A stretch of 64,000 nucleotides of DNA, taken from positions 287,557-351,556 of the forward strand of contig MFAS01000001.1 in NCBI GenBank assembly GCA_001774685.1. The letters are read 5' to 3'. The notes beneath the pieces were generated by a model. That model searched no databases. It saw only the letters and a program-made list of their open reading frames with translations, and was not told where the DNA came from. Within the stretch, counting starts at the first letter, position 1. Each line of letters begins with the position of its first letter. Positions 1-64,000 of this stretch are shown piece after piece. The position numbers were made by a program, and so were the translations under genes. The DNA is from Candidatus Collierbacteria bacterium RIFOXYD2_FULL_45_13. GTDB taxonomy: Bacteria; Patescibacteriota; Microgenomatia; UBA1400; MFAQ01.

Positions 1-114
1 GATACCTTTATCCAGGTGAGCCACTTGCTTGTCCCGAAAGTATCGAGGTGGTTAAATATGTCCGTCTTGCCCAAAACGATACCTATCACATCCAAGAGGG
101 CAGTTGTCAAGTGA
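1..114 (+). CDS. 3' end of an unidentified upstream gene (partial, runs off window start)
   Basis: Open frame from the window edge to TGA at 112-114 (..SRWLNMSVLPKTIPITSKRAVVK*), followed by a hairpin and then the alaS promoter. No recognisable motif. Confidence 0.25.
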   Translation, partial: DTFIQVSHLLVPKVSRWLNMSVLPKTIPITSKRAVVK

Positions 115-135
115 TCTCGCAGTAACCCAATCAAA

Positions 136-165
136 CCCGATCTTCCAGGTCGGGCTTTCTATTTT
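136..165 (+). terminator. weak hairpin (cccga/tcggg) followed by T-rich tract
   Basis: cccgatcttccaggtcggg then ctttctattttt. The T-run is separated from the stem, so this is weak. Confidence 0.3.
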
Positions 166-203
166 TACACGATCTTCTACACTCACATAAGTCTTAATGA
201 GCT

Positions 204-212
204 TGCTATAAT
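204..212 (+). promoter_or_regulatory. extended -10 promoter TGCTATAAT for alaS (near-leaderless, ATG at 223)
   Basis: TGnTATAAT match 10 nt upstream of the alaS ATG. No Shine-Dalgarno. Confidence 0.45.
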
Positions 213-222
213 TTGTCTGAAC

Positions 223-2058
223 ATGACCATACACGACATTAGACAAAAATACTTCGACTTTATGGAATCGAAGGGGCATAAAATCATTCCTTCTAGTCCG
301 CTTGTCTTGGAAGGCGACGCCACGACTCTATTTACCTCTTCCGGGATGCAACCCATGATGCCCTATTTACTCGGACAAAAACATCCGTTAGGTACCAGAC
401 TAGTCGACTCCCAAAAATGTTTTCGTTCTCAAGATATCGACGAAGTCGGGGATAATCGTCACACCACCTTTTTTGAAATGTTGGGCAATTGGTCCCTTGG
501 TGATTATTTTAAAAAGGAACAGCTGGCATATTTCTTCGCTTTTTTAACGGACAAAAAAATAGGTCTCGGTCTTGACCCCCATCGACTCTACGTTTCTGTC
601 TTCGCCGGAGGGTCCGGTGTTGACAAAGATGACGATGCCATCATGATCTGGCAGAATCTATTCGCCAAAGTCGGCATCCAGGCCAAAGAGGGTCAGCGGA
701 TTTTCCCTTACCCGGCCAAAAAGAATTGGTGGTCGCGCACTGGAATACCGGAACAGATGCCGGCGGGGGAGCCGGGTGGTCCTGATAGTGAAGTCTTCTT
801 CGACTTTGGTGCAGAAAGAAATCTCCACGAAAATTCACCATGGAAAAACGAATCTTGTCACATCAACTGTGATTGTGGACGCTTCGTGGAGATCGGCAAC
901 AATGTTTTTATGCAATATGTCAAACAGGCTGATGGAACCCTCAAAGAACTTCCTCAAAAAAATATTGATTTCGGCGGAGGTCTCACCCGTCTCGAGGCCG
1001 CTGTCCGAGACGATCCGGACATGTTTAACATTTCTTCTCTGGCTCCGGTAATACAAGAAATCGAAAAAATTTCTGAACATTCATACTCACAAGAGGGTCA
1101 CCGCCCGTCCATGCGCGTCATTGCCGATCACCTAACAGCCGCTTCCTTTCTCATCAAAGACGGCATCTTCCCCAGTAATAAGGGCCAAGGTTATGTTCTC
1201 CGCCGCCTTCTCCGCCGAGCAGCCATCAAGCTGTACTTCTTGACCGACAACCGCGAATCAATCGTCAAACTTCCGGACATAGTCAGGGTGATAACTCAGT
1301 TTTATGGCGAACCCTATTTTAGTCCCGATGACTATCCTTTAATTCAGAATACTATTACTGTCGAAATCTCTAAGTTTAGCCACTCCTTAGACAGGGGACT
1401 AAAGGAACTCCAAAAAAATCCCCAGGTCGATGGTAAATTTGCCTTTGACCTTTATCAAAACTACGGTTTCCCTCTAGAAGTCACCGCCGAGATCCTTTCC
1501 CAGATGGGTAAACAAGTTGACATCCAACAGTTCCAAAAGGAATTCGAAAAGCACAAAGAGCTCAGTCGCACCGCCTCTGCCGGTATGTTCAAGGGGGGCC
1601 TTGCCGATCACTCTGATGTTGTAACCGCCTACCACACTGCCACCCATCTGTTGCATGCCGCCCTCCGTCAAATCCTGGGTACTCACGTCCAACAAAAGGG
1701 CAGTAATATCACTTCCGAAAGATTGAGATTTGATTTTTCTCACCCGGAAAAATTATCCGACATCCAAATCAAAGCAGTCCAAGATTTAATCAATCAAGAA
1801 ATTTCCGAGAGACTTACTGTTACCAGAGAAGAACTTCCTAAAGAAAAAGCCTTGGCTCAAGGTGCTCTTGCTTTTTTCGGTCAAAAATACCCCGAAAAAG
1901 TCACTGTATATACCATTGGAGACAAGAAACATTTCTTTTCCAAAGAGCTTTGTGGTGGACCACATGTGGAAAGTCTGGCAGAACTTGCTAAGATAAATAT
2001 AGTCAAACAAGAATCTCTTGGAGCCGGAACGCGCCGTCTCTATTTACAATTTGTTTGA
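223..2058 (+). CDS. alaS: alanine--tRNA ligase, short form (611 aa) lacking the C-terminal domain
   Basis: N-terminus FTSSGMQP, RHTTFFEMLGNWSLGDYFK (class II AlaRS catalytic motifs). Editing domain HxxxH (HTATHLLHAAL) and CGGPHV. Ends after the editing domain. Confidence 0.9.
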   Translation: MTIHDIRQKYFDFMESKGHKIIPSSPLVLEGDATTLFTSSGMQPMMPYLLGQKHPLGTRLVDSQKCFRSQDIDEVGDNRHTTFFEMLGNWSLGDYFKKEQLAYFFAFLTDKKIGLGLDPHRLYVSVFAGGSGVDKDDDAIMIWQNLFAKVGIQAKEGQRIFPYPAKKNWWSRTGIPEQMPAGEPGGPDSEVFFDFGAERNLHENSPWKNESCHINCDCGRFVEIGNNVFMQYVKQADGTLKELPQKNIDFGGGLTRLEAAVRDDPDMFNISSLAPVIQEIEKISEHSYSQEGHRPSMRVIADHLTAASFLIKDGIFPSNKGQGYVLRRLLRRAAIKLYFLTDNRESIVKLPDIVRVITQFYGEPYFSPDDYPLIQNTITVEISKFSHSLDRGLKELQKNPQVDGKFAFDLYQNYGFPLEVTAEILSQMGKQVDIQQFQKEFEKHKELSRTASAGMFKGGLADHSDVVTAYHTATHLLHAALRQILGTHVQQKGSNITSERLRFDFSHPEKLSDIQIKAVQDLINQEISERLTVTREELPKEKALAQGALAFFGQKYPEKVTVYTIGDKKHFFSKELCGGPHVESLAELAKINIVKQESLGAGTRRLYLQFV

Positions 2059-2070
2059 CAAGGCAACTGT

Positions 2071-4236
2071 GTGAACCTAGTCAACTTATTTGGTAATAAA
2101 TCAAAAGCACCCGAACCAGAATATTTCCTGGCTGTAGAAATTCACGAATCCCTAATCAAGACCGCACTCTGGGAAATTCTTGAAGGTCAACCGGAAATCG
2201 TCAACGTCGGGTCTTACGAGTCGTGGACGGATGAAGATTCGCTAATCAACGGTGTCGATTCGTCTTTGGAACAAGCCATCAAGGTTATTAAAGGCCAGCC
2301 CAAGCGAGTCATTTTTGGACTTCCCGACTCCTGGATGGAGCAAGACAAGATTCATGCCACCAAAACCAAATTAATTACTCACCTCTGTAAGGAGCTGGGT
2401 CTTGATCCGATCGGTGTTGTCACCACGAACCGTGCAGTTGCCCATTATTTGAAGAAGCGAGAGGGTATGCCGCCGACAGTGATTCTCTTGGAAGTCTATA
2501 CTTCTAAGGTTGCCGTTTCCTACGTTTATCTTGGCGAAGTCAAACAAACCGAAGAGGCGGCCCGGTCCGGGGACCTGGCTCATGACGTTGAGGAGGGTTT
2601 GACGAGAATGGACCTCCCGAACTATCCTGCCAGGTTTATTTTAACGAATGGAAACAGCCTGGAAGAAGAGTCGCAACAAATCACTGCCTTTCCTTGGACG
2701 GATCGTTTGCCTTTTAAACATATACCAAAGGTCGAAGTCCTACCGATTGACTTTTCTATTAAGTCAATTGCTCTCACCGGCGGAGTCGAAGCTGTTCAGT
2801 TCTTGGGAATGGAGGTGGTCGAAGATGAATCCCCCAACGCCACCGTAGGTGATGATTCAAACTTGGTCATACCGGTAGAAACTCCCTCATCTATGGAAGA
2901 GATCGGCTTTGCCTATGAAGAAACTTCAGCCCCTGCTGACATCCCCGTTGCTCCGTCGACACCGGAGGTCGTCTCCGACGATGATTCTTCCCCGGAAATC
3001 TCCGAAGATGAACCGGAGTACGCCTTTTCCGATGAAGTTGCCCCTCCCCAGAAACCGCGTTTGGCAATCAAACTTCCCCGGATTCCCAAATACTCCCTTC
3101 CTTCGTTGCCTCATTTCGGTTTTTCTTGGTTGTTTCTCTTGGCCATTCCGGCTGTTCTGATTATCGTCTTTATTGGGTATCTATTCTTTGGTCAAGTCCA
3201 GATTACCATTCATTTCGACCCTCAGAAGATTAGCCGCCAGATTGGTATTGCCATAGCCGAGTCATCCCAGTCGGGAATTCCAACTCTTATAGCTACCAAA
3301 AAAACCTTTACCGGCTCTGCCACCGAATCAGTGCCCACTACGGGAACGGCGACGGTCGGAGATAAAGCCTCGGGGACAATTACCATAGCCAATAAGTCAG
3401 TTGCCCCAATCGTCCTTAAAGCGGGTACTGCAATCACCAACGATACCGGGAAATATGTCTATACTTTGGTCAGTCCCGTAACGGTAGCTTCAGCCAGCTC
3501 AGATCCGATAGATCCCGTATCCGGCAAAGCTAATGGAGTTCAGGTGACCGCTGTTCGTATCGGTGCCGAGTACAACCTAACCAAAAATACAATCTTTTCT
3601 GTCGATAATTTTTCCAAATCCATTGCCGCCGCCATCGCCGAATCTGACTTTACTGGCGGGACTTCGAGAACTGTCAACGCTGTTTCCAAAGCAGATCAGG
3701 ATAAAGTTCTGGCTACCGCTACCGAGAAGATAAAGTCACAGGTCAAGGTCGATTCCGAAATACAAACTCCCGGCTTCAAAACCCTTCCTCTGTCAGACAT
3801 CCAATTTACCAAAAAACAATTCGATCACAATCTTAACGAAGAAGCAACTTCCGTAAGCTTGGTTCTGGAAGGCTCCCTTGAGGCTCTGGTCTACTCCGAA
3901 AACGATCTTTACTCCCTGACCATAGAGCAGATCAAAGACCAAATCCCTTCAGGCTCGTCAACCACTCGAGAGTCCACTGTAATCCACGTCGAAAACCCCA
4001 CCAAGGTAGATGGGAGTTATCAGGCCAAAGTAATTATCGAGGCACCTCTATTTCCCGGAATTGACGAAAACAAACTAGCTGGGTATATCAAAGGTAAACC
4101 TACTGCTAGCATCCGCCACTTTTTTGAACCTATTAGTGGTTTTACTTCCGCGGATGTCAAAATCTACCCTCCGATTCCTTTTATCACCAAAATTCTTCCC
4201 CTAAAGAATATCAAGTTTGAGCTAATTGGGAACTAA
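2071..4236 (+). CDS. hypothetical bitopic membrane protein: cytoplasmic N-domain, acidic Pro/Ser-rich linker, single TM, about 350-aa extracytoplasmic domain
   Basis: GTG start 12 nt after the alaS stop. One hydrophobic helix (FGFSWLFLLAIPAVLIIVFIGYLFF) mid-protein. Linker rich in D/E/P/S. The N-domain is only faintly FtsA/PilM-like (LAVEIHESLIKTALWEI), which is not firm. Immediately followed by a sortase gene. Confidence 0.6.
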   Translation: MNLVNLFGNKSKAPEPEYFLAVEIHESLIKTALWEILEGQPEIVNVGSYESWTDEDSLINGVDSSLEQAIKVIKGQPKRVIFGLPDSWMEQDKIHATKTKLITHLCKELGLDPIGVVTTNRAVAHYLKKREGMPPTVILLEVYTSKVAVSYVYLGEVKQTEEAARSGDLAHDVEEGLTRMDLPNYPARFILTNGNSLEEESQQITAFPWTDRLPFKHIPKVEVLPIDFSIKSIALTGGVEAVQFLGMEVVEDESPNATVGDDSNLVIPVETPSSMEEIGFAYEETSAPADIPVAPSTPEVVSDDDSSPEISEDEPEYAFSDEVAPPQKPRLAIKLPRIPKYSLPSLPHFGFSWLFLLAIPAVLIIVFIGYLFFGQVQITIHFDPQKISRQIGIAIAESSQSGIPTLIATKKTFTGSATESVPTTGTATVGDKASGTITIANKSVAPIVLKAGTAITNDTGKYVYTLVSPVTVASASSDPIDPVSGKANGVQVTAVRIGAEYNLTKNTIFSVDNFSKSIAAAIAESDFTGGTSRTVNAVSKADQDKVLATATEKIKSQVKVDSEIQTPGFKTLPLSDIQFTKKQFDHNLNEEATSVSLVLEGSLEALVYSENDLYSLTIEQIKDQIPSGSSTTRESTVIHVENPTKVDGSYQAKVIIEAPLFPGIDENKLAGYIKGKPTASIRHFFEPISGFTSADVKIYPPIPFITKILPLKNIKFELIGN

Positions 4237-4989
4237 ATGTTGTACAGCTATCGCAAGGCCACCCCGGATAATCCACATCCGGGCAGGCGCATACCTCGCT
4301 ATTTAAAAACCATTCCTACCTTGGTGTCTGCCTTGGGACTAGGGATACTCGCTGGCGTTGCCTATCCGGTCGTCAGTTATCAGTTCAAAGACATCAAACT
4401 TTTTAGCTCTTCTGATTCCGGCTTACTCTCCCCCGTTTATTATCAATCAAAGGCAGAAGACAACTCCTCTCCTGTTATCGTCAATGGTTTGGATTACACC
4501 AAAGCCAGTAGTTGGTTCCCGGGTAGTATTCAAAACGAATTTTTTTCTGCTCAAACGCCCGCCACAGACAACTCTCCGGATTCATATACTCTTTCTATTC
4601 CCTCACTCGGAATTATCAATGCACAAGTCGCCATTCGGGACGAAGATCTGACCAAACATTTAGTGCAGTACCCTCAGACAGCTCTTCCCGGTCAAATTGG
4701 CTCTCCGGTGATCTTTGGTCACTCTACACTGCCTCAGTTCTTTGATCCCCAAAAATACACCACGATCTTTTCAACGTTACCAAAAGTCAAAGTCGGCTCC
4801 GATGTTTTTATTACCTACGACGGTATCGAGTATACCTATCGTATTACCAAGACCTTTGAGGTCAAGCCCAATGAGTTGTGGGTTCTCCGACAGGACTACT
4901 CGGATAAAACCCTCAAGGTCATTACTTGTGTACCACCCGGCACCACCCTCCGGCGCCTGATTGTCGAAGGCACCCTCATCAACAACTAG
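4237..4989 (+). CDS. sortase family transpeptidase
   Basis: N-terminal TM anchor. Catalytic triad context: GHS..(His), LKVITCVPPGT (TLxTC Cys motif), RRL (Arg). Start abuts the previous stop. Confidence 0.75.
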   Translation: MLYSYRKATPDNPHPGRRIPRYLKTIPTLVSALGLGILAGVAYPVVSYQFKDIKLFSSSDSGLLSPVYYQSKAEDNSSPVIVNGLDYTKASSWFPGSIQNEFFSAQTPATDNSPDSYTLSIPSLGIINAQVAIRDEDLTKHLVQYPQTALPGQIGSPVIFGHSTLPQFFDPQKYTTIFSTLPKVKVGSDVFITYDGIEYTYRITKTFEVKPNELWVLRQDYSDKTLKVITCVPPGTTLRRLIVEGTLINN

Positions 4990-5005
4990 TCGATATAATC
5001 AAACA

Positions 5006-5398
5006 ATGCCCACAATTCTCTGTCTTGACCCAGGAACCGCTCACACCGGCATCGCTATCTCCGAAGAGGGGGTACTCGCCACACCTGTTACCACCATCTA
5101 CGAAAAGGATCTCGGTCAATTGGTTACCAAGATTTTGCCCTATCTCCGCAAATACAACCCAGATAGAATCGTCATCGGTGTTCCCGAATATGGGCCGATT
5201 GTGCAGTTCGCTACGGACCTTAGTGAAAAAATATATGCCAATTTTCCCAAACAAATTGTATTTTTTCGTGAAGACCTCAGCTCTCACGCCGCCAGACACG
5301 TCTTGAAGGCTCAGGGAAAAACGTTACTGAGACGTAAAAAAGAAGAGCATCAAACCGCCGCCGCCCTCATCCTCCAAGACCACCTCGACTCACTATAA
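5006..5398 (+). CDS. ruvX: Holliday junction resolvase-like YqgF/RuvX
   Basis: ILCLDPGTAHTGIAISE N-terminal RNase H-fold motif typical of YqgF. Start taken at the ATG at 5006, just after the sortase stop, rather than the upstream TTG used by the ORF track. Confidence 0.8.
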   Translation: MPTILCLDPGTAHTGIAISEEGVLATPVTTIYEKDLGQLVTKILPYLRKYNPDRIVIGVPEYGPIVQFATDLSEKIYANFPKQIVFFREDLSSHAARHVLKAQGKTLLRRKKEEHQTAAALILQDHLDSL

Positions 5399-5459
5399 CG
5401 CTTCTCTCATTCAGAGTATCGGGTCCGAAACCAACCGAAATACTTCAACCATACTGTTT

Positions 5460-5468
5460 TGATACAAT
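5460..5468 (+). promoter_or_regulatory. extended -10 promoter TGATACAAT, 6 nt upstream of ATG (leaderless configuration)
   Basis: TGnTAnAAT ending 6 nt before the ATG at 5475. No SD sequence. Confidence 0.4.
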
Positions 5469-5474
5469 CTATTT

Positions 5475-5681
5475 ATGTTCAAGAATATTATTGCTCCGGT
5501 ACAGGCTTGGCTTCTCTCACGAGGCGTTTGCGTCGGCTGTGGTACACCATTAACAGATGGTCAAAGTAAACCTTCCACCAAGGTTAAAGATTGCGACCAG
5601 GTTACCTGCAAGTGTGGCCGGGTTTTTGTTTATAATCCCAAGACCAACACCTATCGCCGTGCTCTCTTGAGCGAAATATAA
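5475..5681 (+). CDS. small zinc-ribbon protein (CxxC...CxC), hypothetical
   Basis: 68 aa with CVGCG...CKCG cysteine pairs. Compact spacing within the operon. Confidence 0.5.
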   Translation: MFKNIIAPVQAWLLSRGVCVGCGTPLTDGQSKPSTKVKDCDQVTCKCGRVFVYNPKTNTYRRALLSEI

Positions 5682-5686
5682 AGATT

Positions 5687-6673
5687 ATGTTTAAGCGATT
5701 TTTCACCGCTTTAACCATACTCGCCGTCTTGTTTTTTGCCTGGTATTTTCAGTCGATTCAGCCTGTTTCCCGCAGTACCGGCCCACTCATTGATTTTGAG
5801 GTTAAACCAGGTGCTGGGGTAGATAGAATCGCCAATGATCTAAGTAGTGCCAGACTAATCCGTTCCCGTGTCGGCTTCAAGATTACCGTTATCCGTTTAG
5901 GCATTGCCAACAAAATTCAGGCAGGTCTCTTCAAGCTTTCACCTTCTATGAGTGCGACAGAACTGGCGGAGGCTCTCACTCATGCATATGCCCGCCAAAT
6001 CCGAGTTACCATTCCCGAAGGTCTCAGAAGCGAGGAAATTAACTTACTTTTTGAAAAAGCTTTTAGTCAAGTTAAAGAGAACATATACAACCCGGCCGAG
6101 TTTACCCGTCAAACCAAGAACTTGGAAGGTTACCTCTTCCCCGACACTTATGATTTTGTCCCCGAAGCCACTGCCTCGGACATAGTCAAACGTCTCACCG
6201 GCCGTTTTAATGACGTTGTTAGTGACTTAAACATTTCCAAAGAAGACCTCCCACGCGCACTCATTCTGGCTTCCCTTCTGGAAAGAGAAGCTTTTTCTGC
6301 CCCCGAAATGCCCTTGGTGTCCGGAGTTATTGTAAAGCGTTTAAACATCGGCATGGCTTTACAGATAGATGCTACGGTTCAATACGCCGTTGGTTCTGCC
6401 CGATGTAAACAAATTGACTGTGACTGGTGGAAGAAAATTCTGACCAAGGACGATCTGAAACTAAGCTCTCCCTACAACACCTATCAGAACCCGGGTCTGC
6501 CCCCAACACCAATTTCCAATCCCGGTAAAGACGCCCTATCTGCCGCGGTCAAACCGGTCATTGGAACCGCATTGTATTACCTTCACGACTCCGATGGCAA
6601 AATTCACTTTGCCGACACCTTACCGCAGCACAATCAAAACATCTGCACCTATCTCAAAAAAGACTGTAGGTAA
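5687..6673 (+). CDS. mltG: endolytic murein transglycosylase MltG/YceG
   Basis: N-terminal TM, hallmark YLFPDTYDF motif, C-terminal YceG-like region. Confidence 0.85.
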   Translation: MFKRFFTALTILAVLFFAWYFQSIQPVSRSTGPLIDFEVKPGAGVDRIANDLSSARLIRSRVGFKITVIRLGIANKIQAGLFKLSPSMSATELAEALTHAYARQIRVTIPEGLRSEEINLLFEKAFSQVKENIYNPAEFTRQTKNLEGYLFPDTYDFVPEATASDIVKRLTGRFNDVVSDLNISKEDLPRALILASLLEREAFSAPEMPLVSGVIVKRLNIGMALQIDATVQYAVGSARCKQIDCDWWKKILTKDDLKLSSPYNTYQNPGLPPTPISNPGKDALSAAVKPVIGTALYYLHDSDGKIHFADTLPQHNQNICTYLKKDCR

Positions 6674-6678
6674 CAAAA

Positions 6679-6705
6679 AACCGGTGGCATTTCTGCACAC
6701 CGGTT
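6679..6705. terminator. bidirectional intrinsic terminator (aaccggtg/caccggtt stem); strong T-run on minus strand
   Basis: 8-bp perfect stem with a 9-nt loop. The minus-strand reading is followed by TTTTTTG. Sits between convergent mltG and the membrane-protein genes. Confidence 0.55.
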
Positions 6706-6710
6706 TACAT

Positions 6711-7034
6711 CTATTTCTCATCACGCATCCAAGATAACTTTCTTTTTTCCAGTTCTGCCCGAAAAGCCTCTTCGTTGAGGCGGATCGAGAGCAGGTCCCA
6801 TTTGAGTTCGTAGCGAACACGGGCAAGGAATTCAAGGTTCACTCCAAATCTTTCCGCAGTACGGTTCATCGCCCAGTATTCCACACCGAATCGCACGGCG
6901 ACCGTCAGAAACGCTAATCCAAAAGCCCAGGGTACCGCCCAGAAATTCCACAAATTAAAAACATGTATTACGACAGTCAGAAGAGTCATTCGTATCGCTA
7001 AAGATCGAATCGCTCCCAGCCAAAACCTTTTCAT
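6711..7034 (-). CDS. small membrane protein, hypothetical
   Basis: 107 aa, two predicted TM helices, AGGAGA RBS 6 nt upstream of ATG on the minus strand. Confidence 0.55.
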   Translation of the reverse strand: MKRFWLGAIRSLAIRMTLLTVVIHVFNLWNFWAVPWAFGLAFLTVAVRFGVEYWAMNRTAERFGVNLEFLARVRYELKWDLLSIRLNEEAFRAELEKRKLSWMRDEK

Positions 7035-7052
7035 TATTGTCTCCTGGTTGGT

Positions 7053-7418
7053 TTATAGCTTCTTCCTTGCACGGTAGTCATTTAGATCACGATAAAAAGA
7101 CTTCGTGTCCCACTCGATGGGCTTCTGGCGACTCTTATATTTGTGGACACAGACCATCTTCACGGCCTCAGTATACTCAATGGCATACAAATCCAACACT
7201 TGGTTGATTCGCACCCATGTGCCGACGAGCGTAGTTACAAATTTCAGCACACAAGCAAATCCTACCGCCGCCACAAATCCCAGCAAAAGTGAACTAAAAG
7301 CTATTCCCGTCAGGCTGTTCACCACCAACAATATTGGGACAACGCTGAAACTCAACAGCATGCATGTAGCCAGTAGCATGAAAGCATCATACAGAGCTAC
7401 CTTTACGATCTTTTTCAT
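7053..7418 (-). CDS. small membrane protein, hypothetical
   Basis: Start chosen at MKKIVKV, preceded by a GGAGGA RBS on the minus strand. Multiple hydrophobic helices. Confidence 0.55.
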   Translation of the reverse strand: MKKIVKVALYDAFMLLATCMLLSFSVVPILLVVNSLTGIAFSSLLLGFVAAVGFACVLKFVTTLVGTWVRINQVLDLYAIEYTEAVKMVCVHKYKSRQKPIEWDTKSFYRDLNDYRARKKL

Positions 7419-7521
7419 ATTTGGCACTCCTCCAGACAAAATGTGAACGTTCGTTTCTCGCCATATTATATACTATTATAAGATGATTGTCCACTATCTG
7501 ACCAAGTTCTCAATCTCCGTG

Positions 7522-7550
7522 TTGACAGCAAGCTAATTCAGCCCTATACT
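7522..7550 (+). promoter_or_regulatory. sigma70-type promoter TTGACA-17-TATACT upstream of rpoB
   Basis: Perfect -35 TTGACA, 17-nt spacer, -10 TATACT, about 95 nt upstream of the rpoB ATG. Confidence 0.5.
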
Positions 7551-7646
7551 ACACACACTGCTCTAAACTTGGCTGGGCTTTTTGCCAGTCAGGTTTTTGT
7601 ATGTTGTCCATTGTTATTTACTCCTGCCTAAATCCAAAAAATCCGG

Positions 7647-10600
7647 ATGATTAAACAAAAAAAACGCGAAAATTGGGGTAACATAGCCTCAAAGTTACCT
7701 GAGTCCAACTTGGCTCAAACCCAGCTAGACTCCTACAAACAATTTCTCGAAGAAGGCATCCGTGAATCATTACTCGAACTAAACCCCATCAAAGACTTTA
7801 CCGGTAAGGTCTTTGAGTTTGAATTTTTGAGCAACCGTGTTGGGCTTCCCAAGTTTTCTCCCAAGCAGTCGATTGAAAAAGGCGTCACTTTTGAGTCTCC
7901 TCTTTGGGCTACCGTCAAACTGACGAATCTCCACACCAAAGCCACTCAGCAGCAGGAAATCTTCCTTGGGGATATTCCCATGATGACTTCTATTGGTACC
8001 TTTATCATCAATGGCGTCGAGCGCGTTGTTGTTAACCAGCTGGTCCGTTCCCCCGGTGCCTATTTTACCCGCGAATTTGATCCTCATTCCGGCAGAGCAA
8101 TGCATCAGGCTGAGGTACGACCCATGCGCGGTTCATGGCTTGAATTTATTGTTTCTCGAAATGATTATATTTCGGTCCGCATTGATCGACACCGTAAAGT
8201 ATCCGCCACGACCCTTATTCGAGCTTTGGGATACTCAACCAACGAGGAAATCTTGGCACTTTTTGCCAATGTGGATACCGACAAAGAACATCGCTACATC
8301 GCCACCACCCTCTTAAAAGACAACAGCACGAATACCGAAGAAGCAATCCTTGACTTCTACCAGAAAGTCAGACCAGGAGAGCCAGCCGTTTTGGAAAATG
8401 CCAAAGCCCTTCTCCACCAAATGTTTTTTGATTCCCGCCGCTACAATCTTGGTTTGGTTGGTCGTTACAAGATGAACCGCAAATTGGGTATCAACACCCC
8501 TGTTGACAAGCAACACATTACTCTCAGTAATGACGACTTCATTGGTTCCATCAAGTATCTGATAGGTCTTCAGAATGGCCAAGGTAAGGTAGACGATATT
8601 GACCACTTGGCTAACCGACGTCTTCGCTGTGTCGGAGAGCTGGTGAACCAGACCTCCTTCAAGGCTGGGCTTTTAAGACTCGAACGCTCGATCAAAGAGA
8701 AGATGTCTCTTGCCAAGCCGGATGAGCTTCCCACCCCGGCTGCCTTTGTCAACCCTCGTCCCATCATCTCCGCTATCACGGAATTCTTCCGCCGAAACAG
8801 ACTTAGTTCTATCTTGGATCAAGTCAACCCTCTTTCCGAAGTGGACAACTTGAGACGTATTTCGGTCATGGGTCCGGGAGGTATCACCCGTGAAAGAGCT
8901 TCTTTCTCCATGCGTGATATTCACTCTTCTCAATACTCTCGTATATGTCCGGTCCGGTCTCCCGAAGGTCCAAACATTGGTCTCGTCACCTACTTGGCCC
9001 TTTACTCCCGTATAAATCCTTATGGTTTTCTCGAAGCTCCCTATCTCAAAGTCAGTAAGGTTGAAAAAGCCGGCAAAACTACCTTCAAAATTGGTGCAGA
9101 AGTTGTTTACTTAGCTGCCGATGATGAGGAGGATGCATATATTACACATGCTGGTATCGAACGTGAAGGCGACGTTATTATCCAAAAGTGGGTGCCTGTC
9201 CGATACGGAGGCAAATTCATTGAAGCAGACATTGATAAAGTTCAGTACATCGACGTGATTCCCAGACAAGTTGTAGGGACCTCCGCAGCCCTTATCCCAT
9301 TTGTCCAGCAAGATGAAGGAACTCGTGCCCTCATGGGTACACATCACCTCACCCAGGCACTTCCACTGGTGAAACCCACCGCCCCCATCGTAGGAACAGG
9401 TATGGAAGAAGTCACTGCCAAGGGTATGGGTTGGGTAGTTTCTTCTGCTTTCGATGGAGAGGTGCTTTCGGTAGACGGTAATCACATTAGTCTAAAGCTG
9501 TCAGTCAAAGACGCGGCCAAGGCCGTCACTGAAATATCCCCTTACGACTATGGCTTTGTCGAACTTCACAAAGACATCGTCACTTATAATCTCCGCAAAT
9601 ACCACAACTCTTCTCAGGACACTTGTTACAACCAACACCCACTAGTCGCCGTCGGGGACAATATAAAAAAAGGAGATGTCATCATTAACGGTCCCGCCTC
9701 CGAGAACGGCGAACTTGCTTTAGGTCAAAATCTTTTAATTGCCTATGCCGCCTTTGAGGGATTGGGTTATGAGGATGCCATTGTCGTCTCCGATCGTTGC
9801 GTCCGCGAAGACTTGTTGTCTTCCATCCACATTCACGAGCATACCTGCGATGTCATGGATACTAAGCTCGGTGCCGAGGAACTAACACGGGACATCCCCA
9901 ATGTTGCCGAAGTTGATCTTAAGAACCTTGGTCAAGATGGCGTCGTTGCCATCGGTTCCGTCGTAGGACCAAATGATATCTTGATCGGAAAAATTGCCCC
10001 TAAGGGTGAAACCGAATTAACCGCCGAAGAAAGACTTTTGAGAGCCATTTTTGGCGAAAAAGCTCGTGAAGTCCGCGACACCTCACTTCGTATGCCTCAT
10101 GGAGAGCAAGGCGTAGTCGTGTCTGTGAGAACCCTTAGTCGCGAAGAAGGCGATGAGCTGGATGCCGGAGTCATTACTCAAATAAAAATTAAAGTTGCTC
10201 AGCTTAGAAAAATCACTGTCGGCGATAAAGTTGCCGGTAGACATGGTAACAAGGGCGTCATCAGTAAAATTGTTTCAGATGCCGACATGCCTCATCTCGC
10301 TGACGGCCGTCCGGTAGACATCATCATTTCTCCTCTTTCTGTTCTGGCTCGTATGAACCTCGGACAGTTATTGGAAGCCCAACTGGCTTTTGCGGGTGAG
10401 CAGCTCGATAAAAGATTTTCTGTACCGGTCTTCGAAAAAGTTTCCGAATCTCAAATTACCGATGTGCTCAAAGAGGCCGGTTTACCGGTCACCGGTAAAT
10501 CACAGCTTTACGATGGGCGCACGGGTGAGCCTTTTGCTCAAGAAACTGCCGTGGGTGTCGGATACATTATCAAGCTCAACCACATGGTTGAGGACAAGAC

Positions 10601-11093
10601 TCACGCCCGCTCGATCGGACCTTATTCCCTGGTCACCCAGCAACCCCTTGGCGGTAAAGCTCAGATGGGTGGACAGCGTTTGGGAGAAATGGAAGTCTGG
10701 GCTCTCGAAGCTCATAAAGCTGCTTATTCTCTCCAGGAAATGCTTACTCTCAAGTCCGATGATGTCGTTGGTCGCTCGAAAGCTTTTGAAGCCATCGTTA
10801 AGGGTGAGACTATCCCCATGTCCTCCATCCCCGAATCCTTTAAGGTCTTGGTTAAAGAGCTCAACTCCCTCTGTCTTGCTGTCATTCCCACCGGTCAGGT
10901 CGTCGCCGCCGTCGAAGAAGCTATGCCGGTCAAACCGGAAATAGCTGCAGCCATTGACGAGGCCACCTCCATGTCCGATGAGCTTAAAGCCTCAACTTTT
11001 GAAGAAGAGGATGAAAGCGGTGAGCCAATAGACGAAGTTAGTGAAGAATCGGCCGAAGCAGGAGATCCAAATCCGGATTTAGAAAATCAGTAA
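7647..11093 (+). CDS. rpoB: DNA-directed RNA polymerase subunit beta (short, 1148 aa, acidic C-tail)
   Basis: Conserved beta regions throughout (e.g. GDKVAGRHGNKGV, NHMVEDKTHARSIGPYSLVTQQPLGGKAQ). Confidence 0.95.
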   Translation: MIKQKKRENWGNIASKLPESNLAQTQLDSYKQFLEEGIRESLLELNPIKDFTGKVFEFEFLSNRVGLPKFSPKQSIEKGVTFESPLWATVKLTNLHTKATQQQEIFLGDIPMMTSIGTFIINGVERVVVNQLVRSPGAYFTREFDPHSGRAMHQAEVRPMRGSWLEFIVSRNDYISVRIDRHRKVSATTLIRALGYSTNEEILALFANVDTDKEHRYIATTLLKDNSTNTEEAILDFYQKVRPGEPAVLENAKALLHQMFFDSRRYNLGLVGRYKMNRKLGINTPVDKQHITLSNDDFIGSIKYLIGLQNGQGKVDDIDHLANRRLRCVGELVNQTSFKAGLLRLERSIKEKMSLAKPDELPTPAAFVNPRPIISAITEFFRRNRLSSILDQVNPLSEVDNLRRISVMGPGGITRERASFSMRDIHSSQYSRICPVRSPEGPNIGLVTYLALYSRINPYGFLEAPYLKVSKVEKAGKTTFKIGAEVVYLAADDEEDAYITHAGIEREGDVIIQKWVPVRYGGKFIEADIDKVQYIDVIPRQVVGTSAALIPFVQQDEGTRALMGTHHLTQALPLVKPTAPIVGTGMEEVTAKGMGWVVSSAFDGEVLSVDGNHISLKLSVKDAAKAVTEISPYDYGFVELHKDIVTYNLRKYHNSSQDTCYNQHPLVAVGDNIKKGDVIINGPASENGELALGQNLLIAYAAFEGLGYEDAIVVSDRCVREDLLSSIHIHEHTCDVMDTKLGAEELTRDIPNVAEVDLKNLGQDGVVAIGSVVGPNDILIGKIAPKGETELTAEERLLRAIFGEKAREVRDTSLRMPHGEQGVVVSVRTLSREEGDELDAGVITQIKIKVAQLRKITVGDKVAGRHGNKGVISKIVSDADMPHLADGRPVDIIISPLSVLARMNLGQLLEAQLAFAGEQLDKRFSVPVFEKVSESQITDVLKEAGLPVTGKSQLYDGRTGEPFAQETAVGVGYIIKLNHMVEDKTHARSIGPYSLVTQQPLGGKAQMGGQRLGEMEVWALEAHKAAYSLQEMLTLKSDDVVGRSKAFEAIVKGETIPMSSIPESFKVLVKELNSLCLAVIPTGQVVAAVEEAMPVKPEIAAAIDEATSMSDELKASTFEEEDESGEPIDEVSEESAEAGDPNPDLENQ

Positions 11094-11119
11094 TTAAAGT
11101 AAACCTAAAAAACTAAAAC

Positions 11120-14100
11120 ATGAATAATATTGTCGATTTCTCAGGTTTGCAGATCAGACTCGCTAGCCCCGAAGATATTCGTAGTTGGTCTTATGGTCTC
11201 GTCACCAAGCCGGAAACCATTAATTACCGAACCCAAAAACCTGAAAAGGACGGTCTTTTCTGCGAGCGCATTTTTGGACCTACTAAGGATTGGGAATGTT
11301 ACTGTGGCAAATACAAACGAGTCCGTTTCAAAGGTATTGTTTGTGATAAATGTGGCGTCGAAGTTACTCTAAGTCGTGTCCGCCGCGAGCGTATGGGTCA
11401 CATCGAGCTTTCCGCCCCGGTCGCCCACGTTTGGTTTTTCAAAGGGGCTCCCAGCAAACTCTCCCTTCTTCTGGATATCTCCCCTAAGGCTTTAACTTCA
11501 GTCATTTACTTTAGTAAGTTCCTTATCATGTCAACTAATGAAGAAGGACGAGAAGAAGCCTTGAAGAGTGTCGAAACCCAAAAAGAAGCCAAGCTCAATG
11601 AAGTTCGTTCCAATTTTGACAAGCAGATCGAAGACATAAAAACTCTGGGAGAAAAAGAAGTTTCCGAATTAAAAAAGAAAATTAAGGTTAAGGACGAATT
11701 AGAGCTCAAAACAGAAGACCTCAAGGTTCAATACAAACAAAAAGTGGCCTCGCTTCGTGAACAAATGGTGGTGGAGCTTACTTTTACCGAAGAAATTTAT
11801 AGCAAACTAGGTGCCTTGGTCGAAAGAATTCAAGCCAACTCTTTGGTTTCCGATTCTGAATTCGCCAAGCTCGAAGAATACCGGCTTGTTGATTGGCTTG
11901 AGGCTGGAATGGGCTCAGAAGCCCTTCTCGATGCTCTCAAAAAAGTAAATCTAGAAGAACTTGCCGCCAAACTCAAAGAAGATCTCAACAGTCCTTCAGA
12001 AGCCAAGAAGCTCAGGGCTACCAAACGACTTCAAGTAGTACGTGGTTTAGCCGACTCCAAAATCAAACCGGAATGGATGATTGTTCAGACTCTCCCGGTT
12101 ATTCCTCCTGACCTCCGTCCCATGGTTCAGCTTTCCGGTGGCCGCTTCGCTGCCTCGGACTTAAACGACCTCTATCGTCGAGTCATCAATCGCAACAACC
12201 GTCTTAAACATCTTATCGATCTTGGTGCTCCGGAGATTATTTTGAGAAACGAAAAACGCATGCTTCAGGAAGCCGTCGATTCTCTGATTGACTCCTCTCA
12301 AGCTAGATCCACTCGTCGATCGCGCACCGGCAAGACTCTCAAGTCCTTGTCCGACATGCTTCGTGGTAAACAGGGTCGCTTCCGTCAAAACCTTCTCGGT
12401 AAACGTGTTGACTACTCCGGCCGTAGCGTCATCGTTGTTGGACCAGAGCTTAAACTTAACCAGTGTGGTCTTCCGAAAGATATGGCTTTGGAAATGTTCA
12501 AGCCATTTGTTCTTCACGAGCTGATAAAACAAGACATGGCTCCAAACGTTAAGGCCGCCAAAGTCCTCATCGAAAAGAGACAGCCGGAAGTTTTTGATAT
12601 TCTCGAAAAAATTACCAAGAAGCACCCGGTCCTCCTAAACCGTGCTCCCACACTTCACAAGCTTTCGATTCAAGCCTTCTGGCCGGTTCTGGTTGATGGA
12701 GCCGCCATTCGTTTACACCCGGTAGTTTGTGGCGGTTTCAACGCTGACTTCGATGGAGACCAAATGGCCGTGCATGTACCCCTGACCAAAAAAGCCATTA
12801 TGGAAGCCAAGAAACACATGCTTCCTCAATTCAATCTTGTAAAACCCTCAGCCGGTAATCCGGTTTCCATTCCTGATTCCAAGGAAATGGCTATCGGTGT
12901 TTACTATCTTACTTCGATCGATACCAAACTGGCTCCCTATGCCACACCTTTCTCTTCTCCAACTGAGGCCATCACTGCCTATGAGACAGGTGTATTGAAT
13001 CCGCGCCAACCGATCAAGGTTCGCTTAGTCGCTGGAAAATCGGAACTTACGGAGACCACCGTTGGCCGCATCATTTTCAACCAAATTCTTCCAAAAGAGT
13101 GGGCCTTCATCAATCACAACCTCCCTCGAAAAGAAATCTCCTCAATGTTCCACCGTGCCATCAAAGAGCTAGATATCAAACGGGTGGTCAGGCTCATTGA
13201 CGGAGTTAAAAACATCGGTTTTGCTTACTCCACCATTTCTGGCCTCTCCTTTGCTATTTCCGATAACGAAATGTACTCCGAAAAAGACGCCGTCATTGAA
13301 GCTGGAAACCAGAAGGCGAAAGAAATTGAGGAAAACTACAACACTGGTCTAATCACCAACGAAGAAAGACGTAAACTCACCATTCAGATGTGGATGGATA
13401 CAGCCGACGATCTCGCCGAAAAAACCTGGCAAGAATTCTCCGAAGATAATCCGGTCCGCTTGATTATTGATACCGGTATGGGACGTATTACCAAAAATAC
13501 TATCAAACAGCTTTCCGCCATGCGTGGTATCAACGTGGATCCTCTGGGTAACATGGTGGAGTTACCTACCAAAGGCAACTTCCGTGAAGGTCTAAATATT
13601 TTTGAATACGTTACTTCAATTCGTGGATCCAGAAAGGGTTTGACTGATACCGCACTTCGTACCGCCGACGCCGGTTACCTAACCCGTCGACTGGTTGATG
13701 TCAGTCACGACGCTATCATCAGAGCCGAAGACTGTGGCACCGATGAATTCGTCACGATTTCTGTAGACGATAGCCGAGGCAAGATCTTCGAAAAACGCAT
13801 CAATTCCCGTTACGCCGCCAAGAAAGTAATCTCACCGGAAACACATAAGGCTTTGGTCGACGCCGGAGAAATGATTACCGAAGAAATTGCTTCCGGGATT
13901 ACGAGATCCGGTGTCAAAGAGGTTGAGGTTCGCTCTCCACTGACCTGCAAGATGCGTTTTGGTCTCTGTATTAAGTGTTACGGAAACAACTTAGCCAGTA
14001 ACTCAGCCGCTGTCATCGGAGATCCAGCCGGAGTTATCGCCGCCCAGTCTATTGGTGAACCTGGAACTCAGCTTACCATGCGTACCAAGCACTCCGGTGG

Positions 14101-14827
14101 TGTGGCTGGTGTCGACGTTACCCAAGGTCTTCCTCGAGTAACCGAGCTATTTGAAGTCCGCCAACCCAAATTGGTAGCCCCCATTTCTGAGGTTTCCGGT
14201 AAAGTAAAAATTGTAGAAACAGATAATGGAAATCTTGTCACAGTTACTCCTACCGGTAAGAAAGAGGACCGTAAAGAATATCTGATTCCTTTGGCCATGC
14301 CTCTTAAGGTTGAGGATGCCGAGATGGTCGCGGTCGGAACTCAACTGGCCGCCGGTGGTGTGGATATTAAAGAGCTTCTCAAGATTAAAGGTCTCAGATC
14401 TGCCCAGAACTACCTTATTGGTGAAATTCAGGCAATCTACGAGTCTCAGGGTATCGGTATTCATGACAAACACTTTGAGGTGATCGTTCGTAAGATGTGC
14501 GACTATGTCCGCATCGACTCGCTTGGAGATACTAGTTTGGTTGCCGGAGATGTTATCAGTCGAGGTGCCTACGAAATGGCCAACGAAGCCATCCTTGCTC
14601 AAGGAGGAGAACCAGCCACAGCCACCAACCTGATTCTTGGTACCATTCGCGCCGCTCTTCACACCGATTCGTGGCTTTCTGCGGCATCCTTCCAGGATAC
14701 CACCAGTGTTCTTACCGATGCTGCCACTCAGGGCAAGATCGATCATCTTGTGGGTATGAAAGAAAACGTTATTATTGGTCGGTTGGTTCCCACGAGTAAG
14801 CTGCGTGCCAGAATAGAGAATATCTGA
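11120..14827 (+). CDS. rpoC: DNA-directed RNA polymerase subunit beta' (1235 aa)
   Basis: [29 protein letters not shown] catalytic motif, zinc-finger CxxC..CxxC at the N-terminus. Charged coiled-coil insertion near residues 130-260. Confidence 0.95.
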
Positions 14828-14830
14828 TAA
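14822..14830 (+). promoter_or_regulatory. possible internal extended -10 promoter TGATAAAAT overlapping the rpoC stop
   Basis: TGnTAnAAT match 16 nt upstream of the rpsL ATG. Confidence 0.3.
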
Positions 14831-14846
14831 AATACACGAGCTAACT

Positions 14847-15269
14847 ATGCCTACAACTAACCAACTAATTAAACACGGGCGTCTAAATAGTGCCCGTAAA
14901 ATCAAAACCACCGCTCTTCGCAAGAGTTTCAACTCGATCAAGCGTCGTATGGTTTCTACCCAAAGTCCACAAAAGGCTGGAGTTTGTCTTCAGGTAAAAA
15001 CCATGACCCCGAAAAAACCAAACTCAGCTCTTCGCAAGATTGCCCGTGTGAGACTCTCCAACAAACAAGAGGTTACCGCCTATATCATGGGCGAGGGACA
15101 CAATCTGGCTGAGCACAGTATCGTCCTTATCCGCGGTGGTCGTGTTCGCGATCTCCCGGGTGTCAAATATCACATTGTCCGAGGAAAGCTCGATACCGGT
15201 GGTATCGAGAAGCGCCGCACTAGTCGTAGTAAATACGGCAGCAAGCGCCCTTCGGCAGCCAAAAAATAA
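14847..15269 (+). CDS. rpsL: 30S ribosomal protein S12
   Basis: [12 protein letters not shown]..., conserved [10 protein letters not shown] region. Confidence 0.95.
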
Positions 15270-15278
15270 AATAAACAT

Positions 15279-15755
15279 ATGAGATCCAAGAAAACCCCAG
15301 CCAAAAAAATCCAACTTGACCCTGTTTACGGCAGCCCTTTAATTGCCAAACTTATTACCAGTGTCATGCAAGATGGGCGTAAATCAGTTGCCGCCAAACA
15401 AGTATACAAAGCTATTGATATCGTAGCTGAACAAACCAAGCAAGACGGTGTCGAATACTTACACGCCTCTTTGGACAACATCAAACCCACCATCGAAGTC
15501 CGCTCTCGCCGTGTCGGCGGTGCTTCCTACCAAGTCCCTACCCCTATCCGTCCAGAGCGTCGTGATTCTCTTGCCATTCGCTGGCTGATCAACGCCGCCA
15601 AAGCTCGTGGAGCCAATCCTTATCGCACTCTGGCCGACAAGCTCGCCGCTGAGATCGTCGAGGCCCACGAAAACGCCGGTGCCGCTATCAAAAAGAAGCT
15701 GGATACCCACAAGATGGCTGAAGCCAACAAGGCTTTCGCCCACTTCCGCTGGTAA
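15279..15755 (+). CDS. rpsG: 30S ribosomal protein S7
   Basis: Typical S7 length and sequence, adjacent to rpsL. Confidence 0.93.
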   Translation: MRSKKTPAKKIQLDPVYGSPLIAKLITSVMQDGRKSVAAKQVYKAIDIVAEQTKQDGVEYLHASLDNIKPTIEVRSRRVGGASYQVPTPIRPERRDSLAIRWLINAAKARGANPYRTLADKLAAEIVEAHENAGAAIKKKLDTHKMAEANKAFAHFRW

Positions 15756-15796
15756 TTGGTGATTCCGCCCTTCGCTCTATTAGACTCCCCTTATCG

Positions 15797-15826
15797 ATTG
15801 TGATATAATACCCCATAACGTTTTCG
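15797..15826 (+). promoter_or_regulatory. conserved promoter motif copy 1: TTGTGATATAATACCCCATAACGTTTT (extended -10 plus conserved downstream block)
   Basis: TGATATAAT extended -10 followed by ACCCCATAACGTTTT. Near-identical copies at 16381-16410 and 42083-42104. Confidence 0.5.
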
Positions 15827-15859
15827 TCGCCCTTTCCCATTTTCTTCAAGGAGTATTCA

Positions 15860-16327
15860 ATGACCATTTTCCAGACTGTTATTCCACCTTATATTGACCC
15901 CCAAACGCGGCTCGAACTTTGGTCTGTTACCATTTTCGAGTTCGACGGGAAATATTATGCCAACCGTACCCTTCGCCAGGTCTCCACTTGGGAGGCGGAT
16001 GGTAAGTCTGTGTTGAAAGCAGTGGACGTACCCGCCAAAGTTTACGGTCCTGGTGACCCAATGATTCTCATCTCATTCCGCATGGGTAAACAAGCTGGCG
16101 TACTACTTCGCACCCGCACCGAGTTTGAGGCTTTAACTAAGGATTTTCCTATTAGGACTCAGCAAGAAGAGGCCGAGTGGCGGGAACAGGTATTAAACCT
16201 CGCAAAGTTGAGTTTTCTGAAGACTGAACATCGGATTCTTGAGCTCAAAGTTTCTCTGGCTCAAACTCAGATTGATCTCTGCCAGGCACTGGTCTCGGCT
16301 CTTCGCGAACCTCAGCCGAAGAACTGA
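15860..16327 (+). CDS. hypothetical protein (155 aa), own promoter and terminator
   Basis: AAGGAG RBS, monocistronic between the motif promoter and the terminator. No recognisable domain. Confidence 0.6.
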   Translation: MTIFQTVIPPYIDPQTRLELWSVTIFEFDGKYYANRTLRQVSTWEADGKSVLKAVDVPAKVYGPGDPMILISFRMGKQAGVLLRTRTEFEALTKDFPIRTQQEEAEWREQVLNLAKLSFLKTEHRILELKVSLAQTQIDLCQALVSALREPQPKN

Positions 16328-16351
16328 CTCCAACTTCCCTTGAAACGCGAA

Positions 16352-16375
16352 CCCCTGCTAGCCAGGGGTTTTATT
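16352..16375 (+). terminator. intrinsic terminator (cccctg/cagggg stem + TTTTATT)
   Basis: 6-bp GC stem, 5-nt loop, T-run. Confidence 0.6.
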
Positions 16376-16380
16376 ATGTT

Positions 16381-16410
16381 TTGTGTTACAATACCCCATA
16401 ACGTTTTAAG
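16381..16410 (+). promoter_or_regulatory. conserved promoter motif copy 2: TTGTGTTACAATACCCCATAACGTTTTAAG
   Basis: TGTTACAAT extended -10 plus identical ACCCCATAACGTTTT block. Upstream of the membrane-protein gene, which has an AGGAGG RBS. Confidence 0.5.
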
Positions 16411-16444
16411 TTCTTTCCAAATCTAGCTCGTATAGGAGGTCTCG

Positions 16445-17011
16445 ATGGGCGTTTTTCAAGGACACCAAGTTGCCTCATTGCTTGGCACTTTAATCATGGC
16501 GGTGTGGTTCATTCTGCCTCTGATCTTCAAAAAGCTGGAGATCATGCCAAAGATTGGAAGAGGTATGAAGTTCTGGGATTACTTCTTGGTGTACGCGTAT
16601 GCTCTGCTGATTCCGAACTCGACCTATGCGATGTTTGAGATCAGACACTTGCTCTACTTGGATGGCGTCGCTGACCTCCTCAGCATCTCCTCGTTTGTGG
16701 TTTTTGGAAGCCTTTCATTGATCGGCCTCTTAACCACGATCTGGGGCATCCGGCTGGTGGTGGACCACTATGCCAAGTCCAAGAAAGAAAGGGCCATTTA
16801 CACTATCGCTCTGTCTACCATCTGTAGCTTTGGGGCTGTGGTTGGTATCATGCAGTTCGCTAGCTTCCCAGCGATCCTCTTCCCTCCAGTTCTTATTCTC
16901 TGTGGAATAGAACTGCTCGCCAGACCCCATCTCATTCTCGTCGCCCTTGCCACCACTCTTTTTCTCTTTATTCTGAATCTCCTTCTCGACTATTTTCACC
17001 AACCCACCTAA
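16445..17011 (+). CDS. hypothetical integral membrane protein (188 aa, about 5 TM)
   Basis: Multiple hydrophobic helices, AGGAGG RBS. Stop codon sits inside the terminator stem. Confidence 0.6.
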   Translation: MGVFQGHQVASLLGTLIMAVWFILPLIFKKLEIMPKIGRGMKFWDYFLVYAYALLIPNSTYAMFEIRHLLYLDGVADLLSISSFVVFGSLSLIGLLTTIWGIRLVVDHYAKSKKERAIYTIALSTICSFGAVVGIMQFASFPAILFPPVLILCGIELLARPHLILVALATTLFLFILNLLLDYFHQPT

Positions 17012-17027
17012 TCAGTGGGTTGTTTTA
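17001..17027 (+). terminator. intrinsic terminator (aacccac/gtgggtt + GTTTTATT)
   Basis: 7-bp stem, 7-nt loop, T-run. Confidence 0.6.
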
Positions 17028-17124
17028 TTACGTTTCACGAAGGCGTTCAGTCATGGTTAGCCCTTAACCGCGCATCCCTACCAGGCTTCCATACTTGCTA
17101 AACATTCATATCGTATTCGTTCTC

Positions 17125-17152
17125 AACCCAAGCTTTAACACTTGGGTTTTTT
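17125..17152 (+). terminator. second intrinsic terminator (aacccaag/cttgggtt + TTTTTT) about 100 nt after the first
   Basis: 8-bp stem, 8-nt loop, 6 T. No ORF between the two terminators. Confidence 0.55.
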
Positions 17153-17177
17153 GTGAGTCGGATTTGAAATAATTTAC

Positions 17178-17186
17178 GGGTAGAAT
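17178..17186 (+). promoter_or_regulatory. -10 element GGGTAGAAT, 6 nt upstream of ATG (leaderless configuration)
   Basis: TAGAAT ending 6 nt before the ATG at 17193. No SD. Confidence 0.35.
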
Positions 17187-17192
17187 AGGTCT

Positions 17193-18203
17193 ATGGAACA
17201 GTCATCAGCCGACACGGAACTTAAAAAAACGGACTCAAAAGCAGAAGATGTCATAGCCAAATCACATTTTGCTGGCAATTTTTCAGAGATTGGCGATTCT
17301 GTTGATCCAAACAAAGACTTATTCATGATCTCTCTCGATTCAATAGCCGATAAAATCAAATTTCTTCCAATACTGCCTAGAGGGTATGGAATCGCAGGTG
17401 GAACTGCAAGGAGCGCATTGTTGGAGCTACTTGGCGAGGATGCACCAAGGGCTATTGATCTCGACGTAGAGGCAATTGGGGAACTTATGCCAGATTTTTC
17501 AAAAAGAGAGGAATTGGCTAATATTTTTCAACAGAATGGTCGGGTTGAGCCGATTTCCGACCAAGGAAGCTTAATTAACTATTTTAGCTCCCGTGATTTC
17601 ACGATAAATGAGGTCTTCATTTATGGGAACAATCTCTACTTTTCCCGCCGAGCCATTCAAGATATGGAGAACAAGATCATTAGGCCTACCGAAAGTGAGA
17701 CTGGTTACGACAATTTCCCGCCCAGCGACGATGTTGTTGATTGGGGATCAGTAAAACCCAAGCTTCTAGTCAAGGCTCTTCTTCTTCAAATTGAATTCAT
17801 CAAACAATTTGGGGATGGGTCAATCCAAGATGCTGAGAGGTGGCGGTGGTCCTTTAACGACATCCCCGCTTTCAACATTGCTCTCGGCTTAGATAAGGCA
17901 ACGAAAAAGAAGGTTGGGTTGGAATTCATGAAGAGACTATTCGAGCTTGGTACTATTGATAAACGCGATATTCCAGAAGGTCTTACCCCTGAAGGGATCA
18001 GGAGATTGGCTGGTCTGACAAAACACTGGATGATACGTGACGGTGACGAGCGAGATTTCCAGTTTAGTGATGATTACTTCGACCAAGAGTACCCAGAAGG
18101 GTGGGAGTCAGCAGACGATAAGAAATTCGAAGAGATCTACACTCAGGCTGTCTCTCGGGCGGTTAAGATCAAGAATGTTGACCAAGAAGAACTACAATAT
18201 TAA
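17193..18203 (+). CDS. CCA-adding enzyme / poly(A) polymerase family nucleotidyltransferase-like protein (head domain, 336 aa)
   Basis: GIAGGTARSALLELLGEDAPRAIDLDVE matches the Pol-beta nucleotidyltransferase G[GS]..R..LL...DxD. RDFTINEVFI matches the conserved RRD(F/L)TINA motif of class II tRNA nucleotidyltransferases. Confidence 0.55.
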   Translation: MEQSSADTELKKTDSKAEDVIAKSHFAGNFSEIGDSVDPNKDLFMISLDSIADKIKFLPILPRGYGIAGGTARSALLELLGEDAPRAIDLDVEAIGELMPDFSKREELANIFQQNGRVEPISDQGSLINYFSSRDFTINEVFIYGNNLYFSRRAIQDMENKIIRPTESETGYDNFPPSDDVVDWGSVKPKLLVKALLLQIEFIKQFGDGSIQDAERWRWSFNDIPAFNIALGLDKATKKKVGLEFMKRLFELGTIDKRDIPEGLTPEGIRRLAGLTKHWMIRDGDERDFQFSDDYFDQEYPEGWESADDKKFEEIYTQAVSRAVKIKNVDQEELQY

Positions 18204-18256
18204 CAAGCCTCCTATTCTAAGGGACCTTCGAATCCTGGACATGACCGAGACGCTTG

Positions 18257-18265
18257 TGGTAAAAT
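18257..18265 (+). promoter_or_regulatory. candidate extended -10 TGGTAAAAT upstream of fusA
   Basis: TGnTAnAAT match about 75 nt upstream of the fusA ATG. Confidence 0.3.
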
Positions 18266-18278
18266 TAGCCTCGTCAAT

Positions 18279-18305
18279 ACCTCTCCTTTAGTGGGGAGGT
18301 TTAGT
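18279..18305 (+). terminator. weak hairpin (cctctcc/ggggagg with one GU pair) + TTT
   Basis: Could terminate the nucleotidyltransferase gene or form part of the fusA leader. Confidence 0.3.
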
Positions 18306-18340
18306 TCGTCAATAACAAATAACTACCAACTAACACTAAA

Positions 18341-20464
18341 ATGGCCGCTCCAACCGGAAAAAAAGTCCCTCTAGACCGTGTTCGAAACACGGGAATCATT
18401 GCCCACATCGATGCTGGCAAAACCACCACCACCGAACGTATTCTTTTTTATACCGGTAAGTCCTACAAAATAGGGGATATCGACGAGGGCAACACCCAGA
18501 TGGACTGGATGGAGCAGGAAAAAGAACGTGGTATCACCATCGTGTCCGCCGCGACGACCGCTTTCTGGACCCCTGTTTTACCCCATGCCCGTTTTAAAGA
18601 AGAACATCGCTTCAATATTATTGATACTCCGGGGCACGTCGACTTTACTGCCGAGGTAGAGCGTTCACTCCGCGTTCTTGATGGAGGGGTTATCGTTCTG
18701 GATGCCGGATCAGGTGTTCAATCTCAGACCGAAACCGTTTGGCGTCAAGCCGACAAGTATCACGTCCCCCGTATCGCATTTATAAACAAAATGGACGTTT
18801 TGGGTGCCGACTATATGGCCACCATTAAAGACGTTCATGAAAAATTAGGTGCCAAAACCGCCATTATGGCACTACCTTTAGGGGTCGAAAACACTTTTAG
18901 AGGTATTGTTATGCTTCTCGAGAGAGAAACCATCGTTTGGAAAGGGGATGAAACCGGGGCTTTATATGAAGTAACCGAAGGCTTTCCTGAAGAAATGAAG
19001 GACGAATGCGAGCTCGAACGCGCTAAACTAATCGAATCTATCGTTGAATTTGATGAAGTCCTCATGGGTGAATACTTGGATGGTAAAGAGCCCGGTATGG
19101 ATGCACTCAAAGCCGCTCTTCGCACTGCCACCTGCAAAAATCAGATTGTCCCCGTGTTCCCCGGCTCATCACTTCGTAATAAGGGTGTCCAGCCTCTTCT
19201 TGACGCTGTCGTCGACTTTCTTCCATCACCTCTAGACAAACCTCTTACGGCCGGGATCAACCCTGAGACCAACGAAGAAGAAATTCGCAAAGCCGATCCC
19301 GGTGAGCCATTTTCGGGGTTAGCCTTTAAGATTCAAGCCGACCCACACGTAGGTAAACTCACGTATGTCCGTGTTTATTCAGGCAAAATTACCTCCGGTA
19401 CCTTTGTTTATAACGCCAGCAAGCGCGAACGTGAACGTCTTGGTCGCTTAATGCTAATGCATGCCAACACCCGCGAAGAAGTCTCCGAAGCTGGTGCGGG
19501 AGAAATCGTTGGTGTTGTCGGTCTCAAAGCCACCAAGACAGGGGACACTCTGTGTGATGAAAACAAACCCCTAATTCTTGAGTCAATTAACTTTCCGGAT
19601 CCAGTCATATCTCTTGCAATTGAGCCAAAAACAAAAGCAGATCAGGAAAAACTCGACCTTGCTCTTGGTCGTCTTGCCGAAGAAGATCCCACCTTTAGAA
19701 TCAAAACCGATCATGAAACCGGCCAAACCGTTATCGCCGGCATGGGTGAGCTTCACCTTGAGATTTTAGTCGACCGTCTCCGTCGCGAATTCAAAGTTGA
19801 AGCCACTACAGGCGCCCCCCAAGTTGCTTACCGTGAAACCATTACCAAGTTCGCCAAAGGCGAAGGTAAATATATCCGTCAATCCGGGGGACGCGGTCAA
19901 TATGGTCACTGTATTCTGGAAGTTACCCCCAAACCTCGCGGCGAAGGTCTTACTTTCACCAACAAAATTGTGGGTGGTGCAATCCCCAAAGAATTCATTT
20001 CTCCCATCGAAAAAGGCGTCCGCGAAGCTCTGGATAATGGAGTTATTGCCGGTTTCCAGATGGTTGATCTTGATGTAGCTGTTGTCGATGGAAGTTTCCA
20101 CGAAGTTGACTCTTCCGAAATGTCCTTCAAAATTGCCGGCTCTATGGCAGTTCAGGACGCAGTCAAGAATGCGTCTCCGGTAATTCTCGAACCTATTATG
20201 AAGGTGGAAGTCACCACTCCCGAGGGTAATATGGGTGACATTATTGGTGATCTTTCTTCCCGCCGTGCCCAAATTGCCGGTACCGCCCAGCGTGGCAACG
20301 CCCGCGTTATTACGGCCACGGTCCCCTTATCCGAACTTTCCGCTTACGCTACCGCCATCCGTTCTCTAACCGCTGGACGTGCCTCGTATTACATGGAGCC
20401 CTCACATTATCAAGATCTTCCAAATAGTTTGGCCGCCAAACTCTTGAAATCCCCGACAAACTAG
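18341..20464 (+). CDS. fusA: elongation factor G
   Basis: [18 protein letters not shown]..., DTPGHVDF, full-length EF-G. Confidence 0.95.
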
Positions 20465-20534
20465 GATAAAATCTGCTAAAATAAATAGGCTCGAAAAACA
20501 GCAATTACCAAATATATAAAAATAATTAATAAAA

Positions 20535-21710
20535 ATGGCAACATTTCAAAGAACCAAACCCCACGTTAATATTGGCACCATTGGTCACGTCGACCACGGT
20601 AAGACCACTCTTACTGCCGCTATTACCACTACTTTAGCTGCTCAAGGTCTAGCAGAAGCCCTTCCTTTTGATCAGATTGATAAATCTCCGGAAGAAAGAG
20701 AGCGTGGAGTTACTATCCAAATTTCCCACGTCCCTTACGAAACCAAGAAACGTCACTACGCCCATATTGATTGCCCCGGCCACCGCGACTACATCAAGAA
20801 TATGATTACTGGTGCCGCTCAGATGGATGGTGCTATTTTAGTTGTCGCTGCCACCGACGGTCCTATGCCTCAAACCAATGAGCACTTGCTTCTTGCTCAT
20901 CAGGTGAACGTTCCTCGTTTGGTGGTTGCTCTTAACAAATGCGATGCAGTTTCTGATGAAGAACTCCTCGAGCTGGTTGAGATGGAAATCCGTGAAAAAC
21001 TAAAAAAATACGGTTTCGAAGAAGATACCCCAATTATTAGAGTCTCTGCTCTTAAGGCTCTCGAAGGCGACAAAGATGCCCAAGCCGGTATTATGAAGCT
21101 TATGGATACTGTCGACGAGTGGATTCCGGATCCGGTTCGTGAGCTCGACAAGCCTTTCTTGATGCCCGTTGAAGATGTCTTCTCCATCAAAGGCCGCGGT
21201 ACTGTCGTCACTGGCCGTATCGAAACCGGTGTTATCAAAGTTGGTGAAGAAATCGAAATTGTTGGTATCAAAGCCACCGCCAAGTCCGTCGTGACTGGAG
21301 TGGAAATGTTCCACCAACAGCTCGAGCAGGGTCAAGCAGGTGACAACGTAGGCCTTCTCCTTCGCGGTATTGAAAAAGATGATGTTCAGAGAGGTCAGGT
21401 TTTGGCCAAGACAGGTTCCATCAAGCCTCACACCAAGTTCGAAGCCGAAGCTTATATCTTAGGCAAGGACGAGGGTGGCCGCCACAGCCCCATGTTCTCT
21501 GGGTACAAGCCTCAATTCTTTATCCGTACTACAGATGTAACTGGTGAGGTCAAGCTCGCTGAAGGTGTTGAAATGATTATGCCTGGCGATAACGCCAAAA
21601 TGACTGTCGAACTCATTCAGCCCATTGCTATGACCGAAGGACAACGCTTCGCTATCCGCGAAGGAGGTTTGACGGTTGGCGCTGGAGCCATTACCAAAGT
21701 CATCGCCTAA
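20535..21710 (+). CDS. tuf: elongation factor Tu
   Basis: [22 protein letters not shown] motifs. 391 aa. Confidence 0.95.
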
Positions 21711-21747
21711 AGCAAAGTTTTAATTAGCACCTTTATTCTTCTTTGTT

Positions 21748-22059
21748 ATGACAGACCAACCACGCATTCGCGTCAAACTCAAGTCATTTGACCACCGCGT
21801 CATTGACGAAGCCGCCAAGAAAATTATTCAAGCGGCACTAGTTTCTGGCGCCCAGGTGGTTGGACCTGTCCCCCTGCCTACCAAGAAGAAAGTTATCGTT
21901 GTTACCGCTTCTCCCCATACGGATAAAGACTCGCGCGAGCAGTTTGCCATCCTTACACATAAGAGGCTAATCGACATCGTCAGTCCTACTAATAAAACCA
22001 TTGACTCACTTCAACATCTGGATCTCCCTGCCGGTGTCGGCATAGAAATCAAGATGTAA
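21748..22059 (+). CDS. rpsJ: 30S ribosomal protein S10
   Basis: [17 protein letters not shown]..., typical S10. Confidence 0.93.
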
Positions 22060-22116
22060 TCTATGTCGAAAACTTTAAATTATTAAAAAACCTCCCGCCT
22101 GCCGTAGGTCGAAGAT

Positions 22117-22142
22117 GCCGCGTATGGCGCGGCCAGGTTTTT
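22117..22142 (+). terminator. GC hairpin (gccgcg/cgcggc) + cagg + TTTTT between rpsJ and rplC; candidate internal attenuator
   Basis: 6-bp GC stem, 5-nt loop, then a 5-T run 4 nt after the stem. Embedded in a larger imperfect palindrome from 22095. Confidence 0.45.
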
Positions 22143-22152
22143 CTTACAAAAC

Positions 22153-22716
22153 ATGTTAAATCAAGTATACGCAACCAAAAAGAGTATGACTCAGGCCTTC
22201 ATCGATGGGCAGCGCCTCCCCTTGACCGTCCTCACGGTAGATCCTCACGTGGTTATTAGAAACAAATCTATTGAGAAGGACGGTTACTCTTCAGTAGTTC
22301 TTTCCGTTGGTACAAAAAAAACCCACGAAGTTATCTCGGTTGAAACCCTGGAGGCCAAGTCAGAGATCAATCTTTCGGAAATCCTCGTTCCCGGTGCCAT
22401 TGTGGACGCTACAGCAACTTCCAAAGGCAAGGGTACCTCCGGTGTTATGAAACGCTGGAACTTTGCTGGAGGTCCTCGTACCCATGGTCAGTCGGATCGC
22501 GAACGTGCCCCCGGATCTATCGGAAGAGGCACCACTCCAGGTCGCGTTCTACCCGGAACTCACATGGCCGGACATATGGGCAACACCAGCACTCACATCA
22601 GAAATCTCAAGATTCATTCCTTTGATCCTTCCACTGGCACTCTTCAAATTACTGGATGTATCCCCGGCGGACGGGGGGCCACAACCCTGATTACTATCAG
22701 CAAGCTAAACAAATAA
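22153..22716 (+). CDS. rplC: 50S ribosomal protein L3
   Basis: GKGTSGVMKRWNFAGGPRTHGQS signature. Confidence 0.93.
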   Translation: MLNQVYATKKSMTQAFIDGQRLPLTVLTVDPHVVIRNKSIEKDGYSSVVLSVGTKKTHEVISVETLEAKSEINLSEILVPGAIVDATATSKGKGTSGVMKRWNFAGGPRTHGQSDRERAPGSIGRGTTPGRVLPGTHMAGHMGNTSTHIRNLKIHSFDPSTGTLQITGCIPGGRGATTLITISKLNK

Positions 22717-22717
22717 T

Positions 22718-23317
22718 ATGCCTACCAAAAAAGTAACCACTACCACTAGTCAGGATCTCTCCATCTTTTCCCTCGAGGTAAGCCCCTCCCTCTTGGCCCA
22801 GGCAATTCACGTCTATCAGGAAAATAGTCATCGTGGAGTTTCCAAAACCAAGACTCGCGGTGAAATCAACGCTACCAAGAAAAAGGTGTACAAGCAAAAA
22901 GGCACAGGCAATGCACGACACGGGGCCAAATCTGCTCCTCTTTATGTCGGTGGAGGTGTTCCTTTCGGACCCACCGGCCTCAAATCCGCCCCCATGTCCT
23001 TAAATCAAAAGATGAAGTCCAAAGCACTCATTGGTACCTTATCCCTTTATCAAAAAGAGAAGAGACTTTCTCTTATAGATTCTGCCGAAATCAAAGATAT
23101 GTCCACCAAGTCTGCTCTCAAGGTTTTGGGCAGAGATGAGGCCGCCTTTGTTTATTTCAACGAAAAGCCGGCGGTCCTAAAAGCCGTCAGCAATCTTGAG
23201 AACATCATCATGCTCTCGGCTAGACGCCTCAACGCCTTTACAGTAGCAAGTTCGCCAAAACTATATTTGACCTCCTCGGCATATGACCATTTAGTTAACC
23301 GTTTGAAACTTATTTAA
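22718..23317 (+). CDS. rplD: 50S ribosomal protein L4
   Basis: Position and sequence (KGTGNARHGAKSAP..). Confidence 0.9.
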   Translation: MPTKKVTTTTSQDLSIFSLEVSPSLLAQAIHVYQENSHRGVSKTKTRGEINATKKKVYKQKGTGNARHGAKSAPLYVGGGVPFGPTGLKSAPMSLNQKMKSKALIGTLSLYQKEKRLSLIDSAEIKDMSTKSALKVLGRDEAAFVYFNEKPAVLKAVSNLENIIMLSARRLNAFTVASSPKLYLTSSAYDHLVNRLKLI

Positions 23318-23318
23318 T

Positions 23319-23627
23319 ATGTCTACTCCACTAGTCCATCAGAATACCATCATCAAGCCTGTCGTTACCGAAAAGAGCTACTCGCTGGCTGCTTTAGACA
23401 AATACGTCTTCCAGGTTGATCCGGCGGCAAGCAAGTACCAGATAAAGAAGGCTGTCGAAGATCTTTTTAAGGTCAATGTCCTATCTATTAATACGATAAA
23501 ACACGCCGCCAGAACAGTTCGCTCCGCCAAAACCGGACGGCACATATCCCTCCCGGTTGATAAAAAGGCGGTTGTCCGCATCAAAAAAGGCCAAAAGATC
23601 GAAATTTTTAACGCCCTAAAGTCATAA
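23319..23627 (+). CDS. rplW: 50S ribosomal protein L23
   Basis: Position, size, KPVVTEKS.. motif. Confidence 0.9.
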   Translation: MSTPLVHQNTIIKPVVTEKSYSLAALDKYVFQVDPAASKYQIKKAVEDLFKVNVLSINTIKHAARTVRSAKTGRHISLPVDKKAVVRIKKGQKIEIFNALKS

Positions 23628-23632
23628 ATACT

Positions 23633-24388
23633 ATGAAAACTACACTTAAAAGACTAGTTTCGCTGAATCCCAAGTCCTCCGGGCGCAATTCTTCTGGTAA
23701 AATAACAGTTCGACATCAAGGTGGCCGCCAGAAACGTTTCCTTCGCCACATTGACTGGAAAAGATCTCTTACTCTACCTGCCCGGGTTGAAGCTATTCAG
23801 TACGATCCCAATCGTACTTCCGACATTGCCCTTTTAGTATATGGAAATGGGGTCAAGGACTACATCCTTGCTCCTCAAAACCTTAAAGTCGGTGACTCAG
23901 TCGTTTTTTCCGAAACGGCCGAAATTAAGGTTGGTAACTGTCTTCCTCTAAAAAACATCCCTATCGGTATTGAAATTCATAACCTGGAAATCACTCCCGG
24001 CAAAGGTGCCCAGATGGTTCGCAGTGCCGGCAACACCGCCGCCGTTCAAAGCAAAGAAGGTAACATTGTCGTGGTCAAGCTTCCCTCCGGCGAAATCCGT
24101 CAGTTTGATGGTAATTGTCGGGCTACTATCGGCAGTCTCAGTAATCCTCACCACAAAGAAGAGATTCTTGGTAAGGCCGGTCGTAAACGCCACATGGGAG
24201 TAAGACCTACCGTCAGAGGTGTGGCCCAGGATCCTCGCTCCCACCCACACGGTGGTGGAGAGGGCCGCAGTGGTATCGGTATGAAGTCGCCCAAATCTCC
24301 TTGGGGCAAGAGGACTCTCGGTAAACGTACCCGAGATCGCAAAAAATACAGTAATAAACATATTATCAAACATCGTTACGCTAAATAA
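23633..24388 (+). CDS. rplB: 50S ribosomal protein L2
   Basis: GRNSSGKITVRHQGG..., HPHGGGEGR motif. Confidence 0.93.
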   Translation: MKTTLKRLVSLNPKSSGRNSSGKITVRHQGGRQKRFLRHIDWKRSLTLPARVEAIQYDPNRTSDIALLVYGNGVKDYILAPQNLKVGDSVVFSETAEIKVGNCLPLKNIPIGIEIHNLEITPGKGAQMVRSAGNTAAVQSKEGNIVVVKLPSGEIRQFDGNCRATIGSLSNPHHKEEILGKAGRKRHMGVRPTVRGVAQDPRSHPHGGGEGRSGIGMKSPKSPWGKRTLGKRTRDRKKYSNKHIIKHRYAK

Positions 24389-24400
24389 ATTAAAAACATC

Positions 24401-24685
24401 ATGTCCAGAAGTTCAATCAAAGGACCATTCGTCGACGAAAAACTCATTGCCAAAATTGAGCGTCTTAAGGTGGCCGGAAAAAAAGAACCCATCAAAACCT
24501 GGTCCCGTGGTAGCCAAATCCCGCCTGAATTCGTTGGTTTCACCTTCGCGGTCCACAACGGCAAGATCTTCAAAGAAGTTTTCATTACCGAAGACATGGT
24601 GGGTCACCGTCTTGGCGAATTCTCTTTAACCAGAAATTTCCGAGGACATGGCCGTATTGTTAAGAGAGTCTTATCTAAAACTTAA
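24401..24685 (+). CDS. rpsS: 30S ribosomal protein S19
   Basis: [14 protein letters not shown]..., FAVHNGK. Confidence 0.93.
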
Positions 24686-24691
24686 AGCTCT

Positions 24692-25138
24692 ATGGCTAAC
24701 AAAGTATCCAAACAACTCGTCATCGCCAAAGCCAGTCACGTCCTCTCTTCACCGAGAAAGACCAATCTTGTTCTCAAGGCCATTGTGGGCCGCCCTGCTT
24801 TATTGGCCATCAAACAGCTTACTGTCAATACCAAGAGAGCCGGAAAGCCAATCATTCAGCTGATTCAGCAAGCTGTCGGTAATGCCGTTTCTCAATTCCA
24901 GGCGTCTCCGGATGTTTTAATTATCGATTCGGCTTTCGCCACCAAAGGCCGCACTCTTAAGCGTGCTCACATCGGCGGCCGTGGTCGTACCAAGCCCTAC
25001 GAAAGAATCACTTCTCATTTGACCCTATCTGTTAGAATTCCTTCCGCCAAGGCACCCGTCCCTAAACTGGAAGCCAAAAAGGTAGAACCCAAAGAGGCTG
25101 CTAAAGAAGTTGTCAAAACTAGTAAAAAATCTAAATAA
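24692..25138 (+). CDS. rplV: 50S ribosomal protein L22 (with Lys/Ala-rich C-terminal extension)
   Basis: Position plus L22-like core. C-terminal extension rich in K/E/A. Confidence 0.88.
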   Translation: MANKVSKQLVIAKASHVLSSPRKTNLVLKAIVGRPALLAIKQLTVNTKRAGKPIIQLIQQAVGNAVSQFQASPDVLIIDSAFATKGRTLKRAHIGGRGRTKPYERITSHLTLSVRIPSAKAPVPKLEAKKVEPKEAAKEVVKTSKKSK

Positions 25139-25140
25139 CC

Positions 25141-25794
25141 ATGGGAAAAAAAGTTAATCCAATTGCCTTCAGAACCGGTTACATCTTCCCAACCAAATCA
25201 GTTTGGTTCGCCAACTTCCGTAGCTACGCCAAGTTCGTCCTCGAAGACAACAAAATCAGACGCTTCTTGGAAGAGAAGCTCAAGCTTGCCGGTATCACCA
25301 GTATCGAAATTAAACGTTCGATCAACTCCGTTGATATTTTTATGAACGTTTCCCGCCCAGGTGTGGTAATCGGCCGCGGTGGTTCTTCACTTGAAGTTCT
25401 CAAAAAAGATCTTGAAAAACTTCTAAGTATCAATCCCAAAGCCAAGAATGCCGTCAAGATCAACCTTCATCCTCTGGAGATCAAGAACCCCGATATGAAC
25501 GCCTCGATCATTGCCGATCGCCTTATTGGACAGCTCGAGCACCGTTATCCTTTCCGTCGTGCCGCCAATCAGGCCATTGAAAAGGTAATGGCTGCCGGAG
25601 CAAAAGGTGTCAAACTGGTCTTTGCCGGTCGTATCGATGGTGCCGAAATTGCCAGAACCGAAAAATTCAAACAAGGAAGAATTCCATCCCAAACCTTGCG
25701 TGCCAATATTGACTACATCGAGAAAAAGGCTCTCACCCGTTCCGGTTACGTCGGCATTAAGGTCTGGATTTACTCAGGCGATATCATCAGTTAA
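25141..25794 (+). CDS. rpsC: 30S ribosomal protein S3
   Basis: GKKVNPIAFR.., KH domain. 217 aa. Confidence 0.93.
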   Translation: MGKKVNPIAFRTGYIFPTKSVWFANFRSYAKFVLEDNKIRRFLEEKLKLAGITSIEIKRSINSVDIFMNVSRPGVVIGRGGSSLEVLKKDLEKLLSINPKAKNAVKINLHPLEIKNPDMNASIIADRLIGQLEHRYPFRRAANQAIEKVMAAGAKGVKLVFAGRIDGAEIARTEKFKQGRIPSQTLRANIDYIEKKALTRSGYVGIKVWIYSGDIIS

Positions 25795-25811
25795 AAGACT
25801 TACCAAAGAAT

Positions 25812-26225
25812 ATGTTACAACCAGCCAGACGCAAATACAGAAAAGAGTTTAGAGGTAGTATGGGTGGCGTTGCTACTCGCACCAACGAGCTTTCTTATGG
25901 TGACTTTGGTATCAAAACTCTTGAAAGTGGTTGGCTTTCCGCCAACGAGATTGAATCCGCTCGCCGTACTATTACTCATCACACCAAACGTGTCGGTAAA
26001 TTCTTCCTTAGAGTTTTTCCTCATAAACCCATCGGCCACAAAACTCCTGGTGCACGTATGGGTTCGGGAAAGTCCGACGTCAGCGGATATGTGGCGGTTG
26101 CCAAGCCTGGTCAAATTCTTATGGAGCTTTCCGGAGTAACGAGGGAAGTGGCCATGGAGGCTATCCGTCTTGCCGGACACAAACTCTCCGTTAAAACTAA
26201 ATTTGTCGAAAAAGAAAATGCCTAA
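25812..26225 (+). CDS. rplP: 50S ribosomal protein L16
   Basis: MLQPARRKYRKEFRG.. typical L16. Confidence 0.93.
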   Translation: MLQPARRKYRKEFRGSMGGVATRTNELSYGDFGIKTLESGWLSANEIESARRTITHHTKRVGKFFLRVFPHKPIGHKTPGARMGSGKSDVSGYVAVAKPGQILMELSGVTREVAMEAIRLAGHKLSVKTKFVEKENA

Positions 26226-26376
26226 AACAAAATCCGAAAACACCATGTCTCTCGAAGAGTTAAAGCTTAAATTGTCCAATATTAAGCTAAACATCCGTTC
26301 TGGCCAGGAAAAGAATACCAACGCCCACAAGAAGACCAAGGTTCAAATTGCTCAATTGCTAACAAAAACTAAATAA
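26218..26376 (+). CDS. rpmC: 50S ribosomal protein L29
   Basis: Start taken at the ATG overlapping the L16 stop (ATGCCTAA). EELKLKLSNIKLNIRSGQ typical L29. The ORF-track start at 26170 is an upstream in-frame extension. Confidence 0.85.
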   Translation: MPKTKSENTMSLEELKLKLSNIKLNIRSGQEKNTNAHKKTKVQIAQLLTKTK

Positions 26377-26378
26377 AC

Positions 26379-26603
26379 ATGAAACACCTACTAGGCACTG
26401 TTAAAAGCGACAAGAACCCAAAAACAGCTATTGTCGACGTTACCAGTTTTAAGGTTCACCCCAAGTACCTCAAACGTATCAAGGTAAACAAGTCTTTCGC
26501 CGCTCAAAACGATTTGAATGCCAAAGTCGGAAATCGTGTACGCATAGAAGAAACCCGACCAATTAGCAAAACCAAGCACTGGAAAATCACTAAAATTATA
26601 TGA
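26379..26603 (+). CDS. rpsQ: 30S ribosomal protein S17
   Basis: Position and size. [14 protein letters not shown]. Confidence 0.9.
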
Positions 26604-26974
26604 TTCAACTTAGATCAGTTCTCAAAGTAGCCGACAACTCCGGGGCCAAACAGGTCAAGGTGATTCTCGTTCATGGCGGTTCACACCGTCGCTTCGGATA
26701 CATCGGTGATATTGTCACCGCCGCGGTCGAAGGTGCCGATACCAATGGTACCGTTAAAGACAAACAAGTTGTCAAAGCCGTTGTTGTCCGTACTCGCAAG
26801 GAAACACGCCGTCCGGATGGCACCTATGTCCGCTTTGATGACAATGCTGTTGTTATTATTGATTCCATCGCCAGCAAGCTTCCGCTAGGTACCCGTATTT
26901 TTGGCCCCATAGCTCGTGAGGTTAAAGATGCCGGTTTCGCCAAGATCGCTTCGTTGGCACCAGAAGTAGTATAA
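26600..26974 (+). CDS. rplN: 50S ribosomal protein L14
   Basis: [17 protein letters not shown].. Overlapping ATGA junction with rpsQ. Confidence 0.93.
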
Positions 26975-26979
26975 AACAT

Positions 26980-27303
26980 ATGTTCAAATTCAAAATCAAC
27001 GACAACGTTCAAATTACCGCCGGCAAGGATAAGGGTCGTTCCGGTAAAATCATCAAGGTTTTGCCTGTGGATCAAAAGGTTTTGGTCGAGGGTATCAACC
27101 TCTACAAGAAGCACATCAAACCCAAGGGCAATGAAGCTGGTACTATTCTTTCGCTACCCCGAGCTCTTTCGGTGGCTTCTGTCGCCTTAATCTGTCCCAG
27201 TTGTGGCAAACCCACACGTGTCGGTTTCGACGCTTCACAAACCCCCAAGGTCAGGGTTTGTCACAAATGCCGCCAGATTATCAGTTCTGTAACTAAAAAA
27301 TGA
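26980..27303 (+). CDS. rplX: 50S ribosomal protein L24 with C-terminal zinc ribbon (CPSCGKP...CHKC)
   Basis: KOW-like N-terminus (VQITAGKDKGRSGKI) plus a C-terminal 4-Cys ribbon. Confidence 0.88.
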   Translation: MFKFKINDNVQITAGKDKGRSGKIIKVLPVDQKVLVEGINLYKKHIKPKGNEAGTILSLPRALSVASVALICPSCGKPTRVGFDASQTPKVRVCHKCRQIISSVTKK

Positions 27304-27848
27304 CACAAACTCTAAAGGAAACTTATCTCAAGCAAATTCGCCCCAACCTTCAAAAGGAGCTGGGCATTACTTCTACGGAAGCTGTTCCGAAGATTGTCAA
27401 AATCACCGTGAACACCGGCTCAAAAGACTTCAAAACAGATAAAGAACTTTTGCTGAAAACCAAAGATTGGATGGGTAAAATCACGGGGCAAGCTCCTCTG
27501 GAGACCAAGTCCCGTTCCAGCATTGCCGCCTTTAATCTCCGAGAGGGAGAAGTTGTCGGTCTCAAAGTCACCCTCAGAGGCAATCGGATGTACGACTTCC
27601 TTCAAAAACTGATTTCCATCGTTCTGCCCCGTCTCAAAGATTTTCAGGGAATTTCCCGGGCAACCTTTGACAAGAATGGCAATTACACCATCGGTTTTCC
27701 CGAACAGATAGTGTTTCCTGAAGTGGAATATGATAAAATCGGGAGGATTCAAGGGCTGGAAATAACCATTTCGACAAGCGCGAAGGATCCCAAAACATCT
27801 TTAATGCTCCTCCAGGCTTTAGGCATGCCTTTTACCAAAGACGCCTAA
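27300..27848 (+). CDS. rplE: 50S ribosomal protein L5
   Basis: Position and sequence. ATGA overlap with rplX. Confidence 0.92.
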
Positions 27849-27861
27849 TCGTATAAAAACA

Positions 27862-28047
27862 ATGGCTAAGAAAAGCAAAATCGCTAAATCAATTAAACTC
27901 GCTGGTCACTCCACGCGTGATCACCGTCGATGCCAGCTCTGTGGCCGGCCCCGAGGTGTCATCCGCATTTTTGGGCTCTGCCGCCTCTGCTTTAGAGAGA
28001 TGGCTCACAAAGGAGAACTCCCCGGCGTTTTCAAAATGTCAAAATAA
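27862..28047 (+). CDS. rpsN: 30S ribosomal protein S14 type Z (zinc-binding)
   Basis: 61 aa, CQLCGRP...CRLC. Confidence 0.92.
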
Positions 28048-28048
28048 C

Positions 28049-28438
28049 ATGGATACTACAGCAGACTTTCTTACTATCATCAGGAATGGCTACCTAGCCA
28101 AAAAAGATACGGTCATTACGGATTTTTCCAAAATCAGAGGAGAGCTCGTCAAGATCTTAAAATCCGAAGCCTTTGTCGAAGATTATTCCATTGAGGAAGG
28201 TAAGCCGACCAACAAAATTATTATTACCCTTAGATACTTCGAAAAAGGACTACCCGCCGTAACCGGCATTAAGAAAATCAGCAAGCCCAGTGTCCGCATC
28301 TACTCCGGTTTTGGCAACATCCCCCAGGTTCTTTCCGGTGCCGGAACCACGATTATCTCCACTTCTTCTGGCTTAATGACCGGCAAGGCCGCCAGAGAAA
28401 AACATCTCGGAGGCGAAGTTATCTGTCAAATTTGGTAA
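28049..28438 (+). CDS. rpsH: 30S ribosomal protein S8
   Basis: Start at MDTTADFLTIIRNGY (ATG 28049), directly after the S14 stop. The 27917 start in the ORF track is an out-of-context extension overlapping rpsN. Confidence 0.9.
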   Translation: MDTTADFLTIIRNGYLAKKDTVITDFSKIRGELVKILKSEAFVEDYSIEEGKPTNKIIITLRYFEKGLPAVTGIKKISKPSVRIYSGFGNIPQVLSGAGTTIISTSSGLMTGKAAREKHLGGEVICQIW

Positions 28439-28445
28439 AACATAT

Positions 28446-28994
28446 ATGAGCCGCATAGGACGCAAACCACTACATCTTCCTGCTACCGTCACCTTCGAAA
28501 AGACGGATACTACCCTAAAATTTACCGGTCCAAAAGGAACGCTGGAATCTGTTCTGCCCGAAGGTATCAAGCTTGAAGAAAAAGATGGTGTCTTAAAGTT
28601 TACTCGTGAAAGTGATATTCCGGCTGTCAGGGCTCTTCATGGTTTGGCTCAACGCCTAGCCCAAAACGCCATTCTCGGGGTCACCGAGGGTTTCTCCAAA
28701 GATCTAATGCTCATGGGAACCGGTTATCGGGTCGCCCCACATTCTGAAGGCCTCTCGCTTTCTGTTGGCTACTCCCACCCCGTTATTTTCAAAAAAGTTC
28801 CCGGCGTTACTATCACTACTGAGGGTCAGGATAAAATTAAAGTGACGGGTATCGACAAACAGCTCGTTGGTCAGGTAGCCGCCGATATCCGCGCCATCAG
28901 AAAACCTGAACCGTACAAGGGCAAGGGTATCCGTTACGTCGACGAAGTCGTCCTTAAGAAACAGGGGAAGACTGCTACCAAAACTGCGGCCTAA
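28446..28994 (+). CDS. rplF: 50S ribosomal protein L6
   Basis: SRIGRKPL.., two L6 repeats. Confidence 0.93.
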
Positions 28995-28999
28995 AACAT

Positions 29000-29344
29000 A
29001 TGAACAAACACTTAACTAGCCAACAAATCAGAGCCGGTCGTATTCGAGCCAAGCTGCTTTCGGTCACCACCAGACCACGTTTGACCGTCAATCGATCCAA
29101 CTCACACATTTTTGCCCAGATTATCGATCAAAAAGGTAAAGCTCTCGTCGCCTACGGCTCTCAGGCTCTGAAAAAATTCAAAGGCACCAAAACGGAAATG
29201 GCTACCGAAGTCGGCAAGAAACTTGGTGAAATGGCCAAAGAGAAAAAGGTGACTACTGTCGTCTTCGATCGTGGTTCATACCGTTTTCATGGCCGCGTCA
29301 AAGCTTTGGCGGAAGCCGTTCGTGCCTCCGGTCTCAAATTCTAA
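29000..29344 (+). CDS. rplR: 50S ribosomal protein L18
   Basis: Position and size, typical L18 C-terminus. Confidence 0.9.
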
Positions 29345-29373
29345 TAACCAATAACTAATAACGAATAACTAAA

Positions 29374-29892
29374 ATGGCATACTCAGGCAACACCAACAAT
29401 ATCAACAGAGGAGGCGGACGTCCCGCCCCAGAAGGCTTCGAGCAAGTTCTCGAAATCCGTCGCGTCAGCAAGAAGACACAGGGCGGTACCAACGTTTCCT
29501 TTTCTGCCCTAGTCGTGACCGGTGACAAAAAAGGCAAGGTTGGTCTTGGTTTAGCCAAAGCCCCCAACGTCGCTGATGCAATCAAAAAAGCCATTCGTTT
29601 GGGCAATCGAGACCTCGTTCAAGTTCCTTTGGTCGAAGGTACAATTCCCTACGAAACCATTTCCAAATACGGCGCCGCCAAAGTTCTTTTTCGACCGGCA
29701 CCCAAAGGTACCGGTCTCATCGCTGGTTCTTCAGTCCGTGCCGTAGTTGAGGCCGCCGGTATTACCGACATTGTCTGCAAGGTCATGGGAACTAACAACA
29801 AAACCAGTAACGCCCGTGCTACCTTCAAAGCCCTAAAACAAATTGAAACTCTGGCCAAGAAATATCAAATGCTCAAGGCTCTCCGCGCCTAA
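29374..29892 (+). CDS. rpsE: 30S ribosomal protein S5
   Basis: [16 protein letters not shown].. ds-RBD plus S5 C-domain. Confidence 0.93.
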
Positions 29893-29897
29893 CTCCT

Positions 29898-30350
29898 ATG
29901 AAAACACTACTTTCCAACCTCCCCAAGCTTAGTAAAACTCCCAAGAAGCGGCTAGGTCGAGGTTTTGGCTCGGGCGTTGGTGGCCATACTGTCGGCCGTG
30001 GTCAAAAAGGCCAAAAGACCCGTGGCGTCATGCCTCTCTGGTTTGAAGGCGGACAGCTTCCGCTTATCCGACGCACCCCGTTTATCAAAGGCAAGCACCG
30101 CTTCCAGGTTATCAAACTTCAGCCTATTACCGTCAACTTTGACCGTTTAGACAAGTTTGAGACTAACTCGGTCATCGATCCGCTATTCCTCGCCACTGCT
30201 CTCAAAGTCAGTGAGAAAGAAGCCAAACGTGGCTTCAAGATCATTGCCACCGGTAAGCTCACCAAAGCCCTCCAGGTGGCCGTTCCGGCCTCCGCAGGTG
30301 CTATCAAAGCTATCGAGGCTGCCGGCGGCAAATACCTAGCCTCCAAATAA
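29898..30350 (+). CDS. rplO: 50S ribosomal protein L15 (follows S5 directly; no L30 gene)
   Basis: [27 protein letters not shown].. typical L15. No rpmD between rpsE and rplO. Confidence 0.92.
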
Positions 30351-30383
30351 GATCACCCCTTGGCAATGTCGTATTTCCTATAG

Positions 30384-30389
30384 TATAAT
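30384..30389 (+). promoter_or_regulatory. -10 hexamer TATAAT upstream of the first inserted gene
   Basis: TATAAT 38 nt upstream of the ATG. AAGGAG RBS present. Confidence 0.3.
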
Positions 30390-30427
30390 TCACGGGAACT
30401 TTCACATTTTTTTCCAAGGAGCTTTTC

Positions 30428-31141
30428 ATGAACATTACCGTAATCAGTTCTGGACCTCTTTCTGAAGAAACCAAAGCCTTGCTGGCTAAACTATATGAGA
30501 CCGTTGATCAAGTAATGGCTGTAGGTGAATACCGTATGGGATTTCGGACCGCCAAGATCCGGAATGGTATTCTCTACTGGCCGAAAGTCGAGGGAGGCTA
30601 TCTGGCCATCGACTCTCTGATCCGGAAAATGCACGATGCGGATACAAACCTGAAGCGTCTGGACGAAAACTTCTCTGTAGACCTCGACGACGTCGCCATC
30701 TTGGCTGAAGTTCTCGAGGAGTGTCTCAAACAGGCAGAGGGTGGTATGTTCAACCCCTCTCGGCGTCTCCAGCGCGCAGTTCAATCCATGCTCTATTCAT
30801 TCAAGAACTTATTCCCTGGAATGAAGTCGTACATGGGACAACCTCTGAACGAAGAGTTCGTTGTTTTAAGGGTCAGTTTTGACTACTACGCTCGTAAGGT
30901 CATCGCCGCGGGCGAGGAAGCCATGAAACTGGTCAACTCCAAGATCATCGACGGTCGGTTGTTCCTGAAAAGCGATGATGGATACTTGGTCGTTGACCCA
31001 GACAGCCAAGGTGGATCCTCACTGTTTCGATGCCCGGACCTCAATTTTGCGAACGCAAAAGCGGTTGGGGGCATTAGTTTTGCGAACGAACGGCAATACC
31101 GAGACATGTTTATTAGTTGGTTAAACGAAGCCGGGCTCTAA
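30428..31141 (+). CDS. hypothetical protein (237 aa) inserted between rplO and secY
   Basis: AAGGAG RBS, followed by a strong terminator. No recognisable motif. Confidence 0.6.
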   Translation: MNITVISSGPLSEETKALLAKLYETVDQVMAVGEYRMGFRTAKIRNGILYWPKVEGGYLAIDSLIRKMHDADTNLKRLDENFSVDLDDVAILAEVLEECLKQAEGGMFNPSRRLQRAVQSMLYSFKNLFPGMKSYMGQPLNEEFVVLRVSFDYYARKVIAAGEEAMKLVNSKIIDGRLFLKSDDGYLVVDPDSQGGSSLFRCPDLNFANAKAVGGISFANERQYRDMFISWLNEAGL

Positions 31142-31155
31142 AGAAAACTGATAGT

Positions 31156-31183
31156 AACCCATCTCGTCTGAGGTGGGTTTTTC
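31156..31183 (+). terminator. intrinsic terminator (cccatctc/gaggtggg + TTTTT)
   Basis: 8-bp stem including one GU pair, 4-nt loop, 5 T. Confidence 0.65.
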
Positions 31184-31198
31184 TTGACAATTATCCTA

Positions 31199-31204
31199 TA
31201 TAAT
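31199..31204 (+). promoter_or_regulatory. -10 hexamer TATAAT upstream of the membrane-protein gene
   Basis: TATAAT 47 nt upstream of the ATG at 31251. An adjacent TTGACA at 31185 has the wrong spacing (8 nt) and is not counted as a -35. Confidence 0.3.
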
Positions 31205-31250
31205 AGTACAATCCAGCTAGTTTGCATTCACTTTGACAAAGGAGTCTCAC

Positions 31251-31760
31251 ATGAGGAAATTTACCATCATCTGGTCGCTATCTTACTTGATCTTAGCTGC
31301 GGCAATGTTCGGGAGCAGCTTTCTAAGGCCTTGCGGTCCCATGACTGGCACAGGACTGTCCTGTGATTTTTCATACGGCATGAAAGCCACGATTGATATG
31401 CCTGCCGAAGTGTCGGTGGGTAGTTTCGCACCATTCACCGTGGCCTATTACTCGGATGGAGCGCTGGTTCCGATCGAAACCTTGAATCTTGGCGGTTTCT
31501 ACTATGTCGTTTTCAACACCACTGGAGCAACTGAGTTATATATGGTCAAAGCCGCCGGTGGTATTCGCTCTCCTACCATCGGAGTCGATGCACTTACAGA
31601 TTATCCGACCCTGCATGTTGTTCGTACCTGGCGGAATGTCCCACTTCAGGTGTGGAAATGGTATCTCTCTCCGGTCTTTTTCCTATGCACCATTATGTCT
31701 ATTTTGCTGCTGATGGCGGCTAGAAGCAGTTTGAAAAACAACCAAAACCACGCCGGCTAA
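31251..31760 (+). CDS. hypothetical secreted/membrane protein (signal-anchor plus C-terminal TM)
   Basis: Start at the ATG at 31251, preceded by AAGGAG. N-terminal hydrophobic segment and a C-terminal TM helix. Confidence 0.55.
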   Translation: MRKFTIIWSLSYLILAAAMFGSSFLRPCGPMTGTGLSCDFSYGMKATIDMPAEVSVGSFAPFTVAYYSDGALVPIETLNLGGFYYVVFNTTGATELYMVKAAGGIRSPTIGVDALTDYPTLHVVRTWRNVPLQVWKWYLSPVFFLCTIMSILLLMAARSSLKNNQNHAG

Positions 31761-31789
31761 ACTTCTCAGCAACCCTCAAAGGAGGTCGT

Positions 31790-32206
31790 ATGTTAAATAT
31801 GCTTGCATTCCTTGGCGTATCAAAGCCGGGAGACATTAAGCTACAAGTTCGTTCTGGAATGATGAACGGTGCCATCAGATTTTTTCGGGAAATAAGGTGG
31901 TTTGAAGTTACCGATCGTAAAGTTAACCAGCCTTGGGGCCAGACCAGATATTTCACTCCGGCCCTGAATAGTTTGGTTGTGGGTTTGTTCGAATCGTCCC
32001 ATGATCCAGACGGATTGACAATGACTCAGAGCCAGCTACCCCTTCATTTTGAGGATGTCGCCCCAGAAGTTGCTGCACGAGCGATCCTCGCGTGGGCCGA
32101 CTACGCGGAAGCTGGTGAGGGAGCTGCCATAGTATCGTACGATGAAGGCGCCCGGTGGCTAGTTTATCTGCCGGCCATCTTCACCTTCGCCATCGAGATC
32201 GTCTGA
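31790..32206 (+). CDS. hypothetical protein (138 aa)
   Basis: AAGGAGG RBS. No recognisable motif. Confidence 0.55.
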   Translation: MLNMLAFLGVSKPGDIKLQVRSGMMNGAIRFFREIRWFEVTDRKVNQPWGQTRYFTPALNSLVVGLFESSHDPDGLTMTQSQLPLHFEDVAPEVAARAILAWADYAEAGEGAAIVSYDEGARWLVYLPAIFTFAIEIV

Positions 32207-32225
32207 TCACCAACGGTATGTGTAC

Positions 32226-32251
32226 ACCACCCTTCATAGGGTGGTTTTTTT
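32226..32251 (+). terminator. intrinsic terminator (accaccc/gggtggt + TTTTTTT)
   Basis: 7-bp stem, 6-nt loop, 7 T. Confidence 0.65.
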
Positions 32252-32318
32252 ATTTGATTTACATTACCTCCAATTCAACCTGTGAATCATCGAACGAATC
32301 TGCTAGGATAAAAATATT

Positions 32319-33086
32319 ATGCCATTCAAATCATGGAACGAAATGACGGATGGACAAGAAGGTGAGTCACCTTTTTCACCAACCGGACCAACAGGGGATA
32401 TTCCTCGAACAGCAGAATCATCAGACTTGTTAACAAAGGCTGGTACGGGAGAAACATTAGATCCCGTTGCAGCAGAAAAGGCTCGCAAAAAATATCGAGC
32501 GCAGTCCAGTCAGGATATTGGCCGACTTCAGGCGAACTCCGTTTCGAGTGACATGGGTTTTGGCAACCCGGGTGAAGCCGACACCGATGAGGAAGCTCCA
32601 GAAGATTATTCTGAGGAAATTTCTCATGACGGCTATCAAGTTATTCGACCGGCCAATGCAGGTCAAGTTGAAAAACAACTCCAGACCAAACTTAAAAAAA
32701 GTTATACCGAATCAACCGATCCCCAAGATATAGAAGGTGAGAAGGATAACTGGATCGGTGACTCACCCACACTTACCGAAGCAGATCTACCTCATTTCAA
32801 TGCTAATGAACACAATCGTGAACCAAAAGGAGATAATAGTCGAATCGATATGGGTCGCTACGATGCAAGGATGCCATCTCCTAACCTAGAATCATCTGCG
32901 TCGGATTTGGAGAAAGAAAATCAAGACCGCAAACTCTGGCGCGATCCATTAGTGCCGGAGTTGATGGATGAACCAGGATTCCCAGAAGAAATTGCCAAAG
33001 AAGAGCTCAGGTTAGCTAGAAAAAAGGGGTACGTAACCGAAGCACGGGAAGAAGAGATTAAAAAACGGGCGAGGGAAGGTCGATAA
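32319..33086 (+). CDS. hypothetical acidic low-complexity protein (255 aa, D/E/P/S-rich, probably disordered)
   Basis: No hydrophobic core or known motif. Basic C-terminal tail (KKRAREGR). Confidence 0.5.
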   Translation: MPFKSWNEMTDGQEGESPFSPTGPTGDIPRTAESSDLLTKAGTGETLDPVAAEKARKKYRAQSSQDIGRLQANSVSSDMGFGNPGEADTDEEAPEDYSEEISHDGYQVIRPANAGQVEKQLQTKLKKSYTESTDPQDIEGEKDNWIGDSPTLTEADLPHFNANEHNREPKGDNSRIDMGRYDARMPSPNLESSASDLEKENQDRKLWRDPLVPELMDEPGFPEEIAKEELRLARKKGYVTEAREEEIKKRAREGR

Positions 33087-33130
33087 TCACTTCTAATTCT
33101 TGTCTTAGCTGATAGAATAGAGCTCACGGT

Positions 33131-34411
33131 ATGAATAATATATTAGCTCCTCTGCGCGCTCTGTTCAAAATCAAAGATCTTCGCAATCGTCTTATTTTTA
33201 CAGCTGTCGTTATCGCCATCTTCCGTCTAGTAGCCCACATTCCCACACCGGGCATCAATTTGGCCGCACTTAAAGGGCTCTTCGACTCATCGGCCTTTCT
33301 TTCTTTGCTGGATGTTTTTTCCGGTGGCACTCTAACGAATTTCTCTGTCATGGCACTCGGCTTGAATCCTTACATCAATGCCTCCATCATCATGCAGATG
33401 ATGGGTATGGTTGTTCCCAGTCTGGAAGCTCTTCAGAAGGAAGGGGATTACGGCCGCCAAAAAATCAATCAGTACACACGTTTACTTACAATTCCCCTAA
33501 GTTTTCTCCAGGGTATCGCTCTAATATTTCTTCTTCGAGGGCAAGGTCTCACCACCACTGCCGATCCGCTTAAGCTCGCCTCGATTGTTTTCACCCTTGC
33601 TGCTGGCACGGCTTTCCTTATTTGGCTCGGTGAACAGCTTAATGATTATGGTTTGGGCAACGGCATTAGTTTAATTATCTTTGTGGGTATCGTTACCCGG
33701 CTTCCAGTCGCCGCTGCTCAGGTACTCACCACCATTGATCCTTCTCAAATATTCACCTACTTGATATTCGGTTTCTTTGCCGTTGCTTCCGTTTACGCAA
33801 TTGTCAGAGTCGGAGAAGCTGTTCGTGAAGTTCCTATTCAGTCGGCTAGACGCGGGGCTTCCTTCACTTCCGCTGTTGGTAACCATCTGCCTCTTCGTCT
33901 TAACCAGGCTGGCGTCATCCCGATCATTTTTGCCGTTTCGTTTATGCTGATTCCCAATTTGCTTAGTCGTGTTTTTGCCAGCTCTAGCCAGCCACTCCTC
34001 TCCCAAATCTCCCGAAGCATGAGTCTCTATCTTGCCCCTAATACTGTTGTTTATAACGTCCTTTATTTTGCCCTAGTTGTCGCCTTCTGTTATTTCTATA
34101 CCGCGGTTGTCTTCAATCCGGAAAAAATTGCCAAAGATCTCCGCTCCTCAGGCTCTTTCATCCCCGGTATTCGGCCCGGTCCCAACACCGTTGATTATCT
34201 GAACTTTGTTTTAAACAGAATTACCTTAGTCGGCGCCTCGTTCTTAGGTCTAGTCGCCATTTTCCCCTCCATTATCTCCGGAGTTACCGGCATCACCTCC
34301 ATCGCCATCGGTGGTACCGGCATTCTCATCGTTGTCTCGGTAGTTTTGGAAATCCTCAAGACAGTCAACTCCCAGCTCTACATGTACAGTTACGACAAAT
34401 TCCTCGACTAA
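33131..34411 (+). CDS. secY: preprotein translocase subunit SecY
   Basis: 10-TM profile. N-terminal LRNRLIFTAVVIAIFRLVAHIPTPGIN typical SecY. Confidence 0.93.
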   Translation: MNNILAPLRALFKIKDLRNRLIFTAVVIAIFRLVAHIPTPGINLAALKGLFDSSAFLSLLDVFSGGTLTNFSVMALGLNPYINASIIMQMMGMVVPSLEALQKEGDYGRQKINQYTRLLTIPLSFLQGIALIFLLRGQGLTTTADPLKLASIVFTLAAGTAFLIWLGEQLNDYGLGNGISLIIFVGIVTRLPVAAAQVLTTIDPSQIFTYLIFGFFAVASVYAIVRVGEAVREVPIQSARRGASFTSAVGNHLPLRLNQAGVIPIIFAVSFMLIPNLLSRVFASSSQPLLSQISRSMSLYLAPNTVVYNVLYFALVVAFCYFYTAVVFNPEKIAKDLRSSGSFIPGIRPGPNTVDYLNFVLNRITLVGASFLGLVAIFPSIISGVTGITSIAIGGTGILIVVSVVLEILKTVNSQLYMYSYDKFLD

Positions 34412-34412
34412 A

Positions 34413-34976
34413 ATGAACTTAATAATTCTCGGTCCACAAGGGTCAGGCAAGGGAACACAAGCCAAATTACTTGCCGACAAGTTTGGCTTTGTTCACGTCT
34501 CTTCCGGCTCTCGACTTCGCGAATTTGCCAAAGGTAATTCGGAGAAGGCTAAGCTAATCGCAGACCTCTTAACTACCGGGGAACTTATGCCTTTTGATAC
34601 TGTCATGCAGGTCATCGAACCAGACCTTTTGGGAGCCCAGCAAGGTTTCATCTTAGATGGTACCCCCCGAGACGTGATGCAGGCAGAGTATCTTGATTGG
34701 TATCTTGGTGAGCACAAACTCCAGATCGATAAAGTTATTCTTCTGGACATCCCCCGAGAGGTAAGTTTGGATCGGCTCTCCAAGAGGGCCCAGATAGAGC
34801 ACCGTTCTGACGACACCACAGAGGCCATAAATGAGAGGTTAAGTATTTACGAAAACGACACACTACCGGTCCTTGATCGCTATCGCAAACAGGGCAAGCT
34901 CATCGAAATTGACGGCACCCCCGACGTCCAAACCATCTTCGCCAATATCGTCCAAAAACTTGACTTGGTCTCCTGA
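34413..34976 (+). CDS. adk: adenylate kinase (short form without zinc lid)
   Basis: P-loop GPQGSGKGTQA. 187 aa. Confidence 0.9.
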   Translation: MNLIILGPQGSGKGTQAKLLADKFGFVHVSSGSRLREFAKGNSEKAKLIADLLTTGELMPFDTVMQVIEPDLLGAQQGFILDGTPRDVMQAEYLDWYLGEHKLQIDKVILLDIPREVSLDRLSKRAQIEHRSDDTTEAINERLSIYENDTLPVLDRYRKQGKLIEIDGTPDVQTIFANIVQKLDLVS

Positions 34977-34994
34977 TCACTTTTGATCACAAGA

Positions 34995-35255
34995 TCATCT
35001 TCTGCGTCTTAGCCACCACCCCTTAAAGAATGGCAGAGTCAAAGTCGATAGGAGAAAACCGATTGCCGGTATAATCGCATTCAGCCACGGATTACTCACC
35101 TTTATTGCCCACATGTACAACCCGACACTTAGATAAGTAAACGTTGCCAGCAATAGTTTCCGCAAGCCACTTGTCTCCCAAGCCTTATCTCCCTCCACTT
35201 TCTTGTTTCTTGATTCAATTTTCAAAACTCTTTTTTCCAATTCAGAAACCTTCAT
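34995..35255 (-). CDS. small membrane protein, hypothetical (86 aa)
   Basis: N-terminal charged coiled segment then two hydrophobic helices. Convergent with adk. Confidence 0.4.
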   Translation of the reverse strand: MKVSELEKRVLKIESRNKKVEGDKAWETSGLRKLLLATFTYLSVGLYMWAIKVSNPWLNAIIPAIGFLLSTLTLPFFKGWWLRRRR

Positions 35256-35331
35256 TTCTACATTATACGTCGACCGCCGTTATAACAAAACAAATGTAAA
35301 ATATACAATATAAAATGACAAATATTTCAAA

Positions 35332-36066
35332 ATGACCAAACTACAAGCCATGACCGAAGGTGGTAAGAGACTCGGGCACATCAAAGGCCTGTTGGCTGGC
35401 ATGGTCAAAGAGGGCGTTACTCCTCTGGAAATTGATACAGAAGCAGAAAAACTGATCAAGGAGGGAGGCGACAAGCCGAACTTCAAAATGGAACCCGGTT
35501 ACCGCCACTCCACCTGTATCAACGTTAACCAAGGTATTGTCCACGGCATACCTGGCAACACTCCTTTCAAAGCGGGCGACGTGGTCAAAATTGATATGGG
35601 ACTTCTTCACGAAGGCTATCACTTGGATACTTCTATCACCGTTGCCATACCTCCAATTTCTCCACATGTAGCCAAATTTTTAGAGGTCTGTCAAAGTTCG
35701 CTCGACGCCGCTATTTTCGAGGCGATTCCCGGACACACAGTCTACGATATTGGGCTAGCAATGCAAACCGTGGTGGAAACCGCGGGGTACAACGTCATCC
35801 GGGATCTCACCGGGCATGGAATAGGCAGGAAGCTCCATATGGAACCATACATTCCTTGCTTTGCCGACACCAAAAGCAAAAAGTTTGTCCTTTCAGTCGA
35901 CCAGACGGTTGCTATCGAGGCCATGGTGGCTATGGGTGACTGGCATCTGGTCGAGGATCCGGATGGCTGGACTCTTTCGACCCAGGACGGATCCACTACA
36001 GCCATGATCGAGGAAACTGTCTATATAACCGCCGACGGCCCCAAAATCCTCACAGGCCTCAACTAA
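35332..36066 (+). CDS. map: methionine aminopeptidase type I
   Basis: Pita-bread fold metal ligands context (DVVKIDMG.., HGIG, EPxI). 244 aa. Confidence 0.9.
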   Translation: MTKLQAMTEGGKRLGHIKGLLAGMVKEGVTPLEIDTEAEKLIKEGGDKPNFKMEPGYRHSTCINVNQGIVHGIPGNTPFKAGDVVKIDMGLLHEGYHLDTSITVAIPPISPHVAKFLEVCQSSLDAAIFEAIPGHTVYDIGLAMQTVVETAGYNVIRDLTGHGIGRKLHMEPYIPCFADTKSKKFVLSVDQTVAIEAMVAMGDWHLVEDPDGWTLSTQDGSTTAMIEETVYITADGPKILTGLN

Positions 36067-36084
36067 TCCAAAAGCCACAAAAAA

Positions 36085-36115
36085 CCCGCCCTCCGTTTTC
36101 GGAGTGCGGGATTTT
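36085..36115. terminator. bidirectional intrinsic terminator (cccgccctccg/ggagtgcggg)
   Basis: 10-bp stem with one mismatch. T-runs on both strands (ATTTT on plus, TTTT on minus). Sits between convergent map and a small minus-strand gene. Confidence 0.6.
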
Positions 36116-36116
36116 A

Positions 36117-36269
36117 CTACTTCTTCTTGCCGGAATCCCTACGGACTCCATCGTGCCAGTCAAGTGTTTTGAGGAGACTCTCGCCTCCAAAGGGTTTTCG
36201 CTTCGGACGAAAGACCAGCCACAAAACGACAAGAACCAACACTCCCAGACCAATGTAGACTATTGGCAT
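36117..36269 (-). CDS. unlisted small membrane protein (50 aa: MPIVYIGLGVLVLVVLWLVFRPKRKPFGGESLLKTLDWHDGVRRDSGKKK)
   Basis: Below the ORF-track size cutoff. GGAGG RBS 5 nt upstream of ATG on the minus strand, one TM helix, terminated by the bidirectional hairpin. Confidence 0.45.
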   Translation of the reverse strand: MPIVYIGLGVLVLVVLWLVFRPKRKPFGGESLLKTLDWHDGVRRDSGKKK

Positions 36270-36379
36270 TTTTCCTCCAACATTGAAGATTTGTGCTTAT
36301 AACAGATGACATGTTAGCACAAAAATGGTGATTTGTCAAGACTATAGGGTGACGATTGTACCTCAATTCAATTTAATTA

Positions 36380-36388
36380 TGCTAAAAT
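36380..36388 (+). promoter_or_regulatory. extended -10 promoter TGCTAAAAT followed by ACCCG
   Basis: TGnTAnAAT about 38 nt upstream of the ATG at 36427. TAGGAGG RBS. Confidence 0.4.
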
Positions 36389-36426
36389 ACCCGATATTCT
36401 CGCATTTTTACATTTAGGAGGCTGAT

Positions 36427-36834
36427 ATGTCCGGTAATTATATTATTCTTCATGCCGCCGATACTTCGGGAAAAGCAGACGAACTTCAGATGGATCTCCT
36501 GTTCGAAGGATTTGCCACCATCACCATCTCGGAGGTCCTTCTCCAGGGTCCTTTAAACATCCCCGAGCTGATCGAATCAGAGCTTGGTGTGATCATCGTT
36601 CTTAGCGATGATCTTTTGAAAGATATCGTCTGTCTCACCATGGCCAAGCAAGCCATGAGAGTTCAAAAGGGCACCGTTATTGTGTTTGACAAGATCTCCG
36701 CTCCAGAGTGGGCTGGGCAACCTTTCAAGTTAGTCCCTGGAGTTCTCTATGAGGTTGATTGGGAGTTTTTCCTGACCAAGCTACGCTCTGTTGAGCGCAT
36801 TTCTCGCCTTGGTGAAGAAGACATCCCAGAATAA
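36427..36834 (+). CDS. hypothetical protein (135 aa) inserted between map and infA
   Basis: Strong RBS, own promoter and terminator. No confident domain call. Confidence 0.55.
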
Positions 36835-36855
36835 GTCCCCGAAAGGGGACTTTTA
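36834..36855 (+). terminator. intrinsic terminator (agtcccc/ggggact, GAAA loop + TTTT)
   Basis: 7-bp stem, GNRA tetraloop, 4 T. Confidence 0.65.
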
Positions 36856-36917
36856 TTGTACAATTGCCCTATTGAGTGGTCTTTGGCCAAACGGGTCTAG
36901 CAATCTGCGCCTGAGTT

Positions 36918-36926
36918 TGGTAGAAT
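36918..36926 (+). promoter_or_regulatory. extended -10 promoter TGGTAGAAT upstream of infA
   Basis: Identical nonamer to the one upstream of rnpB on the minus strand at 63466-63474. Confidence 0.4.
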
Positions 36927-36946
36927 ACCACTTGCACAACTTTTAT

Positions 36947-37165
36947 ATGGCTAAAAACCAGATGACTGAGGTAAACGGAGTCGTCTCCGAGGCGCTACCC
37001 AATATGCAATTCCGGGTAACCCTTGATGACGGCAGAGAAATCTTGGCTCATCTTGCTGGTCGAATGCGACTCCATCGCATTCGCGTTATGCCCGGAGACA
37101 AAGTCAAACTCGAGATGAGTGACTACGACACGGACAAAGGCAGGATAGTTTATAGATCAAGCTAG
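36947..37165 (+). CDS. infA: translation initiation factor IF-1
   Basis: [41 protein letters not shown].. typical IF-1 S1 fold, 72 aa. The ORF-track start at 36791 is an upstream extension. Confidence 0.9.
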
Positions 37166-37212
37166 CTTCGTTTCCCTTTCAACAATAATTATTTAAATAA
37201 ACTTAAACGCGC

Positions 37213-37326
37213 ATGCGGGTTCAATCCTCCGTCAGACCTCGTTGCAAAAATTGCAAAATTATTAAACGCCATGGTAAGGTGCTGGTTATTTGTACCAACC
37301 CTCGCCACAAGCAGCGACAAGGATAA
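37213..37326 (+). CDS. rpmJ: 50S ribosomal protein L36 (37 aa; below ORF-track cutoff)
   Basis: [37 protein letters not shown], canonical L36 zinc ribbon, between infA and rpsM. Confidence 0.9.
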
Positions 37327-37339
37327 ATCATAGAAAAAT

Positions 37340-37771
37340 ATGCCCAGACTTTCAGGTATCGACATCCCAAACGAAAAACGAATCGACATTTCTCTTACCT
37401 ATATCTACGGTATAGGAGAGAAGGTTGCTCACGACCTTCTTAAAAAAGCTAAGGTAGATCCTAGTATCCGTACCAAAAACCTTACCGGAGAAGAACTAAA
37501 AAACATTCAAGCTGCTATCGAAACTTTGCCTACCGAAGGTGAGCTAAGAAAAATTATCCGCGATAACATCGAAACCTTAAAAAGAATTCAAGCTTATAGA
37601 GGCGTTCGACACTCCATGGGACTTCCCGTTCGAGGTCAAAGAACCAGAACCAACGCTCGTACCAGAAAAGGCAAGAGAAAGACCATCGGCGCTATTTCCA
37701 AAGAAGCTGCCACTCCGGCCGCTGCTCCCGTTGCCAAAGCCGCCCCGGCCAAAACTACCGCTCAGAAATAA
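37340..37771 (+). CDS. rpsM: 30S ribosomal protein S13
   Basis: PRLSGIDIPNEKRIDISLTYIYGIG.. typical S13. Confidence 0.93.
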   Translation: MPRLSGIDIPNEKRIDISLTYIYGIGEKVAHDLLKKAKVDPSIRTKNLTGEELKNIQAAIETLPTEGELRKIIRDNIETLKRIQAYRGVRHSMGLPVRGQRTRTNARTRKGKRKTIGAISKEAATPAAAPVAKAAPAKTTAQK

Positions 37772-37776
37772 CTCAT

Positions 37777-38193
37777 ATGGCAGAAACAAAACCAACAACC
37801 AAACCAATCGTTACCAAGGTCAAGAAAGCCTCGACAATTCATTTCAAAAGTGGTCAGGGTAAGATGTTCGTCAAGTCTACTTTCAACACCACCTATGTCA
37901 CCTTTACTGATGCCAATGGCAACACTATTTGCTGGAGCTCGGCTGGTACTTGTGGATTCAAAGGTGCCAAACGCTCTACACCTTTTGCTGCTACCACCAT
38001 CATTGAAGAAGGTATCAGAAAGGCCAAAACGCTTGGTTTGACCAGTGTCGATGCCTACCTCAAAGGCCCAGGCCCGGGTAAAGATGCTGCTCTTCGTGTC
38101 TTAAAGACTTCCGGTGTAGAAATCAGTATGTTGGCCGACACCACCCCCATTCCCCACAATGGTTGCCGCCCAAGGAAACACCGAAGAGTCTAA
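37777..38193 (+). CDS. rpsK: 30S ribosomal protein S11
   Basis: Position and sequence. Confidence 0.92.
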   Translation: MAETKPTTKPIVTKVKKASTIHFKSGQGKMFVKSTFNTTYVTFTDANGNTICWSSAGTCGFKGAKRSTPFAATTIIEEGIRKAKTLGLTSVDAYLKGPGPGKDAALRVLKTSGVEISMLADTTPIPHNGCRPRKHRRV

Positions 38194-38218
38194 CAATCAA
38201 CTAACTAATAAATAAAAC

Positions 38219-38842
38219 ATGGCAAAATATATTGATCCCAAATGCAGACTCTGTCGTAGAGAAGGTGTCAAGCTCTATCTCAAAGGCGCCCGCTGTCTGT
38301 CACCCAAATGTCCTATCGAAAAAAGAGGTGGTCAGGTACCCGGCCAGCATGGTAAGAAGAGAGCCCGTGGTCGTATTTCCGGTTATGGCATTCAGCTAAG
38401 AGAAAAACAAAAAGCCAAAAGACTGTACGCTGTCTTGGAGAGTCAGTTCCACGGTTATTACGACCAAGCCATCAAGTCCAAAGGGAACACCGCCGAAGTT
38501 TTGATTCAGCTTTTGGAATCACGACTAGACAACATCTGTTATCGCTTGGGTTTTGTCGCTTCCCGCTCACTCGCCCGACAGCTGGTTACTCACGGTAATG
38601 TGCTGGTTGATGGTAAAAGAGTCGACGTTCCTTCCTTCCAGACCAAGCCGGGCATGATCATTTCTCTTCCGGAGCATGCGGCCAAATTCGATTTTGTTGC
38701 TCCAAATCTGATCGAGAAAAATGCACCGGCCAAATGGCTCTCCCGCGTCGGCACTCAAGGCAAAGTGGACCGCATGCCCACCGCAGACGAAATTGGATCC
38801 GATATTAAAACCAATCTAATTATTGAGTTCTACTCAAGATAA
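38219..38842 (+). CDS. rpsD: 30S ribosomal protein S4
   Basis: N-terminal zinc ribbon CRLCRREG...CLSPKC plus S4 domain. Confidence 0.92.
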   Translation: MAKYIDPKCRLCRREGVKLYLKGARCLSPKCPIEKRGGQVPGQHGKKRARGRISGYGIQLREKQKAKRLYAVLESQFHGYYDQAIKSKGNTAEVLIQLLESRLDNICYRLGFVASRSLARQLVTHGNVLVDGKRVDVPSFQTKPGMIISLPEHAAKFDFVAPNLIEKNAPAKWLSRVGTQGKVDRMPTADEIGSDIKTNLIIEFYSR

Positions 38843-38866
38843 TTCATTAATAATTACTACACAAAA

Positions 38867-39772
38867 ATGTTAGAACCTAATTTCAAAGTCACCGTAAAAG
38901 ACAAAAAAGAGCTAAACACAGCAGAAGTCGTTATTGAACCGCTTCCACAAAATTTTGGCCATACCATGGGTAATGCGCTTCGACGCGTTTTACTAACCTC
39001 TCTTGAGGGAGGTGCCGCTGTCCGCGTCAAAATTGATGGTGTTTCTCACCAATTTTCCACGCTATCCGGTCTTCAAGAAGATATTGTTGAATTCATCCTT
39101 AATCTAAAAACGCTTAATTTTTTCGTCGACTCCGACGAGCCTGTCGATATCAAGCTAAAAGTCTCTGGTGTCAAAGAGGTTAAAGCCTCCGATCTGGATT
39201 TACCATCCAATGTTACTGTCGCCAACCCCGATACTGTCTTGGCCCACCTCACTTCTCCCAAAGCCAAACTATCTGCTGTTATTACTGTCACCAGAGGACT
39301 CGGTTATGTCGCTTCCGAGGAAAATGCTACCAACGAAATTGGTGTAATCCCCCTCGATGCCTCTTTCTCTCCTGTTCTCAAGGCCAATTACACCATTGAA
39401 GCCGCTCGTGTCGGCCGTTCCAGTAACTTCGACAAGGTCAGGCTCACTTTGACTACCGACGGTACGATTACCCCGGGAGAAGCTGTCAAAAATGCAGCCC
39501 GCGTGTTGACCAGCTTTTATGACTATGTCAATTCCGCCGAAGCCTACATCGTTGAGAAAAAATCAGCCCATGAGGTTATTACTGCCGGTTTCGTTGATGA
39601 TCTAGATCTCCCTACCAGAGTGCTTAATGCTCTAAAAAAATCAGGAATTAATAAATTAGCCGATCTTAAAGCTCTCACGTTGGGCGACTTGAAAAAAGTT
39701 AAAAACCTTGGTGAGAAATCAGCCATGCAAGTGGTCGAAAAAGCTGCAGAAAAAGGCGTAATCATTCAATAA
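38867..39772 (+). CDS. rpoA: DNA-directed RNA polymerase subunit alpha (301 aa)
   Basis: N-terminal dimerisation domain plus C-terminal HhH-like alpha-CTD. Confidence 0.9.
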   Translation: MLEPNFKVTVKDKKELNTAEVVIEPLPQNFGHTMGNALRRVLLTSLEGGAAVRVKIDGVSHQFSTLSGLQEDIVEFILNLKTLNFFVDSDEPVDIKLKVSGVKEVKASDLDLPSNVTVANPDTVLAHLTSPKAKLSAVITVTRGLGYVASEENATNEIGVIPLDASFSPVLKANYTIEAARVGRSSNFDKVRLTLTTDGTITPGEAVKNAARVLTSFYDYVNSAEAYIVEKKSAHEVITAGFVDDLDLPTRVLNALKKSGINKLADLKALTLGDLKKVKNLGEKSAMQVVEKAAEKGVIIQ

Positions 39773-39775
39773 CCT

Positions 39776-40222
39776 ATGGGACGTCGACATCACTCAATCA
39801 TTGCCAAGTTAAACCGCAACACCAAAGAGCGAAAGTCTCTCTTCAGAGTTCAGTTGAAACAGCTTATCGAGCTGGGTAGTCTGACAACCACTGTTACCAA
39901 AGCCAAAATAATCAAACGCTTGTTTGATCGGCTCGCTGCGAAAGCCCAGGGTGGCACATTGGCTTCTCGCCGTCTAGTGTCTGCTGAGCTAGGCAGTCCC
40001 AAAAGTGCCAACAGATTGGTTGATCTTATTATTCCGGCCATGGGCGACAGGCACAGTGGTTTTACCACTATTCAAAAAGTTGGTGTCCGCCGAGGCGATT
40101 CAACCGTAACTGCTTCTTTGAGTTTGGTAGTTCCTTTACCGGAGACACCCAAGAGGGCTCCTAAGGTTGTTAAAGAAATCGCCAAAAAAGAAAACAAGAA
40201 AGTAATTAAGAAAAAATCATGA
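39776..40222 (+). CDS. rplQ: 50S ribosomal protein L17
   Basis: Position after rpoA and sequence. Confidence 0.9.
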   Translation: MGRRHHSIIAKLNRNTKERKSLFRVQLKQLIELGSLTTTVTKAKIIKRLFDRLAAKAQGGTLASRRLVSAELGSPKSANRLVDLIIPAMGDRHSGFTTIQKVGVRRGDSTVTASLSLVVPLPETPKRAPKVVKEIAKKENKKVIKKKS

Positions 40223-40656
40223 AAACTACCACCTTAAAAGTCTCGGATCTCTCTCATCACTGGCATCTCGTAGATCTCGATGGTCAGATACTCGGTCGTG
40301 CAGCCGTCAAAATTGCCACCCTCCTCACCGGCAAGGGTAAAGCTCTCACCGGCGATCATCTGGACAATGGAGACTTTGTTGTGGCTATCAATGCCGACAA
40401 GTTCAGGGTCACTGGCAAAAAGATGACCGACAAGATTTACTATTCTCACTCCGGTTTCCCTGGTGGTTTCCGAGAAATCTCTTTGGAACAGTTAAAAGCC
40501 AGAGATCCTCGCAAGGTCATCGAAAAAGCGGTCAAAGGCATGCTTCCAAAAGACAAGTTCCAACAGACTCGCCTCAGACGCCTCAAGATATTTACCGATG
40601 CCAAACACCCTTATACTGTCGAGTTGGGTTTAGTTAAAAAGGAGGAAACGAAATAA
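40219..40656 (+). CDS. rplM: 50S ribosomal protein L13
   Basis: WHLVDLDGQILGRAAVKIATLL.. typical L13. Confidence 0.92.
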   Translation: MKTTTLKVSDLSHHWHLVDLDGQILGRAAVKIATLLTGKGKALTGDHLDNGDFVVAINADKFRVTGKKMTDKIYYSHSGFPGGFREISLEQLKARDPRKVIEKAVKGMLPKDKFQQTRLRRLKIFTDAKHPYTVELGLVKKEETK

Positions 40657-40657
40657 T

Positions 40658-41137
40658 ATGGCACAAAAACTATCCAAAAAATCAAAAATTGCTGTAAAAC
40701 CAGTCAAGACCGCACCAGTCAAAAAGGGGTCTTTATCGATGCCCAAAGAATTCTTCTCTGCTGTCGGCAGACGTAAAACCGCAATTGCGCGTGTCCGCAT
40801 CTGGCCGGGCAAACAAGAGCTTACTGTCAACGGTAAGCCGATTTCTGCCTACTTCAAAGGGGAAACCTTCAAAAAGATTTATCAGGCACCCTTTACGGTC
40901 ACTGAAACTCTTGGTCAATACACCGGCAGTATCAAAATCGCCGGCTCCGGCTTAATGTCCCAGGCAAACGCCATGGTCCACGGTATTGCCCGTGCTTTGG
41001 TAAAAGTAAACTCAGACCAATACAAACAGATTCTGAGAGACAAAGGTTTCATTACCCGCGACTCCCGTATGAAAGAAACTCGTAAAGCCGGTCAAGGTGG
41101 CCGAGCCCGCGCCAAGAAGCAAAGCCCAAAGCGTTAA
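40658..41137 (+). CDS. rpsI: 30S ribosomal protein S9
   Basis: GRRKTAIARVRIWPG.., C-terminal basic tail ..KRAKKQSPKR. Confidence 0.92.
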   Translation: MAQKLSKKSKIAVKPVKTAPVKKGSLSMPKEFFSAVGRRKTAIARVRIWPGKQELTVNGKPISAYFKGETFKKIYQAPFTVTETLGQYTGSIKIAGSGLMSQANAMVHGIARALVKVNSDQYKQILRDKGFITRDSRMKETRKAGQGGRARAKKQSPKR

Positions 41138-42045
41138 ATCTTACCCAACAACGTTTTTGCCTCCAGTTCGAGGTTCAATTCGGTGCTCGTCACGCCATCT
41201 CTTTCGGCGTCAAAATACCCACCCATGACTCTGGACGCCAGCACCGGCGCAAACTCCTTATCATTCTTCTCGGTCCATTTATTAGTCTCCTTGAACATTT
41301 TCAAAAATTGCTCTGCCAAGTCCGGTCTCTGAAGTTTTGTGTATACCCGATGATAGAAGTAGGCTACGTCATAAAACTTCAGTCCGCCCATTTGGGCCGC
41401 TTCACTGTCGATCAAATAGTAATTTCTACTCTTGGTCTTCATTATTGCCCAAGGGGTAAAGTCCCCATGACTCGCCGCGATTTCGATATCTTCTTTTCTC
41501 TCTTTAATAAATCGAAGTAGTTTTTTAGTATCTCTGTTGGAACCATTAGCCCACTCTTCGGACTTCTGTTCCAATCTTTCCGGCCATACGGTTTTAAAAT
41601 ATTCTTTGTCTTTCGGTAGCAGGCTTACCTCGGCAAGCTCTATGATATTCTTTGCTATCTTCGCCGCCACCTCAATGTCTTTTTCGGAAACACTCGCCTT
41701 CTTTTGGCCCGGTTCGGCTAGCAGTTTTCCAAAAACAAACTCCCCGATAAACCAGTATTTATCTTGAAAATATCCTTCATCAAATACTTTTGGAATTCTA
41801 AATGTTTTAAGGTATTTTTTCCAGATGGTGTTTGTGTTCTCATTGAAACATTTTTCGTTCCATGTCCTTTCTCCAATCTCTTTAGTACTCGCCAGTTTCA
41901 GAAAAAGTTTCTCGTTTTCAAACTTGACCTGACCGGTCACGTGCCGCCACGGTTGTTCCAATTTTTGTATTCGGTACCCCAGATTTTCGAAGTGTCTGCC
42001 GACCTCCTCCAGGTTCATTTTTTCCGAGATTGTTTGGCCAGGCAT
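41134..42045 (-). CDS. aminoglycoside/choline kinase-like phosphotransferase (APH/ChoK family)
   Basis: HGDFTPWAIM (Brenner HGDxxxxN-like) and LIDSEAA (Mg-binding D of a DxE/DFG-like motif) at the correct spacing. 303 aa. Convergent with rpsI. Confidence 0.55.
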   Translation of the reverse strand: MPGQTISEKMNLEEVGRHFENLGYRIQKLEQPWRHVTGQVKFENEKLFLKLASTKEIGERTWNEKCFNENTNTIWKKYLKTFRIPKVFDEGYFQDKYWFIGEFVFGKLLAEPGQKKASVSEKDIEVAAKIAKNIIELAEVSLLPKDKEYFKTVWPERLEQKSEEWANGSNRDTKKLLRFIKERKEDIEIAASHGDFTPWAIMKTKSRNYYLIDSEAAQMGGLKFYDVAYFYHRVYTKLQRPDLAEQFLKMFKETNKWTEKNDKEFAPVLASRVMGGYFDAERDGVTSTELNLELEAKTLLGKI

Positions 42046-42082
42046 TACTTCATTATATCCATATGTTTAATTTATGAATCGT

Positions 42083-42104
42083 CCGTGATATAATACCCCA
42101 TAAC
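42083..42104 (+). promoter_or_regulatory. conserved promoter motif copy 3: CCGTGATATAATACCCCATAAC
   Basis: TGATATAAT plus ACCCCATAAC, identical to copy 1 over 19 nt. Followed by AAGGAGG and a TTG start. Confidence 0.5.
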
Positions 42105-42123
42105 CCATTACAAGGAGGTTTTC

Positions 42124-42522
42124 TTGAACATTAAGATTCTTGTTGATAACGTCAGTCGGGATTGGACGCCGGGTGCTTTCAAAGTACAAGCACTCAAAGA
42201 AATTATTCAAGCCGTATTCAAATGTCCCTCGACATTTATTTTTAAGCCTGCGTCTGAATACTGCTTCACGGAACTTGGTCACATCACCCCGGTCAATAAA
42301 GTCATCGTTACCATCGGACCGGAGACGCCCGACGAGCAGCCCTATCGAAGCGTCGATTTTTCAGCCAAAGCTGAACTGATCAACGAGAAGGTTCAATCCC
42401 TTCTTTTAGGATCCTCTGTACCGTACGAACTCAATTTACCTGCAGAGGTCGACATTACTGCTTTTCGGAAGGTATATTCTTTTCGAGGCAGTCAAGCCAT
42501 TGAAAAGCAGGAATGGCGGTAG
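42124..42522 (+). CDS. hypothetical protein (132 aa, TTG start)
   Basis: AAGGAGG RBS 7 nt upstream, followed by a terminator. Confidence 0.55.
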   Translation: MNIKILVDNVSRDWTPGAFKVQALKEIIQAVFKCPSTFIFKPASEYCFTELGHITPVNKVIVTIGPETPDEQPYRSVDFSAKAELINEKVQSLLLGSSVPYELNLPAEVDITAFRKVYSFRGSQAIEKQEWR

Positions 42523-42537
42523 TCAAACTTTTCACCC

Positions 42538-42560
42538 TCCCCTCGCAAGAGGGGATTTTA
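42538..42560 (+). terminator. intrinsic terminator (tcccctc/gagggga, GCAA loop + TTTT)
   Basis: 7-bp stem, GNRA tetraloop, T-run. Confidence 0.65.
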
Positions 42561-42575
42561 AGTTAAAATAACTCG

Positions 42576-43160
42576 ATGAAAATTTGTGGTTTAGACGAGT
42601 GTGGTCGAGGCGCTTTTGCCGGCCCTCTCGTGGCCGCCGCCGTCATAATAAATTGTGATCTGGAATCTATTCCGGCCCTCCTTCCCGTTCCTCTTCGGGA
42701 CAGTAAAAAACTCACCGAAATCCAACGAAACAAAATTGTCGCCTCTTTGCCGAAACTACCAGTGATCTACAAAATCGCCGAGATCTCTGTTTCTGAAATA
42801 AATCAGTTTGGCATGGGCTGGGCCAACCGCCAGATTTTTGATAACCTTATCTCCGGAATCCAGGCTAATCTCTTTATTGTTGACGGAAATCTAAAGTTTA
42901 CCAATCCTGCCGTCAGAACGCTGATCAAGGGAGACGATAAATGCTACCAGGTAATGCTGGCGAGTATTATCGCCAAAGTCTATCGTGATAATCTCATGTC
43001 CAAACTTCACCAGGACTTTCCGGAATATGGCTGGGATAGAAACTCCGGCTACGGCACTGCCGAACATATCCAAGCTATCAAGCAATTTGGCCAAAACCTC
43101 CACCATCGATCCCAGTATATTGCTAGCTGTTTATCTCGGCAGTGGCCGAGGGGGGTATAA
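42576..43160 (+). CDS. rnhB: ribonuclease HII
   Basis: ICGLDECGRGAFAGPLVAAAV N-terminal DEDD motif context, typical RNase HII. Confidence 0.9.
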   Translation: MKICGLDECGRGAFAGPLVAAAVIINCDLESIPALLPVPLRDSKKLTEIQRNKIVASLPKLPVIYKIAEISVSEINQFGMGWANRQIFDNLISGIQANLFIVDGNLKFTNPAVRTLIKGDDKCYQVMLASIIAKVYRDNLMSKLHQDFPEYGWDRNSGYGTAEHIQAIKQFGQNLHHRSQYIASCLSRQWPRGV

Positions 43161-44152
43161 TCGCTATTATGAAATCAGAAATCGAGCGTAGTCTTCCTGT
43201 TATACCCGAGTCGGATATTTATCGTGAAGATGGTCGCAAGTCTCTTACGGAACTCTGGGAGACTTATCTAACCTTGATCGATAAAGGATGGATTGGAGAA
43301 ATAATCGCCAGCCAGGAGATTACTCTACCGGATGGTTCTATGGCAGAACTTCCGATATTTGCCTTTAGGACTCCATTGCCGGCAGGTAAATCGGAGGAGG
43401 CTCTGTGGGTGTTGGGAGGCGTTCACGGAGAGGAGCCAGCCGGCCCAAATGCCTTTTCTCAAAAAATTGACTCTATCGATCATCTAAGGGAGTTTGGTAT
43501 ACCAGTCGTTTTTATTCCACTTATGAACCCTGCCGGTTACTTTAGGGATTGGCGTTACGAGGATGAACGGAGGGACTTCACCAAAGGTCATAGCGTCAGT
43601 GACTCTGAACACATGTTATTGGCCGAAAACAGTCGGCCTCGCACTGATCACCCCGCCAGCAAAACTGCCGATCAGATTACTTCTTGGATTGAAAGGTCGG
43701 TTTCCGCTTATTACCCCAAACTAGTTATAGATCATCATGAAGACAGAGTTCCGGAAAAATTTCCGGAAGGTGACCCGCGCAATATCACCTCCTGTTACGT
43801 TTACGCGTCTGGTCAAGGATCTCACACAGCCGACATTGCTCAGGCAGTAAACCGGTTATTTATCGAATCTGGACTTCCCGTTATCGATCAAGGCACCACA
43901 CGCTTTGGAGAGCAAATAATCTCTGGAGTTGTGGCCAACGCTGCCGACGGGTCGATCGACGAATTTCTTAGTTCGGCAAAATATTTTTCGCGATCCGAGA
44001 ATAGGATCAAGGATAAATTCCCCGCTTCAACTTCTATTGTCGTCGAGACGACCATTCCGTTTGATGGCTCGATTCCTCTGATCGATAGGGTACGTGCACA
44101 TGGAAAGATAGTCGATTCTTATTTACCGTTTTGGCAACTGGTTAAGAGTTGA
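43142..44152 (+). CDS. succinylglutamate desuccinylase/aspartoacylase (AstE/AspA, M14-like) family zinc hydrolase, putative
   Basis: GGVHGEEPAG and NPAG motifs (GGxHGNE..NPxG pattern of the family). Start is uncertain: GTG at 43142 overlaps rnhB, and an alternative ATG lies at 43168. Confidence 0.5.
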   Translation: MAEGGIIAIMKSEIERSLPVIPESDIYREDGRKSLTELWETYLTLIDKGWIGEIIASQEITLPDGSMAELPIFAFRTPLPAGKSEEALWVLGGVHGEEPAGPNAFSQKIDSIDHLREFGIPVVFIPLMNPAGYFRDWRYEDERRDFTKGHSVSDSEHMLLAENSRPRTDHPASKTADQITSWIERSVSAYYPKLVIDHHEDRVPEKFPEGDPRNITSCYVYASGQGSHTADIAQAVNRLFIESGLPVIDQGTTRFGEQIISGVVANAADGSIDEFLSSAKYFSRSENRIKDKFPASTSIVVETTIPFDGSIPLIDRVRAHGKIVDSYLPFWQLVKS

Positions 44153-44198
44153 TATTTTCATTGACAGCTACTCTTATTGAAACTAAACTGAATCATCG

Positions 44199-47100
44199 AT
44201 GGGAAAAATAAAAACCTTCTTAGGTTCTTTGCGTCCTTGGCAACTTTTTGGTATTCTGTTTGCATCGGTCGGACTGCTCGTCTCTGTCATTCTCGCTTCG
44301 CAGTATCTTCAGCGCTCCGCCAAGCTCAAGCTCGGTTCGACTTCCGGACTTTTGCTCACAGCAGATAGACAAGACTCTCTGGGGACTTTCCAAGACTCCA
44401 CCTTTACCTTAAAGTCCGATCAGGACCTTACGGTTGCCAGTCTGAAGAACAGCGTTATTTTTTTCCCTGAAATAGATTTCGATATTCGTGAGGTCAATCC
44501 CCGCCAGTTTAGTATTTCCCCCAAAACACTTCTGAAGAACAACAGTCTGTATCGCATCAAAATCCTTGCCGAACAGAAGACCTTTTCCTGGGCCTTCCAG
44601 ACCAAAAACGATTTTCGCGTGATTCAGACACTTCCTCGTGACCAAGCAAACTATGTACCTCTTAATTCTGGGATCGAGATTACCTTCAGTCATGACAACT
44701 GGGCCGATATTGGTTTGAAAGAAGGAAATTTTGAAATCACTCCGGCCGTCGATGGCCGTTTTGAACGCCACAAGCGCACCCTGTCTTTCGTCTCCAAAGG
44801 TCTCACACCTGGCACGCTTTACACTATTAAGATTAAAAAAGGTCTAAAACTAAACGGCACTACCGAAACACTCAAAGAGGACTTTGTTTTCCGTTTTGAG
44901 ACTCAACCTTCTAATGTTGGACAGACACTCGGGTTTGCCCGAAACTTTTACGAATTTTCACCTTCGGAAACACCAGCCTTCGATATTTACACCTCTGCTT
45001 CCGGTGGTGGGGATCTTTCTGTTCAAGTTTATCAGTATTCCGGTTTTTCGGGCTTTAATTCAGACTTCAACACTCTCCTATCCATTCCCTCTTGGGCCTA
45101 CAACTCACTTCATTCCAAGCGATTACCGGTCACTAGTCTTACGAAAGTTCTAGACTTCCACACCCCCATCCATCAGCAGACATACACCAACTTCTTCTTA
45201 TTTCCTCAAACTTTACCTAAAGGGTATTATTTGGTCGAATCAAACTTAGGTAGCGTTTCCACCCAGGCCCTAGTTCAAATTACCGATATATCAGCTTATC
45301 TTAGCTCAAGCGGGACCAAAACTCTGGTTTGGGTCAATGATATCGAGTCCAAAAAACCGATTTCCGGTGCCAAGATAAATTTCGGAGGAAAGGTACAGGA
45401 AACCGGATCCGAAGGAGTCGCTTATTTTGATACTCCCCAGTCGCAGATAGACGAACCATCGGCCATCACAGTTAGTTACGGCGACAGCCATCTGCTTCTG
45501 CCTCCGAAAAACTCTGGCAATTACTACTACTCAAAATACCAGCAAACCAGACGAGTGTTAGACAAATACTGGAGTTATTTCTACACCGACCGGCCGGTTT
45601 ATCTTCCTATCGATAGCGTCAAATTTTGGGGACTGCTTCGGGACCGAGATAATCTTAGTCAAAAACAAAAGTTCACCTTAGAAGTCACCCGGTCGGATTA
45701 CACCGGTTGGGATTTCAACCCCATCATCCTGTTTACCAAAGATTTTGAAACCAGCGATCTGGGCACTTTCACTGGTGAAGTCCCTTTGTCGGGTTTTAAC
45801 CCCGGCTGGTATGGAATCGCCCTCAAGATGGGGGACTCTGTGGTCATGAGCTCTTCTTTCACTGTGGCCACTTACACCAAGCCGGCTTACCGCCTCACCC
45901 TCCAATCCTCCAAGAAGGCCGCTATCATCGGAGAGACCATCTCTTTCACCGGACAAGCCACTTTTTTTGAAGGTTCACCGGTACCTGGGATGAACCTAAA
46001 ATACACCAGTCGTGACACCAAAGGCTCTGTAACGACCGATTCGTTGGGTAGATTCAGTTTTAGTCAAGTCGCTTCGATGAGGCCAAGCTTCGTTAACTAT
46101 TCTCCTGAATATACCTACCTTTTCCTTCGACCATCGCAAATGGAAGAGGGCGACATCCAGGCTGACGTGTCGGTAGCGGTTTTCAACTCTTCTTTAGCCT
46201 TCAATTCCATGAAATCGGAATCAAAGGGAAACATCGGTCGGGTGGAGTTGGATCTGCGGCAGGTAGACACTTCAAGGTTTGTCCCCTATACCTCGTTGGA
46301 CAATTTTACCCCTGCTCCGGGCCGGACTGTTACCGGCACTCTTATGGAGAACCAGTGGAACCGTCGTGAGGTCGGTACCTATTACGACTTTATCAATAAA
46401 GTCACCTCCCCAAGATATGAATACGACCGTATCCAAAACAAAATCGCCGATATTAGTTTAACTACCGATACCAACGGTAAAGCCGTCTATGAATTTCCGG
46501 TCGCGGAAGGCAAATCTTACAATGTTATTTTTCGCGCTTCGGATGATCAAAGCAGGACAACCACCCAAGATATTTACGTTTCCGGATCTGCCGATAATTA
46601 TCCTCGAAACAACTATGTCTTCCTAAAATCGGACAAATCAGGTTTCAACGATCCTTTCGCCATCGGTGAGCCGGTTAACCTTACTGTCATGCGGGGAGAA
46701 TCCCCCATGTCCTCCACCGATTCTGACAAATTCCTGTATCTGTTTGCCCAGAGAGGCATCAAGTCTTTCCAGATCTCAGATGATTCAAATATCAGTTTCA
46801 AGTTCTCTGATGCCTTCATTCCCAACATCTCGGTTCGGGCTATTAGATTTACCGGTAAAACCTACGAAGTTTCCGAAGGATTAAATCTGATGTTCGATAG
46901 TTCAGCCAAGAAACTCTCTCTGGACGTTACCATGGATAAATCTTCCTATCTCCCGGGAAGCACTGCCAGGCTTTCTGTTCTTTCCAAAGATTCACACGGT
47001 TCTCCGGTGCCGGCCGAGGTCAATTTATCTTTCCTCGACGAAGCCTACAACGCCATAAACCCCGTTACAGTGGATCCTCTTGCCAGAATTTTCAGTTCCC

Positions 47101-49415
47101 TAGATCCGGACATTATTGTTTCTTATCAGTCTCATCAATATCCCCTTGACGCCTCGGGAGCCGAGGGTGGTGGTTGTTTCCTGCCGGGTACCACCATTCT
47201 CATGGGCAACGGACAGGTGAAAAATATTGAAGATGTTGTCGTTGGCGATACGATCAAAACGCTCCAAAGTCCATCTTCGACCAAAACAGTCAGCGCCAAG
47301 GTTGTCAGAGTATTTCAGCATCAAGTATTCGGGTATCTCATCATCAATGATCGGCTAAGAGTTACCGCCGAGCACAACCTCTACATCAACGGCCGCTTTA
47401 TGACGGCAGGAGAAGTCAAGACGGGTGATTTTTATCTTGACTCACACGGAAATTATCAGAAAATTTATTCCATCGAATCTCGATCGGGTATACACACTGT
47501 CTATAACTTTACCGTCGACAAACTTAGCACTTACATCGCCGACGGTTTTTATGTTCACAACGAAAAAGGCCGCGAACTTTTTGTCGACAATGCCTATTTT
47601 GGCAGCGTCCGCACCGGCAGTGATGGACAAGCCAGTCTGGAAGTCAAGCTTCCGGACAATCTTACTTCATGGAGGATCACTTCGCAGGGAGTAACTGGAG
47701 ATCTAAAAGCAGGCGCAAGCTCTAACCTTTTGGTAGTCAAACAACCCTTTTTTGTCGATGCGGTTATGAATACTGAGTACTTAGTGGGGGAGCGGCCTGA
47801 GATCTCAGTCCGCGCTTATGGAGAAGGTCTGTCGGCGGGAGATCGGGTCGCCTTTCGGATTCAATCACCCACTCTGGGTATAGACAAAAATGTAAATGCT
47901 CAAGCCTTCGAAAACATCCGGGTAGATCTGGGGGCCCTAAAAGAAGGATCACACAGTCTCACTATATCCGGTAGCTCTGGTAGCCATGCAGACAAATTAA
48001 TCAGAAAGATTTCTGTGCTTAAATCACGTCTCAAAATGGTCAAAGCCACCGGTATCACTTTATCCGAGGACACCAAGCCGGAAGGTTCTACCGATTCTCC
48101 CACCACCTTGATTTTTTCCGACAAAAGTCTAGGCCGTTTCTTTCCTCCTCTGTCTAATTTGGCCTACACCTGGGGAGACCGTTTGGATCAGCGCTTGGCC
48201 CGGACACTTTCCGGAGAAATTATCAAAAGAACTTTCGATGAGACCATCACTCCGGAAAAACTAGACTTGGCACCTTACCAAACTCCGGATGGCGGTTTTG
48301 CCCTCTTCCCCTACTCCGGGTCGGACTTGGAGCTCTCTGCCTTTGTCGCCGCACTTGCCCAAAGTAAGATTGACTTCGTCGGTTTAGGTAACTATTTTTA
48401 CCGTGAACTAGCTAAAGCCAAAGATGTCGACACCGCTTCCACGTCTCTTTTTGGTCTGGCTAGTTTGGACGAGCCGGCTCTCTTACTCATCGATAATCTC
48501 TCCGTAGCCAAGAATCTTACCTCGTTGTCTCGGATATTTTTGGGATTGGCTCAGGCTAAAATCGGGGATACCGAGAAAGCCCGGCTCACCTATCAAGCTC
48601 TACTTTCAGATTTTTCTGTCAAACAAGACAACTTTACGTATATAAAGATTGGTTCGGATAAAGATAGTCAGCTTCAGGCCACCGCCCTCATGGCTGCCCT
48701 CGCTTCAATGCTGGGAGAACCGGAAACAGATAGTCTCCTGGGTTACACCCTCGCCAACAACGGCAAAGACATCCTTATGGTTTCCTCACAGCTGCTCACT
48801 ATTTCTCACCAAATTCAAAACATCAAACCACAGCCCGTTTCTTTTGCCTATACTCTGAATGGGAAAAAAGAGGCCAAGACTCTTGTAAAGGGTCAAGTCT
48901 TTAAGCTGGAGTTATCACCCAAAGAACTTTCTCAGATATCTTTTAGCGATCTGAAGGGCGATATTGGTCTGAGTTCGACCTTTACAACAGTTCTTGATCC
49001 GAAGATAGCTAATGTCAGTCAATCTGTAAAATTGGGTAGAACTTATTCTGTTCGTGGAGCTATCACCAATACTTTTTCTAGCGCCGATCTGGTTCGGGTT
49101 TCTTTGCCGGTTACATATGCAGCTATTACTCAAGATGGCTGTTACCAAGTCTCAGATCTGCTCCCCTCTGGCTTAAGACCCATCACTTCCGTTTATAGTT
49201 TCGGGCTTGATACCGGCAATGTCTGGTACCCGTACGAAATCAATGGGCAAAAGATTAGTTTCTGCATTGGCAAGGAAAACAAAAGCGATACCATCAACTA
49301 CTACGCCCGGGTCATCTCATCCGGAGACTTCCGTGCCGAAAGTGCTTTGATTCAATCGTTAATTTCGCCATCGGTTTTCAATCTCTCTCCCTCTGGGTCC
49401 GTAAGCGTCAAATGA
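44199..49415 (+). CDS. alpha-2-macroglobulin-like large envelope protein (1738 aa, N-terminal TM anchor, apparently no CxEQ thioester) with an inserted Hint/BIL domain
   Basis: N-terminal signal-anchor. LPDNLTSWRITSQ (A2M-family PDxxTxW motif). YQTPDGGFALFPYSGSDLELSAFVAALA (TED-domain-like QxxDGxF...LTAxVL pattern). No CLEQ/CGEQ thioester seen. Internal 129-aa Hint domain. Confidence 0.55.
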   Translation: MGKIKTFLGSLRPWQLFGILFASVGLLVSVILASQYLQRSAKLKLGSTSGLLLTADRQDSLGTFQDSTFTLKSDQDLTVASLKNSVIFFPEIDFDIREVNPRQFSISPKTLLKNNSLYRIKILAEQKTFSWAFQTKNDFRVIQTLPRDQANYVPLNSGIEITFSHDNWADIGLKEGNFEITPAVDGRFERHKRTLSFVSKGLTPGTLYTIKIKKGLKLNGTTETLKEDFVFRFETQPSNVGQTLGFARNFYEFSPSETPAFDIYTSASGGGDLSVQVYQYSGFSGFNSDFNTLLSIPSWAYNSLHSKRLPVTSLTKVLDFHTPIHQQTYTNFFLFPQTLPKGYYLVESNLGSVSTQALVQITDISAYLSSSGTKTLVWVNDIESKKPISGAKINFGGKVQETGSEGVAYFDTPQSQIDEPSAITVSYGDSHLLLPPKNSGNYYYSKYQQTRRVLDKYWSYFYTDRPVYLPIDSVKFWGLLRDRDNLSQKQKFTLEVTRSDYTGWDFNPIILFTKDFETSDLGTFTGEVPLSGFNPGWYGIALKMGDSVVMSSSFTVATYTKPAYRLTLQSSKKAAIIGETISFTGQATFFEGSPVPGMNLKYTSRDTKGSVTTDSLGRFSFSQVASMRPSFVNYSPEYTYLFLRPSQMEEGDIQADVSVAVFNSSLAFNSMKSESKGNIGRVELDLRQVDTSRFVPYTSLDNFTPAPGRTVTGTLMENQWNRREVGTYYDFINKVTSPRYEYDRIQNKIADISLTTDTNGKAVYEFPVAEGKSYNVIFRASDDQSRTTTQDIYVSGSADNYPRNNYVFLKSDKSGFNDPFAIGEPVNLTVMRGESPMSSTDSDKFLYLFAQRGIKSFQISDDSNISFKFSDAFIPNISVRAIRFTGKTYEVSEGLNLMFDSSAKKLSLDVTMDKSSYLPGSTARLSVLSKDSHGSPVPAEVNLSFLDEAYNAINPVTVDPLARIFSSLDPDIIVSYQSHQYPLDASGAEGGGCFLPGTTILMGNGQVKNIEDVVVGDTIKTLQSPSSTKTVSAKVVRVFQHQVFGYLIINDRLRVTAEHNLYINGRFMTAGEVKTGDFYLDSHGNYQKIYSIESRSGIHTVYNFTVDKLSTYIADGFYVHNEKGRELFVDNAYFGSVRTGSDGQASLEVKLPDNLTSWRITSQGVTGDLKAGASSNLLVVKQPFFVDAVMNTEYLVGERPEISVRAYGEGLSAGDRVAFRIQSPTLGIDKNVNAQAFENIRVDLGALKEGSHSLTISGSSGSHADKLIRKISVLKSRLKMVKATGITLSEDTKPEGSTDSPTTLIFSDKSLGRFFPPLSNLAYTWGDRLDQRLARTLSGEIIKRTFDETITPEKLDLAPYQTPDGGFALFPYSGSDLELSAFVAALAQSKIDFVGLGNYFYRELAKAKDVDTASTSLFGLASLDEPALLLIDNLSVAKNLTSLSRIFLGLAQAKIGDTEKARLTYQALLSDFSVKQDNFTYIKIGSDKDSQLQATALMAALASMLGEPETDSLLGYTLANNGKDILMVSSQLLTISHQIQNIKPQPVSFAYTLNGKKEAKTLVKGQVFKLELSPKELSQISFSDLKGDIGLSSTFTTVLDPKIANVSQSVKLGRTYSVRGAITNTFSSADLVRVSLPVTYAAITQDGCYQVSDLLPSGLRPITSVYSFGLDTGNVWYPYEINGQKISFCIGKENKSDTINYYARVISSGDFRAESALIQSLISPSVFNLSPSGSVSVK
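47175..47561 (+). other. Hint (intein-like/BIL) domain embedded in the large protein: CFLPGTTILMGNG...TAEHNLY...VYNFTVD...YIADGFYVHN, followed by Glu (non-canonical +1)
   Basis: Block A starts with Cys. Block B TAEHNLY (TxxH). Blocks F/G end in HN. 129 aa with no endonuclease domain. The +1 residue is E rather than C/S/T. Confidence 0.7.
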
Positions 49416-51097
49416 AAACCGGGTGGGGATCAATTTCCTTCACACTTGTTCTTCTTTGTGTATTATTGGCCGTCTATTTTTCCGACCGTCAACCCAAGAA
49501 TCCAATATCACAATCACCAACATTTTCTACTGAGTTTGCCTATGACAATCGGACTTTTCTCCCCGCGGTTTTTCAAAACCCGTCTCCTCCCAAAGGCTCG
49601 GCTCCTTCCGTCATGGTTATTCCTCATCATCTAACCGCTTCAAATCTTATCGCCGGAGGCATCTCCTTACTTACCGCCGACCCGCCGGGGACAATTATTA
49701 TTTTGTCACCGAATCACGCCGACACCGGTCAATGCGATATTGTTTCATCATCAAATAGTTGGGACACCCCATACGGGCAGGTCCCTGTGGACCAAAAGTT
49801 ACTTGATTTATTTGTCAGATACGGCACTGTCTGTTTGGACAATCTGGCCATTGTGCCCGAACATGGTCTTGCCGGACTAATGCCTTTTCTTGCGTATTAC
49901 CTGCCAAATACCCAAGTTGTTCCTTTTGCTCTCAAGAAGAACCTCGATCCGGCTTTGCTCGATAGTTTTATCAGACAACTGATTACTGTCTCACCAGCCA
50001 CCGCCATTATTGCTTCTATTGATTTCTCCCACGGCCTAACTCACGACCAAGCCAAGCAGAGTGACACTCAAACTGAAAATTATATATACAACCACAACTA
50101 TCCGGCCATCGAAAAGTTATCATCGGAGTATCTCGACTCTCCGGCCTCCCTGATATCAGCTCTGAAGATTATTAGTGCGAGATCTCTTTCCCCCGAGGTT
50201 CTGGTCCACACCGATTCGTTCGCCTTTAATCAAATTCCCGACTCGGTCACATCATATTTCTTAATCACCGGTGTCAGTTCTGTATCACCTTCAGACCCCA
50301 TCACCATCCTCTTCGGTGGTGACGTTATGCTTGGTCGGTCAGTCGATACCCGGATCGCCAAAAACCACGATCCTGCTTGGCCATTTAAGAACATCTCCGG
50401 CATCCTAAGTGATGCCGATTTAACCTTCGTAAACTTAGAATCACCCTTTGGTTCTGAGTGTAACTCTACCGACACAGGTATGGTTTTTTGCGCCAATCCA
50501 GCTTCCGTCAAAGGCTTAGTTGATTCAGGCGTAGACTTGGTTGGTCTCGCCAACAACCATATCGATAATCAAGGCAAAAACGGTTTCGACCTCACCGTTT
50601 CCATTCTTAACCAAAACGGTATTGCCCCCGTTGGATTAGGGCAACCGGTATTCAAATCCGTCAAGAACAGCAAGATCGCTTTTCTAGCCTTCAATGATAT
50701 ACCTCCCAATTTTTCGGAGGTTTCTATGGCTTCACCGAATAATATTTCCGGTCAAATAGCCATCGCCAGATCGTCGGCAGATATTGTCATCGCCTCTTTC
50801 CACTGGGGCAATGAATATAGCCATCGGTCACTTCATCAGGAGGAGCTCGCTCATATGGCTATTGATTCTGGTGCTGACGTTGTCATCGGTCACCATCCTC
50901 ACTGGGTTCAGGAAATAGAAACTTACAAGGGAAAACCTGTTTACTACTCCTTGGGAAACTTGGTTTTCGATCAAATGTGGTCGGAAGAAACCAGAAATGG
51001 CTTAGTCGTTAAGCTAACTTTCTCAGGTAATACCCTGGTCAGTCAAGAACAGGTTCCTATCAAGATCGTCGATTATGGTCAGCCCGTTCCCTTATAA
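49412..51097 (+). CDS. fusion protein: N-terminal TM, Memo-like (AmmeMemoRadiSam system protein B-like) domain, C-terminal CapA/PgsA-like metallophosphatase domain
   Basis: C-half: LFGGDVMLGR...ANNHIDNQG...HWGNEY...GHHPHWVQ (CapA/PGA_cap family). N-half: VIPHHLTAS..SPNHAD..FSHGL (Memo-like His ligands; weaker). ATGA overlap with the upstream giant gene. Confidence 0.55.
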   Translation: MKTGWGSISFTLVLLCVLLAVYFSDRQPKNPISQSPTFSTEFAYDNRTFLPAVFQNPSPPKGSAPSVMVIPHHLTASNLIAGGISLLTADPPGTIIILSPNHADTGQCDIVSSSNSWDTPYGQVPVDQKLLDLFVRYGTVCLDNLAIVPEHGLAGLMPFLAYYLPNTQVVPFALKKNLDPALLDSFIRQLITVSPATAIIASIDFSHGLTHDQAKQSDTQTENYIYNHNYPAIEKLSSEYLDSPASLISALKIISARSLSPEVLVHTDSFAFNQIPDSVTSYFLITGVSSVSPSDPITILFGGDVMLGRSVDTRIAKNHDPAWPFKNISGILSDADLTFVNLESPFGSECNSTDTGMVFCANPASVKGLVDSGVDLVGLANNHIDNQGKNGFDLTVSILNQNGIAPVGLGQPVFKSVKNSKIAFLAFNDIPPNFSEVSMASPNNISGQIAIARSSADIVIASFHWGNEYSHRSLHQEELAHMAIDSGADVVIGHHPHWVQEIETYKGKPVYYSLGNLVFDQMWSEETRNGLVVKLTFSGNTLVSQEQVPIKIVDYGQPVPL

Positions 51098-52033
51098 GAC
51101 CTGGCCCCTAAAATACTCAATTGTCTTCGCCAGTCCCTCTCTAAGAGCTACTTTTGGCTTCCACCCAAGTGATTTTTCTGCCAAAGAAATATTTGGCCTT
51201 CTAACTTTTGGATCATCACCCGGAATCGGCCGGAACGCCGTTTTGCTAGTTGATTCCGGAATCATTTCCAAGACCACCCGAGCTAGCTCTTTCATAGTAA
51301 ATTCGTCAGGGTTACCTATATTCACTGGTCCTATAAACCCATCTTTATTTTCCATCATCAGTGTCATTCCTTCGATCAAGTCGCTCACATACTGGAAACT
51401 TCTTGTCTGGGTACCGTCACCATAGATGGTGATTTCTCTATTGGTCAAAGCTTCCACGATGAAACTGCTGACTACCCGGCCATCATTTGGATCCATATTT
51501 GGACCATAAGTATTAAAAATACGGATCAACCTTATCGGTGTTTGGTATTTTCTGAAAAAATCCATGCAAATAGTTTCCGCAGCCCGCTTTCCTTCGTCAT
51601 AGCAGGACCTGATACCACACGGGTTCACATTCCCCCAGTAACTTTCTTTTTGCGGGTGCTCCAAAGGATCTCCGTAGACTTCGGAGGTGGATGCTTGGAG
51701 TACCGGTATATTTCCGTTTTTTCGTGATAGCTCCAGTATGTTATTCATTCCAAGGACAGAAGTTCTCCAGGTAAAGACTGGATCTTTTTGATATGCCGGA
51801 GGAGAAGCGGGACATGCCAGGTTATATATCCTATCCAAACCATTAATCTCCATCGGTGCAGTAATATCCTCTTCAATTACTTGAAAATTAGAGTCACCCA
51901 GAAGGTCGGCAATGTTTTGTCTTCTGCCAGTAAAAAAATTATCCACACAAAGCACCTCATTGTTTTCATCCAGAAGTCTTTTACATAGATGAGACCCCAA
52001 AAACCCCGCGCCCCCGGTTACCAATATTTTCAT
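51092..52033 (-). CDS. UDP-glucuronate decarboxylase / UDP-xylose synthase-like NAD-dependent epimerase/dehydratase
   Basis: TGGAGFLGSHL Rossmann motif, YxxxK context, high overall resemblance to UXS-type SDRs. 313 aa. Confidence 0.8.
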   Translation of the reverse strand: MKILVTGGAGFLGSHLCKRLLDENNEVLCVDNFFTGRRQNIADLLGDSNFQVIEEDITAPMEINGLDRIYNLACPASPPAYQKDPVFTWRTSVLGMNNILELSRKNGNIPVLQASTSEVYGDPLEHPQKESYWGNVNPCGIRSCYDEGKRAAETICMDFFRKYQTPIRLIRIFNTYGPNMDPNDGRVVSSFIVEALTNREITIYGDGTQTRSFQYVSDLIEGMTLMMENKDGFIGPVNIGNPDEFTMKELARVVLEMIPESTSKTAFRPIPGDDPKVRRPNISLAEKSLGWKPKVALREGLAKTIEYFRGQVL

Positions 52034-52101
52034 TTCTCTATTCTAGACCATCATTACTTGATTTTGCATATTTTCAAAACACTGGTATACATATAGTTAG
52101 T

Positions 52102-53250
52102 ATGAAATATTTCAACCGGCTATCAGCCATTCTCCTTTCTGCTTTGTTATTTTCTTTCACCCTCATCTTTCCGGCGCACGCCGTCTACCTGAACTCCGGC
52201 AATCAGCTGGATCTTCCTAAAGATAAAAAAATAAACGAAACCGCCATCATCGCCGCCGGTACTTTAAACATAGACACCGAAATCAACGGTGACCTCTTCT
52301 GTGCAGGCAGAGATATTGTCGTCAATGGAGATATCAAAGGCGATGTGCTTTGTGCAGGGCAGTCCGTCAAAATAAATGGACGAGTCGATGGCAATGTTCG
52401 TATTGCAGCTCAGTTTATCGAGATAAATGGTCAGGTCGGCCGGAATATCACTACTGCCTCTCAAGGCTTGATAGTTTCTAAGTTTGCTTCAATTAAAGGC
52501 GATATTTTCTTTGGGGTCCAAAGTGCTGACCTCAGAGGTACCTTGGGTCGAGACCTGCTCGGTGCCGCCGACCAGCTGACTATTTCCGGGACCCTTATCA
52601 GAAATGCCAAGGTGGCAGCCAGCAAGATATCTTTGGTCGATCCTGCCAAAATTGGCGGGGACTTCGAGTATTACATGGAAAATATTGGAACAGCCTCGGT
52701 CAATCAGCAAAATGTCAAAGGAAGTATCTTAAAACACGAAATTGTCAGAAAGGAAGTCTCCCAAAAAGAAGTAAAGGGTGTCACTATTGCTGCCAAGCTG
52801 ATGGCCCGGCTATTCTGGCTTGTTTCAACTCTATTGTTGGGCTTTACCCTAATCTATTTTCTCAGATCGAGGGTCACTCAGCGCAGTCAGCTAATCACCC
52901 GGAAGCCATTCATCACCGGCTTCGTTGGTTTAGCTGTCCTTATTCTTTCCCCAATCGTCGCGATTCTTCTTTTAATCAGCGTAATTGGAGCCCCCTTGGC
53001 TATCGTCGTTATTCTCGAATACATGTTGTCGCTCATTCTGGCCTCTATTTATCCCACGATTCTCCTCGGTGAATGGGTTATTAAACTGCTTACCAAAAAG
53101 AAGTCTGGCGGTCTGGGCTGGTCGTTATTCGCCGGAGCAGTCACCGTAGGGCTCCTGTTCTTTGTTCCCCTCATCGGCTCCATCGTGGCCTTCATTTTAC
53201 TGTGTTCAGGTTTAGGGTCTATCTTTCTTTCTTACCTTCCAGAGAAATAA
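52102..53250 (+). CDS. membrane protein with signal peptide, bactofilin-like beta-helical repeat region (DUF583-like) and C-terminal multi-TM segment
   Basis: Repeats of INGDL/VNGDIKGDV/INGRVDGNV type (GD-x-x-G/N periodicity). N-terminal signal, 3-4 C-terminal TM helices. Confidence 0.4.
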   Translation: MKYFNRLSAILLSALLFSFTLIFPAHAVYLNSGNQLDLPKDKKINETAIIAAGTLNIDTEINGDLFCAGRDIVVNGDIKGDVLCAGQSVKINGRVDGNVRIAAQFIEINGQVGRNITTASQGLIVSKFASIKGDIFFGVQSADLRGTLGRDLLGAADQLTISGTLIRNAKVAASKISLVDPAKIGGDFEYYMENIGTASVNQQNVKGSILKHEIVRKEVSQKEVKGVTIAAKLMARLFWLVSTLLLGFTLIYFLRSRVTQRSQLITRKPFITGFVGLAVLILSPIVAILLLISVIGAPLAIVVILEYMLSLILASIYPTILLGEWVIKLLTKKKSGGLGWSLFAGAVTVGLLFFVPLIGSIVAFILLCSGLGSIFLSYLPEK

Positions 53251-53271
53251 GAACCGGTCCGGATACGAAAA

Positions 53272-53292
53272 AGCCCCGACTTGGTCGGGGCT
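53272..53292 (-). terminator. intrinsic terminator for the minus-strand gene (agccccgac/gtcggggct + TTTTT on minus)
   Basis: 9-bp stem, 3-nt loop. The T-run is only on the minus-strand reading. Confidence 0.55.
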
Positions 53293-53298
53293 AGTAAG

Positions 53299-53679
53299 TT
53301 AGATTTCGCCAACGCCTGTTTCACTCTCTTCCATGATCCTTTTCAACTTTACGATGAAGCCGTCCTGAACCTCTCCCTCCTTGGAACCTTCTGTGTCAAA
53401 ACCAATGGGGTGATATCCTTTGGACGAATACCACACCAAATACGCCTTTGGTTTTTCACGACCATTTGTTCTGACTCTGATCGACTCTATGAGATTACCC
53501 AAACGGACCGCATCCATAAAATCGGGGCAAGGACGGTAATTATGCTCGTTAATGAAATGAAATATTAAACTATGCACCAAGTATTTATACTCATGTCCAT
53601 GTGCTTCAATTATTATCTCGACCTCACCATAACCGCTATTGTCCACAGCCATGTTGCATTTTGGACACGTTTGGTTCAC
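53299..53679 (-). CDS. hypothetical protein (126 aa) with N-terminal CxxC
   Basis: MNQTCPKCNM.. Terminated by the hairpin at 53272-53292. Confidence 0.45.
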   Translation of the reverse strand: MNQTCPKCNMAVDNSGYGEVEIIIEAHGHEYKYLVHSLIFHFINEHNYRPCPDFMDAVRLGNLIESIRVRTNGREKPKAYLVWYSSKGYHPIGFDTEGSKEGEVQDGFIVKLKRIMEESETGVGEI

Positions 53680-53794
53680 GTCTCACCTCCAAGAATTTAA
53701 AAGTATTACTACGTGAGCATTGTATCACTTGTAATCGTTATCAAATTGTCTATACTTAAATTTATCTCGGTAGCATTATTATTTTGTTTAGAGT

Positions 53795-54910
53795 ATGAAA
53801 AAACAAAAGACAATTGTTTCGGCTTTTCTCCTACTAATTGGTTTGATCATCGTCTTCGGCGTCGCCCTCCTTCTCCAAAAAGGTAATTTCAACGACCAAA
53901 GCCGAGCTTCCACCGGTACCGTAATGCTCGGTAAGCTCATCACTGTCACCGATCGTTCTTGTACCAAATGTGTCGAGCAGTGTCCCGGTGCAGACAATGT
54001 CCTCCGCAACTGTCACCCCATGGAGTCGGACGGTACTTCTATGGAAAGCACCTGCAATGTTGCCGGCCGTATCGAATTCTGTGGTACCAAGTCATTCTGT
54101 TGTCCCAGCCCGGGTGGCAAGTGGACCACCGATCTCACCAAGTGTCCCGGTGGCGCACCCAAAGTCATGACCCCTGTTTCTTACCGACTTCTTAAAGATG
54201 GTGGCGTATGTACTTCCATCATTGTTTCCAAGACATTAGCCGATCCACTGGTTGGCAAAAAAGTCATTGCTACAGGGTCTCTTGAAGAACCATATTTCTA
54301 TGCTACCGAGCTTGTTCAGAACACCTGTGTTCAGCAATGCCCCGGTAAAGACAACGTTCTTCGTAACTGTACTCCTCCGGAAGCCGACGGTACTTCAGAA
54401 GATAGCACTTGCAACGTCGCTGGCCGTTCAGCCTCCTGTGGCGGTACTCAGTTCTGTTGCCCCAAGCCAGGTGCCAAGTGGACCAAGGATATGGCACAGT
54501 GTCCCACCACATCTACTACCCCCACCAAGACACCCACTCCTACACCGACCAAGACTCCTACACCCACAACCACTGCAACCCCGACACCGACAACTACCAC
54601 CAACACTCCTCCTACCGTATCCACAGCTTCACTTCCCACGGGTAACGTGGGGAGGACTTATTCCGCAGCTGTGACAGCGAATGATCCAAATAAAACAGAT
54701 AGGTTAAATATTACTTTTTTCGGATTACCCGCCGGTTTAGTTCCCGGACCTTGTGGTGGAGCCGTAAACAGTGGTCAAATAACTTGCTATATTTCCGGCA
54801 CGCCAACTACTGCCGGGTACTATAAGGTAGGTATTACTGCTACCGATGATCACGGAGGAGCCACTAGCACGTCACTTCCTTTGTCCATTGTTAGTGTAGT
54901 CAGGCAGTAA
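53795..54910 (+). CDS. secreted protein: signal peptide, two tandem 8-Cys modules, Thr/Pro-rich linker, C-terminal putative Ig-like (He_PIG-like) domain
   Basis: Repeated CxxQCPGxDNVLRNCxPxExDGTSxxSTCNVAGRxxxCGxxxFCCPxPGxKWTxDxxxCP module twice. TPTPTKTPTPT linker. LPTGNVGRTYSAAVTANDP...LPAGL...GTPTTAGYY..TATDDHG resembles a putative-Ig domain. Confidence 0.55.
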   Translation: MKKQKTIVSAFLLLIGLIIVFGVALLLQKGNFNDQSRASTGTVMLGKLITVTDRSCTKCVEQCPGADNVLRNCHPMESDGTSMESTCNVAGRIEFCGTKSFCCPSPGGKWTTDLTKCPGGAPKVMTPVSYRLLKDGGVCTSIIVSKTLADPLVGKKVIATGSLEEPYFYATELVQNTCVQQCPGKDNVLRNCTPPEADGTSEDSTCNVAGRSASCGGTQFCCPKPGAKWTKDMAQCPTTSTTPTKTPTPTPTKTPTPTTTATPTPTTTTNTPPTVSTASLPTGNVGRTYSAAVTANDPNKTDRLNITFFGLPAGLVPGPCGGAVNSGQITCYISGTPTTAGYYKVGITATDDHGGATSTSLPLSIVSVVRQ

Positions 54911-54935
54911 AAAGACTGATATCTCCTGTATTTTG

Positions 54936-54995
54936 TCGGGGTACTCAGAATTGAACTGAGATCGCGCGCACCCCATGCGCGCATACTGCCGTTAT
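54936..54995 (-). other. duplicated 3' fragment (60 nt, positions about 12-73) of tRNA-Pro; identical to the intact copy 190 bp away
   Basis: Exact 60/60 match to 55126-55185 including anticodon arm, T-arm and 3' acceptor strand. Lacks the 5' acceptor/D-stem. Confidence 0.55.
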
Positions 54996-55026
54996 TTCCT
55001 AGCATCATAACGAAGTTATGAGCGGA

Positions 55027-55097
55027 AATAAGAGGAAGCGCAGGAAGTACTTTTCAATAACTAAGTTATTGAAAGGATGACGAGCAAGCTCTTATAC
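55027..55097 (+). repeat. structured repeat element B copy 1 (closing stem ATAAGAG/CTCTTAT, inner hairpin caataac-taa-gttattg)
   Basis: Shares ATAAGAGGAAGCRCAGG...GACGAGCAAGCTCTTATAC with copy 2. The inner hairpin differs in sequence but keeps its pairing. Confidence 0.5.
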
Positions 55098-55125
55098 TAA
55101 AACCGAGAGTCTTTCGACCATTTAG

Positions 55126-55196
55126 TCGGGGTACTCAGAATTGAACTGAGATCGCGCGCACCCCATGCGCGCATACTGCCGTTATACTATACCCCG
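55126..55196 (-). tRNA. tRNA-Pro (anticodon GGG), 71 nt, no encoded CCA
   Basis: Minus-strand fold: acceptor CGGGGTA/TACCCCG (7/7 WC), D-arm GTAT/GTAT (2 WC + 2 GU) with GG in the loop, anticodon stem CGCGC/GCGCG with loop AUGGGGU (U33, GGG, G37), variable CGAT, T-arm CTCAG-TTCAATT-CTGAG, discriminator A. Confidence 0.6.
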
Positions 55197-55259
55197 AAAT
55201 GTACTCATTCGGGGTAGAGTTACTATATCCAGCCGATAATATAGTTATCGGCGCCAGAT

Positions 55260-55329
55260 ATAAGAGGAAGCACAGGCTGCCATTTCGATAATGACTATTA
55301 TCGAAAGAAAGACGAGCAAGCTCTTATAC
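55260..55329 (+). repeat. structured repeat element B copy 2 (same closing stem; inner hairpin tttcgataat-gac-attatcgaaa)
   Basis: Conserved flanks as in copy 1. A 10-bp perfect inner stem replaces the 7-bp stem of copy 1 (compensatory change). Confidence 0.5.
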
Positions 55330-55424
55330 CCCGAATCGAACCCGTTCATTTTACCACGCTTCCTCCCTTGCGAAAATAACCCAAATATATATAATGACCT
55401 TAGTTACCAAAATACCCGAAGAAA

Positions 55425-56486
55425 ATGCCAAAGAAAGCCAAGAAAACTAAAGAAGAAAAGTCAGTAGCCAAGCCCGCAGACAACACCGCTCGTCTTACCG
55501 CCGTCAAAATTGCCATGCAGCAAATCACCAAACAGTTTGGTGAAGGGGCGATTATGCATATGGGTTCCGACCGTGTCGATGAAAAGATACCCGTAATCTC
55601 CACCGGTTCGATTAGTTTGGATTTAGCTTTGGGTGTGGGTGGTTTCCCCAAAGGCAGAATTATTGAGATTTATGGTCCGGAAGCCTCAGGTAAGACCACT
55701 TTGGCTCTCCATGTCATTTCAGAAGCCCAAAAAACCGGCGGTATAGCCGCCTTTATCGATGCCGAGCATGCTGTGGACCCCAGCCGTGCGAAATCTATCG
55801 GAGTCGATCTGGATAGTCTTCTTTTATCTCAGCCGGACAACGGTGAGCAAGCTCTGGAGATCGCCGAGACTCTTATCCGTTCCGGCGGTGTGGATGTCGT
55901 AGTCATTGATTCTGTCGCCGCCCTGGTTCCCAAGTCAGAGATCGAGGGCGAAATGGGTGACTCTTCTATGGGGCTTCAGGCGAGACTCATGAGTCAAGCT
56001 TTGCGCAAGATTACCGGTGCTATTTCCAAGAGCAAGTGTATCGTTATCTTTACCAATCAGCTCCGCGAGAAAATTGGTGTGATGTTTGGGAATCCCGAAG
56101 TCACTACTGGTGGTAAAGCTCTCAAGTTCTATGCTTCCATTCGTATCGACATGCGCAAAATTGGGAATATCCAGGAGGGCGATGAAATCATCGGTTCCCG
56201 TCACCGTGCCAAAGTGGTGAAGAACAAAGTTGCTTCACCTTTTAGGACTGCTGAGTTCGATGTTCTCAATGTCGGAGGTATTAGTAAACTAGGCGACCTC
56301 ATCGATACCGCCATCGCCTATAACGTCCTGGAGAAAGCCGGCTCATTTATCAAATATGAAGGGGAGACTCTGGCCCAAGGGCGTGAATCGGCCAAAGCCG
56401 CTTTAGCCGAGCGTCCTCAAGTCATCGAAAAGATTAAGCAGCAAGTCATGGAAAAGGTCAATGCCGGAATCCAGCCGGAAAAGTGA
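55425..56486 (+). CDS. recA: recombinase RecA
   Basis: [12 protein letters not shown] (Walker A), L1/L2 loop context. 353 aa. Confidence 0.95.
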
Positions 56487-56940
56487 CCAGAGGCAGTTTT
56501 TAGTAAAATACGCCGGCAGAATTCTCACCGCCCGGCCGTATTTTAGGATCAAACTAAAAGAAAAACTATTTTTACGGGCCGAGAAAGAAAAGATGGAGGA
56601 TCCGGGCTCGACCATCGAGTCCATCCTCAAAGACTTGACGGCGAGTGGTTACTTAAACGATCAATATCTGGCTGAGGCTTTTGTAAGGCGCCAGCTATCC
56701 AAGCACTATGGACCCCGGATTATCTCTCTAAAGCTCAAATACTTGGGGCTTGAGAGTGAATCCATCGCCGCAGCTCTAAAGTCTGTTGCTACTCCAGATG
56801 CCGAAATAGCCTCGATCAGGCAGTTTGCGGACAAGTTCCCCCGTCTCGACCGAAGAGTGGTGGTCTCAAAGCTCTACCGGCGAGGCTATTCCGACCGTGC
56901 CATCAAAAGTGCATTTGACGGGGACTCTTTTGAAGACTAA
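56461..56940 (+). CDS. recX: recombination regulator RecX
   Basis: Position immediately after recA. Helical-repeat composition ([23 protein letters not shown]..). The exact start is uncertain because it overlaps the recA 3' end. Confidence 0.65.
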
Positions 56941-57107
56941 AATACAGATACTAATCATGTTAGTCACTCAAAATTACGCAATGTTCGATCTCAGTATAAA
57001 TAAAAAGATCCCTCTACAGCCCGCCAGCCGGCTGGCTGGTCGCTAAGCGACTTATTTTGCGTGTTTGTCGGCTAGTCATAGATTAGGTTTATTCATTAAT
57101 TTAAACC

Positions 57108-58682
57108 ATGTCTATACTGTCAATTTTTAGATCCAATATTTTCAAAGGTTCGGATACTCCATCCAAGTCCAAAGCAGTCTCCTCTGCGACTCCGCAAACT
57201 GTCAAAGAAACGGAAAAGACCAATACCAAAGAAGCCCCTGCCGTTCAGGCTCCATCGGTTGACACCGCTGCCATTCTTGCCGCTGCCCAGGCAACGGCCC
57301 AGTCCCAGGCCAGAGAAATAATCATCTCTGCCAAGGATGAAGCCTTCAAGATCAAGGATCAAGCCATCAAAGACGCCCGAATTCAGCTGGAAGAGATAGA
57401 GGTTCGGGCCAAAAACTTAGCTCAAAAACAACAAAGCAATGCTACCATCGAAGAACAGCTCAAACGCGAAAAAGCTAACATAGACCTTCAAACCCAGCAA
57501 ATCGAAGAGCTCAAGGCCAAGATCGCCTCTCAGGCCGATTCAATGGTTGAGAAGTTGGAAAAAATTGCATCTCTTACTACCGAACAGGCCAAAAAAGAGC
57601 TTATTGCACAAGTTGAGAAACGTTCCGCTGCCGAAGCTGCTCGAGCCATCAAAGAAGCCGAAGAAAAATCCAAGATGGAGTGTGAAGATCTGGCCAGAGA
57701 AATTCTGATAGATGCTATGAAAGCTGGAGCCACCGACTATGTAGCCGAATACACTATTTCCACTGTTCCAATTCCGGACGAAGAGACCAAAGGCCGCATC
57801 ATTGGTAAAGATGGCCGCAATATTCGCATTTTTGAAAAAGTTTCCGGTTGCGATGTCTCCATGGATGACTCCCCAGACGAGGTTAAGCTCAGTAGTTTCG
57901 ACCCAGTTCGCCGTGAAATTGCCCGTCTTACTTTAATCCATTTAATCAAAGACGGACGCATTCACCCGGCTAGGATCGAAGAGTACTTTGAAAGATCCAA
58001 ACGCGACGTGGAACAAATCATGTTTCTGGAAGGCCAAAAGCTTTGTCACGCTGTTGGTGTCTATAACATGAACAGGGAAATCATTGCCATGTTGGGGCGG
58101 TTCAAGTTCCGCACTTCCTATGGCCAAAACATGATCAGCCATACTCTGGAAGAAACGAGAATAGGTATCAAGATGGCGAACGAAATTGGTGCCAATGTCG
58201 ACACAGTCCGTATGGGCTGCCTACTTCACGATATCGGCAAAATACTCGAAGGTGAGGGTAATCACGTCGAGCTGGGAGTCCAATATTTAAAGAAATTTAA
58301 TATTCCTCAAGGCATTATTGATTGTGTGGCCCAACATCACGAGGACGAGGAATTCACCTCGAACGAATCCATGATCGTCTACATTTCGGATGCCATTTCC
58401 GGTAGTCGCCCCGGCGCCCGTCATGAAAATACCGAAGAGTATGGCAAGCGAATCCGCCATCTCGAGGAAATTGCCAAGAAACATCCAGAAGTTGACGATG
58501 CCTACGCAATATCGGCAGGACGAGAAATTAGAGTTATCGTCAATCCCGGTAAGGCGGGAGACGATCAGCTAACTATTTTGGCCCAAGCTATTCGTGATGA
58601 AATCAGAGACACTATGACTTTCCCCGGAACCGTCAAGGTGAACTGCATCCGCGAAACGCGAGCCAGTGAAATCGCCAGCTAG
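57108..58682 (+). CDS. rny: ribonuclease Y
   Basis: N-terminal anchor and coiled coil, KH domain (GRIIGKDGRNIR), HD domain (HTLEE...CLLHDIGK). 524 aa. Confidence 0.88.
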   Translation: MSILSIFRSNIFKGSDTPSKSKAVSSATPQTVKETEKTNTKEAPAVQAPSVDTAAILAAAQATAQSQAREIIISAKDEAFKIKDQAIKDARIQLEEIEVRAKNLAQKQQSNATIEEQLKREKANIDLQTQQIEELKAKIASQADSMVEKLEKIASLTTEQAKKELIAQVEKRSAAEAARAIKEAEEKSKMECEDLAREILIDAMKAGATDYVAEYTISTVPIPDEETKGRIIGKDGRNIRIFEKVSGCDVSMDDSPDEVKLSSFDPVRREIARLTLIHLIKDGRIHPARIEEYFERSKRDVEQIMFLEGQKLCHAVGVYNMNREIIAMLGRFKFRTSYGQNMISHTLEETRIGIKMANEIGANVDTVRMGCLLHDIGKILEGEGNHVELGVQYLKKFNIPQGIIDCVAQHHEDEEFTSNESMIVYISDAISGSRPGARHENTEEYGKRIRHLEEIAKKHPEVDDAYAISAGREIRVIVNPGKAGDDQLTILAQAIRDEIRDTMTFPGTVKVNCIRETRASEIAS

Positions 58683-58757
58683 CTCCTTGCGCGTAGTATA
58701 ATTAGGTGGTAACATCAGCTAAATTATTATCAAGATTCTGCCCGGAAAGAGGAACTA

Positions 58758-59033
58758 ATGACCAAACAAACCCTGGTAAACATTGTTAGCAAGAAGGTCC
58801 ACTTGACCAAAAAAGCCGTCAAAGAAACGGTTGACGCTTTTTTTGAAGAGTCCATCGCCGCACTTGGAAAAGGTGAAAAGGTTGTTATCTCCGGCTTCGG
58901 CACTTTCTATATTGGTAAAGTCGAAGACAAGCAAGTAGTTCCCTTCGGTAACGAGTCCAAGAGGCAAGTAGTCAAAGGACACAAAGTTATCAACTTTCAT
59001 GTTGGTAAGCCTTTGAAGAAAAAAGTTGCCTAA
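58758..59033 (+). CDS. hup: DNA-binding protein HU
   Basis: VISGFGTFYIGKV.. beta-arm motif. 91 aa. Confidence 0.88.
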   Translation: MTKQTLVNIVSKKVHLTKKAVKETVDAFFEESIAALGKGEKVVISGFGTFYIGKVEDKQVVPFGNESKRQVVKGHKVINFHVGKPLKKKVA

Positions 59034-60178
59034 TGCCGTCCGTTTTCATCAATACTTTCGGTTGCCAAGCCAACAAGTCAGACTCCGAGCGTATACTTGG
59101 GGATTATCTTTCACGAGGCTATACTGAAGTTTCAAACTGGAGATCTGCCGATGAAATAGTGATCAATACCTGCTCTGTCCGCCAGTCGGCCGAAGACCGG
59201 GTTACCGGATTTCTTCTCAATGTAGACAAGTTTTTCGCAGGGAAGCAGAGGCCTAAGATTATCTTGACCGGTTGCATGCTCCATTTCAATGAAAAAGAAA
59301 TAAGGACCCTTCTGCCCCAGATCGATGAGATCCTTCCTATTGGTGAAGTCGGTTTCAATCAGAAAGCTATCAGAAAGGAAAAGAACAAGGCTTTTATTCC
59401 CATTTCCTCAGGCTGTAACTCTTTTTGCACTTTTTGTATTGTGCCATTTTCCAGAGGACGGGAACGTTCTCGCCCCATTGATGACATTGTTCGGGAAGTT
59501 GAAGGATTGGCCGGAGAAGGCTATACCGAAATCACCCTATTGGGTCAAAACGTAAACTCTTGGGGCTTGGAAAAAGTCGGCGTGGCCCTCAGGAAGATGT
59601 TTATGGATAAAGATACATTCACCACCGATATTATTCCGTCAAACCAATCTCAGTACTTCAAGCCGCAAGACACCCCACCGTTTGTGACTTTACTTAGGGA
59701 AATCAGCAAAATCGACGGCATCAAAAAAATCAGCTTTTTTACCAGTAACCCCTGGGACTTCTGGGACGAGCTGGTCGACGAGATAGCTGTCAACCTCAAA
59801 ATTGACCGTTTTATTCACCTGCCGGTTCAGTCCGGTAGTAATCGTATATTAAAACTCATGAACAGAGGTTACACCCGTGAGTCATATCTTACTTTGATTA
59901 ATCAAATTAAAGATAAAATCCATGACGTTGTCTTTGGCACTGATATTATAGTGGGCTTTCCGGGAGAGACAGACGAAGATTTTCAAGACACCTTGAATCT
60001 GGTAAAAGAAGTTGGTTTCAAGGTTGCCTTCGTAGCCCGGTACTCACCACGGCCGGGAACCGCCTCCGCAAGACTCTACCCTGATGATATTCCGGCTAAA
60101 ATCAAGAAAGAACGCTGGGAAATTTTGGATCAAATTGCCAACAAAGACAATCTCCGATCCCGACCCATCGTCCCATAG
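59033..60178 (+). CDS. miaB: tRNA methylthiotransferase, MiaB-like radical SAM enzyme
   Basis: N-terminal MTTase Cys (FGCQAN..NTCSVR), radical SAM CNSFCTFC, TRAM-like C-terminus. Confidence 0.8.
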   Translation: MPSVFINTFGCQANKSDSERILGDYLSRGYTEVSNWRSADEIVINTCSVRQSAEDRVTGFLLNVDKFFAGKQRPKIILTGCMLHFNEKEIRTLLPQIDEILPIGEVGFNQKAIRKEKNKAFIPISSGCNSFCTFCIVPFSRGRERSRPIDDIVREVEGLAGEGYTEITLLGQNVNSWGLEKVGVALRKMFMDKDTFTTDIIPSNQSQYFKPQDTPPFVTLLREISKIDGIKKISFFTSNPWDFWDELVDEIAVNLKIDRFIHLPVQSGSNRILKLMNRGYTRESYLTLINQIKDKIHDVVFGTDIIVGFPGETDEDFQDTLNLVKEVGFKVAFVARYSPRPGTASARLYPDDIPAKIKKERWEILDQIANKDNLRSRPIVP

Positions 60179-60185
60179 TTCACCC

Positions 60186-60270
60186 GTCATTACGAATCTC
60201 CTGCCCGCAGATGCTAGAGCATCTGCTCTTGCAGGCGGGCGTACTCGAGCTGTGGCAATCTCACTCCATC
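60186..60270 (+). repeat. repeat element R copy 1 (intergenic, 85 bp): GTCATTACGA...20-bp perfect palindrome...GGCAATCTCACTCCATC
   Basis: Termini shared with copies at 60383-60445 and 60918-60964. Inner palindrome gcagatgct-ag-agcatctgc at 60207-60226. Confidence 0.55.
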
Positions 60271-60293
60271 CATAATATAAAATTACGATACGA

Positions 60294-61316
60294 ATGAATA
60301 ATGTTTTAGTCATCTGCGGTCCCACCACCTCCGGTAAAACCTCCCTAGCTCTCTCCATCGCAAAGCAAATAATCTCGAACCAGTCATTGCGAGGAGCGAA
60401 GCGACGTGGCCCGCTGGTACCCGAAGGGGTAAATCTCACTCCACCAGGATCAGTCAACCTCCTCTCCGCCGACTCCCGACAGATATACAAGGGTCTGGAC
60501 ATTGTTACAGGCAAAGATATTCCTACAGATCTCCCTCCAAACATTTGTTTTTTTGGTTTGGATTTGGTCGAGCCCAACCAAAGCTTTAATCTCGCTGACT
60601 ACTTGGATTATTCCAAAAAAATAATTCAAAGCTCGATAAAAAGCCATACTCCGCTGATTATTGTGGGCGGTACTGGTTTATACCTGAAAGCCATTACTAC
60701 TGATTTGCTGACTGTCAGAGTTCCTCCAAATAGATTACTTCGTCTGGATCTCGAGAAACTTGATTTACCGGCTCTTCAGTCTCGTCTATCAATATTAAAT
60801 CCTCAAAAATTCTCCTCCCTGAATAATTCTGATCTCAATAATCCCAGACGTCTCATCCGCGCCATCGAAATCTCAACCTACGACAATTCACAATCTGCCG
60901 CTTTCTCTTCCTCCAACGTCATTGCGAGTTTCGGTACTCCGAACCGCGGCAATCTCACTCCATCAAACTTTCTTTGGGTTGGCCTTAAAGTCGATAAAGA
61001 AATTCAGAAATCCCGGATCAATCATAGAGTCATTGATAGATTAGAAAACGGAGCGGTGGAAGAAGTAAAAAACTTAATTGCAAAATACCCCGACCTCCAC
61101 TTGCCAATCTACACCAGTCTAGGCGTCAAACAGATTCTTCAATTCCTGCACCAAGAAATCCCTCGAGAAACGCTGGTAGACCTATGGGCGGCTTCCGAAG
61201 TAGATTATGCTCGTCGGCAAACGGTCTGGTTTAAAAAACAACCCGGCATAGTTTGGTATGATAAAAGTACGGTAGACGACCATCTTATCGCTAAGTTAGC
61301 CGAAATATATAAATAA
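60294..61316 (+). CDS. miaA: tRNA dimethylallyltransferase (340 aa) carrying two in-frame insertions derived from repeat element R
   Basis: P-loop GPTTSGKT, SADSRQIY, typical MiaA. Extra segments ..SLRGAKRRGPLVPEGVNLTPPGSV.. and ..VIASFGTPNRGNLTPS.. coincide with repeat copies. Confidence 0.85.
   Translation: MNNVLVICGPTTSGKTSLALSIAKQIISNQSLRGAKRRGPLVPEGVNLTPPGSVNLLSADSRQIYKGLDIVTGKDIPTDLPPNICFFGLDLVEPNQSFNLADYLDYSKKIIQSSIKSHTPLIIVGGTGLYLKAITTDLLTVRVPPNRLLRLDLEKLDLPALQSRLSILNPQKFSSLNNSDLNNPRRLIRAIEISTYDNSQSAAFSSSNVIASFGTPNRGNLTPSNFLWVGLKVDKEIQKSRINHRVIDRLENGAVEEVKNLIAKYPDLHLPIYTSLGVKQILQFLHQEIPRETLVDLWAASEVDYARRQTVWFKKQPGIVWYDKSTVDDHLIAKLAEIYK
60383..60445 (+). repeat. repeat element R copy 2 (63 bp, in-frame inside miaA)
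   Basis: GTCATTGCGAG...GGTAAATCTCACTCCACC. Corresponds to a roughly 20-aa insertion after the MiaA P-loop helix. Confidence 0.55.
60918..60964 (+). repeat. repeat element R copy 3 (47 bp, inside miaA)
   Basis: GTCATTGCGAG-ttcggtactccgaa-ccgcGGCAATCTCACTCCATC. The 17-mer GGCAATCTCACTCCATC is identical to copy 1. Confidence 0.55.
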
Positions 61317-61317
61317 A

Positions 61318-62313
61318 ATGATCAAAAAGAAACACGTCATCTTTGATTTTTCCATCGGCAGCATTTTTTGGGTCCTGTTTTCTCTCGCCGCCGCGTATAT
61401 TCTTTTGAGGCTTACCAGTGTTATTGCTTTATTGTTTATTGCCATTCTGATTACTTTGGCTGTTTGTCCTATGGTAGACTACCTGGAAAAGTTTAAGGTA
61501 AACAGGGCTCTTTCTTCGATGGTGATTTTACTAGCCACCTTCGGTACCATTATTTTTGCCATAGTTTCTCTCGCGGCTCCTTTGTTGGATCAAACCCAAT
61601 TATTTCTCCAAAAATTACCGGCCATAATTGATACAGTTAGTCCATTTAAAATTGCTGACGGCTCACTCAACGCTCAGTTTGCCACTGTTCCCGGTAAAGT
61701 ACTTACCTTTGCCTTAGACACTTTTTCCGCTTTCATAACCGCCTTTACTGTTATTGTCATCAGCTTTTACATGATCCAGGACCTCCACAATTTGGAGAAG
61801 CATCTCAAATTTTGGTTCGGAGACAAAGGTCACCGCTATTTTGTCATCGCCGAAAAGCTAGAAGTCCAGATTGGTTATTGGGTGAGAGGGGAGTTACTTC
61901 TCATGTTGCTGGTGGGACTTCTGAGTTACATTGGTTATCTCATCATTGGCCTGCCTTTTGCTATCTCTCTGGCCTTCATTGCCGGCATGTTGGAACTCAT
62001 TCCCAACATCGGTCCCACCATAGCCACTGTACCCGCCGTTCTCGTCGGCTTTTCTATCTCAACCGGTCATGGTATCGCCGCCCTTGTTGTTTCACTCATT
62101 GTTCAGCAGCTGGAAAACAATCTTATCGTTCCCAAAATCATGCAACACGTTGCCGGACTCAATCCCATTATTACGATAGTTGCCATCATGATAGGTTTCC
62201 AGCTGGGTGGCCCACTTCTGGCCATCCTGGCTCTACCCACAGTCTTATCCGCACGGGTCATTTTGAGCCATATTCAGCTCAACAAAGACACCACCATTCC
62301 CGAAATCGACTAG
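61318..62313 (+). CDS. AI-2E family transporter (PerM/YhhT, UPF0118)
   Basis: 8-TM profile with the characteristic length and the conserved C-terminal IPNIGPxI-like region. Confidence 0.7.
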   Translation: MIKKKHVIFDFSIGSIFWVLFSLAAAYILLRLTSVIALLFIAILITLAVCPMVDYLEKFKVNRALSSMVILLATFGTIIFAIVSLAAPLLDQTQLFLQKLPAIIDTVSPFKIADGSLNAQFATVPGKVLTFALDTFSAFITAFTVIVISFYMIQDLHNLEKHLKFWFGDKGHRYFVIAEKLEVQIGYWVRGELLLMLLVGLLSYIGYLIIGLPFAISLAFIAGMLELIPNIGPTIATVPAVLVGFSISTGHGIAALVVSLIVQQLENNLIVPKIMQHVAGLNPIITIVAIMIGFQLGGPLLAILALPTVLSARVILSHIQLNKDTTIPEID

Positions 62314-62343
62314 CCCAAATCCCAGTCAGCAAAACCTATAATG

Positions 62344-62372
62344 TTGACATTTGGGGATTACTGTGGTACACT
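62344..62372 (+). promoter_or_regulatory. sigma70-type promoter TTGACA-17-TACACT (with TG extension)
   Basis: Perfect -35, 17-nt spacer, TGgTACACT -10, about 75 nt upstream of the ATG at 62446. Confidence 0.5.
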
Positions 62373-62445
62373 AGCCACAGTTATAGTTCAACTTGAGGCT
62401 AATTAGTCTCAATAACAATCCTGCTCATTAAACTAGGAGGCGCGA

Positions 62446-62769
62446 ATGCCATCAGGAATAGCTTGGCATGTTGAAGATGAGATTAGGCAGATGCTTAAGG
62501 GTAAGCTTCCTCAAGGCTGTGCCCTCGAATTTGAGGAAACCGAAGAATCTCATTCGGTGGGAGTTCTCATGGATGATCATGACGAATTCAACGGACGTCT
62601 GACGATTACTCTTACCGGTGCTGAAACAAGGGTGCTAGCTTCTTTGAAATCATCAAACACGTTCCGAGAGTCTGTTTCTGGTGGTAACTCCTTTGATCGG
62701 AATCAGTACCACTACTCAATCAGAGACATCACAGTTATTCGCTGGTTCGAAAATATCCCCGCTCAATAG
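62446..62769 (+). CDS. hypothetical protein (107 aa)
   Basis: AGGAGG RBS, own promoter and terminator. No recognisable motif. Confidence 0.55.
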   Translation: MPSGIAWHVEDEIRQMLKGKLPQGCALEFEETEESHSVGVLMDDHDEFNGRLTITLTGAETRVLASLKSSNTFRESVSGGNSFDRNQYHYSIRDITVIRWFENIPAQ

Positions 62770-62781
62770 GCGGGGATTTTA
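62755..62781 (+). terminator. intrinsic terminator (atccccgc/gcggggat + TTTT) overlapping the stop codon
   Basis: 8-bp stem, 7-nt loop, T-run. Confidence 0.6.
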
Positions 62782-62857
62782 ACATAGAGATCTAGTATTT
62801 TGAGCTTAAAAATACAAATAGTCTTATCAATGAGTACATGACGCTATAAAACAGCTA

Positions 62858-63169
62858 ATGATATATTCATATATTATGGAACAGCAAGAAAAAACTTACG
62901 CTGAGCGGATTACTGCAATTTACGAAAAAGTTAAAAACAGCCTCGGTGAAGAAAGGGCTAAATTATTTAATGAAGTAGTTAGAGGTGCCAGCTTATTAGA
63001 TGAAGATAAGAACTTATTAACCCAAATAGATAGTTTAGACATGGGTGGATTAGATATTGAGGTAAGCAAGCTTGAAGAAATTGTGGAAGGCATGAAAAGG
63101 CAGTATGAAGCTAGTAGTATTTACGAAGCCTTTGCGCCGCGAGCCCTTGCGGGCTCCCTAGTACAATAA
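62858..63169 (+). CDS. hypothetical protein (about 100 aa) in an AT-rich segment
   Basis: Charged helical composition. Start uncertain (alternative ATG at 62876). Weak. Confidence 0.35.
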   Translation: MIYSYIMEQQEKTYAERITAIYEKVKNSLGEERAKLFNEVVRGASLLDEDKNLLTQIDSLDMGGLDIEVSKLEEIVEGMKRQYEASSIYEAFAPRALAGSLVQ

Positions 63170-63184
63170 GCCGGATTCTGTCGT

Positions 63185-63455
63185 GGAGGAATATCTATCT
63201 ATGCTCGAGACTTTAGGGATAGAAAAGGCACCTTAGTCCCAATTCGTCGATTGCAGCGGGGCGGGTTACCACCCCTATACCGTTACCGGTACAGGGTCTC
63301 CACCTAACGGTGGAACGTTTCACCTTTGATCGTCTCTGTGGCCCTATCGCGCCTCCCGAGTCACCTCGGGAAGGACTGGGTTTCCCCAGCCACCCTTCCT
63401 TTTAGCTGTCCGGACTTTCCTCCCCACCTTGCGGCGGGGCATTCCTCTCGTACTA
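63185..63455 (-). ncRNA. rnpB: RNase P RNA, compact bacterial type
   Basis: Minus strand contains GGAAAGTCCGGAC (P4 5' strand), CCCCGCC-GCAA-GGTGGGG (P3 with GNRA loop), GGGGAAACCCAG, ACAGAGA, GGTGAAAC, GGGACTAAGG (P4 3' strand). P1 GAGGAAT/ATTCCTC defines the ends. GC-rich with no ORF. Confidence 0.75.
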
Positions 63456-63465
63456 GGGATAGCCA

Positions 63466-63474
63466 ATTCTACCA
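63466..63474 (-). promoter_or_regulatory. extended -10 promoter TGGTAGAAT for rnpB (minus strand)
   Basis: TGGTAGAAT ends about 7-10 nt upstream of the inferred 5' end of P1. Same nonamer as upstream of infA. Confidence 0.4.
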
Positions 63475-63486
63475 CAAATTCCCCCA

Positions 63487-63520
63487 AAAAGCCCCATAGT
63501 GTTGACAAGGGCTTTTTATT
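63487..63520. other. hairpin (aagccc / gggctt, 13-nt loop containing TTGACA) + TTTTTATTT between divergent rnpB and the mscS-like gene
   Basis: 6-bp stem flanked by A-run and T-run. Could serve as a terminator and/or overlap promoter elements (TTGACA 63502-63507; TTGACT-17-TATGAT at 63520-63548). Confidence 0.3.
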
Positions 63521-63556
63521 TGACTTCCAACCTATATGTTCTTATGATTAGTGTAT

Positions 63557-64000
63557 ATGCAGACAAATGTTCTTCTTTCCTTCCAAAATTCCCTTTCCTT
63601 TGCCGCCAACCAAGTCTTGGTTGGAGTTATTAGTTTTTTGCCTAATATTCTGGGCGCCCTTGTTGTCTTCCTTATCGGTTGGCTCATCGCCGACTGGCTC
63701 AAAACACTCACCACCAAGATTGTTAACGTCACCAGGCTTGGCTCGCTGTTCAAAAACCCCGTTATTACTGATTTCCTCAAAAATGCTCAGGTCTCACAAA
63801 GATTCGAGGACGTGATTGGTGAAATTGTTAAGTGGCTAGTCGTCACCCTGTTCTTTGTGGCCGGTATCAACATCCTTGGTATTACTTCCATCAGCCTGTT
63901 CCTAAACGGTATCATTGCCGGCATTCCCACTCTCATCGCCGCCGTCATTACTCTGGTCATTGGTATCGTAGTTGCCGGGTTCTTGGAAAAAGTCGTCAAG
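63557..64000 (+). CDS. MscS-family mechanosensitive channel-like protein, N-terminal part (partial, continues past window end)
   Basis: Open frame with no stop to the window edge. This frame is not in the ORF track. Two copies of the conserved TM-helix repeat (VISFLPNILGALVVFLIGWLIADWL.. and IVKWLVVTLFFVAGINILG..) typical of MscS-like N-termini. Confidence 0.55.
   Translation, partial: MQTNVLLSFQNSLSFAANQVLVGVISFLPNILGALVVFLIGWLIADWLKTLTTKIVNVTRLGSLFKNPVITDFLKNAQVSQRFEDVIGEIVKWLVVTLFFVAGINILGITSISLFLNGIIAGIPTLIAAVITLVIGIVVAGFLEKVVK

Follow-up and report, generated by a model that had tools for sequence, protein, structure and literature searches.

Gene content of the interval between rpsG and fusA

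The window, the whole 64,000-nucleotide stretch of DNA analysed here, comes from a metagenome-assembled genome of a groundwater Candidatus Collierbacteria (CPR) and carries the genes rpsL, rpsG, fusA and tuf in this order on one strand, with 2585 nt and three genes between rpsG and fusA. These three genes are named after the lengths of their products (p155, p188 and p336), the interval is called the slot, and related loci are cited by their L numbers. The features are as follows.

14847-15269, + strand: rpsL, left conserved flank (Pfam Ribosom_S12_S23, 9e-35)
15279-15755, + strand: rpsG, left conserved flank (Pfam Ribosomal_S7, 3e-54)
15791-15824, + strand: predicted promoter, copy 1; TG at 15801-15802 and TATAAT at 15804-15809 (extended -10), then ACCCCATAACGTTTT
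15860-16327, + strand: p155 ORF, 155 aa
16349-16381, + strand: predicted intrinsic terminator of p155; 9-bp stem, then T-rich tail (-14.7 kcal/mol, z -2.8)
16374-16407, + strand: predicted promoter, copy 2; TG at 16384-16385 and TACAAT at 16387-16392 (extended -10), then ACCCCATAACGTTTT
16445-17011, + strand: p188 ORF, 188 aa
17000-17035, + strand: predicted intrinsic terminator of p188; 5' arm overlaps the last codons and stop (-12.1 kcal/mol, z -3.7)
17028-17148, + strand: orphan stretch (17028-17124), then a terminator-like hairpin (17125-17148, z -3.4)
17181-17186, + strand: predicted -10 hexamer of p336, TAGAAT, exactly 6 nt before the ATG, with no Shine-Dalgarno
17193-18203, + strand: p336 ORF, 336 aa
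18236-18340, + strand: predicted fusA promoter and leader; -35-like TGGACA at 18236, extended -10 TGGTAAAAT at 18257-18265, conserved TAGCCTCGT, hairpin at 18279-18300, GTTTAGTTCGTC, then A-rich up to the ATG
18341-20464, + strand: fusA, right conserved flank (EF-G domains in Pfam)
20535-21710, + strand: tuf, right conserved flank

The gene order and single strand are those of the canonical str operon of E. coli and B. subtilis, and the cluster is likewise embedded in the rpoBC - str - S10 - spc supercluster. It differs in the adjacency of rpsG and fusA, which are 2585 nt apart here against a median of 25 nt (maximum 321 nt) in 71 other, non-CPR bacterial genomes, in a fusA with its own conserved promoter and leader, and in the three extra genes with signals of their own. 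A preceding sequence-only reading had described a str cluster interrupted by three genes between rpsG and fusA; the Pfam matches confirm the flanking genes as those of S12, S7 and EF-G, and the three ORFs have exactly the lengths it gave. The flanking proteins are highly conserved among clade relatives, with identities of 70-97% for rpsL and rpsG, 76-96% for EF-G and 92-98% for tuf (six relatives compared).

The p155 gene has an AAGGAG Shine-Dalgarno before its ATG, and its product is predicted to combine an N-terminal beta region with a long C-terminal helix, in a single-sequence AF2 model of low confidence (pLDDT 64). A word-indexed search of 5.8 billion proteins returned p155 itself alone, and the protein has no Pfam, NCBIfam, PHROGs or PADLOC match; local BLAST found homologs of 24-32% identity in the same slot of L092, L094 and L097. 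As far as these searches reach, p155 is clade-restricted. The second protein, p188, has five to six hydrophobic segments, in keeping with its earlier description as a polytopic membrane protein. Against Pfam DUF1361 (PF07099) it scores 16.9 bits (E 0.006; gathering cut-off 25) in an alignment that spans almost all of the profile, from position 30 to 167 of its 169, and the profile is matched by 12 of the 14 members of the p188 family (best 3.8e-5). By this profile comparison p188 is probably a divergent DUF1361 member, all scores of its family lying below or near the gathering cut-off; since DUF1361 has no known function, membership says nothing of the role of p188. Homologs of 44-76% identity occupy the same slot at seven other loci, which represent six other lineages, and their identities (76, 71, 65, 63, 57 and 44%) roughly track divergence; p188 is the most recurrent slot gene in the window's subclade.

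The start of p336 has an unusual geometry that recurs in its orthologs in L003 and L004, where TATAAT or TAGAAT is likewise followed by 6 nt and ATG, so that the arrangement is present in three lineages; the N-terminal residues ME are also invariant in nine p336 homologs. The p336 mRNA is apparently leaderless, and would start 7 nt after the -10 box. Its product carries the motifs GG..R (residues 69-73), DxD (89-91) and RDFTxNE (134-140), with G69, R73, D89, D91, D135 and N139 invariant and G70, R134 and F136 at least 90% conserved in 44 sequences of the family, and the residues of motifs A and B align with the same motifs of canonical class II enzymes. The AF2 model (pLDDT 76, pTM 0.76) shows the head-neck-body fold, and its 13 best Foldseek matches in the PDB belong without exception to class II enzymes: 12 are CCA-/A-adding enzymes or poly(A) polymerase, and one is the head domain of a CCA-adding enzyme. 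These matches reach an E of 1.5e-4 at best, have probabilities of 0.96-1.00 and cover 144-332 aligned columns, at low TM-scores of 0.26-0.40. This assignment is further supported by an hhalign comparison with a canonical enzyme (E 6.5e-5). The predicted fold matches class II nucleotidyltransferases alone (PF01743; PDB 7oqx, 5hc9, 3h3a, 3aqm and 1vfg), and the shared features are motif A (GG..R...DxD), motif B (RDFTxN) and motif C (D..xK.IR). The differences are that p336 is shorter (336 aa), that its helical body is divergent and that motif D, the EDxxR of CTP/ATP selection, is replaced by PKLxxKALxL; the segment reads PKLLVKALLLQ in p336, at the position where the canonical enzyme of L089 has EDPVR. 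No match to PolyA_pol (PF01743) was obtained for p336 even at E<=1, nor to any Pfam family at E<=0.01 for p336 and 43 relatives, and the family comprises at least 606 clusters at 50% identity (E<=1e-3). Judged by model and motifs, p336 is a member of an unannotated family remotely related to the class II (CCA-adding / poly(A) polymerase) nucleotidyltransferases, and fold, motifs A-C and hhalign agree with its earlier reading as CCA/PAP-like. We infer that its activity would be that of a class II-like RNA nucleotidyltransferase without EDxxR.

Promoters, hairpins and the fusA leader

The near-identical promoter motif reported earlier before the first two genes is real and extends over a 34-nt direct repeat, copies 1 and 2 being 85% identical and sharing the 17-mer ATACCCCATAACGTTTT exactly; copy 1 also has a -35-like TAGACT at 15781. 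Allowing up to three mismatches, the 17-mer is matched four times in the window, where 0.13 matches would be expected by chance. Relatives keep the motif after rpsG or before p155 and p188 homologs, always on the + strand inside the slot, and a promoter orthologous to copy 2 precedes p188 in L086, L089 and L003. In the loci compared for this motif, each of ~20 kb and from the window's subclade or its sisters, it always lies on the + strand and is almost confined to the slot, the sole match outside being a degenerate one in L097. The more general pattern TGnTAnAATW has 13 sites in the window, where chance would give 4.4. Of these sites, 11 closely precede a gene start or, in a single instance, an RNA 5' end; one site stands 6 nt ahead of the position at which Rfam places the 5' end of RNase P RNA, and tuf is preceded by a further extended -10 site at 20474. 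p155 would be driven by the clade-conserved promoter TGnTAnAATACCCCATAACG, and p188 by a duplicate of it, with a conserved terminator behind the gene.

Hairpins had been reported at four places in the slot, and all four (16349-16371, 17000-17022, 17125-17148 and 18282-18299) fold much better than shuffled sequence (z -2.8 to -3.7). That each of the three genes has its own promoter and terminator, as the sequence-only reading had it, agrees with the promoter-like elements and with the terminators predicted for p155 and p188, the latter kept after p188 orthologs in L086, L094 and L092, but not with the structure downstream of p336. The hairpin at 18279-18305, taken earlier for the p336 terminator, is instead a covarying hairpin of a conserved fusA leader, downstream of the fusA promoter. 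The signal at 17125-17152 is a real hairpin (z -3.4), but it follows no gene and so brackets none. It closes the orphan stretch 17028-17148. Neither as DNA nor as protein did this stretch find a homolog among the related loci, and it has no Rfam match and no convincing ORF; it may be what is left of an upstream gene since lost, or a small RNA.

The spacer between rpsG and p155 has no terminator (z 0.06 against shuffled sequence), so p155 is not insulated from rpsL-rpsG read-through, which can probably also reach it. The label "monocistronic" given to the three genes is a prediction. It is open to doubt for p155, upstream of which a terminator is lacking, and for p336, which lacks one of its own, and the homologs of p155 and p188 in relatives lie just 7-9 nt apart, a spacing that looks operonic. 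A single rpsL-to-tuf transcript is argued against by the predicted promoters at 15801, 16384, 17181, 18257 and 20474 and the predicted terminators at 16349 and 17000, near which transcripts would start and end.

The fusA promoter and leader are kept in all clade loci irrespective of the gene upstream, and the same leader is present in the short rpsG-fusA spacer of the outgroups L123 and L124. Its hairpin stands 14 nt downstream of the conserved extended -10 box and would thus begin about 7 nt into the predicted fusA transcript. Five of its eight pairs change on both sides among relatives, a covariation score reached by none of 500 shuffles. The U-tract that follows is weak in the window's subclade (GTTTAGTT) and strong in the outgroups; L097 lacks the hairpin, and its fusA begins with a GTG 7 nt after the -10 box. 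The region 18279-18312 resembles a known fusA-leader hairpin in its U-rich tract after the hairpin and in its position before fusA and downstream of rpsG, both being candidate attenuators of elongation-factor expression. It differs in having no sequence similarity to that element and no Rfam match, the covariance models giving none at E<=1 within 15700-18400. Because promoter and leader are conserved both in the clade and in the unsplit outgroups, the rpsG/fusA junction is, on these predicted elements, a transcription-unit boundary that already existed before the split.

Distribution of the split and turnover of its cargo

Relatives were sampled through the C-terminus of rpoC, regardless of insert, with clade boundaries at roughly 70-77% EF-G or rpoC identity. 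In all 16 rpoC-sampled clade loci that hold both genes, rpsG and fusA are 1942-7035 nt apart, and in six clade loci fetched earlier via p188 or p336 the distance is 1558-9143 nt; for several loci that stop short of fusA, the gap is a lower bound. Outgroup CPR gaps are 5-735 nt, the nearest outgroups having 93 nt (L123), 78-79 nt (L117 and L118) and 735 nt (L124). On an EF-G tree (a single-protein neighbour-joining tree without support values), all split loci fall into one clade, in which 19 of 19 lineages have at least 1.5 kb between the two genes. Wide gaps throughout one EF-G clade and short gaps in the outgroups indicate that the split arose once and is old. The sequence-only reading was right that the three genes are additions, given the short gaps in outgroups and in bacteria generally. 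It had treated the split as an insertion feature of this genome, which does not hold; universality in the lineage, which it had named as refuting its reading, was found for the split and not for the three-gene content.

That content is seen in this species only and in no other locus compared. By species, the slot holds DEAH or DEAD-box helicases, a canonical CCA-type enzyme, endonucleases, p188 or p336, and its recurrent families are F1, a DEAH helicase (nine ORFs in eight loci), F2, which is p188 (eight loci, seven lineages), and the smaller F3 (p155, four), F6 (DEAD-box helicase, four) and F7 (p336, three). Contents vary among species, yet the flanking DNA of those species is only 78-86% identical; since the flanks are no closer than this even to the nearest relatives, turnover is slow and single recombination events are beyond reconstruction. 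Much of the cargo, namely the DEAH helicase, the DEAD-box helicase and p188, would have been inherited vertically within subclades, and p336 and p155 would be its patchy part. The p336 protein is 61% identical to that of L003 and 45% identical to that of the phylogenetically closer L004, which is incongruent. Its gene is the poorest in GC among the local genes (z -2), p155 and p188 being typical, and neither of the closest relatives, L094 and L086, has it.

These observations make it likely that the 2.6 kb between rpsG and fusA are the form that an old variable slot, clade-wide in Candidatus Collierbacteria, takes in this species.

Origin and role of the slot

RNA-related enzymes recur in the cargo, 17 of the 22 complete slots holding one or more RNA helicases or class II nucleotidyltransferases, and this suggests that the slot may be under functional selection and not simply permissive. 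The enzymes in question are the F1 DEAH and F6 DEAD-box helicases, F7 (p336) and, in L089 and L095, the canonical PolyA_pol+RNAbd+HD enzyme. One could go further and regard the slot as a selected location for interchangeable RNA-metabolism enzymes co-regulated with translation genes, with p336 a working nucleotidyltransferase of RNA or tRNA 3' ends that is linked to translation. All p336 homologs retain the metal-binding DxD and the ribose-sensing RDFTxNE, and the window's only tRNA gene, a tRNA-Pro, has no encoded CCA, so that CCA addition is needed. However, much of the enrichment is vertical inheritance within two subclades and thus amounts to few independent events, and the cargo also includes an aminotransferase, a radical SAM protein, MttB, a VWA lipoprotein, a HAD hydrolase and HicA. 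Relatives of p336 elsewhere sit in unrelated gene contexts, and p336 itself, lacking EDxxR and absent from L094 and L086, is unlikely to be essential. We therefore regard this fuller reading as rather unlikely.

The reading first proposed, of three autonomously transcribed modules inserted into an intact str operon, an event taken here as fairly recent and possibly due to a mobile mechanism, draws on the promoter-like element of each gene and the strong terminators of two, on the direct repeat that flanks the p155 cassette, and on the low GC and the patchy, incongruent distribution of p336. Against this, the split is clade-wide and of single origin, the fusA promoter predates it, and p188 is syntenic in seven lineages with an identity that roughly follows species divergence. 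The repeat, the only one flanking anything in the slot, is a clade-conserved promoter and no insertion scar, and the close spacing of p155 and p188 homologs in relatives has an operonic look. The slot has three ORFs only, none resembling an integrase, transposase or recombinase; no tRNA flanks it, the nearest being at 55125, and none of the three proteins has a PHROGs match or a PADLOC family at E<=0.1. An integron-like cassette array was also considered and rejected, there being no integrase and the hairpins having GC-rich stems with T-runs, one overlapping a stop codon; they look like intrinsic terminators, not attC. The autonomous modules were further seen as part of a genome-wide habit of insertion at operon junctions, for which the ORFs at the rplO-secY, map-infA and post-rpsI junctions, confirmed here and without Pfam matches, could be cited. 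Taken jointly, modules and habit are improbable, and for the slot as a whole the autonomous-module reading is largely refuted.

Much less probable still is a defence or hypervariable island collecting anti-phage systems and toxin-antitoxin genes. Some relatives do carry a HicA toxin with a DUF7387 partner, one an AAA ATPase (AriA/PtuA-like matches) beside a methyltransferase, one a radical SAM protein weakly similar to pVip, and L097 and L111 a DUF559 homing-endonuclease-like gene, but p155, p188 and p336 are all without a PADLOC match, the helicase matches are generic, none of the known systems was recognised in full, and one or two housekeeping-like genes are all that most slots contain. A chimeric contig produced by assembly or binning, in favour of which nothing was found, can be dismissed, as the p155-p188-p336 order also stands on contigs that different assemblers built independently from different samples (24 contigs read, some >1 Mb; the window's gene order is reproduced in L001 from ENA and L002 from Logan) and homologous slots exist in about 20 related lineages.

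Variable regions and integration hotspots flanked by core genes are a general concept of comparative genomics. The slot resembles them in its conserved flanks, its species-specific content and its mixture of vertical and patchy genes; it differs in being small (1.5-9 kb), in lying inside the genome's most conserved gene supercluster, in having no integrase or tRNA, and in reusing one conserved promoter motif before several cargo genes. The old clade-wide slot probably arose as follows. After rpsG, fusA-tuf would have had its own extended -10 promoter and structured leader already in the nearest unsplit relatives, so that the "str operon" was already two transcription units, and genes placed between the rpsG stop and the fusA promoter would disturb neither of them. 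The slot would have opened once, at the base of the clade, and later been refilled, extended and trimmed. Cassettes would most likely be gained and lost through homologous recombination between the promoter repeats, a suggestion drawn from one comparison, that with L094, relative to which the window lacks exactly the segment between two copies of the slot motif.

Gene order, hairpins and promoters in the window

The analysis of the interval between rpsG and fusA (the slot) bears out the ORF coordinates of the sequence-only reading, all of which match our ORF calls exactly, with Pfam confirming S12, S7 and EF-G. The window is groundwater DNA of a CPR lineage (Microgenomates, Candidatus Collierbacteria). 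The slot holds three genes, here named p155, p188 and p336 after the lengths of their products, and an identical gene order on independent contigs of other samples excludes an assembly artefact. The features are as follows.

14847-15269, rpsL (S12 by Pfam)
15279-15755, rpsG (S7 by Pfam)
15860-16327, p155 ORF, 155 aa
16349-16371, terminator-like hairpin
16445-17011, p188 ORF, 188 aa
17000-17022, terminator-like hairpin
17028-17148, orphan stretch, 97 nt and then a strong terminator-like hairpin (17125-17148) with no gene before it
17181-17195, p336 -10 and ATG (L003:3349-3365 and L004:3997-4013 in two related contigs)
17193-18203, p336 ORF, 336 aa
18236-18340, fusA promoter and leader, with a terminator-like hairpin at 18282-18299 (18279-18300 as the leader hairpin)
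18341-20464, fusA (EF-G by Pfam)
20535-21710, tuf
63151-63474, minus strand, RNase P RNA (Rfam RF00010, 129.9 bits) with its extended -10 site

The reading had bracketed each gene with its own promoter and terminator, and hairpins do occur at all four positions, where the sequence folds far more stably than its shuffled versions (z -2.8 to -3.7). However, none follows rpsG (the 45 nt 3' of this gene fold no better than shuffled sequence, z 0.06), the last belongs to the fusA leader, and the one at 17125-17148 is an orphan. The p188 terminator is kept in relatives, and its 5' arm overlaps the final codons of the gene. An integron-like cassette reading was rejected, given the absence of an integrase and the terminator-like nature of the hairpins. 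The 120-nt orphan stretch, which separates the p336 promoter from the p188 terminator, has no homolog in related slots (blastn and tblastn against all of them), no ORF in a six-frame reading and no Rfam match; our guess is that it is the leftover 3' end of a lost gene. Across the slot Rfam gave no match in sensitive mode, and over the whole window at gathering thresholds it found RNase P RNA alone.

An extended -10 pattern, TGnTAnAATW, has 13 occurrences in the window where chance alone predicts 4.4, and 11 of these lie just 5' of the start of a gene or, once, of the 5' end of an RNA. The genes so equipped are the ORF at 223, rpsL, p155, p188, fusA, tuf, secY, the ORF at 36427, the presumed infA and the ORF at 42124. 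The RNA is RNase P RNA, whose minus-strand site TGGTAGAAT ends 6 nt 5' of the Rfam-defined RNA 5' end (63459), an internal control for the element as a marker of real starts about 7 nt downstream. The near-identical promoter motif reported for the first two slot genes proves to be a 34-nt direct repeat, 85% identical, with copies 583 nt apart; the two copies have the same 17-nt core, which, with up to 3 mismatches, is matched 4 times in the window where 0.13 matches are expected by chance. An exact motif copy, GTGATATAATACCCCATAAC (42085-42104), stands 5' of a 132-aa ORF (42124-42522), and a degenerate copy, TGCTAAAATACCCGATAT (36380-36397), 5' of a 135-aa ORF (36427-36834), neither ORF having a Pfam match. 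Promoters that share the conserved discriminator and start region ACCCCATAA may form a co-regulated class.

Several further observations concern the window itself. A 28-nt stretch of the p155 5' UTR (15810-15837) is 82% identical to part of the p188 3' coding region (16924-16951), which may be chance or a recombination trace. Between rplO and secY (30428-33086), in the island named in the sequence-only reading, lie four ORFs of 237, 175, 138 and 255 aa without a Pfam match, secY having its own extended -10 site at 33110. The 303-aa ORF after rpsI (41134-42045, minus strand), which that reading took for a kinase, has no Pfam match at E<=0.01 and carries an HGDFTPW...D motif, which by eye only resembles an aminoglycoside/choline-kinase fold. 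The accessory ORFs at 30428-33086, 36427, 41134 and 42124 show no paralogy with the slot families.

Age and boundaries of the split

In a background sample of 80 loci retrieved through S7, which was dominated by a universally conserved peptide and comprised non-CPR bacteria only, fusA follows rpsG in 71 loci, at a median distance of 25 nt and a maximum of 321. Loci retrieved through p336 or p188 homologs carry the homolog in the same slot, with the exception of one distant p336 relative. Given that such sampling favours loci with an insert, metagenome contigs were surveyed with the last 226 aa of RpoC, a lineage-specific query that is blind to the insert. All 16 clade loci retrieved in this way with both genes have rpsG-fusA gaps of 1942-7035 nt, and one more, L096, runs for >9 kb after rpsG without fusA; in the six clade loci that came from the p188 or p336 searches the gaps are 1558-9143 nt. 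Loci outside the clade have gaps of 5-735 nt, including its nearest outgroups on an EF-G neighbour-joining tree, L123 (93 nt), L117/L118 (78-79 nt) and L124 (735 nt). Since the gaps are clade-wide and the split loci all fall into one clade on this tree, the split has a single, old origin. In the flanking DNA even the closest relatives are just 78-86% identical.

These observations confirm that the str cluster is split in the window and show that the split is a property of the clade, not special to this genome. A reading as recently inserted autonomous modules is contradicted by an ancient, clade-wide and promoter-bounded variable slot, while the view of the genes as accessory additions with their own predicted expression signals holds. 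We found no description of this split in the literature. A more distant CPR lineage (L129:11603-15320, L130 and L134:3225-9449), with RpoC 52-57% identical to that of the window, likewise has no fusA within the 3.7-6.2 kb 3' of rpsG and carries unrelated cargo families; this may be a second, independent split.

The right boundary of the slot is formed by the fusA promoter and leader. About 85 nt 5' of fusA are conserved at every clade locus regardless of the upstream gene, in the order TGnTAAAATTAGCCTCGTG, hairpin, GTTTnnTTCGTC and an A-rich stretch; in the window the unit comprises an extended -10 TGGTAAAAT, an invariant TAGCCTCGT, the hairpin at 18279-18300 and then a U-rich tract. This hairpin, the fourth "terminator" of the sequence-only reading, lies 3' of the conserved -10 box and is thus part of the predicted fusA transcript. 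Changes on both sides were found in 5 of its 8 pairs, and its covariation score was reached by none of 500 shuffles. In the outgroups L123 and L124 the same promoter-plus-hairpin unit fills the short rpsG-fusA spacer, with a stronger U-tract, which argues that fusA-tuf already formed a separate transcription unit prior to the opening of the slot. At one clade locus (L097, 17846-17940) the leader hairpin is absent and fusA appears leaderless, its apparent GTG start lying 7 nt 3' of the conserved -10 box, which supports the predicted fusA transcription start. The leader has no Rfam family; streptococci provide a precedent for a terminator-like leader at this position, between rpsG and fusA (PMC2965389). 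The leader is a candidate attenuator of EF-G/EF-Tu expression.

The left boundary is a promoter 3' of rpsG, TGnTAnAATAYCCCATAA, in the window's subclade and in sister subclades. In these subclades a second copy stands 5' of p155, p188 or DEAD-box helicase homologs. Within loci of about 20 kb the motif is always on the plus strand and confined almost wholly to the slot. Relative to the related contig L094, the window is missing exactly the stretch between two motif copies, the outcome that recombination between promoter repeats would give.

Cargo of the slot and its three proteins in the window

Slot ORFs of all loci were clustered and scanned by Pfam, which reveals a mosaic content; the window's three-gene combination occurs in no other locus.

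Cargo of the slot across the surveyed loci
DEAH (HrpA-like) helicase: 8 loci, essentially one subclade
DEAD-box helicase: 4 loci
p188: 8 loci (7 lineages)
p155 family: 4 loci
p336: 3 loci
Aminotransferase and radical-SAM pair: 3 loci
Canonical 886-aa PolyA_pol+RNAbd+HD enzyme: L089/L095
DUF559 homing-endonuclease-like protein, directly 3' of rpsG: L097/L111
Further cargo: MttB, HAD, VWA, AAA ATPase, methyltransferase, HicA

An RNA helicase or class II nucleotidyltransferase is present in 17 of 22 complete slots, a recurrence that hints at functional selection and is confounded by shared ancestry. The canonical enzyme (L089:12877-15537 and L095:14632-17292, both minus strand; PolyA_pol, PolyA_pol_RNAbd and HD, with EDPVR) adjoins a 724-aa domain-less protein and a DUF7387/HicA pair, and its two loci represent one related lineage with identical slot content and gap. 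Small nuclease genes lie right after rpsG at L097:11688-12536 and L111:1588-2472 (zinc-ribbon and DUF559/MTES_1575, homing-endonuclease-like) and at L004:3027-3413 (128 aa, HNH-like by eye); free-standing homing endonucleases could help to bring DNA into the slot.

When the three proteins of the window were searched against profile databases, Pfam gave a sub-cut-off match of p188 to DUF1361 and none for p155 or p336, and NCBIfam, PHROGs and PADLOC were empty for all three. The p188 match spans almost the entire profile, and of 14 family members 12 match DUF1361; p188, with 5-6 hydrophobic segments, is probably a divergent DUF1361 protein. Its identity to relatives (76, 71, 65, 63, 57 and 44%) drops roughly with species divergence, as expected under vertical descent. 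A word-indexed search of 5.8 billion proteins returned only p155 itself, while local comparison showed that three relatives have homologs of 24-32% identity in the same slot. Two of these relatives have the homolog 7-9 nt 5' of p188, an arrangement that looks operonic, whereas in the window a terminator and the second promoter copy separate the two genes. The single-sequence model of p155 (pLDDT 64) is too poor for a fold search and suggests, at low confidence, a beta-rich N-terminus and a long C-terminal helix.

In the PDB the p336 model (pLDDT 76, pTM 0.76) matches class II enzymes alone; the best 13 matches, at probability 0.96-1.00, comprise 12 CCA-/A-adding enzymes or poly(A) polymerase plus the head domain of one CCA-adding enzyme, and profile searches agree weakly with this assignment. 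Homologs keep GG..R (G69 and R73 invariant, G70 at least 90% conserved), D89xD91, R134-D-F-T-x-N-E and D157..K161.IRP. While p336 thus shares the modelled fold and motifs of class II nucleotidyltransferases, it differs in having PKLxxKALxL in place of the nucleotide-selecting EDxxR, so specificity is not inferable. An exhaustive profile search (E<=1e-3) places p336 in a family of 606 clusters at 50% identity; none of 44 members scanned, p336 and 43 of the family matches, has a Pfam match, and three distant members lie in unrelated gene contexts. Looking up the clusters of p336 relatives yielded neither a name nor a taxon. The 886-aa L089 protein was rejected as a relative, showing no direct relation by HMM or BLAST and motif similarity at the profile level only.

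Identity of p336 is 61% to L003 and 45% to the closer L004, a patchy and incongruent pattern that, together with the lowest GC of the neighbourhood (z -2), suggests that p336 may have moved between Collierbacteria. In all three Collierbacteria orthologs the -10 hexamer lies exactly 6 nt 5' of the ATG and no Shine-Dalgarno is present, which predicts a conserved leaderless p336 mRNA. A tRNA-Pro(GGG) at 55125-55196 (minus strand) has no encoded 3' CCA, its next bases being CTA, so the organism requires an activity that adds CCA; the 64-kb window encodes no canonical CCA enzyme.

Implications for CPR genomes

A joint reading would make the slot a dedicated, promoter-equipped site for interchangeable RNA-remodelling enzymes adjoining translation genes, with p336 as founder of a new, CPR-rich class II nucleotidyltransferase branch that has a non-canonical pocket, lacking EDxxR, and modifies tRNA or rRNA 3' ends, and with the covarying fusA-leader hairpin as a new attenuator through which EF-G/EF-Tu synthesis responds to the condition of the translation machinery; we consider this unlikely. 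Two modest leads are the sizeable Pfam-less p336 family (44 members scanned), with its predicted class II nucleotidyltransferase fold and altered nucleotide pocket, and the conserved, covarying leader hairpin 5' of fusA-tuf, and neither changes a general principle.

The rpsG/fusA slot is a fresh instance of an already known kind of genome feature. It indicates that a reduced CPR genome tolerates a long-lived variable slot even within its most conserved gene supercluster, at a position explained by a promoter boundary that was already present. This is useful for CPR genome annotation and for the use of ribosomal-protein synteny in binning and phylogeny, where it cautions that not every interruption is a recent insertion.

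Follow-up and report, generated by a model that had tools for sequence, protein, structure and literature searches.

Three hypothetical genes in a stretch of a Collierbacteria genome (64,000 nt, hereafter the window) encode proteins of 155, 188, and 132 aa with no detectable mutual similarity (FamA, FamB, and FamC), yet all three lie behind nearly the same 19 bases. This raises the question of what holds so much sequence constant around a −10 element, and what in the cell reads it. A first, sequence-only reading had reported three near-identical motifs, each built on an extended −10, and they were found where it had placed them, all on the + strand. The pattern TGnTAyAATACCCCATAAC occurs three times in the 64-kb window versus 0.06 occurrences expected, the 19-mer has exactly three matches even when up to three mismatches are allowed, and 0 of 100 dinucleotide shuffles reach three. 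Copies 1 and 3 are TGATATAATACCCCATAAC, and copy 2 is TGTTACAATACCCCATAAC. The features discussed below are as follows.

15801-15819, + strand: copy 1; TG at 15801-15802, −10 hexamer TATAAT at 15804-15809, block ACCCCATA at 15810-15817, then AC
A15815, T15816, or A15817, + strand: predicted transcription start of copy 1, based on leaderless genes and the RNase P RNA 5′ end
15860-16327, + strand: FamA, 155-aa orphan protein behind copy 1
16349-16371, + strand: FamA intrinsic terminator
16384-16402, + strand: copy 2; TGTTACAAT followed by ACCCCATAAC, directly 3′ of the FamA terminator
16445-17011, + strand: FamB, 188-aa predicted membrane protein behind copy 2, with a weak, sub-threshold DUF1361 match
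17000-17022, + strand: FamB intrinsic terminator
36380-36396, + strand: degenerate class member, TGCTAAAAT followed by ACCCGATA (7/8 block positions), before the next gene
36427-36834, + strand: hypothetical gene (135 aa) behind the degenerate copy; no family match
36918-36934, + strand: borderline variant, TGGTAGAAT followed by ACCACTTG (5/8 block positions, hand count), in a region assigned to putative infA
42086-42104, + strand: copy 3; TGATATAAT followed by ACCCCATAAC, 19 nt 5′ of the FamC TTG start codon
42124-42522, + strand: FamC, 132-aa orphan protein behind copy 3

Within the window, ACCCCATAAC follows a hexamer only in the three reported copies. A start codon with an AGGAG(G) Shine-Dalgarno sequence lies 19-42 nt 3′ of each window copy, and when the instances from relatives are included, the Shine-Dalgarno sequence and start codon lie 19-52 nt 3′ of the block end. 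The weaker variants that had been noted upstream of the 36427 gene and at 36918 are real as well, with the partial matches to the block listed above.

Extent of the block and the class it defines

Conservation was profiled over 12 instances that were not picked by the exact scanned pattern; they were chosen at no more than three mismatches in 10, which somewhat inflates the information content. TG and TAnAAT are invariant in all 12 and, as in the three window copies, TG stands one base 5′ of the hexamer. The eight positions that follow the hexamer are A (10/12), C (9/12, the other three being T), C (12), C (11), C (10), A (10), T (9), and A (12). Information is unbroken from TG through the hexamer to the eighth base after it, weak at the ninth, and none from the tenth on; none was found 5′ of TG across the 12 instances. 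The block, with four consecutive C in ACCCCAT, is a G+C-rich segment between −10 and +1, and it carries ∼10-12 bits (a figure inflated by admitting instances with up to three mismatches). The third position of the hexamer drifts; the block does not.

The longer extensions that had been described on both sides are not general features. Relatives show no preference for any of the four bases directly before TG, so TTGTG is not a common 5′ extension. The 3′ GTTTT is found only in window copies 1 and 2 and in two copies on a related contig (L006), that is, in FamA and FamB leaders, and it is absent from copy 3 and from other families. Overall, the similarity among copies covers 19-27 nt, and at most ∼45 nt between copies 1 and 2.

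The placement of the block is also strict. Of 17 occurrences of bare ACCCCATA in 220 kb, 14 directly adjoin a −10 hexamer of like orientation; three lie in genes or are shifted by 2 nt, which is within chance (6.7 expected). There are no free-standing, auxiliary, or inverted copies in intergenic regions of these 220 kb, and the register of block to hexamer is fixed across about eight gene families. The 8-10 bp of the block have no dyad or direct-repeat symmetry; nothing is repeated except ATAA, at a distance of 10 bp, and one of its two copies is the −10 itself.

Where transcription begins can be estimated from genes that lack a leader. Apparent leaderless genes, in which the hexamer is followed by 6 nt and ATG, occur at 5475, 17193, and 42576 (+ strand) and at 35255, 42045, and 52033 (− strand), and the RNase P RNA model begins at the seventh base after its hexamer. 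We infer that the start in the Collierbacteria window genome is the seventh nucleotide after the hexamer, in which case the block would span about −6 to +1/+2. It would thus comprise the discriminator and the start site, with at most two to three conserved bases transcribed. Because conservation extends from TG to the predicted start, in a fixed register, without symmetry, and never free-standing, the block is probably a DNA-level discriminator/start-site element rather than an RNA leader.

This bears on an earlier suggestion that the motif includes a conserved 5′ leader, which did not survive: conservation ends at the eighth to ninth base after the hexamer (i.e., at the predicted start), Rfam gave no family at the gathering threshold in the window and none at E up to 1 in 15700-18400, and the leaders are unstructured, folding no better than shuffles (z = +1.6, −0.2, and −0.6). 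We consider it very improbable that the block is a leader RNA element or a site for site-specific recombination. A cassette-like arrangement of the genes (see below) could hint at recombination, but there are no inverted repeats and no recombinase nearby, the conserved bases predicted to be transcribed are too few for a leader element, and every copy is oriented and spaced from the start codon as a promoter would be.

Some observations concern translation initiation. The genome seems to mix leaderless and strong Shine-Dalgarno initiation (5460-5477, 17181-17195, and 42564-42578 on the + strand; 35255-35270, 42045-42060, and 52033-52048 on the − strand), and the rpsL leader is 13 nt without a Shine-Dalgarno sequence. 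Separately, AATAACCAATAAC is found just 5′ of the start codons of translation genes (window 29343-29355, L014 6320, L018 17488, and L021 15269; in L018 and L021 the gene is fusA). This A-rich leader has no Shine-Dalgarno sequence and constitutes a separate conserved leader motif.

The −10 part of the module is not unusual. TGnTAnAAT without a conserved −35 is a common promoter form in this genome, preceding rpsL, fusA, tuf, secY, RNase P RNA, and others. The block, in contrast, is absent from the promoters of rpsL, fusA, tuf, secY, tRNA-Pro, and RNase P RNA. Matches to ACCCCATA were counted at each TGnTAnAAT of the window and of the loci of five relatives, and the histogram is bimodal, with 2, 6, 8, 5, 1, 2, 1, 3, and 2 intergenic sites having 0 to 8 matches, respectively. 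Three more 8/8 sites were labeled genic; these are presumably window 42086, L018 10571, and L022 11650, which lie under spurious ORFs. Intergenic sites in the outgroup (three more distant relatives) never exceed 3/8. The block defines a discrete promoter class, and it is not simply the commonest housekeeping context, an outcome under which the original proposal would have lost its point. A test for compensation by the −35 element showed no significant difference (match of 2.8 versus 2.4 of 6, p = 0.5, with few comparison sites). It should be noted that not every inserted gene uses the block: four hypothetical genes without Pfam matches (30428-31141, 31233-31760, 31790-32206, and 32319-33086) lie between rplO and secY (both assigned by size and position), and their promoters lack it.

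The same distribution speaks to the idea that the block is a G+C-rich discriminator of the rRNA ("stringent") type, which would form short-lived open complexes that track nucleotide pools, alarmones, or supercoiling without any specific reader. C-rich non-template discriminators do destabilize open complexes in model systems, discriminator G/C content sets sensitivity to supercoiling and ppGpp across phyla (PMC8422995), and the genes in question adjoin ribosomal operons. However, for such a role the composition would suffice and the exact 8-mer would not be required, and the stable-RNA and ribosomal-protein promoters themselves (tRNA-Pro, RNase P RNA, rpsL, fusA, and tuf) are without it. We give this explanation little chance of being correct.

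Relatives and genomic setting

An exact scan with GTGnTAyAATACCCCATAAC over one genome per species (596 Gb) returned eight matches, versus ∼9 expected by chance (hand estimate). Three of the eight are on contigs of one MAG labeled Woesebacteria (DeMMO3_54), one is in a Collierbacteria MAG, and one is on L006, a 103-kb contig whose RpoC is 96% identical to that of the window. Matches outside the clade (Clostridia and other high- or low-GC contigs: L001, L003, L004, L009, L011, and L016) were dismissed, as they are at the chance expectation of ∼9 per 596 Gb. A scan of metagenomes added L012, which is from the window's own population and has a locus identical to that of copy 2, as well as L013, L014, L015, and L017. 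A relaxed pattern, applied within the loci found, disclosed neighboring copies that the exact scan had no means of selecting: two tandem copies in L006, three in L017, and one in L013, in which TGGTAAAAT uses the rpsG stop codon.

A sample that is independent of the motif was obtained by fetching rpsG neighborhoods via S7 homologs. Block promoters (no more than two mismatches in 8) were found in L018 (S7 96% identical), L020 (89%), L031 (88%, two promoters), L021 (86%, two promoters), and L022 (80%), and were absent from the rpsG neighborhoods of L019 (88%), L029 (81%), L023, L024, and L030 (77%-78%), and L025 (67%). At no more than one mismatch, the in-clade loci fetched in this way have six sites versus 0.51 expected (0/300 shuffles), and the outgroup loci have zero. 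In this comparison, which covers ∼0.3 Mb of clade DNA, the block is confined to relatives with S7 at least 80% identical, though it is not present in all of them. About eight orphan families have it in front of them, and within the variable gap between rpsG and fusA it is often found in tandem. One promoter differs in what it drives: at L022 11650-11780, the product is a DEAD-box helicase, reached via a ∼110-nt leader with a GC-rich hairpin (ggccaggcagttagtctggc). No other block promoter combines a long leader with an annotated product.

The window (46.6% G+C) includes genes for rpsL, rpsG, fusA, L13, S9, RNase HII, RecA, and RNase Y. It also includes rpoB and rpoC, which were assigned by gene size and synteny with Pfam-annotated genes; other ribosomal-protein, tuf, secY, and map labels were assigned by size, position, and synteny. 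Copies 1 and 2 are between rpsG and fusA, each in front of a hypothetical gene with its own intrinsic terminator, and copy 3 follows the L13-S9 operon (rplM-rpsI). The rpsG-fusA gap (window 15756-18340; also L006, L013, L018-L025, and L029-L031) is a variable island that splits the str operon. Its cargo of 2-7 kb includes genes for an MTTB methyltransferase, radical SAM protein, poly(A) polymerase, HicA or ParE/YafQ-like toxins, DEAD/DEAH helicases, and Fic/Bro-N proteins. Tandem block promoters are direct repeats that flank cassettes of varying presence (e.g., L018 has rpsG, a block, and FamB without FamA). Recombination between block copies is plausible as a by-product of this arrangement. 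In the window itself, ∼100 nt between the terminators at 17000-17022 and 17125-17148 (within 17023-17148) have no ORF and no Rfam match; this stretch could be a small RNA or the remnant of a lost cassette.

The description of the genes as accessory is only partly apt: the positions of FamB and FamC are conserved across the clade, whereas the gap around FamA and FamB is highly variable. FamA has only five members in 5.8 billion protein clusters, and its 155 aa are 100% identical to a hypothetical protein of Candidatus Collierbacteria bacterium RIFOXYB2_FULL_46_14. Its AF2 model is confident (pLDDT 85.6) and has no PDB neighbor. Orthologs of FamB (34%-65% identity) are in L013, L018, L020, and L021, with an apparent one in L031 based on its VGVFQG N terminus. 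FamC has eleven relatives in 1.84 billion cluster representatives, and its AF2 model (pLDDT 86.8) bears a weak likeness to the tautomerase/MIF beta-alpha-beta fold; assignment as a tautomerase was rejected, given the weakness of the fold likeness and the lack of the N-terminal proline (Pro1).

Searches of the motif-led proteins against Pfam, PHROGs, NCBIfam, and PADLOC returned nothing significant, and no functional theme emerged among the block-led families. The empty PADLOC result led us to set aside a defense system. Phage origin was likewise rejected, with PHROGs empty for the window proteins and a viral-contig scan yielding one chance-level match (on a 34% GC contig). Two further observations concern protein sequences. 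In the giant proteins P0131 (2721 aa), P0136 (2375 aa), and P0133 (632 aa), 9-19 repeated stretches match 25 aa of FamC (residues ∼25-52); this is either a repeat module or a compositional match. The gene at 44199-49415 encodes a 1738-aa alpha-2-macroglobulin-like protein with a HINT/pretoxin-HINT domain at residues ∼993-1121, between the bait-region and A2M domains, which may be an intein-like insertion.

Selection on the block

How much conservation should be expected at these distances can be judged from rpoC. Identity at fourfold-degenerate sites between the window and every relative, including the closest (RpoC 94% identical), is 0.39-0.46, or about 44%, so neutral sites are near saturation. 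For FamC, orthology is supported by position: L007/L014 carry rplQ, rplM, rpsI, block, FamC, and a Memo/PGA_cap gene in that order, and L015 has the block, FamC, and the same downstream Memo/PGA_cap gene. FamC orthologs are 24%-29% identical, versus 78%-80% for the adjoining S9 and L13. In these loci the DNA from GTG via ATAAC to the Shine-Dalgarno sequence is nearly invariant and the upstream flank is unalignable. The FamB orthologs keep TGnTAnAAT followed by A(C/T)CC(C/T)ATA in four genomes, with a weaker TCCCGAAA in the fifth. In summary, proteins behind the block share only 24%-36% identity, and the block is exact. Because the block and −10 persist while neutral sites are ∼44% identical, the proteins have diverged, and the flanks cannot be aligned, the comparison indicates that the block is under purifying selection. 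The core of the sequence-only reading thus stands: conservation beyond the −10 is real and non-random and, judging from the relatives, kept by selection, and it marks a subset of promoters before lineage-specific genes.

It might be argued that descent alone accounts for the pattern, with one good promoter having been copied, cassettes gained and lost by recombination, and the block having no extra function. Promoter reuse is documented in prokaryotes (PMC3575422), and there are traces of it here: GTTTT and a leader segment, CTTTCC-A, are common to copies 1 and 2, the tandem copies of L006 share ∼35 nt of leader, and tandem direct repeats flank variable cassettes, as in the L018 example above. 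However, descent cannot keep 17-19 bases identical at ∼44% neutral identity with both flanks randomized, and it does not explain why the third hexamer position drifts and the block does not. Selection on the block itself is needed because descent alone cannot hold 17-19 bases over saturated divergence, and we regard descent without selection as improbable.

The block was also considered, and rejected, as part of a longer mobile repeat: nothing is conserved 5′ of TG, and the TCACTCCACC upstream of the DeMMO3_54 promoters is part of a separate repeat element. A palindromic element (…CGTCATTGCGAG, a GC hairpin, then GTGGCAATCTCACTCCACC) does recur in several genomes (window 60254-60270; L007 1349; L017 7651, 7603, and 5476; L008 1619; L014 3260; L019 1002 and 10516; and L021 14793). 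Directly at its 3′ end there is often a −10 that is preceded, at 17-18 nt, by TGGCAA; three block promoters of DeMMO3_54 are of this kind. Two in-frame copies lie inside the IPP-transferase (MiaA-type) gene at 60294-61316 (∼60385-60445 and ∼60905-60965), with added peptides such as SLRGAKRRGPLVPEGVNLTPP and VIASFGTPNRGNLTPS; these are reminiscent of Rickettsia palindromic elements.

Candidate readers of the block

The element is best filed either as a discriminator element of the core promoter or as an operator that overlaps it. The reading that we favor, with a probability of roughly 0.42, is that the block is read by the RNA polymerase holoenzyme, possibly via a dedicated sigma factor. On this view the element is a clade-specific core-promoter module, kept by selection, in which an extended −10 (TGnTAtAAT) is fused in register to an 8-nt C-rich sequence (A-y-C-C-C-A-T-A) at about −6 to +1/+2. 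Such modules drive self-contained cassettes: the promoter is followed by a leader that is short, unstructured, and rich in pyrimidines, by a strong ribosome-binding site (AGGAGG), and, for those in the window, by a terminator of their own. The encoded proteins are small orphans that evolve very fast, and their genes occupy fixed slots where translation-gene operons end (after rpsG, rpsI, and map).

The holoenzyme would read the block as the non-template strand of the open bubble, together with the adjoining −10 as one unit. This is proposed because the register is invariant, 14 of the 17 bare 8-mers are in register, the block is asymmetric, and it ends where polymerase contacts end: given the inferred start, its end at +1/+2 is the extent of the polymerase's non-template contacts. 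The contacts would presumably be those of sigma region 1.2 and the beta subunit, as in model polymerases. A beta-subunit basis for the clade specificity found no support, however. RpoB has only eight fixed differences between clade and outgroup, all conservative, and the segment DDIDHLANRR, which we take to be the part of the beta subunit that contacts +1/+2 in E. coli, is identical in both, so the core polymerase offers no explanation of the clade specificity.

There is precedent for sigma. Bases just 3′ of the −10 are read by sigma in a species-specific manner, with GGGA versus CCCT altering affinity 150-fold in Thermus and 7-fold in E. coli; the −6/−3 bases are read by sigma region 1.2 in both, GGGA being optimal and CCCT unfavorable (PMC3526302). 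The reader would most plausibly be either a sigma-70-family paralogue dedicated to these promoters or the primary holoenzyme in a distinct kinetic mode, because housekeeping promoters use the extended −10 without the block and a C-rich −6/−3 segment is unfavorable for model primary sigmas. Either reader would set the cassettes apart as one expression class. That the block is frozen although of an unfavorable type, and is unused by housekeeping promoters, argues against simple selection for strength with the primary sigma and favors a dedicated sigma paralogue, a special kinetic class, or a separate protein. Neither the window nor the loci of the relatives contain a sigma gene.

Two counterpoints must be weighed. 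The ∼10-12 bits, an inflated figure as noted, are far above model-bacterial discriminators and typical of a dedicated DNA-binding protein. In addition, the fixed register could stem from one ancestral promoter that bore an operator, as copies 1 and 2 share leader sequence. The block may accordingly be considered as the operator of a clade-specific repressor, a protein that would bind the duplex from −6 to +2, hold off an extended −10 that is close to consensus and constitutively strong, and place the cassettes in a one-signal regulon; a shared regulator-binding site was the main idea of the sequence-only reading. Sites over the −10 and +1 are the classic repressor location. The eight near-invariant, high-information positions would suit a repressor, as would a discrete class without housekeeping promoters and a narrow clade range with RpoB unchanged; so would a sequence unfavorable for model sigmas, which was probably not selected for promoter strength. 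Against this, the block is asymmetric and covers 8-10 bp with no dyad or direct repeat, whereas the sites of bacterial repressors typically show such symmetry over 12-20 bp. Its spacing from the −10 is constant across about eight families, no free-standing, auxiliary, or inverted intergenic site occurs, and conservation stops exactly at the end of the polymerase contacts. Among the window proteins scanned against Pfam, no DNA-binding protein was recognized; the gene divergent from copy 3 (41134-42045) has only weak kinase-like matches and is absent at that position in relatives. These features suit the polymerase no less than an operator. On balance, we keep the holoenzyme as the preferred reader and hold a repressor to be less likely, though a serious and the main rival in view of the high information content and the discreteness of the class.

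Comparison with known systems helps to define what is new. The module resembles extended −10 (TGn) sigma-70-type promoters in having TG one base 5′ of TAnAAT, no conserved −35, and a similar distance to the gene, but differs in that eight further 3′ positions are as conserved as the hexamer, and only in a subset of promoters. The Thermus GGGA downstream basal element, read by sigma region 1.2 (cited in PMC3526302), is likewise short, abuts the −10 in a fixed register, marks a subset of extended −10 promoters, and has species-specific strength. However, the Thermus element is GGGA, with CCCT as the unfavorable control in that work, whereas the sequence here is the opposite, ACCC; the block is also twice as long and includes the predicted start, and its recognition by sigma is putative.

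The G+C-rich discriminators of rRNA and tRNA promoters (PMC8422995) share a C-rich non-template strand from −10 to +1 and proximity to translation genes, but here the sequence is exact and it is absent from the genome's stable-RNA and ribosomal-protein promoters. Putative mobile promoters (Nijveen et al. 2012, PMC3575422) are also near-identical promoters before non-homologous genes, within and between genomes; the similarity here is 19-27 nt (maximum ∼45, copies 1-2), there is no mobile element, and the sequence is held by selection. A literature search found no description of promoter motifs in Patescibacteria/CPR.

Operators of the LexA, Fur, and CtsR type overlap the −10 and +1. Like the block, they are highly conserved sequences over the core promoters of several unrelated genes; unlike them, the block has no symmetry, a fixed register, no sites off the −10, and no regulator recognized in the window.

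The module provides a concrete, testable cis-code for one clade: its promoters are frozen by selection, and the genes they precede are almost free to evolve. About eight orphan protein families can be grouped on this basis into one expression class and studied together, and strong promoters, leaders, and terminators are at hand for genetic tools to be developed in these organisms. A further question that it raises is whether a discriminator read by polymerase itself can hold as much information as an operator. A more specific proposal, which we consider rather doubtful at present, is that a private regulon of small, extremely fast-evolving orphan proteins, encoded where ribosomal operons end, is under the control of a dedicated reader in this narrow clade, which would be a sigma-70 paralogue with a region 1.2 reading ACCCCATA or a repressor that acts as a monomer. 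The proteins may be host-interaction or episymbiosis factors coupled to translation capacity. If a dedicated reader is indeed involved, no transcriptional regulon or core-promoter code would have been defined earlier in Microgenomates.

Follow-up and report, generated by a model that had tools for sequence, protein, structure and literature searches.

A clade-wide cassette array of lineage-restricted genes probably fills the rplO-secY junction of the Collierbacteria spc operon

Few gene junctions in bacteria are as conserved as that of rplO and secY, whose adjacency serves as a synteny anchor. In Escherichia coli, the canonical spc operon runs rplN...rpsE-rpmD-rplO-secY (Cerretti et al. 1983, as cited in PMC9297842). 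Chromosomal hotspots of gene turnover that carry no mobile-element genes have been described by Oliveira, Touchon and Rocha (2017, PMC5635113). A search of the literature returned no paper describing the filling of the rplO-secY junction.

The locus described here belongs to a Candidatus Collierbacteria genome (contig MFAS01000001.1), whose source organism is an uncultured groundwater bacterium, and lies within a 64,000-nucleotide stretch of DNA, hereafter the window. Like the canonical spc operon, it retains the order rplX-rplE-rpsZ-rpsH-rplF-rplR-rpsE-rplO ... secY-adk-map-infA, with tight spacing 5' of rplO. It differs in that rpmD, the gene for L30, is missing between rpsE and rplO, as is usual in CPR, and in that rplO is not directly followed by secY; clade-wide, 0.5-6.3 kb separate the two genes and secY has a promoter-like element of its own. 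In the window this gap is 2783 bp and holds four ORFs, two terminators, and promoter-like elements. A preliminary description of this DNA had reported the broken adjacency and the four ORFs, all of which are real. The features are listed below, where all promoters, terminators, and leaderless starts are predictions from sequence.

29898..30350, + strand: rplO (L15), core gene at the upstream edge of the variable junction (Pfam Ribosomal_L27A, E 9.5e-10)
30360..30389, + strand: P1, sigma-70-like promoter TTGGCA-18-TATAAT (11/12 match), directly 3' of the rplO stop and 5' of ORF1
30428..31141, + strand: ORF1, 237 aa, acidic, soluble, two tandem ∼110-aa domains; SD AAGGAG
31156..31183, + strand: T1, intrinsic terminator with a 10-bp stem and U-run, closing the ORF1 unit
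31184..31212, + strand: P2, promoter TTGACA-17-TACAAT (11/12 match), abutting T1 and predicted to drive ORF2-ORF3
31251..31760, + strand: ORF2, 169 aa, or 175 aa with the TTG at 31233 as start
31790..32206, + strand: ORF3, 138 aa, acidic, soluble; SD AAGGAGG
32226..32251, + strand: T2, terminator ACCACCC-TTCATA-GGGTGGT plus T7, of a hairpin family recurring in the junctions of relatives
32300..32309, + strand: extended -10-like element cTGcTAGGAT, 9 nt 5' of the ORF4 ATG, no SD; predicted leaderless promoter
32319..33086, + strand: ORF4, 255 aa, acidic, highly hydrophilic
33110..33118, + strand: extended -10 of secY, TGATAGAAT, 12 nt 5' of the ATG, no SD
33131..34411, + strand: secY, core gene at the downstream edge of the junction (Pfam SecY, E 1.9e-99)

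Comparison with related genomes revealed that the gap is expanded in 28/28 Collierbacteria-clade loci that contain both genes (median 2128 bp, range 555-6321), loci that were taken from MAGs, for which misassembly is conceivable at one locus and not across 28 independent assemblies. In outgroup CPR the median gap is 2 bp (n=24; ∼2 bp in 23/24 loci), and for the seven junctions that precede rplO the medians are 1-22 bp. The rplO product is 91-97% identical to that of the closer Collierbacteria relatives and down to 57% in the most distant. The junction content ranges from 1 to 10 ORFs per species, is made up of 17 multi-member families and many singletons, and differs even between the closest relatives, whose SecY proteins are 92-96% identical. 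The families of the four window proteins occur in differing combinations among relatives, and many species of the clade have none of them. Paralogue pairs of five families (F1, F5, F7, F9, and F13) are found within single islands, and some relatives carry ordinary genes in the junction, namely those for an M28-like peptidase, a DUF2284 protein, a methyltransferase, a glyoxalase, and a Rieske protein. REP-like palindromes follow rplO in L003, L018, L019, L023, L037, and L038. Our best reading is that the site itself is maintained vertically while its orphan content turns over rapidly and, with a probability of roughly 0.7, that the four ORFs are genuine lineage-restricted genes within a cassette array that spans the clade and evolves locally in a split spc operon.

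The preliminary description had taken a different view, in which the four genes are a candidate envelope-associated or accessory system inserted as one autonomous unit. The promoters and terminators within the island, the membrane protein ORF2, the ORF1-ORF2-ORF3 order common to the window and L006, and the failure of any known family to fit are all compatible with such a system. However, the junction is filled in every clade member examined and is thus not the site of a one-off insertion. The four families also occur independently and therefore do not constitute one four-gene system: the ORF2 family is found without ORF1 in L035, ORF3 without ORF2 in L005, L007, and L014, ORF4 without the other three in L018, L020, and L021, and the ORF1 family among other genes, again without the other three, in L003, L009, and L011. 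Within the window itself, three separate transcription units are predicted, and membrane or secretion signals are present in ORF2 and in none of the other three proteins. A single four-gene envelope module is, accordingly, very improbable. In the comparison of relatives that had been proposed, the junction proved to be filled throughout, and the four genes do not occur as one set. Neither were the same four genes found conserved in relatives with known functions, which had been named as a refutation; content varies and the window proteins fit no known families.

The further claim that the module had been dropped into the operon is closely related to a second explanation, namely that the island is the remnant of a mobile element (a prophage, integrative island, or IS cassette) or a hotspot fed mainly from outside the clade. 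An IS200-like Y1 transposase is located in the junction of one relative, L026; P0022, a distant member of the ORF1 family, adjoins Y1_Tnp elsewhere; and the REP-like palindromes and the captured glyoxalase, methyltransferase, and Rieske genes could be read in the same way. In the window island, however, Pfam detects no integrase or transposase, flanking direct or inverted repeats and att-like sites occur only at chance level, no tRNA adjoins the island, and its GC content equals that of the flanks. The four window proteins have no PHROGs matches, no relatives of the ORF1, ORF2, or ORF3 families were found in 2.9 M viral contigs, and the families hardly occur outside this clade and site. The features of a prophage or integrative island are thus absent from the window, and the IS200-like gene of L026 is the sole exception among relatives. 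The claim of a dropped-in module is not supported by these observations or by the expansion of the gap throughout the clade, and we regard a mobile or mainly external source as unlikely. The flank-like GC content and the confinement of the families favor a local origin of the island genes. Local birth and acquisition from unsampled donors are only partly separable.

The four ORFs are considered genes rather than chance ORFs because they have same-junction homologues in other species and because dN/dS is below 1 for island ORFs wherever dS could be estimated. Between the window and L007, dN is 0.34-0.46 for ORF1, ORF3, and ORF4 as compared to 0.016 for rplO and 0.028 for secY, so that the island values are 12-29x those of the two core genes. 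The corresponding dN/dS values of 0.07-0.19 are rough because the dS of the island genes is saturated, and dS of the flanking genes is heterogeneous in this comparison as well. Positive selection on the island genes is unsupported, with dN/dS < 1 at saturated dS. Chance ORFs in a long spacer, or pseudogenes decaying there, would also have no known domains and a very narrow distribution, but they would hardly have full-length homologues across species with 36-66% amino-acid identity and conserved motifs, strong SD sequences before three of the four genes, dN/dS in the above range, a confidently modeled domain in ORF1, and a retained two-TM layout and Cys pair in ORF2. We therefore give this explanation next to no weight. 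The preliminary description had recognized no motif in the four proteins, and this was confirmed, since none of them was matched significantly in Pfam, NCBIfam, PADLOC, or PHROGs; against the PADLOC-DB 2.0 defence models, each of the four had 0 families at E<=1. Rfam and tRNA scans found nothing inside the island.

ORF1 consists of two copies of a ∼110-aa helix/four-strand beta-meander/helix domain, encoded at ∼30428-30757 and 30758-31141. An hhalign comparison of the N- and C-terminal halves gave a probability of 99.4% and an E value of 3e-21 (97.6% in another run). The model of full-length ORF1 was unusable (pLDDT 49), and a single-domain model with a pLDDT of 80.8 was used instead. Foldseek searches of this model against the PDB and BFVD returned nothing at E<1e-3; the top match, frataxin, had a TM of 0.24 and was rejected. 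In a PDB sequence search with the domain profile, nothing was matched except a designed helical protein and fragments of YWTD blades, both rejected as compositional or local matches. The ORF1 family has 18 representatives among 1.84e9 proteins, exists in one-, two-, and three-domain versions, and, in all readable contexts except that of P0022, is located at the rplO-secY junction or directly 5' of secY. P0022 is the weakest match to the family. The identity of ORF1 to its homologue in the core-gene sister of the window, L007, is 50%, whereas it is 63-66% to those in the more distant L006 and L003, a discordance with the core genes that fits allele exchange or paralogue sorting. We do not claim a single superfamily for the many junction families because the hhalign support is weak (probabilities of 68% for F12, 63% for F13, and 23% for F9).

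ORF2 most likely starts at the ATG at 31251, which lies behind AAGGAG and is the start called by other pipelines (P0006). It had been described as a 175-aa signal-anchored protein; the membrane features stand, but the protein is likely 169 aa long and has two hydrophobic segments rather than one. These segments, at the N and C termini, enclose a loop domain of ∼110 aa that carries an RTW motif and a pair of invariant Cys residues, based on an alignment with the homologues in L006, L035, and L038 (36-41% identity). The predicted topology is N-in/C-in with two TM segments and an outward-facing loop. All four members of the ORF2 family (4/4) are located at the rplO-secY junction, and a metagenome scan for ORF2 relatives found nothing. 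Word-indexed protein searches with ORF2 and ORF3 recovered nothing beyond the queries themselves, which reflects the index, so that the wider distribution of both is drawn from the loci compared here. ORF3, which is predicted to be cotranscribed with ORF2, has a conserved C terminus, W(L/F)VYLPA(I/L)FTF.IEIV, in the family alignment. Its homologues in L005, L006, L007, L014, and L090-L093 are all positioned between rplO and secY, including those in all of the additional metagenome loci. The sole PDB match to ORF3, 6f1s_A (CglIIR protein), had an E of 0.047, below inclusion, and was rejected; PDB sequence searches with ORF2 and ORF4 returned nothing. ORF4 has a pI of 4.65, which agrees with its earlier description as acidic, and a GRAVY of -1.23, which fits the term disordered. 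Its family is located immediately 5' of secY in 6/6 loci, and there are longer relatives with a central block that is missing from the window ORF4.

The expression signals suggest that the window island is organized as three small transcription units, predicted to be P1-ORF1-T1, P2-ORF2-ORF3-T2, and a leaderless-type ORF4 followed by the promoter of secY. P1 and P2 ranked highest among the promoter matches in a scan of 12 kb. Both promoters and both terminators lie where the preliminary description, which gave -10 elements at 30384 and 31199, had placed them. L006 conserves the P1 -10 together with the beginning of the leader, most relatives have a strong promoter behind rplO irrespective of the next gene, and the P2 spacer, CCTATAT.AT.GTA, is by eye similar to the post-rplO promoters of L009, L010, and L011. 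The T1 hairpin (31156-31179) folds at -17.1 kcal/mol (z -3.7), and the T2 hairpin (32226-32245) folds at -13.9 kcal/mol (z -1.7), with 13/200 shuffles folding equally well. The T2 motif has 22 copies within gaps, 0 in 454 kb of flanks, and 1 in the 64-kb window, a contrast to be read against control flanks that consist largely of closely spaced operon genes, among which terminators are scarce to begin with. For 102 junction genes, a promoter match of at least 9/12 was found upstream in 40%, as compared to 6% of control segments, and a terminator followed 39%, as compared to 2% of control segments. A strong RBS had been assigned to each of the four genes, which holds for three; ORF4 has no RBS and instead has an extended -10, TGCTAGGAT, located 9 nt upstream of its ATG. 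A CTG(C/T)TA(A/G)(T/G)AT element occurs 8-9 nt before the ATG in 5/6 ORF4-family genes, and L012 has a looser TAGATAT. Similarly, an extended -10-type element is positioned 7-13 nt before the secY ATG in 34/34 clade loci with readable sequence, as TGnTA(G/A)AAT in nearly all and in looser form in L018 and L037. The secY mRNA is thus predicted to be leaderless or nearly so.

ORF4 and secY, then, have the same unusual arrangement, an extended -10 9-12 nt before the ATG with no Shine-Dalgarno sequence, and together with the strict positions of the ORF1 and ORF4 families this could indicate that the island proteins serve the ribosome or Sec translocon as lineage-specific accessory factors, with ORF4 and the ORF1 family as the main candidates. 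Also compatible with such factors are the absence of uL30 from CPR ribosomes and the frequent absence of bS21 in Collierbacteria (PMC9297842). We nonetheless hold this to be improbable: presence varies among close relatives, many species lack all four families, dN far exceeds that of rplO and secY, the proteins are acidic, unlike ribosomal proteins, and the promoters and terminators decouple the genes from operon stoichiometry.

The cassette-array reading can be put as a tentative sequence of events. Judging from present-day loci and not from a tree reconstruction, the spc operon would have been split at rplO-secY in an ancestor of the Collierbacteria clade, and secY would have gained its own extended -10 promoter, 7-13 nt from the ATG. 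The spacer could then hold extra genes with ribosomal-protein and SecY expression undisturbed. As the comparisons between loci show, its subsequent evolution has been one of birth and death, with local duplication, seen in the tandem domains of ORF1, its one-, two-, and three-domain versions, and the paralogue pairs in single islands, and with fast divergence and loss. Ordinary genes, and in one case an IS200 transposase, have occasionally been captured. Recombination in the very conserved flanks probably also carried island alleles from one species to another. As to function, we suggest with low confidence that the products are dispensable accessory proteins and not a single machine; ORF2 might be an exposed membrane protein, and ORF1, ORF3, and ORF4 would most plausibly be acidic cytoplasmic proteins that act as binding or protective factors tied to a symbiotic lifestyle.

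If this reading is correct, a whole candidate phylum broke the rplO-secY adjacency and made a persistent, fast-evolving cassette array in its place. The junction would be a tractable site for studying the origin, duplication, and turnover of new protein families in tiny CPR genomes, and it holds several families with no known relatives, including the ORF1 domain, for which a confident model has no fold match. The predicted leaderless secY is a testable case of core-gene expression. On the practical side, rplO-secY adjacency is unsafe in Collierbacteria for binning and annotation pipelines that expect a contiguous ribosomal block.

With regard to known systems, Zhang, Iyer, Aravind, and colleagues have reportedly described polyimmunity loci of polymorphic-toxin systems as tandem arrays of small immunity or inhibitor genes. 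The heterogeneous small, often acidic, fast-evolving proteins, the tandem duplicates, and the mixed family combinations between strains are similar here. In contrast, no toxin-like gene is present between rplO and secY, and Pfam, NCBIfam, and PADLOC found no SUKH, Imm, or other known immunity domain in the four proteins.

Integron arrays resemble the locus in their tandem, small, mostly orphan genes in one orientation, in a resident promoter at one end (here after rplO), and in recurrent hairpins between cassettes, but differ in that many cassettes here have their own promoter. Pfam scans of the window island, the flanks, and the junction proteins scanned found no intI or integrase domain, and the hairpins were rejected as attC sites since their short GC stems and T-runs are the architecture of intrinsic terminators. 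It is conceivable, if rather doubtful, that the array is a dedicated Collierbacteria diversity locus, integron-like and without an integrase. The post-rplO promoter and the recurrent terminator-promoter modules would then express a diversifying, clade-specific repertoire made up of the one-, two-, and three-domain ORF1 family, the exposed ORF2, ORF3, and ORF4; homologous recombination at the ultraconserved rplO and secY flanks would move alleles from one species to another; the repertoire would act in the interactions of these episymbionts with hosts, phages, or competitors; and the leaderless promoter would keep secY independent.

The cassette array can also be compared to the turnover hotspots (PMC5635113). 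As in those hotspots, the same two core genes, here rplO and secY, bound an interval of accessory gain and loss in all genomes (28/28 clade loci), turnover is high relative to other intervals (1-10 ORFs as compared to the 1-22 bp of the upstream junctions), integrases are absent, the conserved flanks could act as arms for double homologous recombination, and the relationships of ORF1 disagree with those of the core genes. The array differs in lying inside the most conserved bacterial operon, in being kept across a whole candidate phylum and not one species, and in that most of its families appear confined to one site, which points to genes that duplicated and diverged in place and not to gene import.

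Four genes lie between rplO and secY, as the preliminary description had stated; the ORF table places them, and Pfam confirms L15 and SecY as the flanks and assigns no family to any of the four products.

29898-30350, forward strand: rplO (150 aa; L15 by Pfam)
30428-31141, forward strand: ORF1 (237 aa; no Pfam family)
31233-31760, forward strand: ORF2 (175 aa from a TTG start; no Pfam family)
31790-32206, forward strand: ORF3 (138 aa; no Pfam family)
32319-33086, forward strand: ORF4 (255 aa; no Pfam family)
33110-33118, forward strand: extended -10 element of secY, TGATAGAAT
33131-34411, forward strand: secY (426 aa; SecY by Pfam)

A 12-kb scan gave its two best promoter matches, both 11/12, in the spacers before ORF1 (P1, 30360-30389) and ORF2 (P2, 31184-31212), which agrees with the earlier claim that the island has -10 elements of its own; the total count of promoter-like sites showed no excess over shuffles. 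The top two terminators of the scan sit 3' of ORF1 (T1) and ORF3 (T2), where two strong terminators had been proposed. T1 folds with -17.1 kcal/mol (z -3.7), and T2 folds with -13.9 kcal/mol and a z of -1.7, which alone is no better than shuffles. A strong ribosome binding site had been ascribed to each gene, and ORF4 was found to be without a real Shine-Dalgarno (SD) sequence. ORF2 is most likely shorter than the 175 aa first given, starting at the ATG at 31251 behind AAGGAG (169 aa), as in protein record P0006. The predicted layout is P1-ORF1-T1, P2-ORF2-ORF3-T2, ORF4, and secY with its own promoter.

Scanning a genome collection with SecY yielded 80 species-level loci, and the gaps were measured by local tblastn. 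Loci with SecY at least 62% identical were treated as the Collierbacteria clade and those with SecY at most 53% identical as outgroup CPR. The rplO-secY gap has a median of 2128 bp in the clade (range 555-6321, n = 28) versus 2 bp in outgroup CPR (n = 24; ≤177 bp in 23 loci, the outlier, L060, having 6.1 kb), and the seven junctions from rplX to rplO have medians of 1-22 bp and 0-23 bp, respectively. Because the gap sizes of clade and outgroup split cleanly, the expansion is a clade trait and not an event of the window genome. The clade map-infA junction has a median of 672 bp (range 60-3257), with few outgroup CPR loci measured. The source lineage belongs to the CPR/Microgenomates group, and in the window rpsE and rplO have no L30 gene between them, an absence that is usual in CPR (PMC9297842). 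An identical ORF1 protein is recorded for Candidatus Collierbacteria bacterium RIFOXYB2_FULL_46_14 (MFAP01000001.1; also GCA_001002605.1).

The outlier L060, a non-Collierbacteria Patescibacteria locus with SecY 47% identical, carries its own rplO-secY expansion at 1900-8006, and thus the junction opened independently at least once more. This expansion encodes four paralogous N-terminally anchored proteins with an NWKTYRN motif, a 465-aa protein whose histidine motifs resemble those of LytM/M23 (called by eye), and a small secreted protein rich in Cys.

Transcription signals recur across the clade. In all 34 clade loci whose sequence could be read here, secY lacks an SD and is preceded, 7-13 nt from its ATG, by an extended -10-type element; almost every copy conforms to TGnTA(G/A)AAT, with looser versions in L018 and L037. 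Five of the six ORF4-family genes have CTG(C/T)TA(A/G)(T/G)AT 8-9 nt before the ATG, the same arrangement as in secY. With an extended -10 so near the ATG and no SD, the mRNAs of secY, an essential gene, and of these ORF4-family genes are predicted to be leaderless or near-leaderless. Downstream of rplO, most loci have a strong promoter and/or a terminator irrespective of the next gene. Promoter matches of ≥9/12 within 130 nt upstream accompany 40% of 102 junction genes versus 6% of control segments, and a hairpin plus T-run downstream accompanies 39% versus 2%. The hairpin motif (A/C)CCACC(C/T)..GGGTGG(G/T)T4+ was found 22 times in gaps versus 0 times in 454 kb of flanks, which are mostly operon DNA; its single copy in the 64-kb window is T2.

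ORFs were called in every gap and clustered, giving 1-10 ORFs per species, 17 multi-member families, and many singletons. The four genes sit together in the window, and the preliminary description took them for a single candidate system. This reading is less likely, as their families (F1 = ORF1, F6 = ORF2, F11 = ORF3, F4 = ORF4) assort independently among relatives: F1 occurs with an M28-like protein in L003 and with F11 and others in L005, F6 occurs without F1 in L035, F4 occurs without the other three in L018, L020, and L021, and the L023, L032, and L033 gaps hold a DUF2284 protein only. Even L007, L009, and L011, the closest relatives by core genes (SecY 92-96% and S5 98-99% identical), have gene sets that differ from that of the window. 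Pfam matches among gap proteins are few (DUF2284, Peptidase_M28); single loci hold a Rieske protein, an RnfD-like protein, and a methyltransferase (L035) or a glyoxalase (L037).

The families are faithful to the site. Among 1.84 billion representative proteins, the ORF1 profile found only 18 at E ≤ 1e-3, and all readable contexts lie between rplO and secY or directly 5' of secY, except that of P0022. This weakest match lies near secE, beside an IS200/IS605-type pair (a Y1_Tnp gene and a 404-aa gene; L089, 1939-3593). All four ORF2-family members and all four additional metagenome loci of the ORF3 family are at the junction, and all six ORF4-family members are immediately 5' of secY.

That the island is a mobile element is also less likely. 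An IS200-like Y1 transposase (PF01797, E 6.5e-26) does occur in the L026 junction (6602-7249). In the window island, Pfam detected no integrase or transposase, Rfam gave no match, no tRNA is nearby, and no flanking repeats exceed chance; PHROGs and PADLOC matched none of the four proteins, and the ORF1, ORF2, and ORF3 families have no relatives in 2.9 M viral contigs. GC content equals that of the flanks and the strand skews alone differ: GC skew is near 0 at 30250-32250 versus -0.1 to -0.24 in the ribosomal genes and secY on either side, and AT skew flips. This difference probably reflects amino-acid and codon usage of a highly expressed core versus accessory genes.

Rates were compared between the window and L007 (flank dS ~0.8-0.9). 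The dN and dN/dS values are 0.46 and 0.19 for ORF1, 0.34 and 0.18 for ORF3, and 0.38 and 0.07 for ORF4, versus 0.016 and 0.019 for rplO and 0.028 and 0.034 for secY; the island ratios are rough because island dS is saturated. By these estimates the island genes are under constraint, yet 12-29 times less than their neighbors, and the view that the ORFs are not genes is less likely. ORF1 is 50% identical to its L007 counterpart and 63-66% identical to those of L006 and L003, which is discordant with the core genes and fits either an exchange of alleles or the uneven survival of old paralogues.

In ORF1 a ~110-aa domain is duplicated in tandem (N-domain profile versus C-half, hhalign 99.4%, E 3e-21), and relatives have one-, two-, and three-domain versions. 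An AlphaFold model of the domain, built with 20 domain sequences, shows a helix, a four-strand meander, and a helix (pLDDT 80.8, pTM 0.69). ORF2 is a membrane protein as proposed, with hydrophobic segments at both ends in place of the single signal anchor claimed; basic residues lie at each terminus, and the predicted topology would place the ~110-aa loop, with its invariant Cys pair and RTW motif, outside. ORF3 is small and acidic, and its hydrophobic C-terminus is conserved. ORF4, also acidic, is highly hydrophilic; both of its termini are conserved, and a central block seen in longer relatives is absent from it. At low confidence, we would guess that these are dispensable interaction or protective proteins, ORF2 being surface-exposed; ribosome or translocon factors are less likely.

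Other features were observed nearby. At map-infA, 36427-36834 (forward) encodes an acidic protein of 135 aa that belongs to a paralogous family specific to the clade (L003 g132 and g143; 27-55% identity) and has no Pfam, NCBIfam, PADLOC, or PHROGs match. Between adk and map, 34995-35255 (reverse) encodes a basic protein of 86 aa (pI 10.6) whose hydrophobic segment is C-terminal; NCBI record L001 annotates the gene, and the only family match is a weak PHROGs one of unknown function (E 0.003). The island is identical in L001 and L002, two public assemblies of the same organism, which differ within the 3' part of map by an indel of ~100 bp (locus 11370-11469; window about 35797-35896); the called map product has 190 aa in GCA_001002605.1 but 244 aa in the window. 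A REP/RPE-like palindromic element (GTCATT(G/A)CGA...hairpin...GGCAATCTCACTCCAYC) lies at 60186-60275, 5' of a miaA-like ORF (60294-61316), with two more copies (60383-~60450 and 60918-~60965) apparently in frame within it; elements of the same family lie 3' of rplO in the L003, L018, L019, L023, L037, and L038 junctions. Two structured RNAs only were detected in the window, an RNase P RNA class A (129.9 bits, 63151-63459, reverse) and tRNA-Pro(GGG) (55125-55196, reverse).

The best-supported reading is that, across the clade, the spc operon is split at rplO|secY and the break harbors an array of small transcription units that evolves locally by birth and death; the four genes of the window are one of its current states. 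Our literature search found no paper on the junction described here. Among described concepts, the nearest is the chromosomal hotspot that is free of mobile elements and diversifies via recombination at conserved flanks (PMC5635113). Unlike such hotspots, the Collierbacteria array sits inside a ribosomal operon, persists across a candidate phylum, and consists of families that are site-confined and apparently home-grown.
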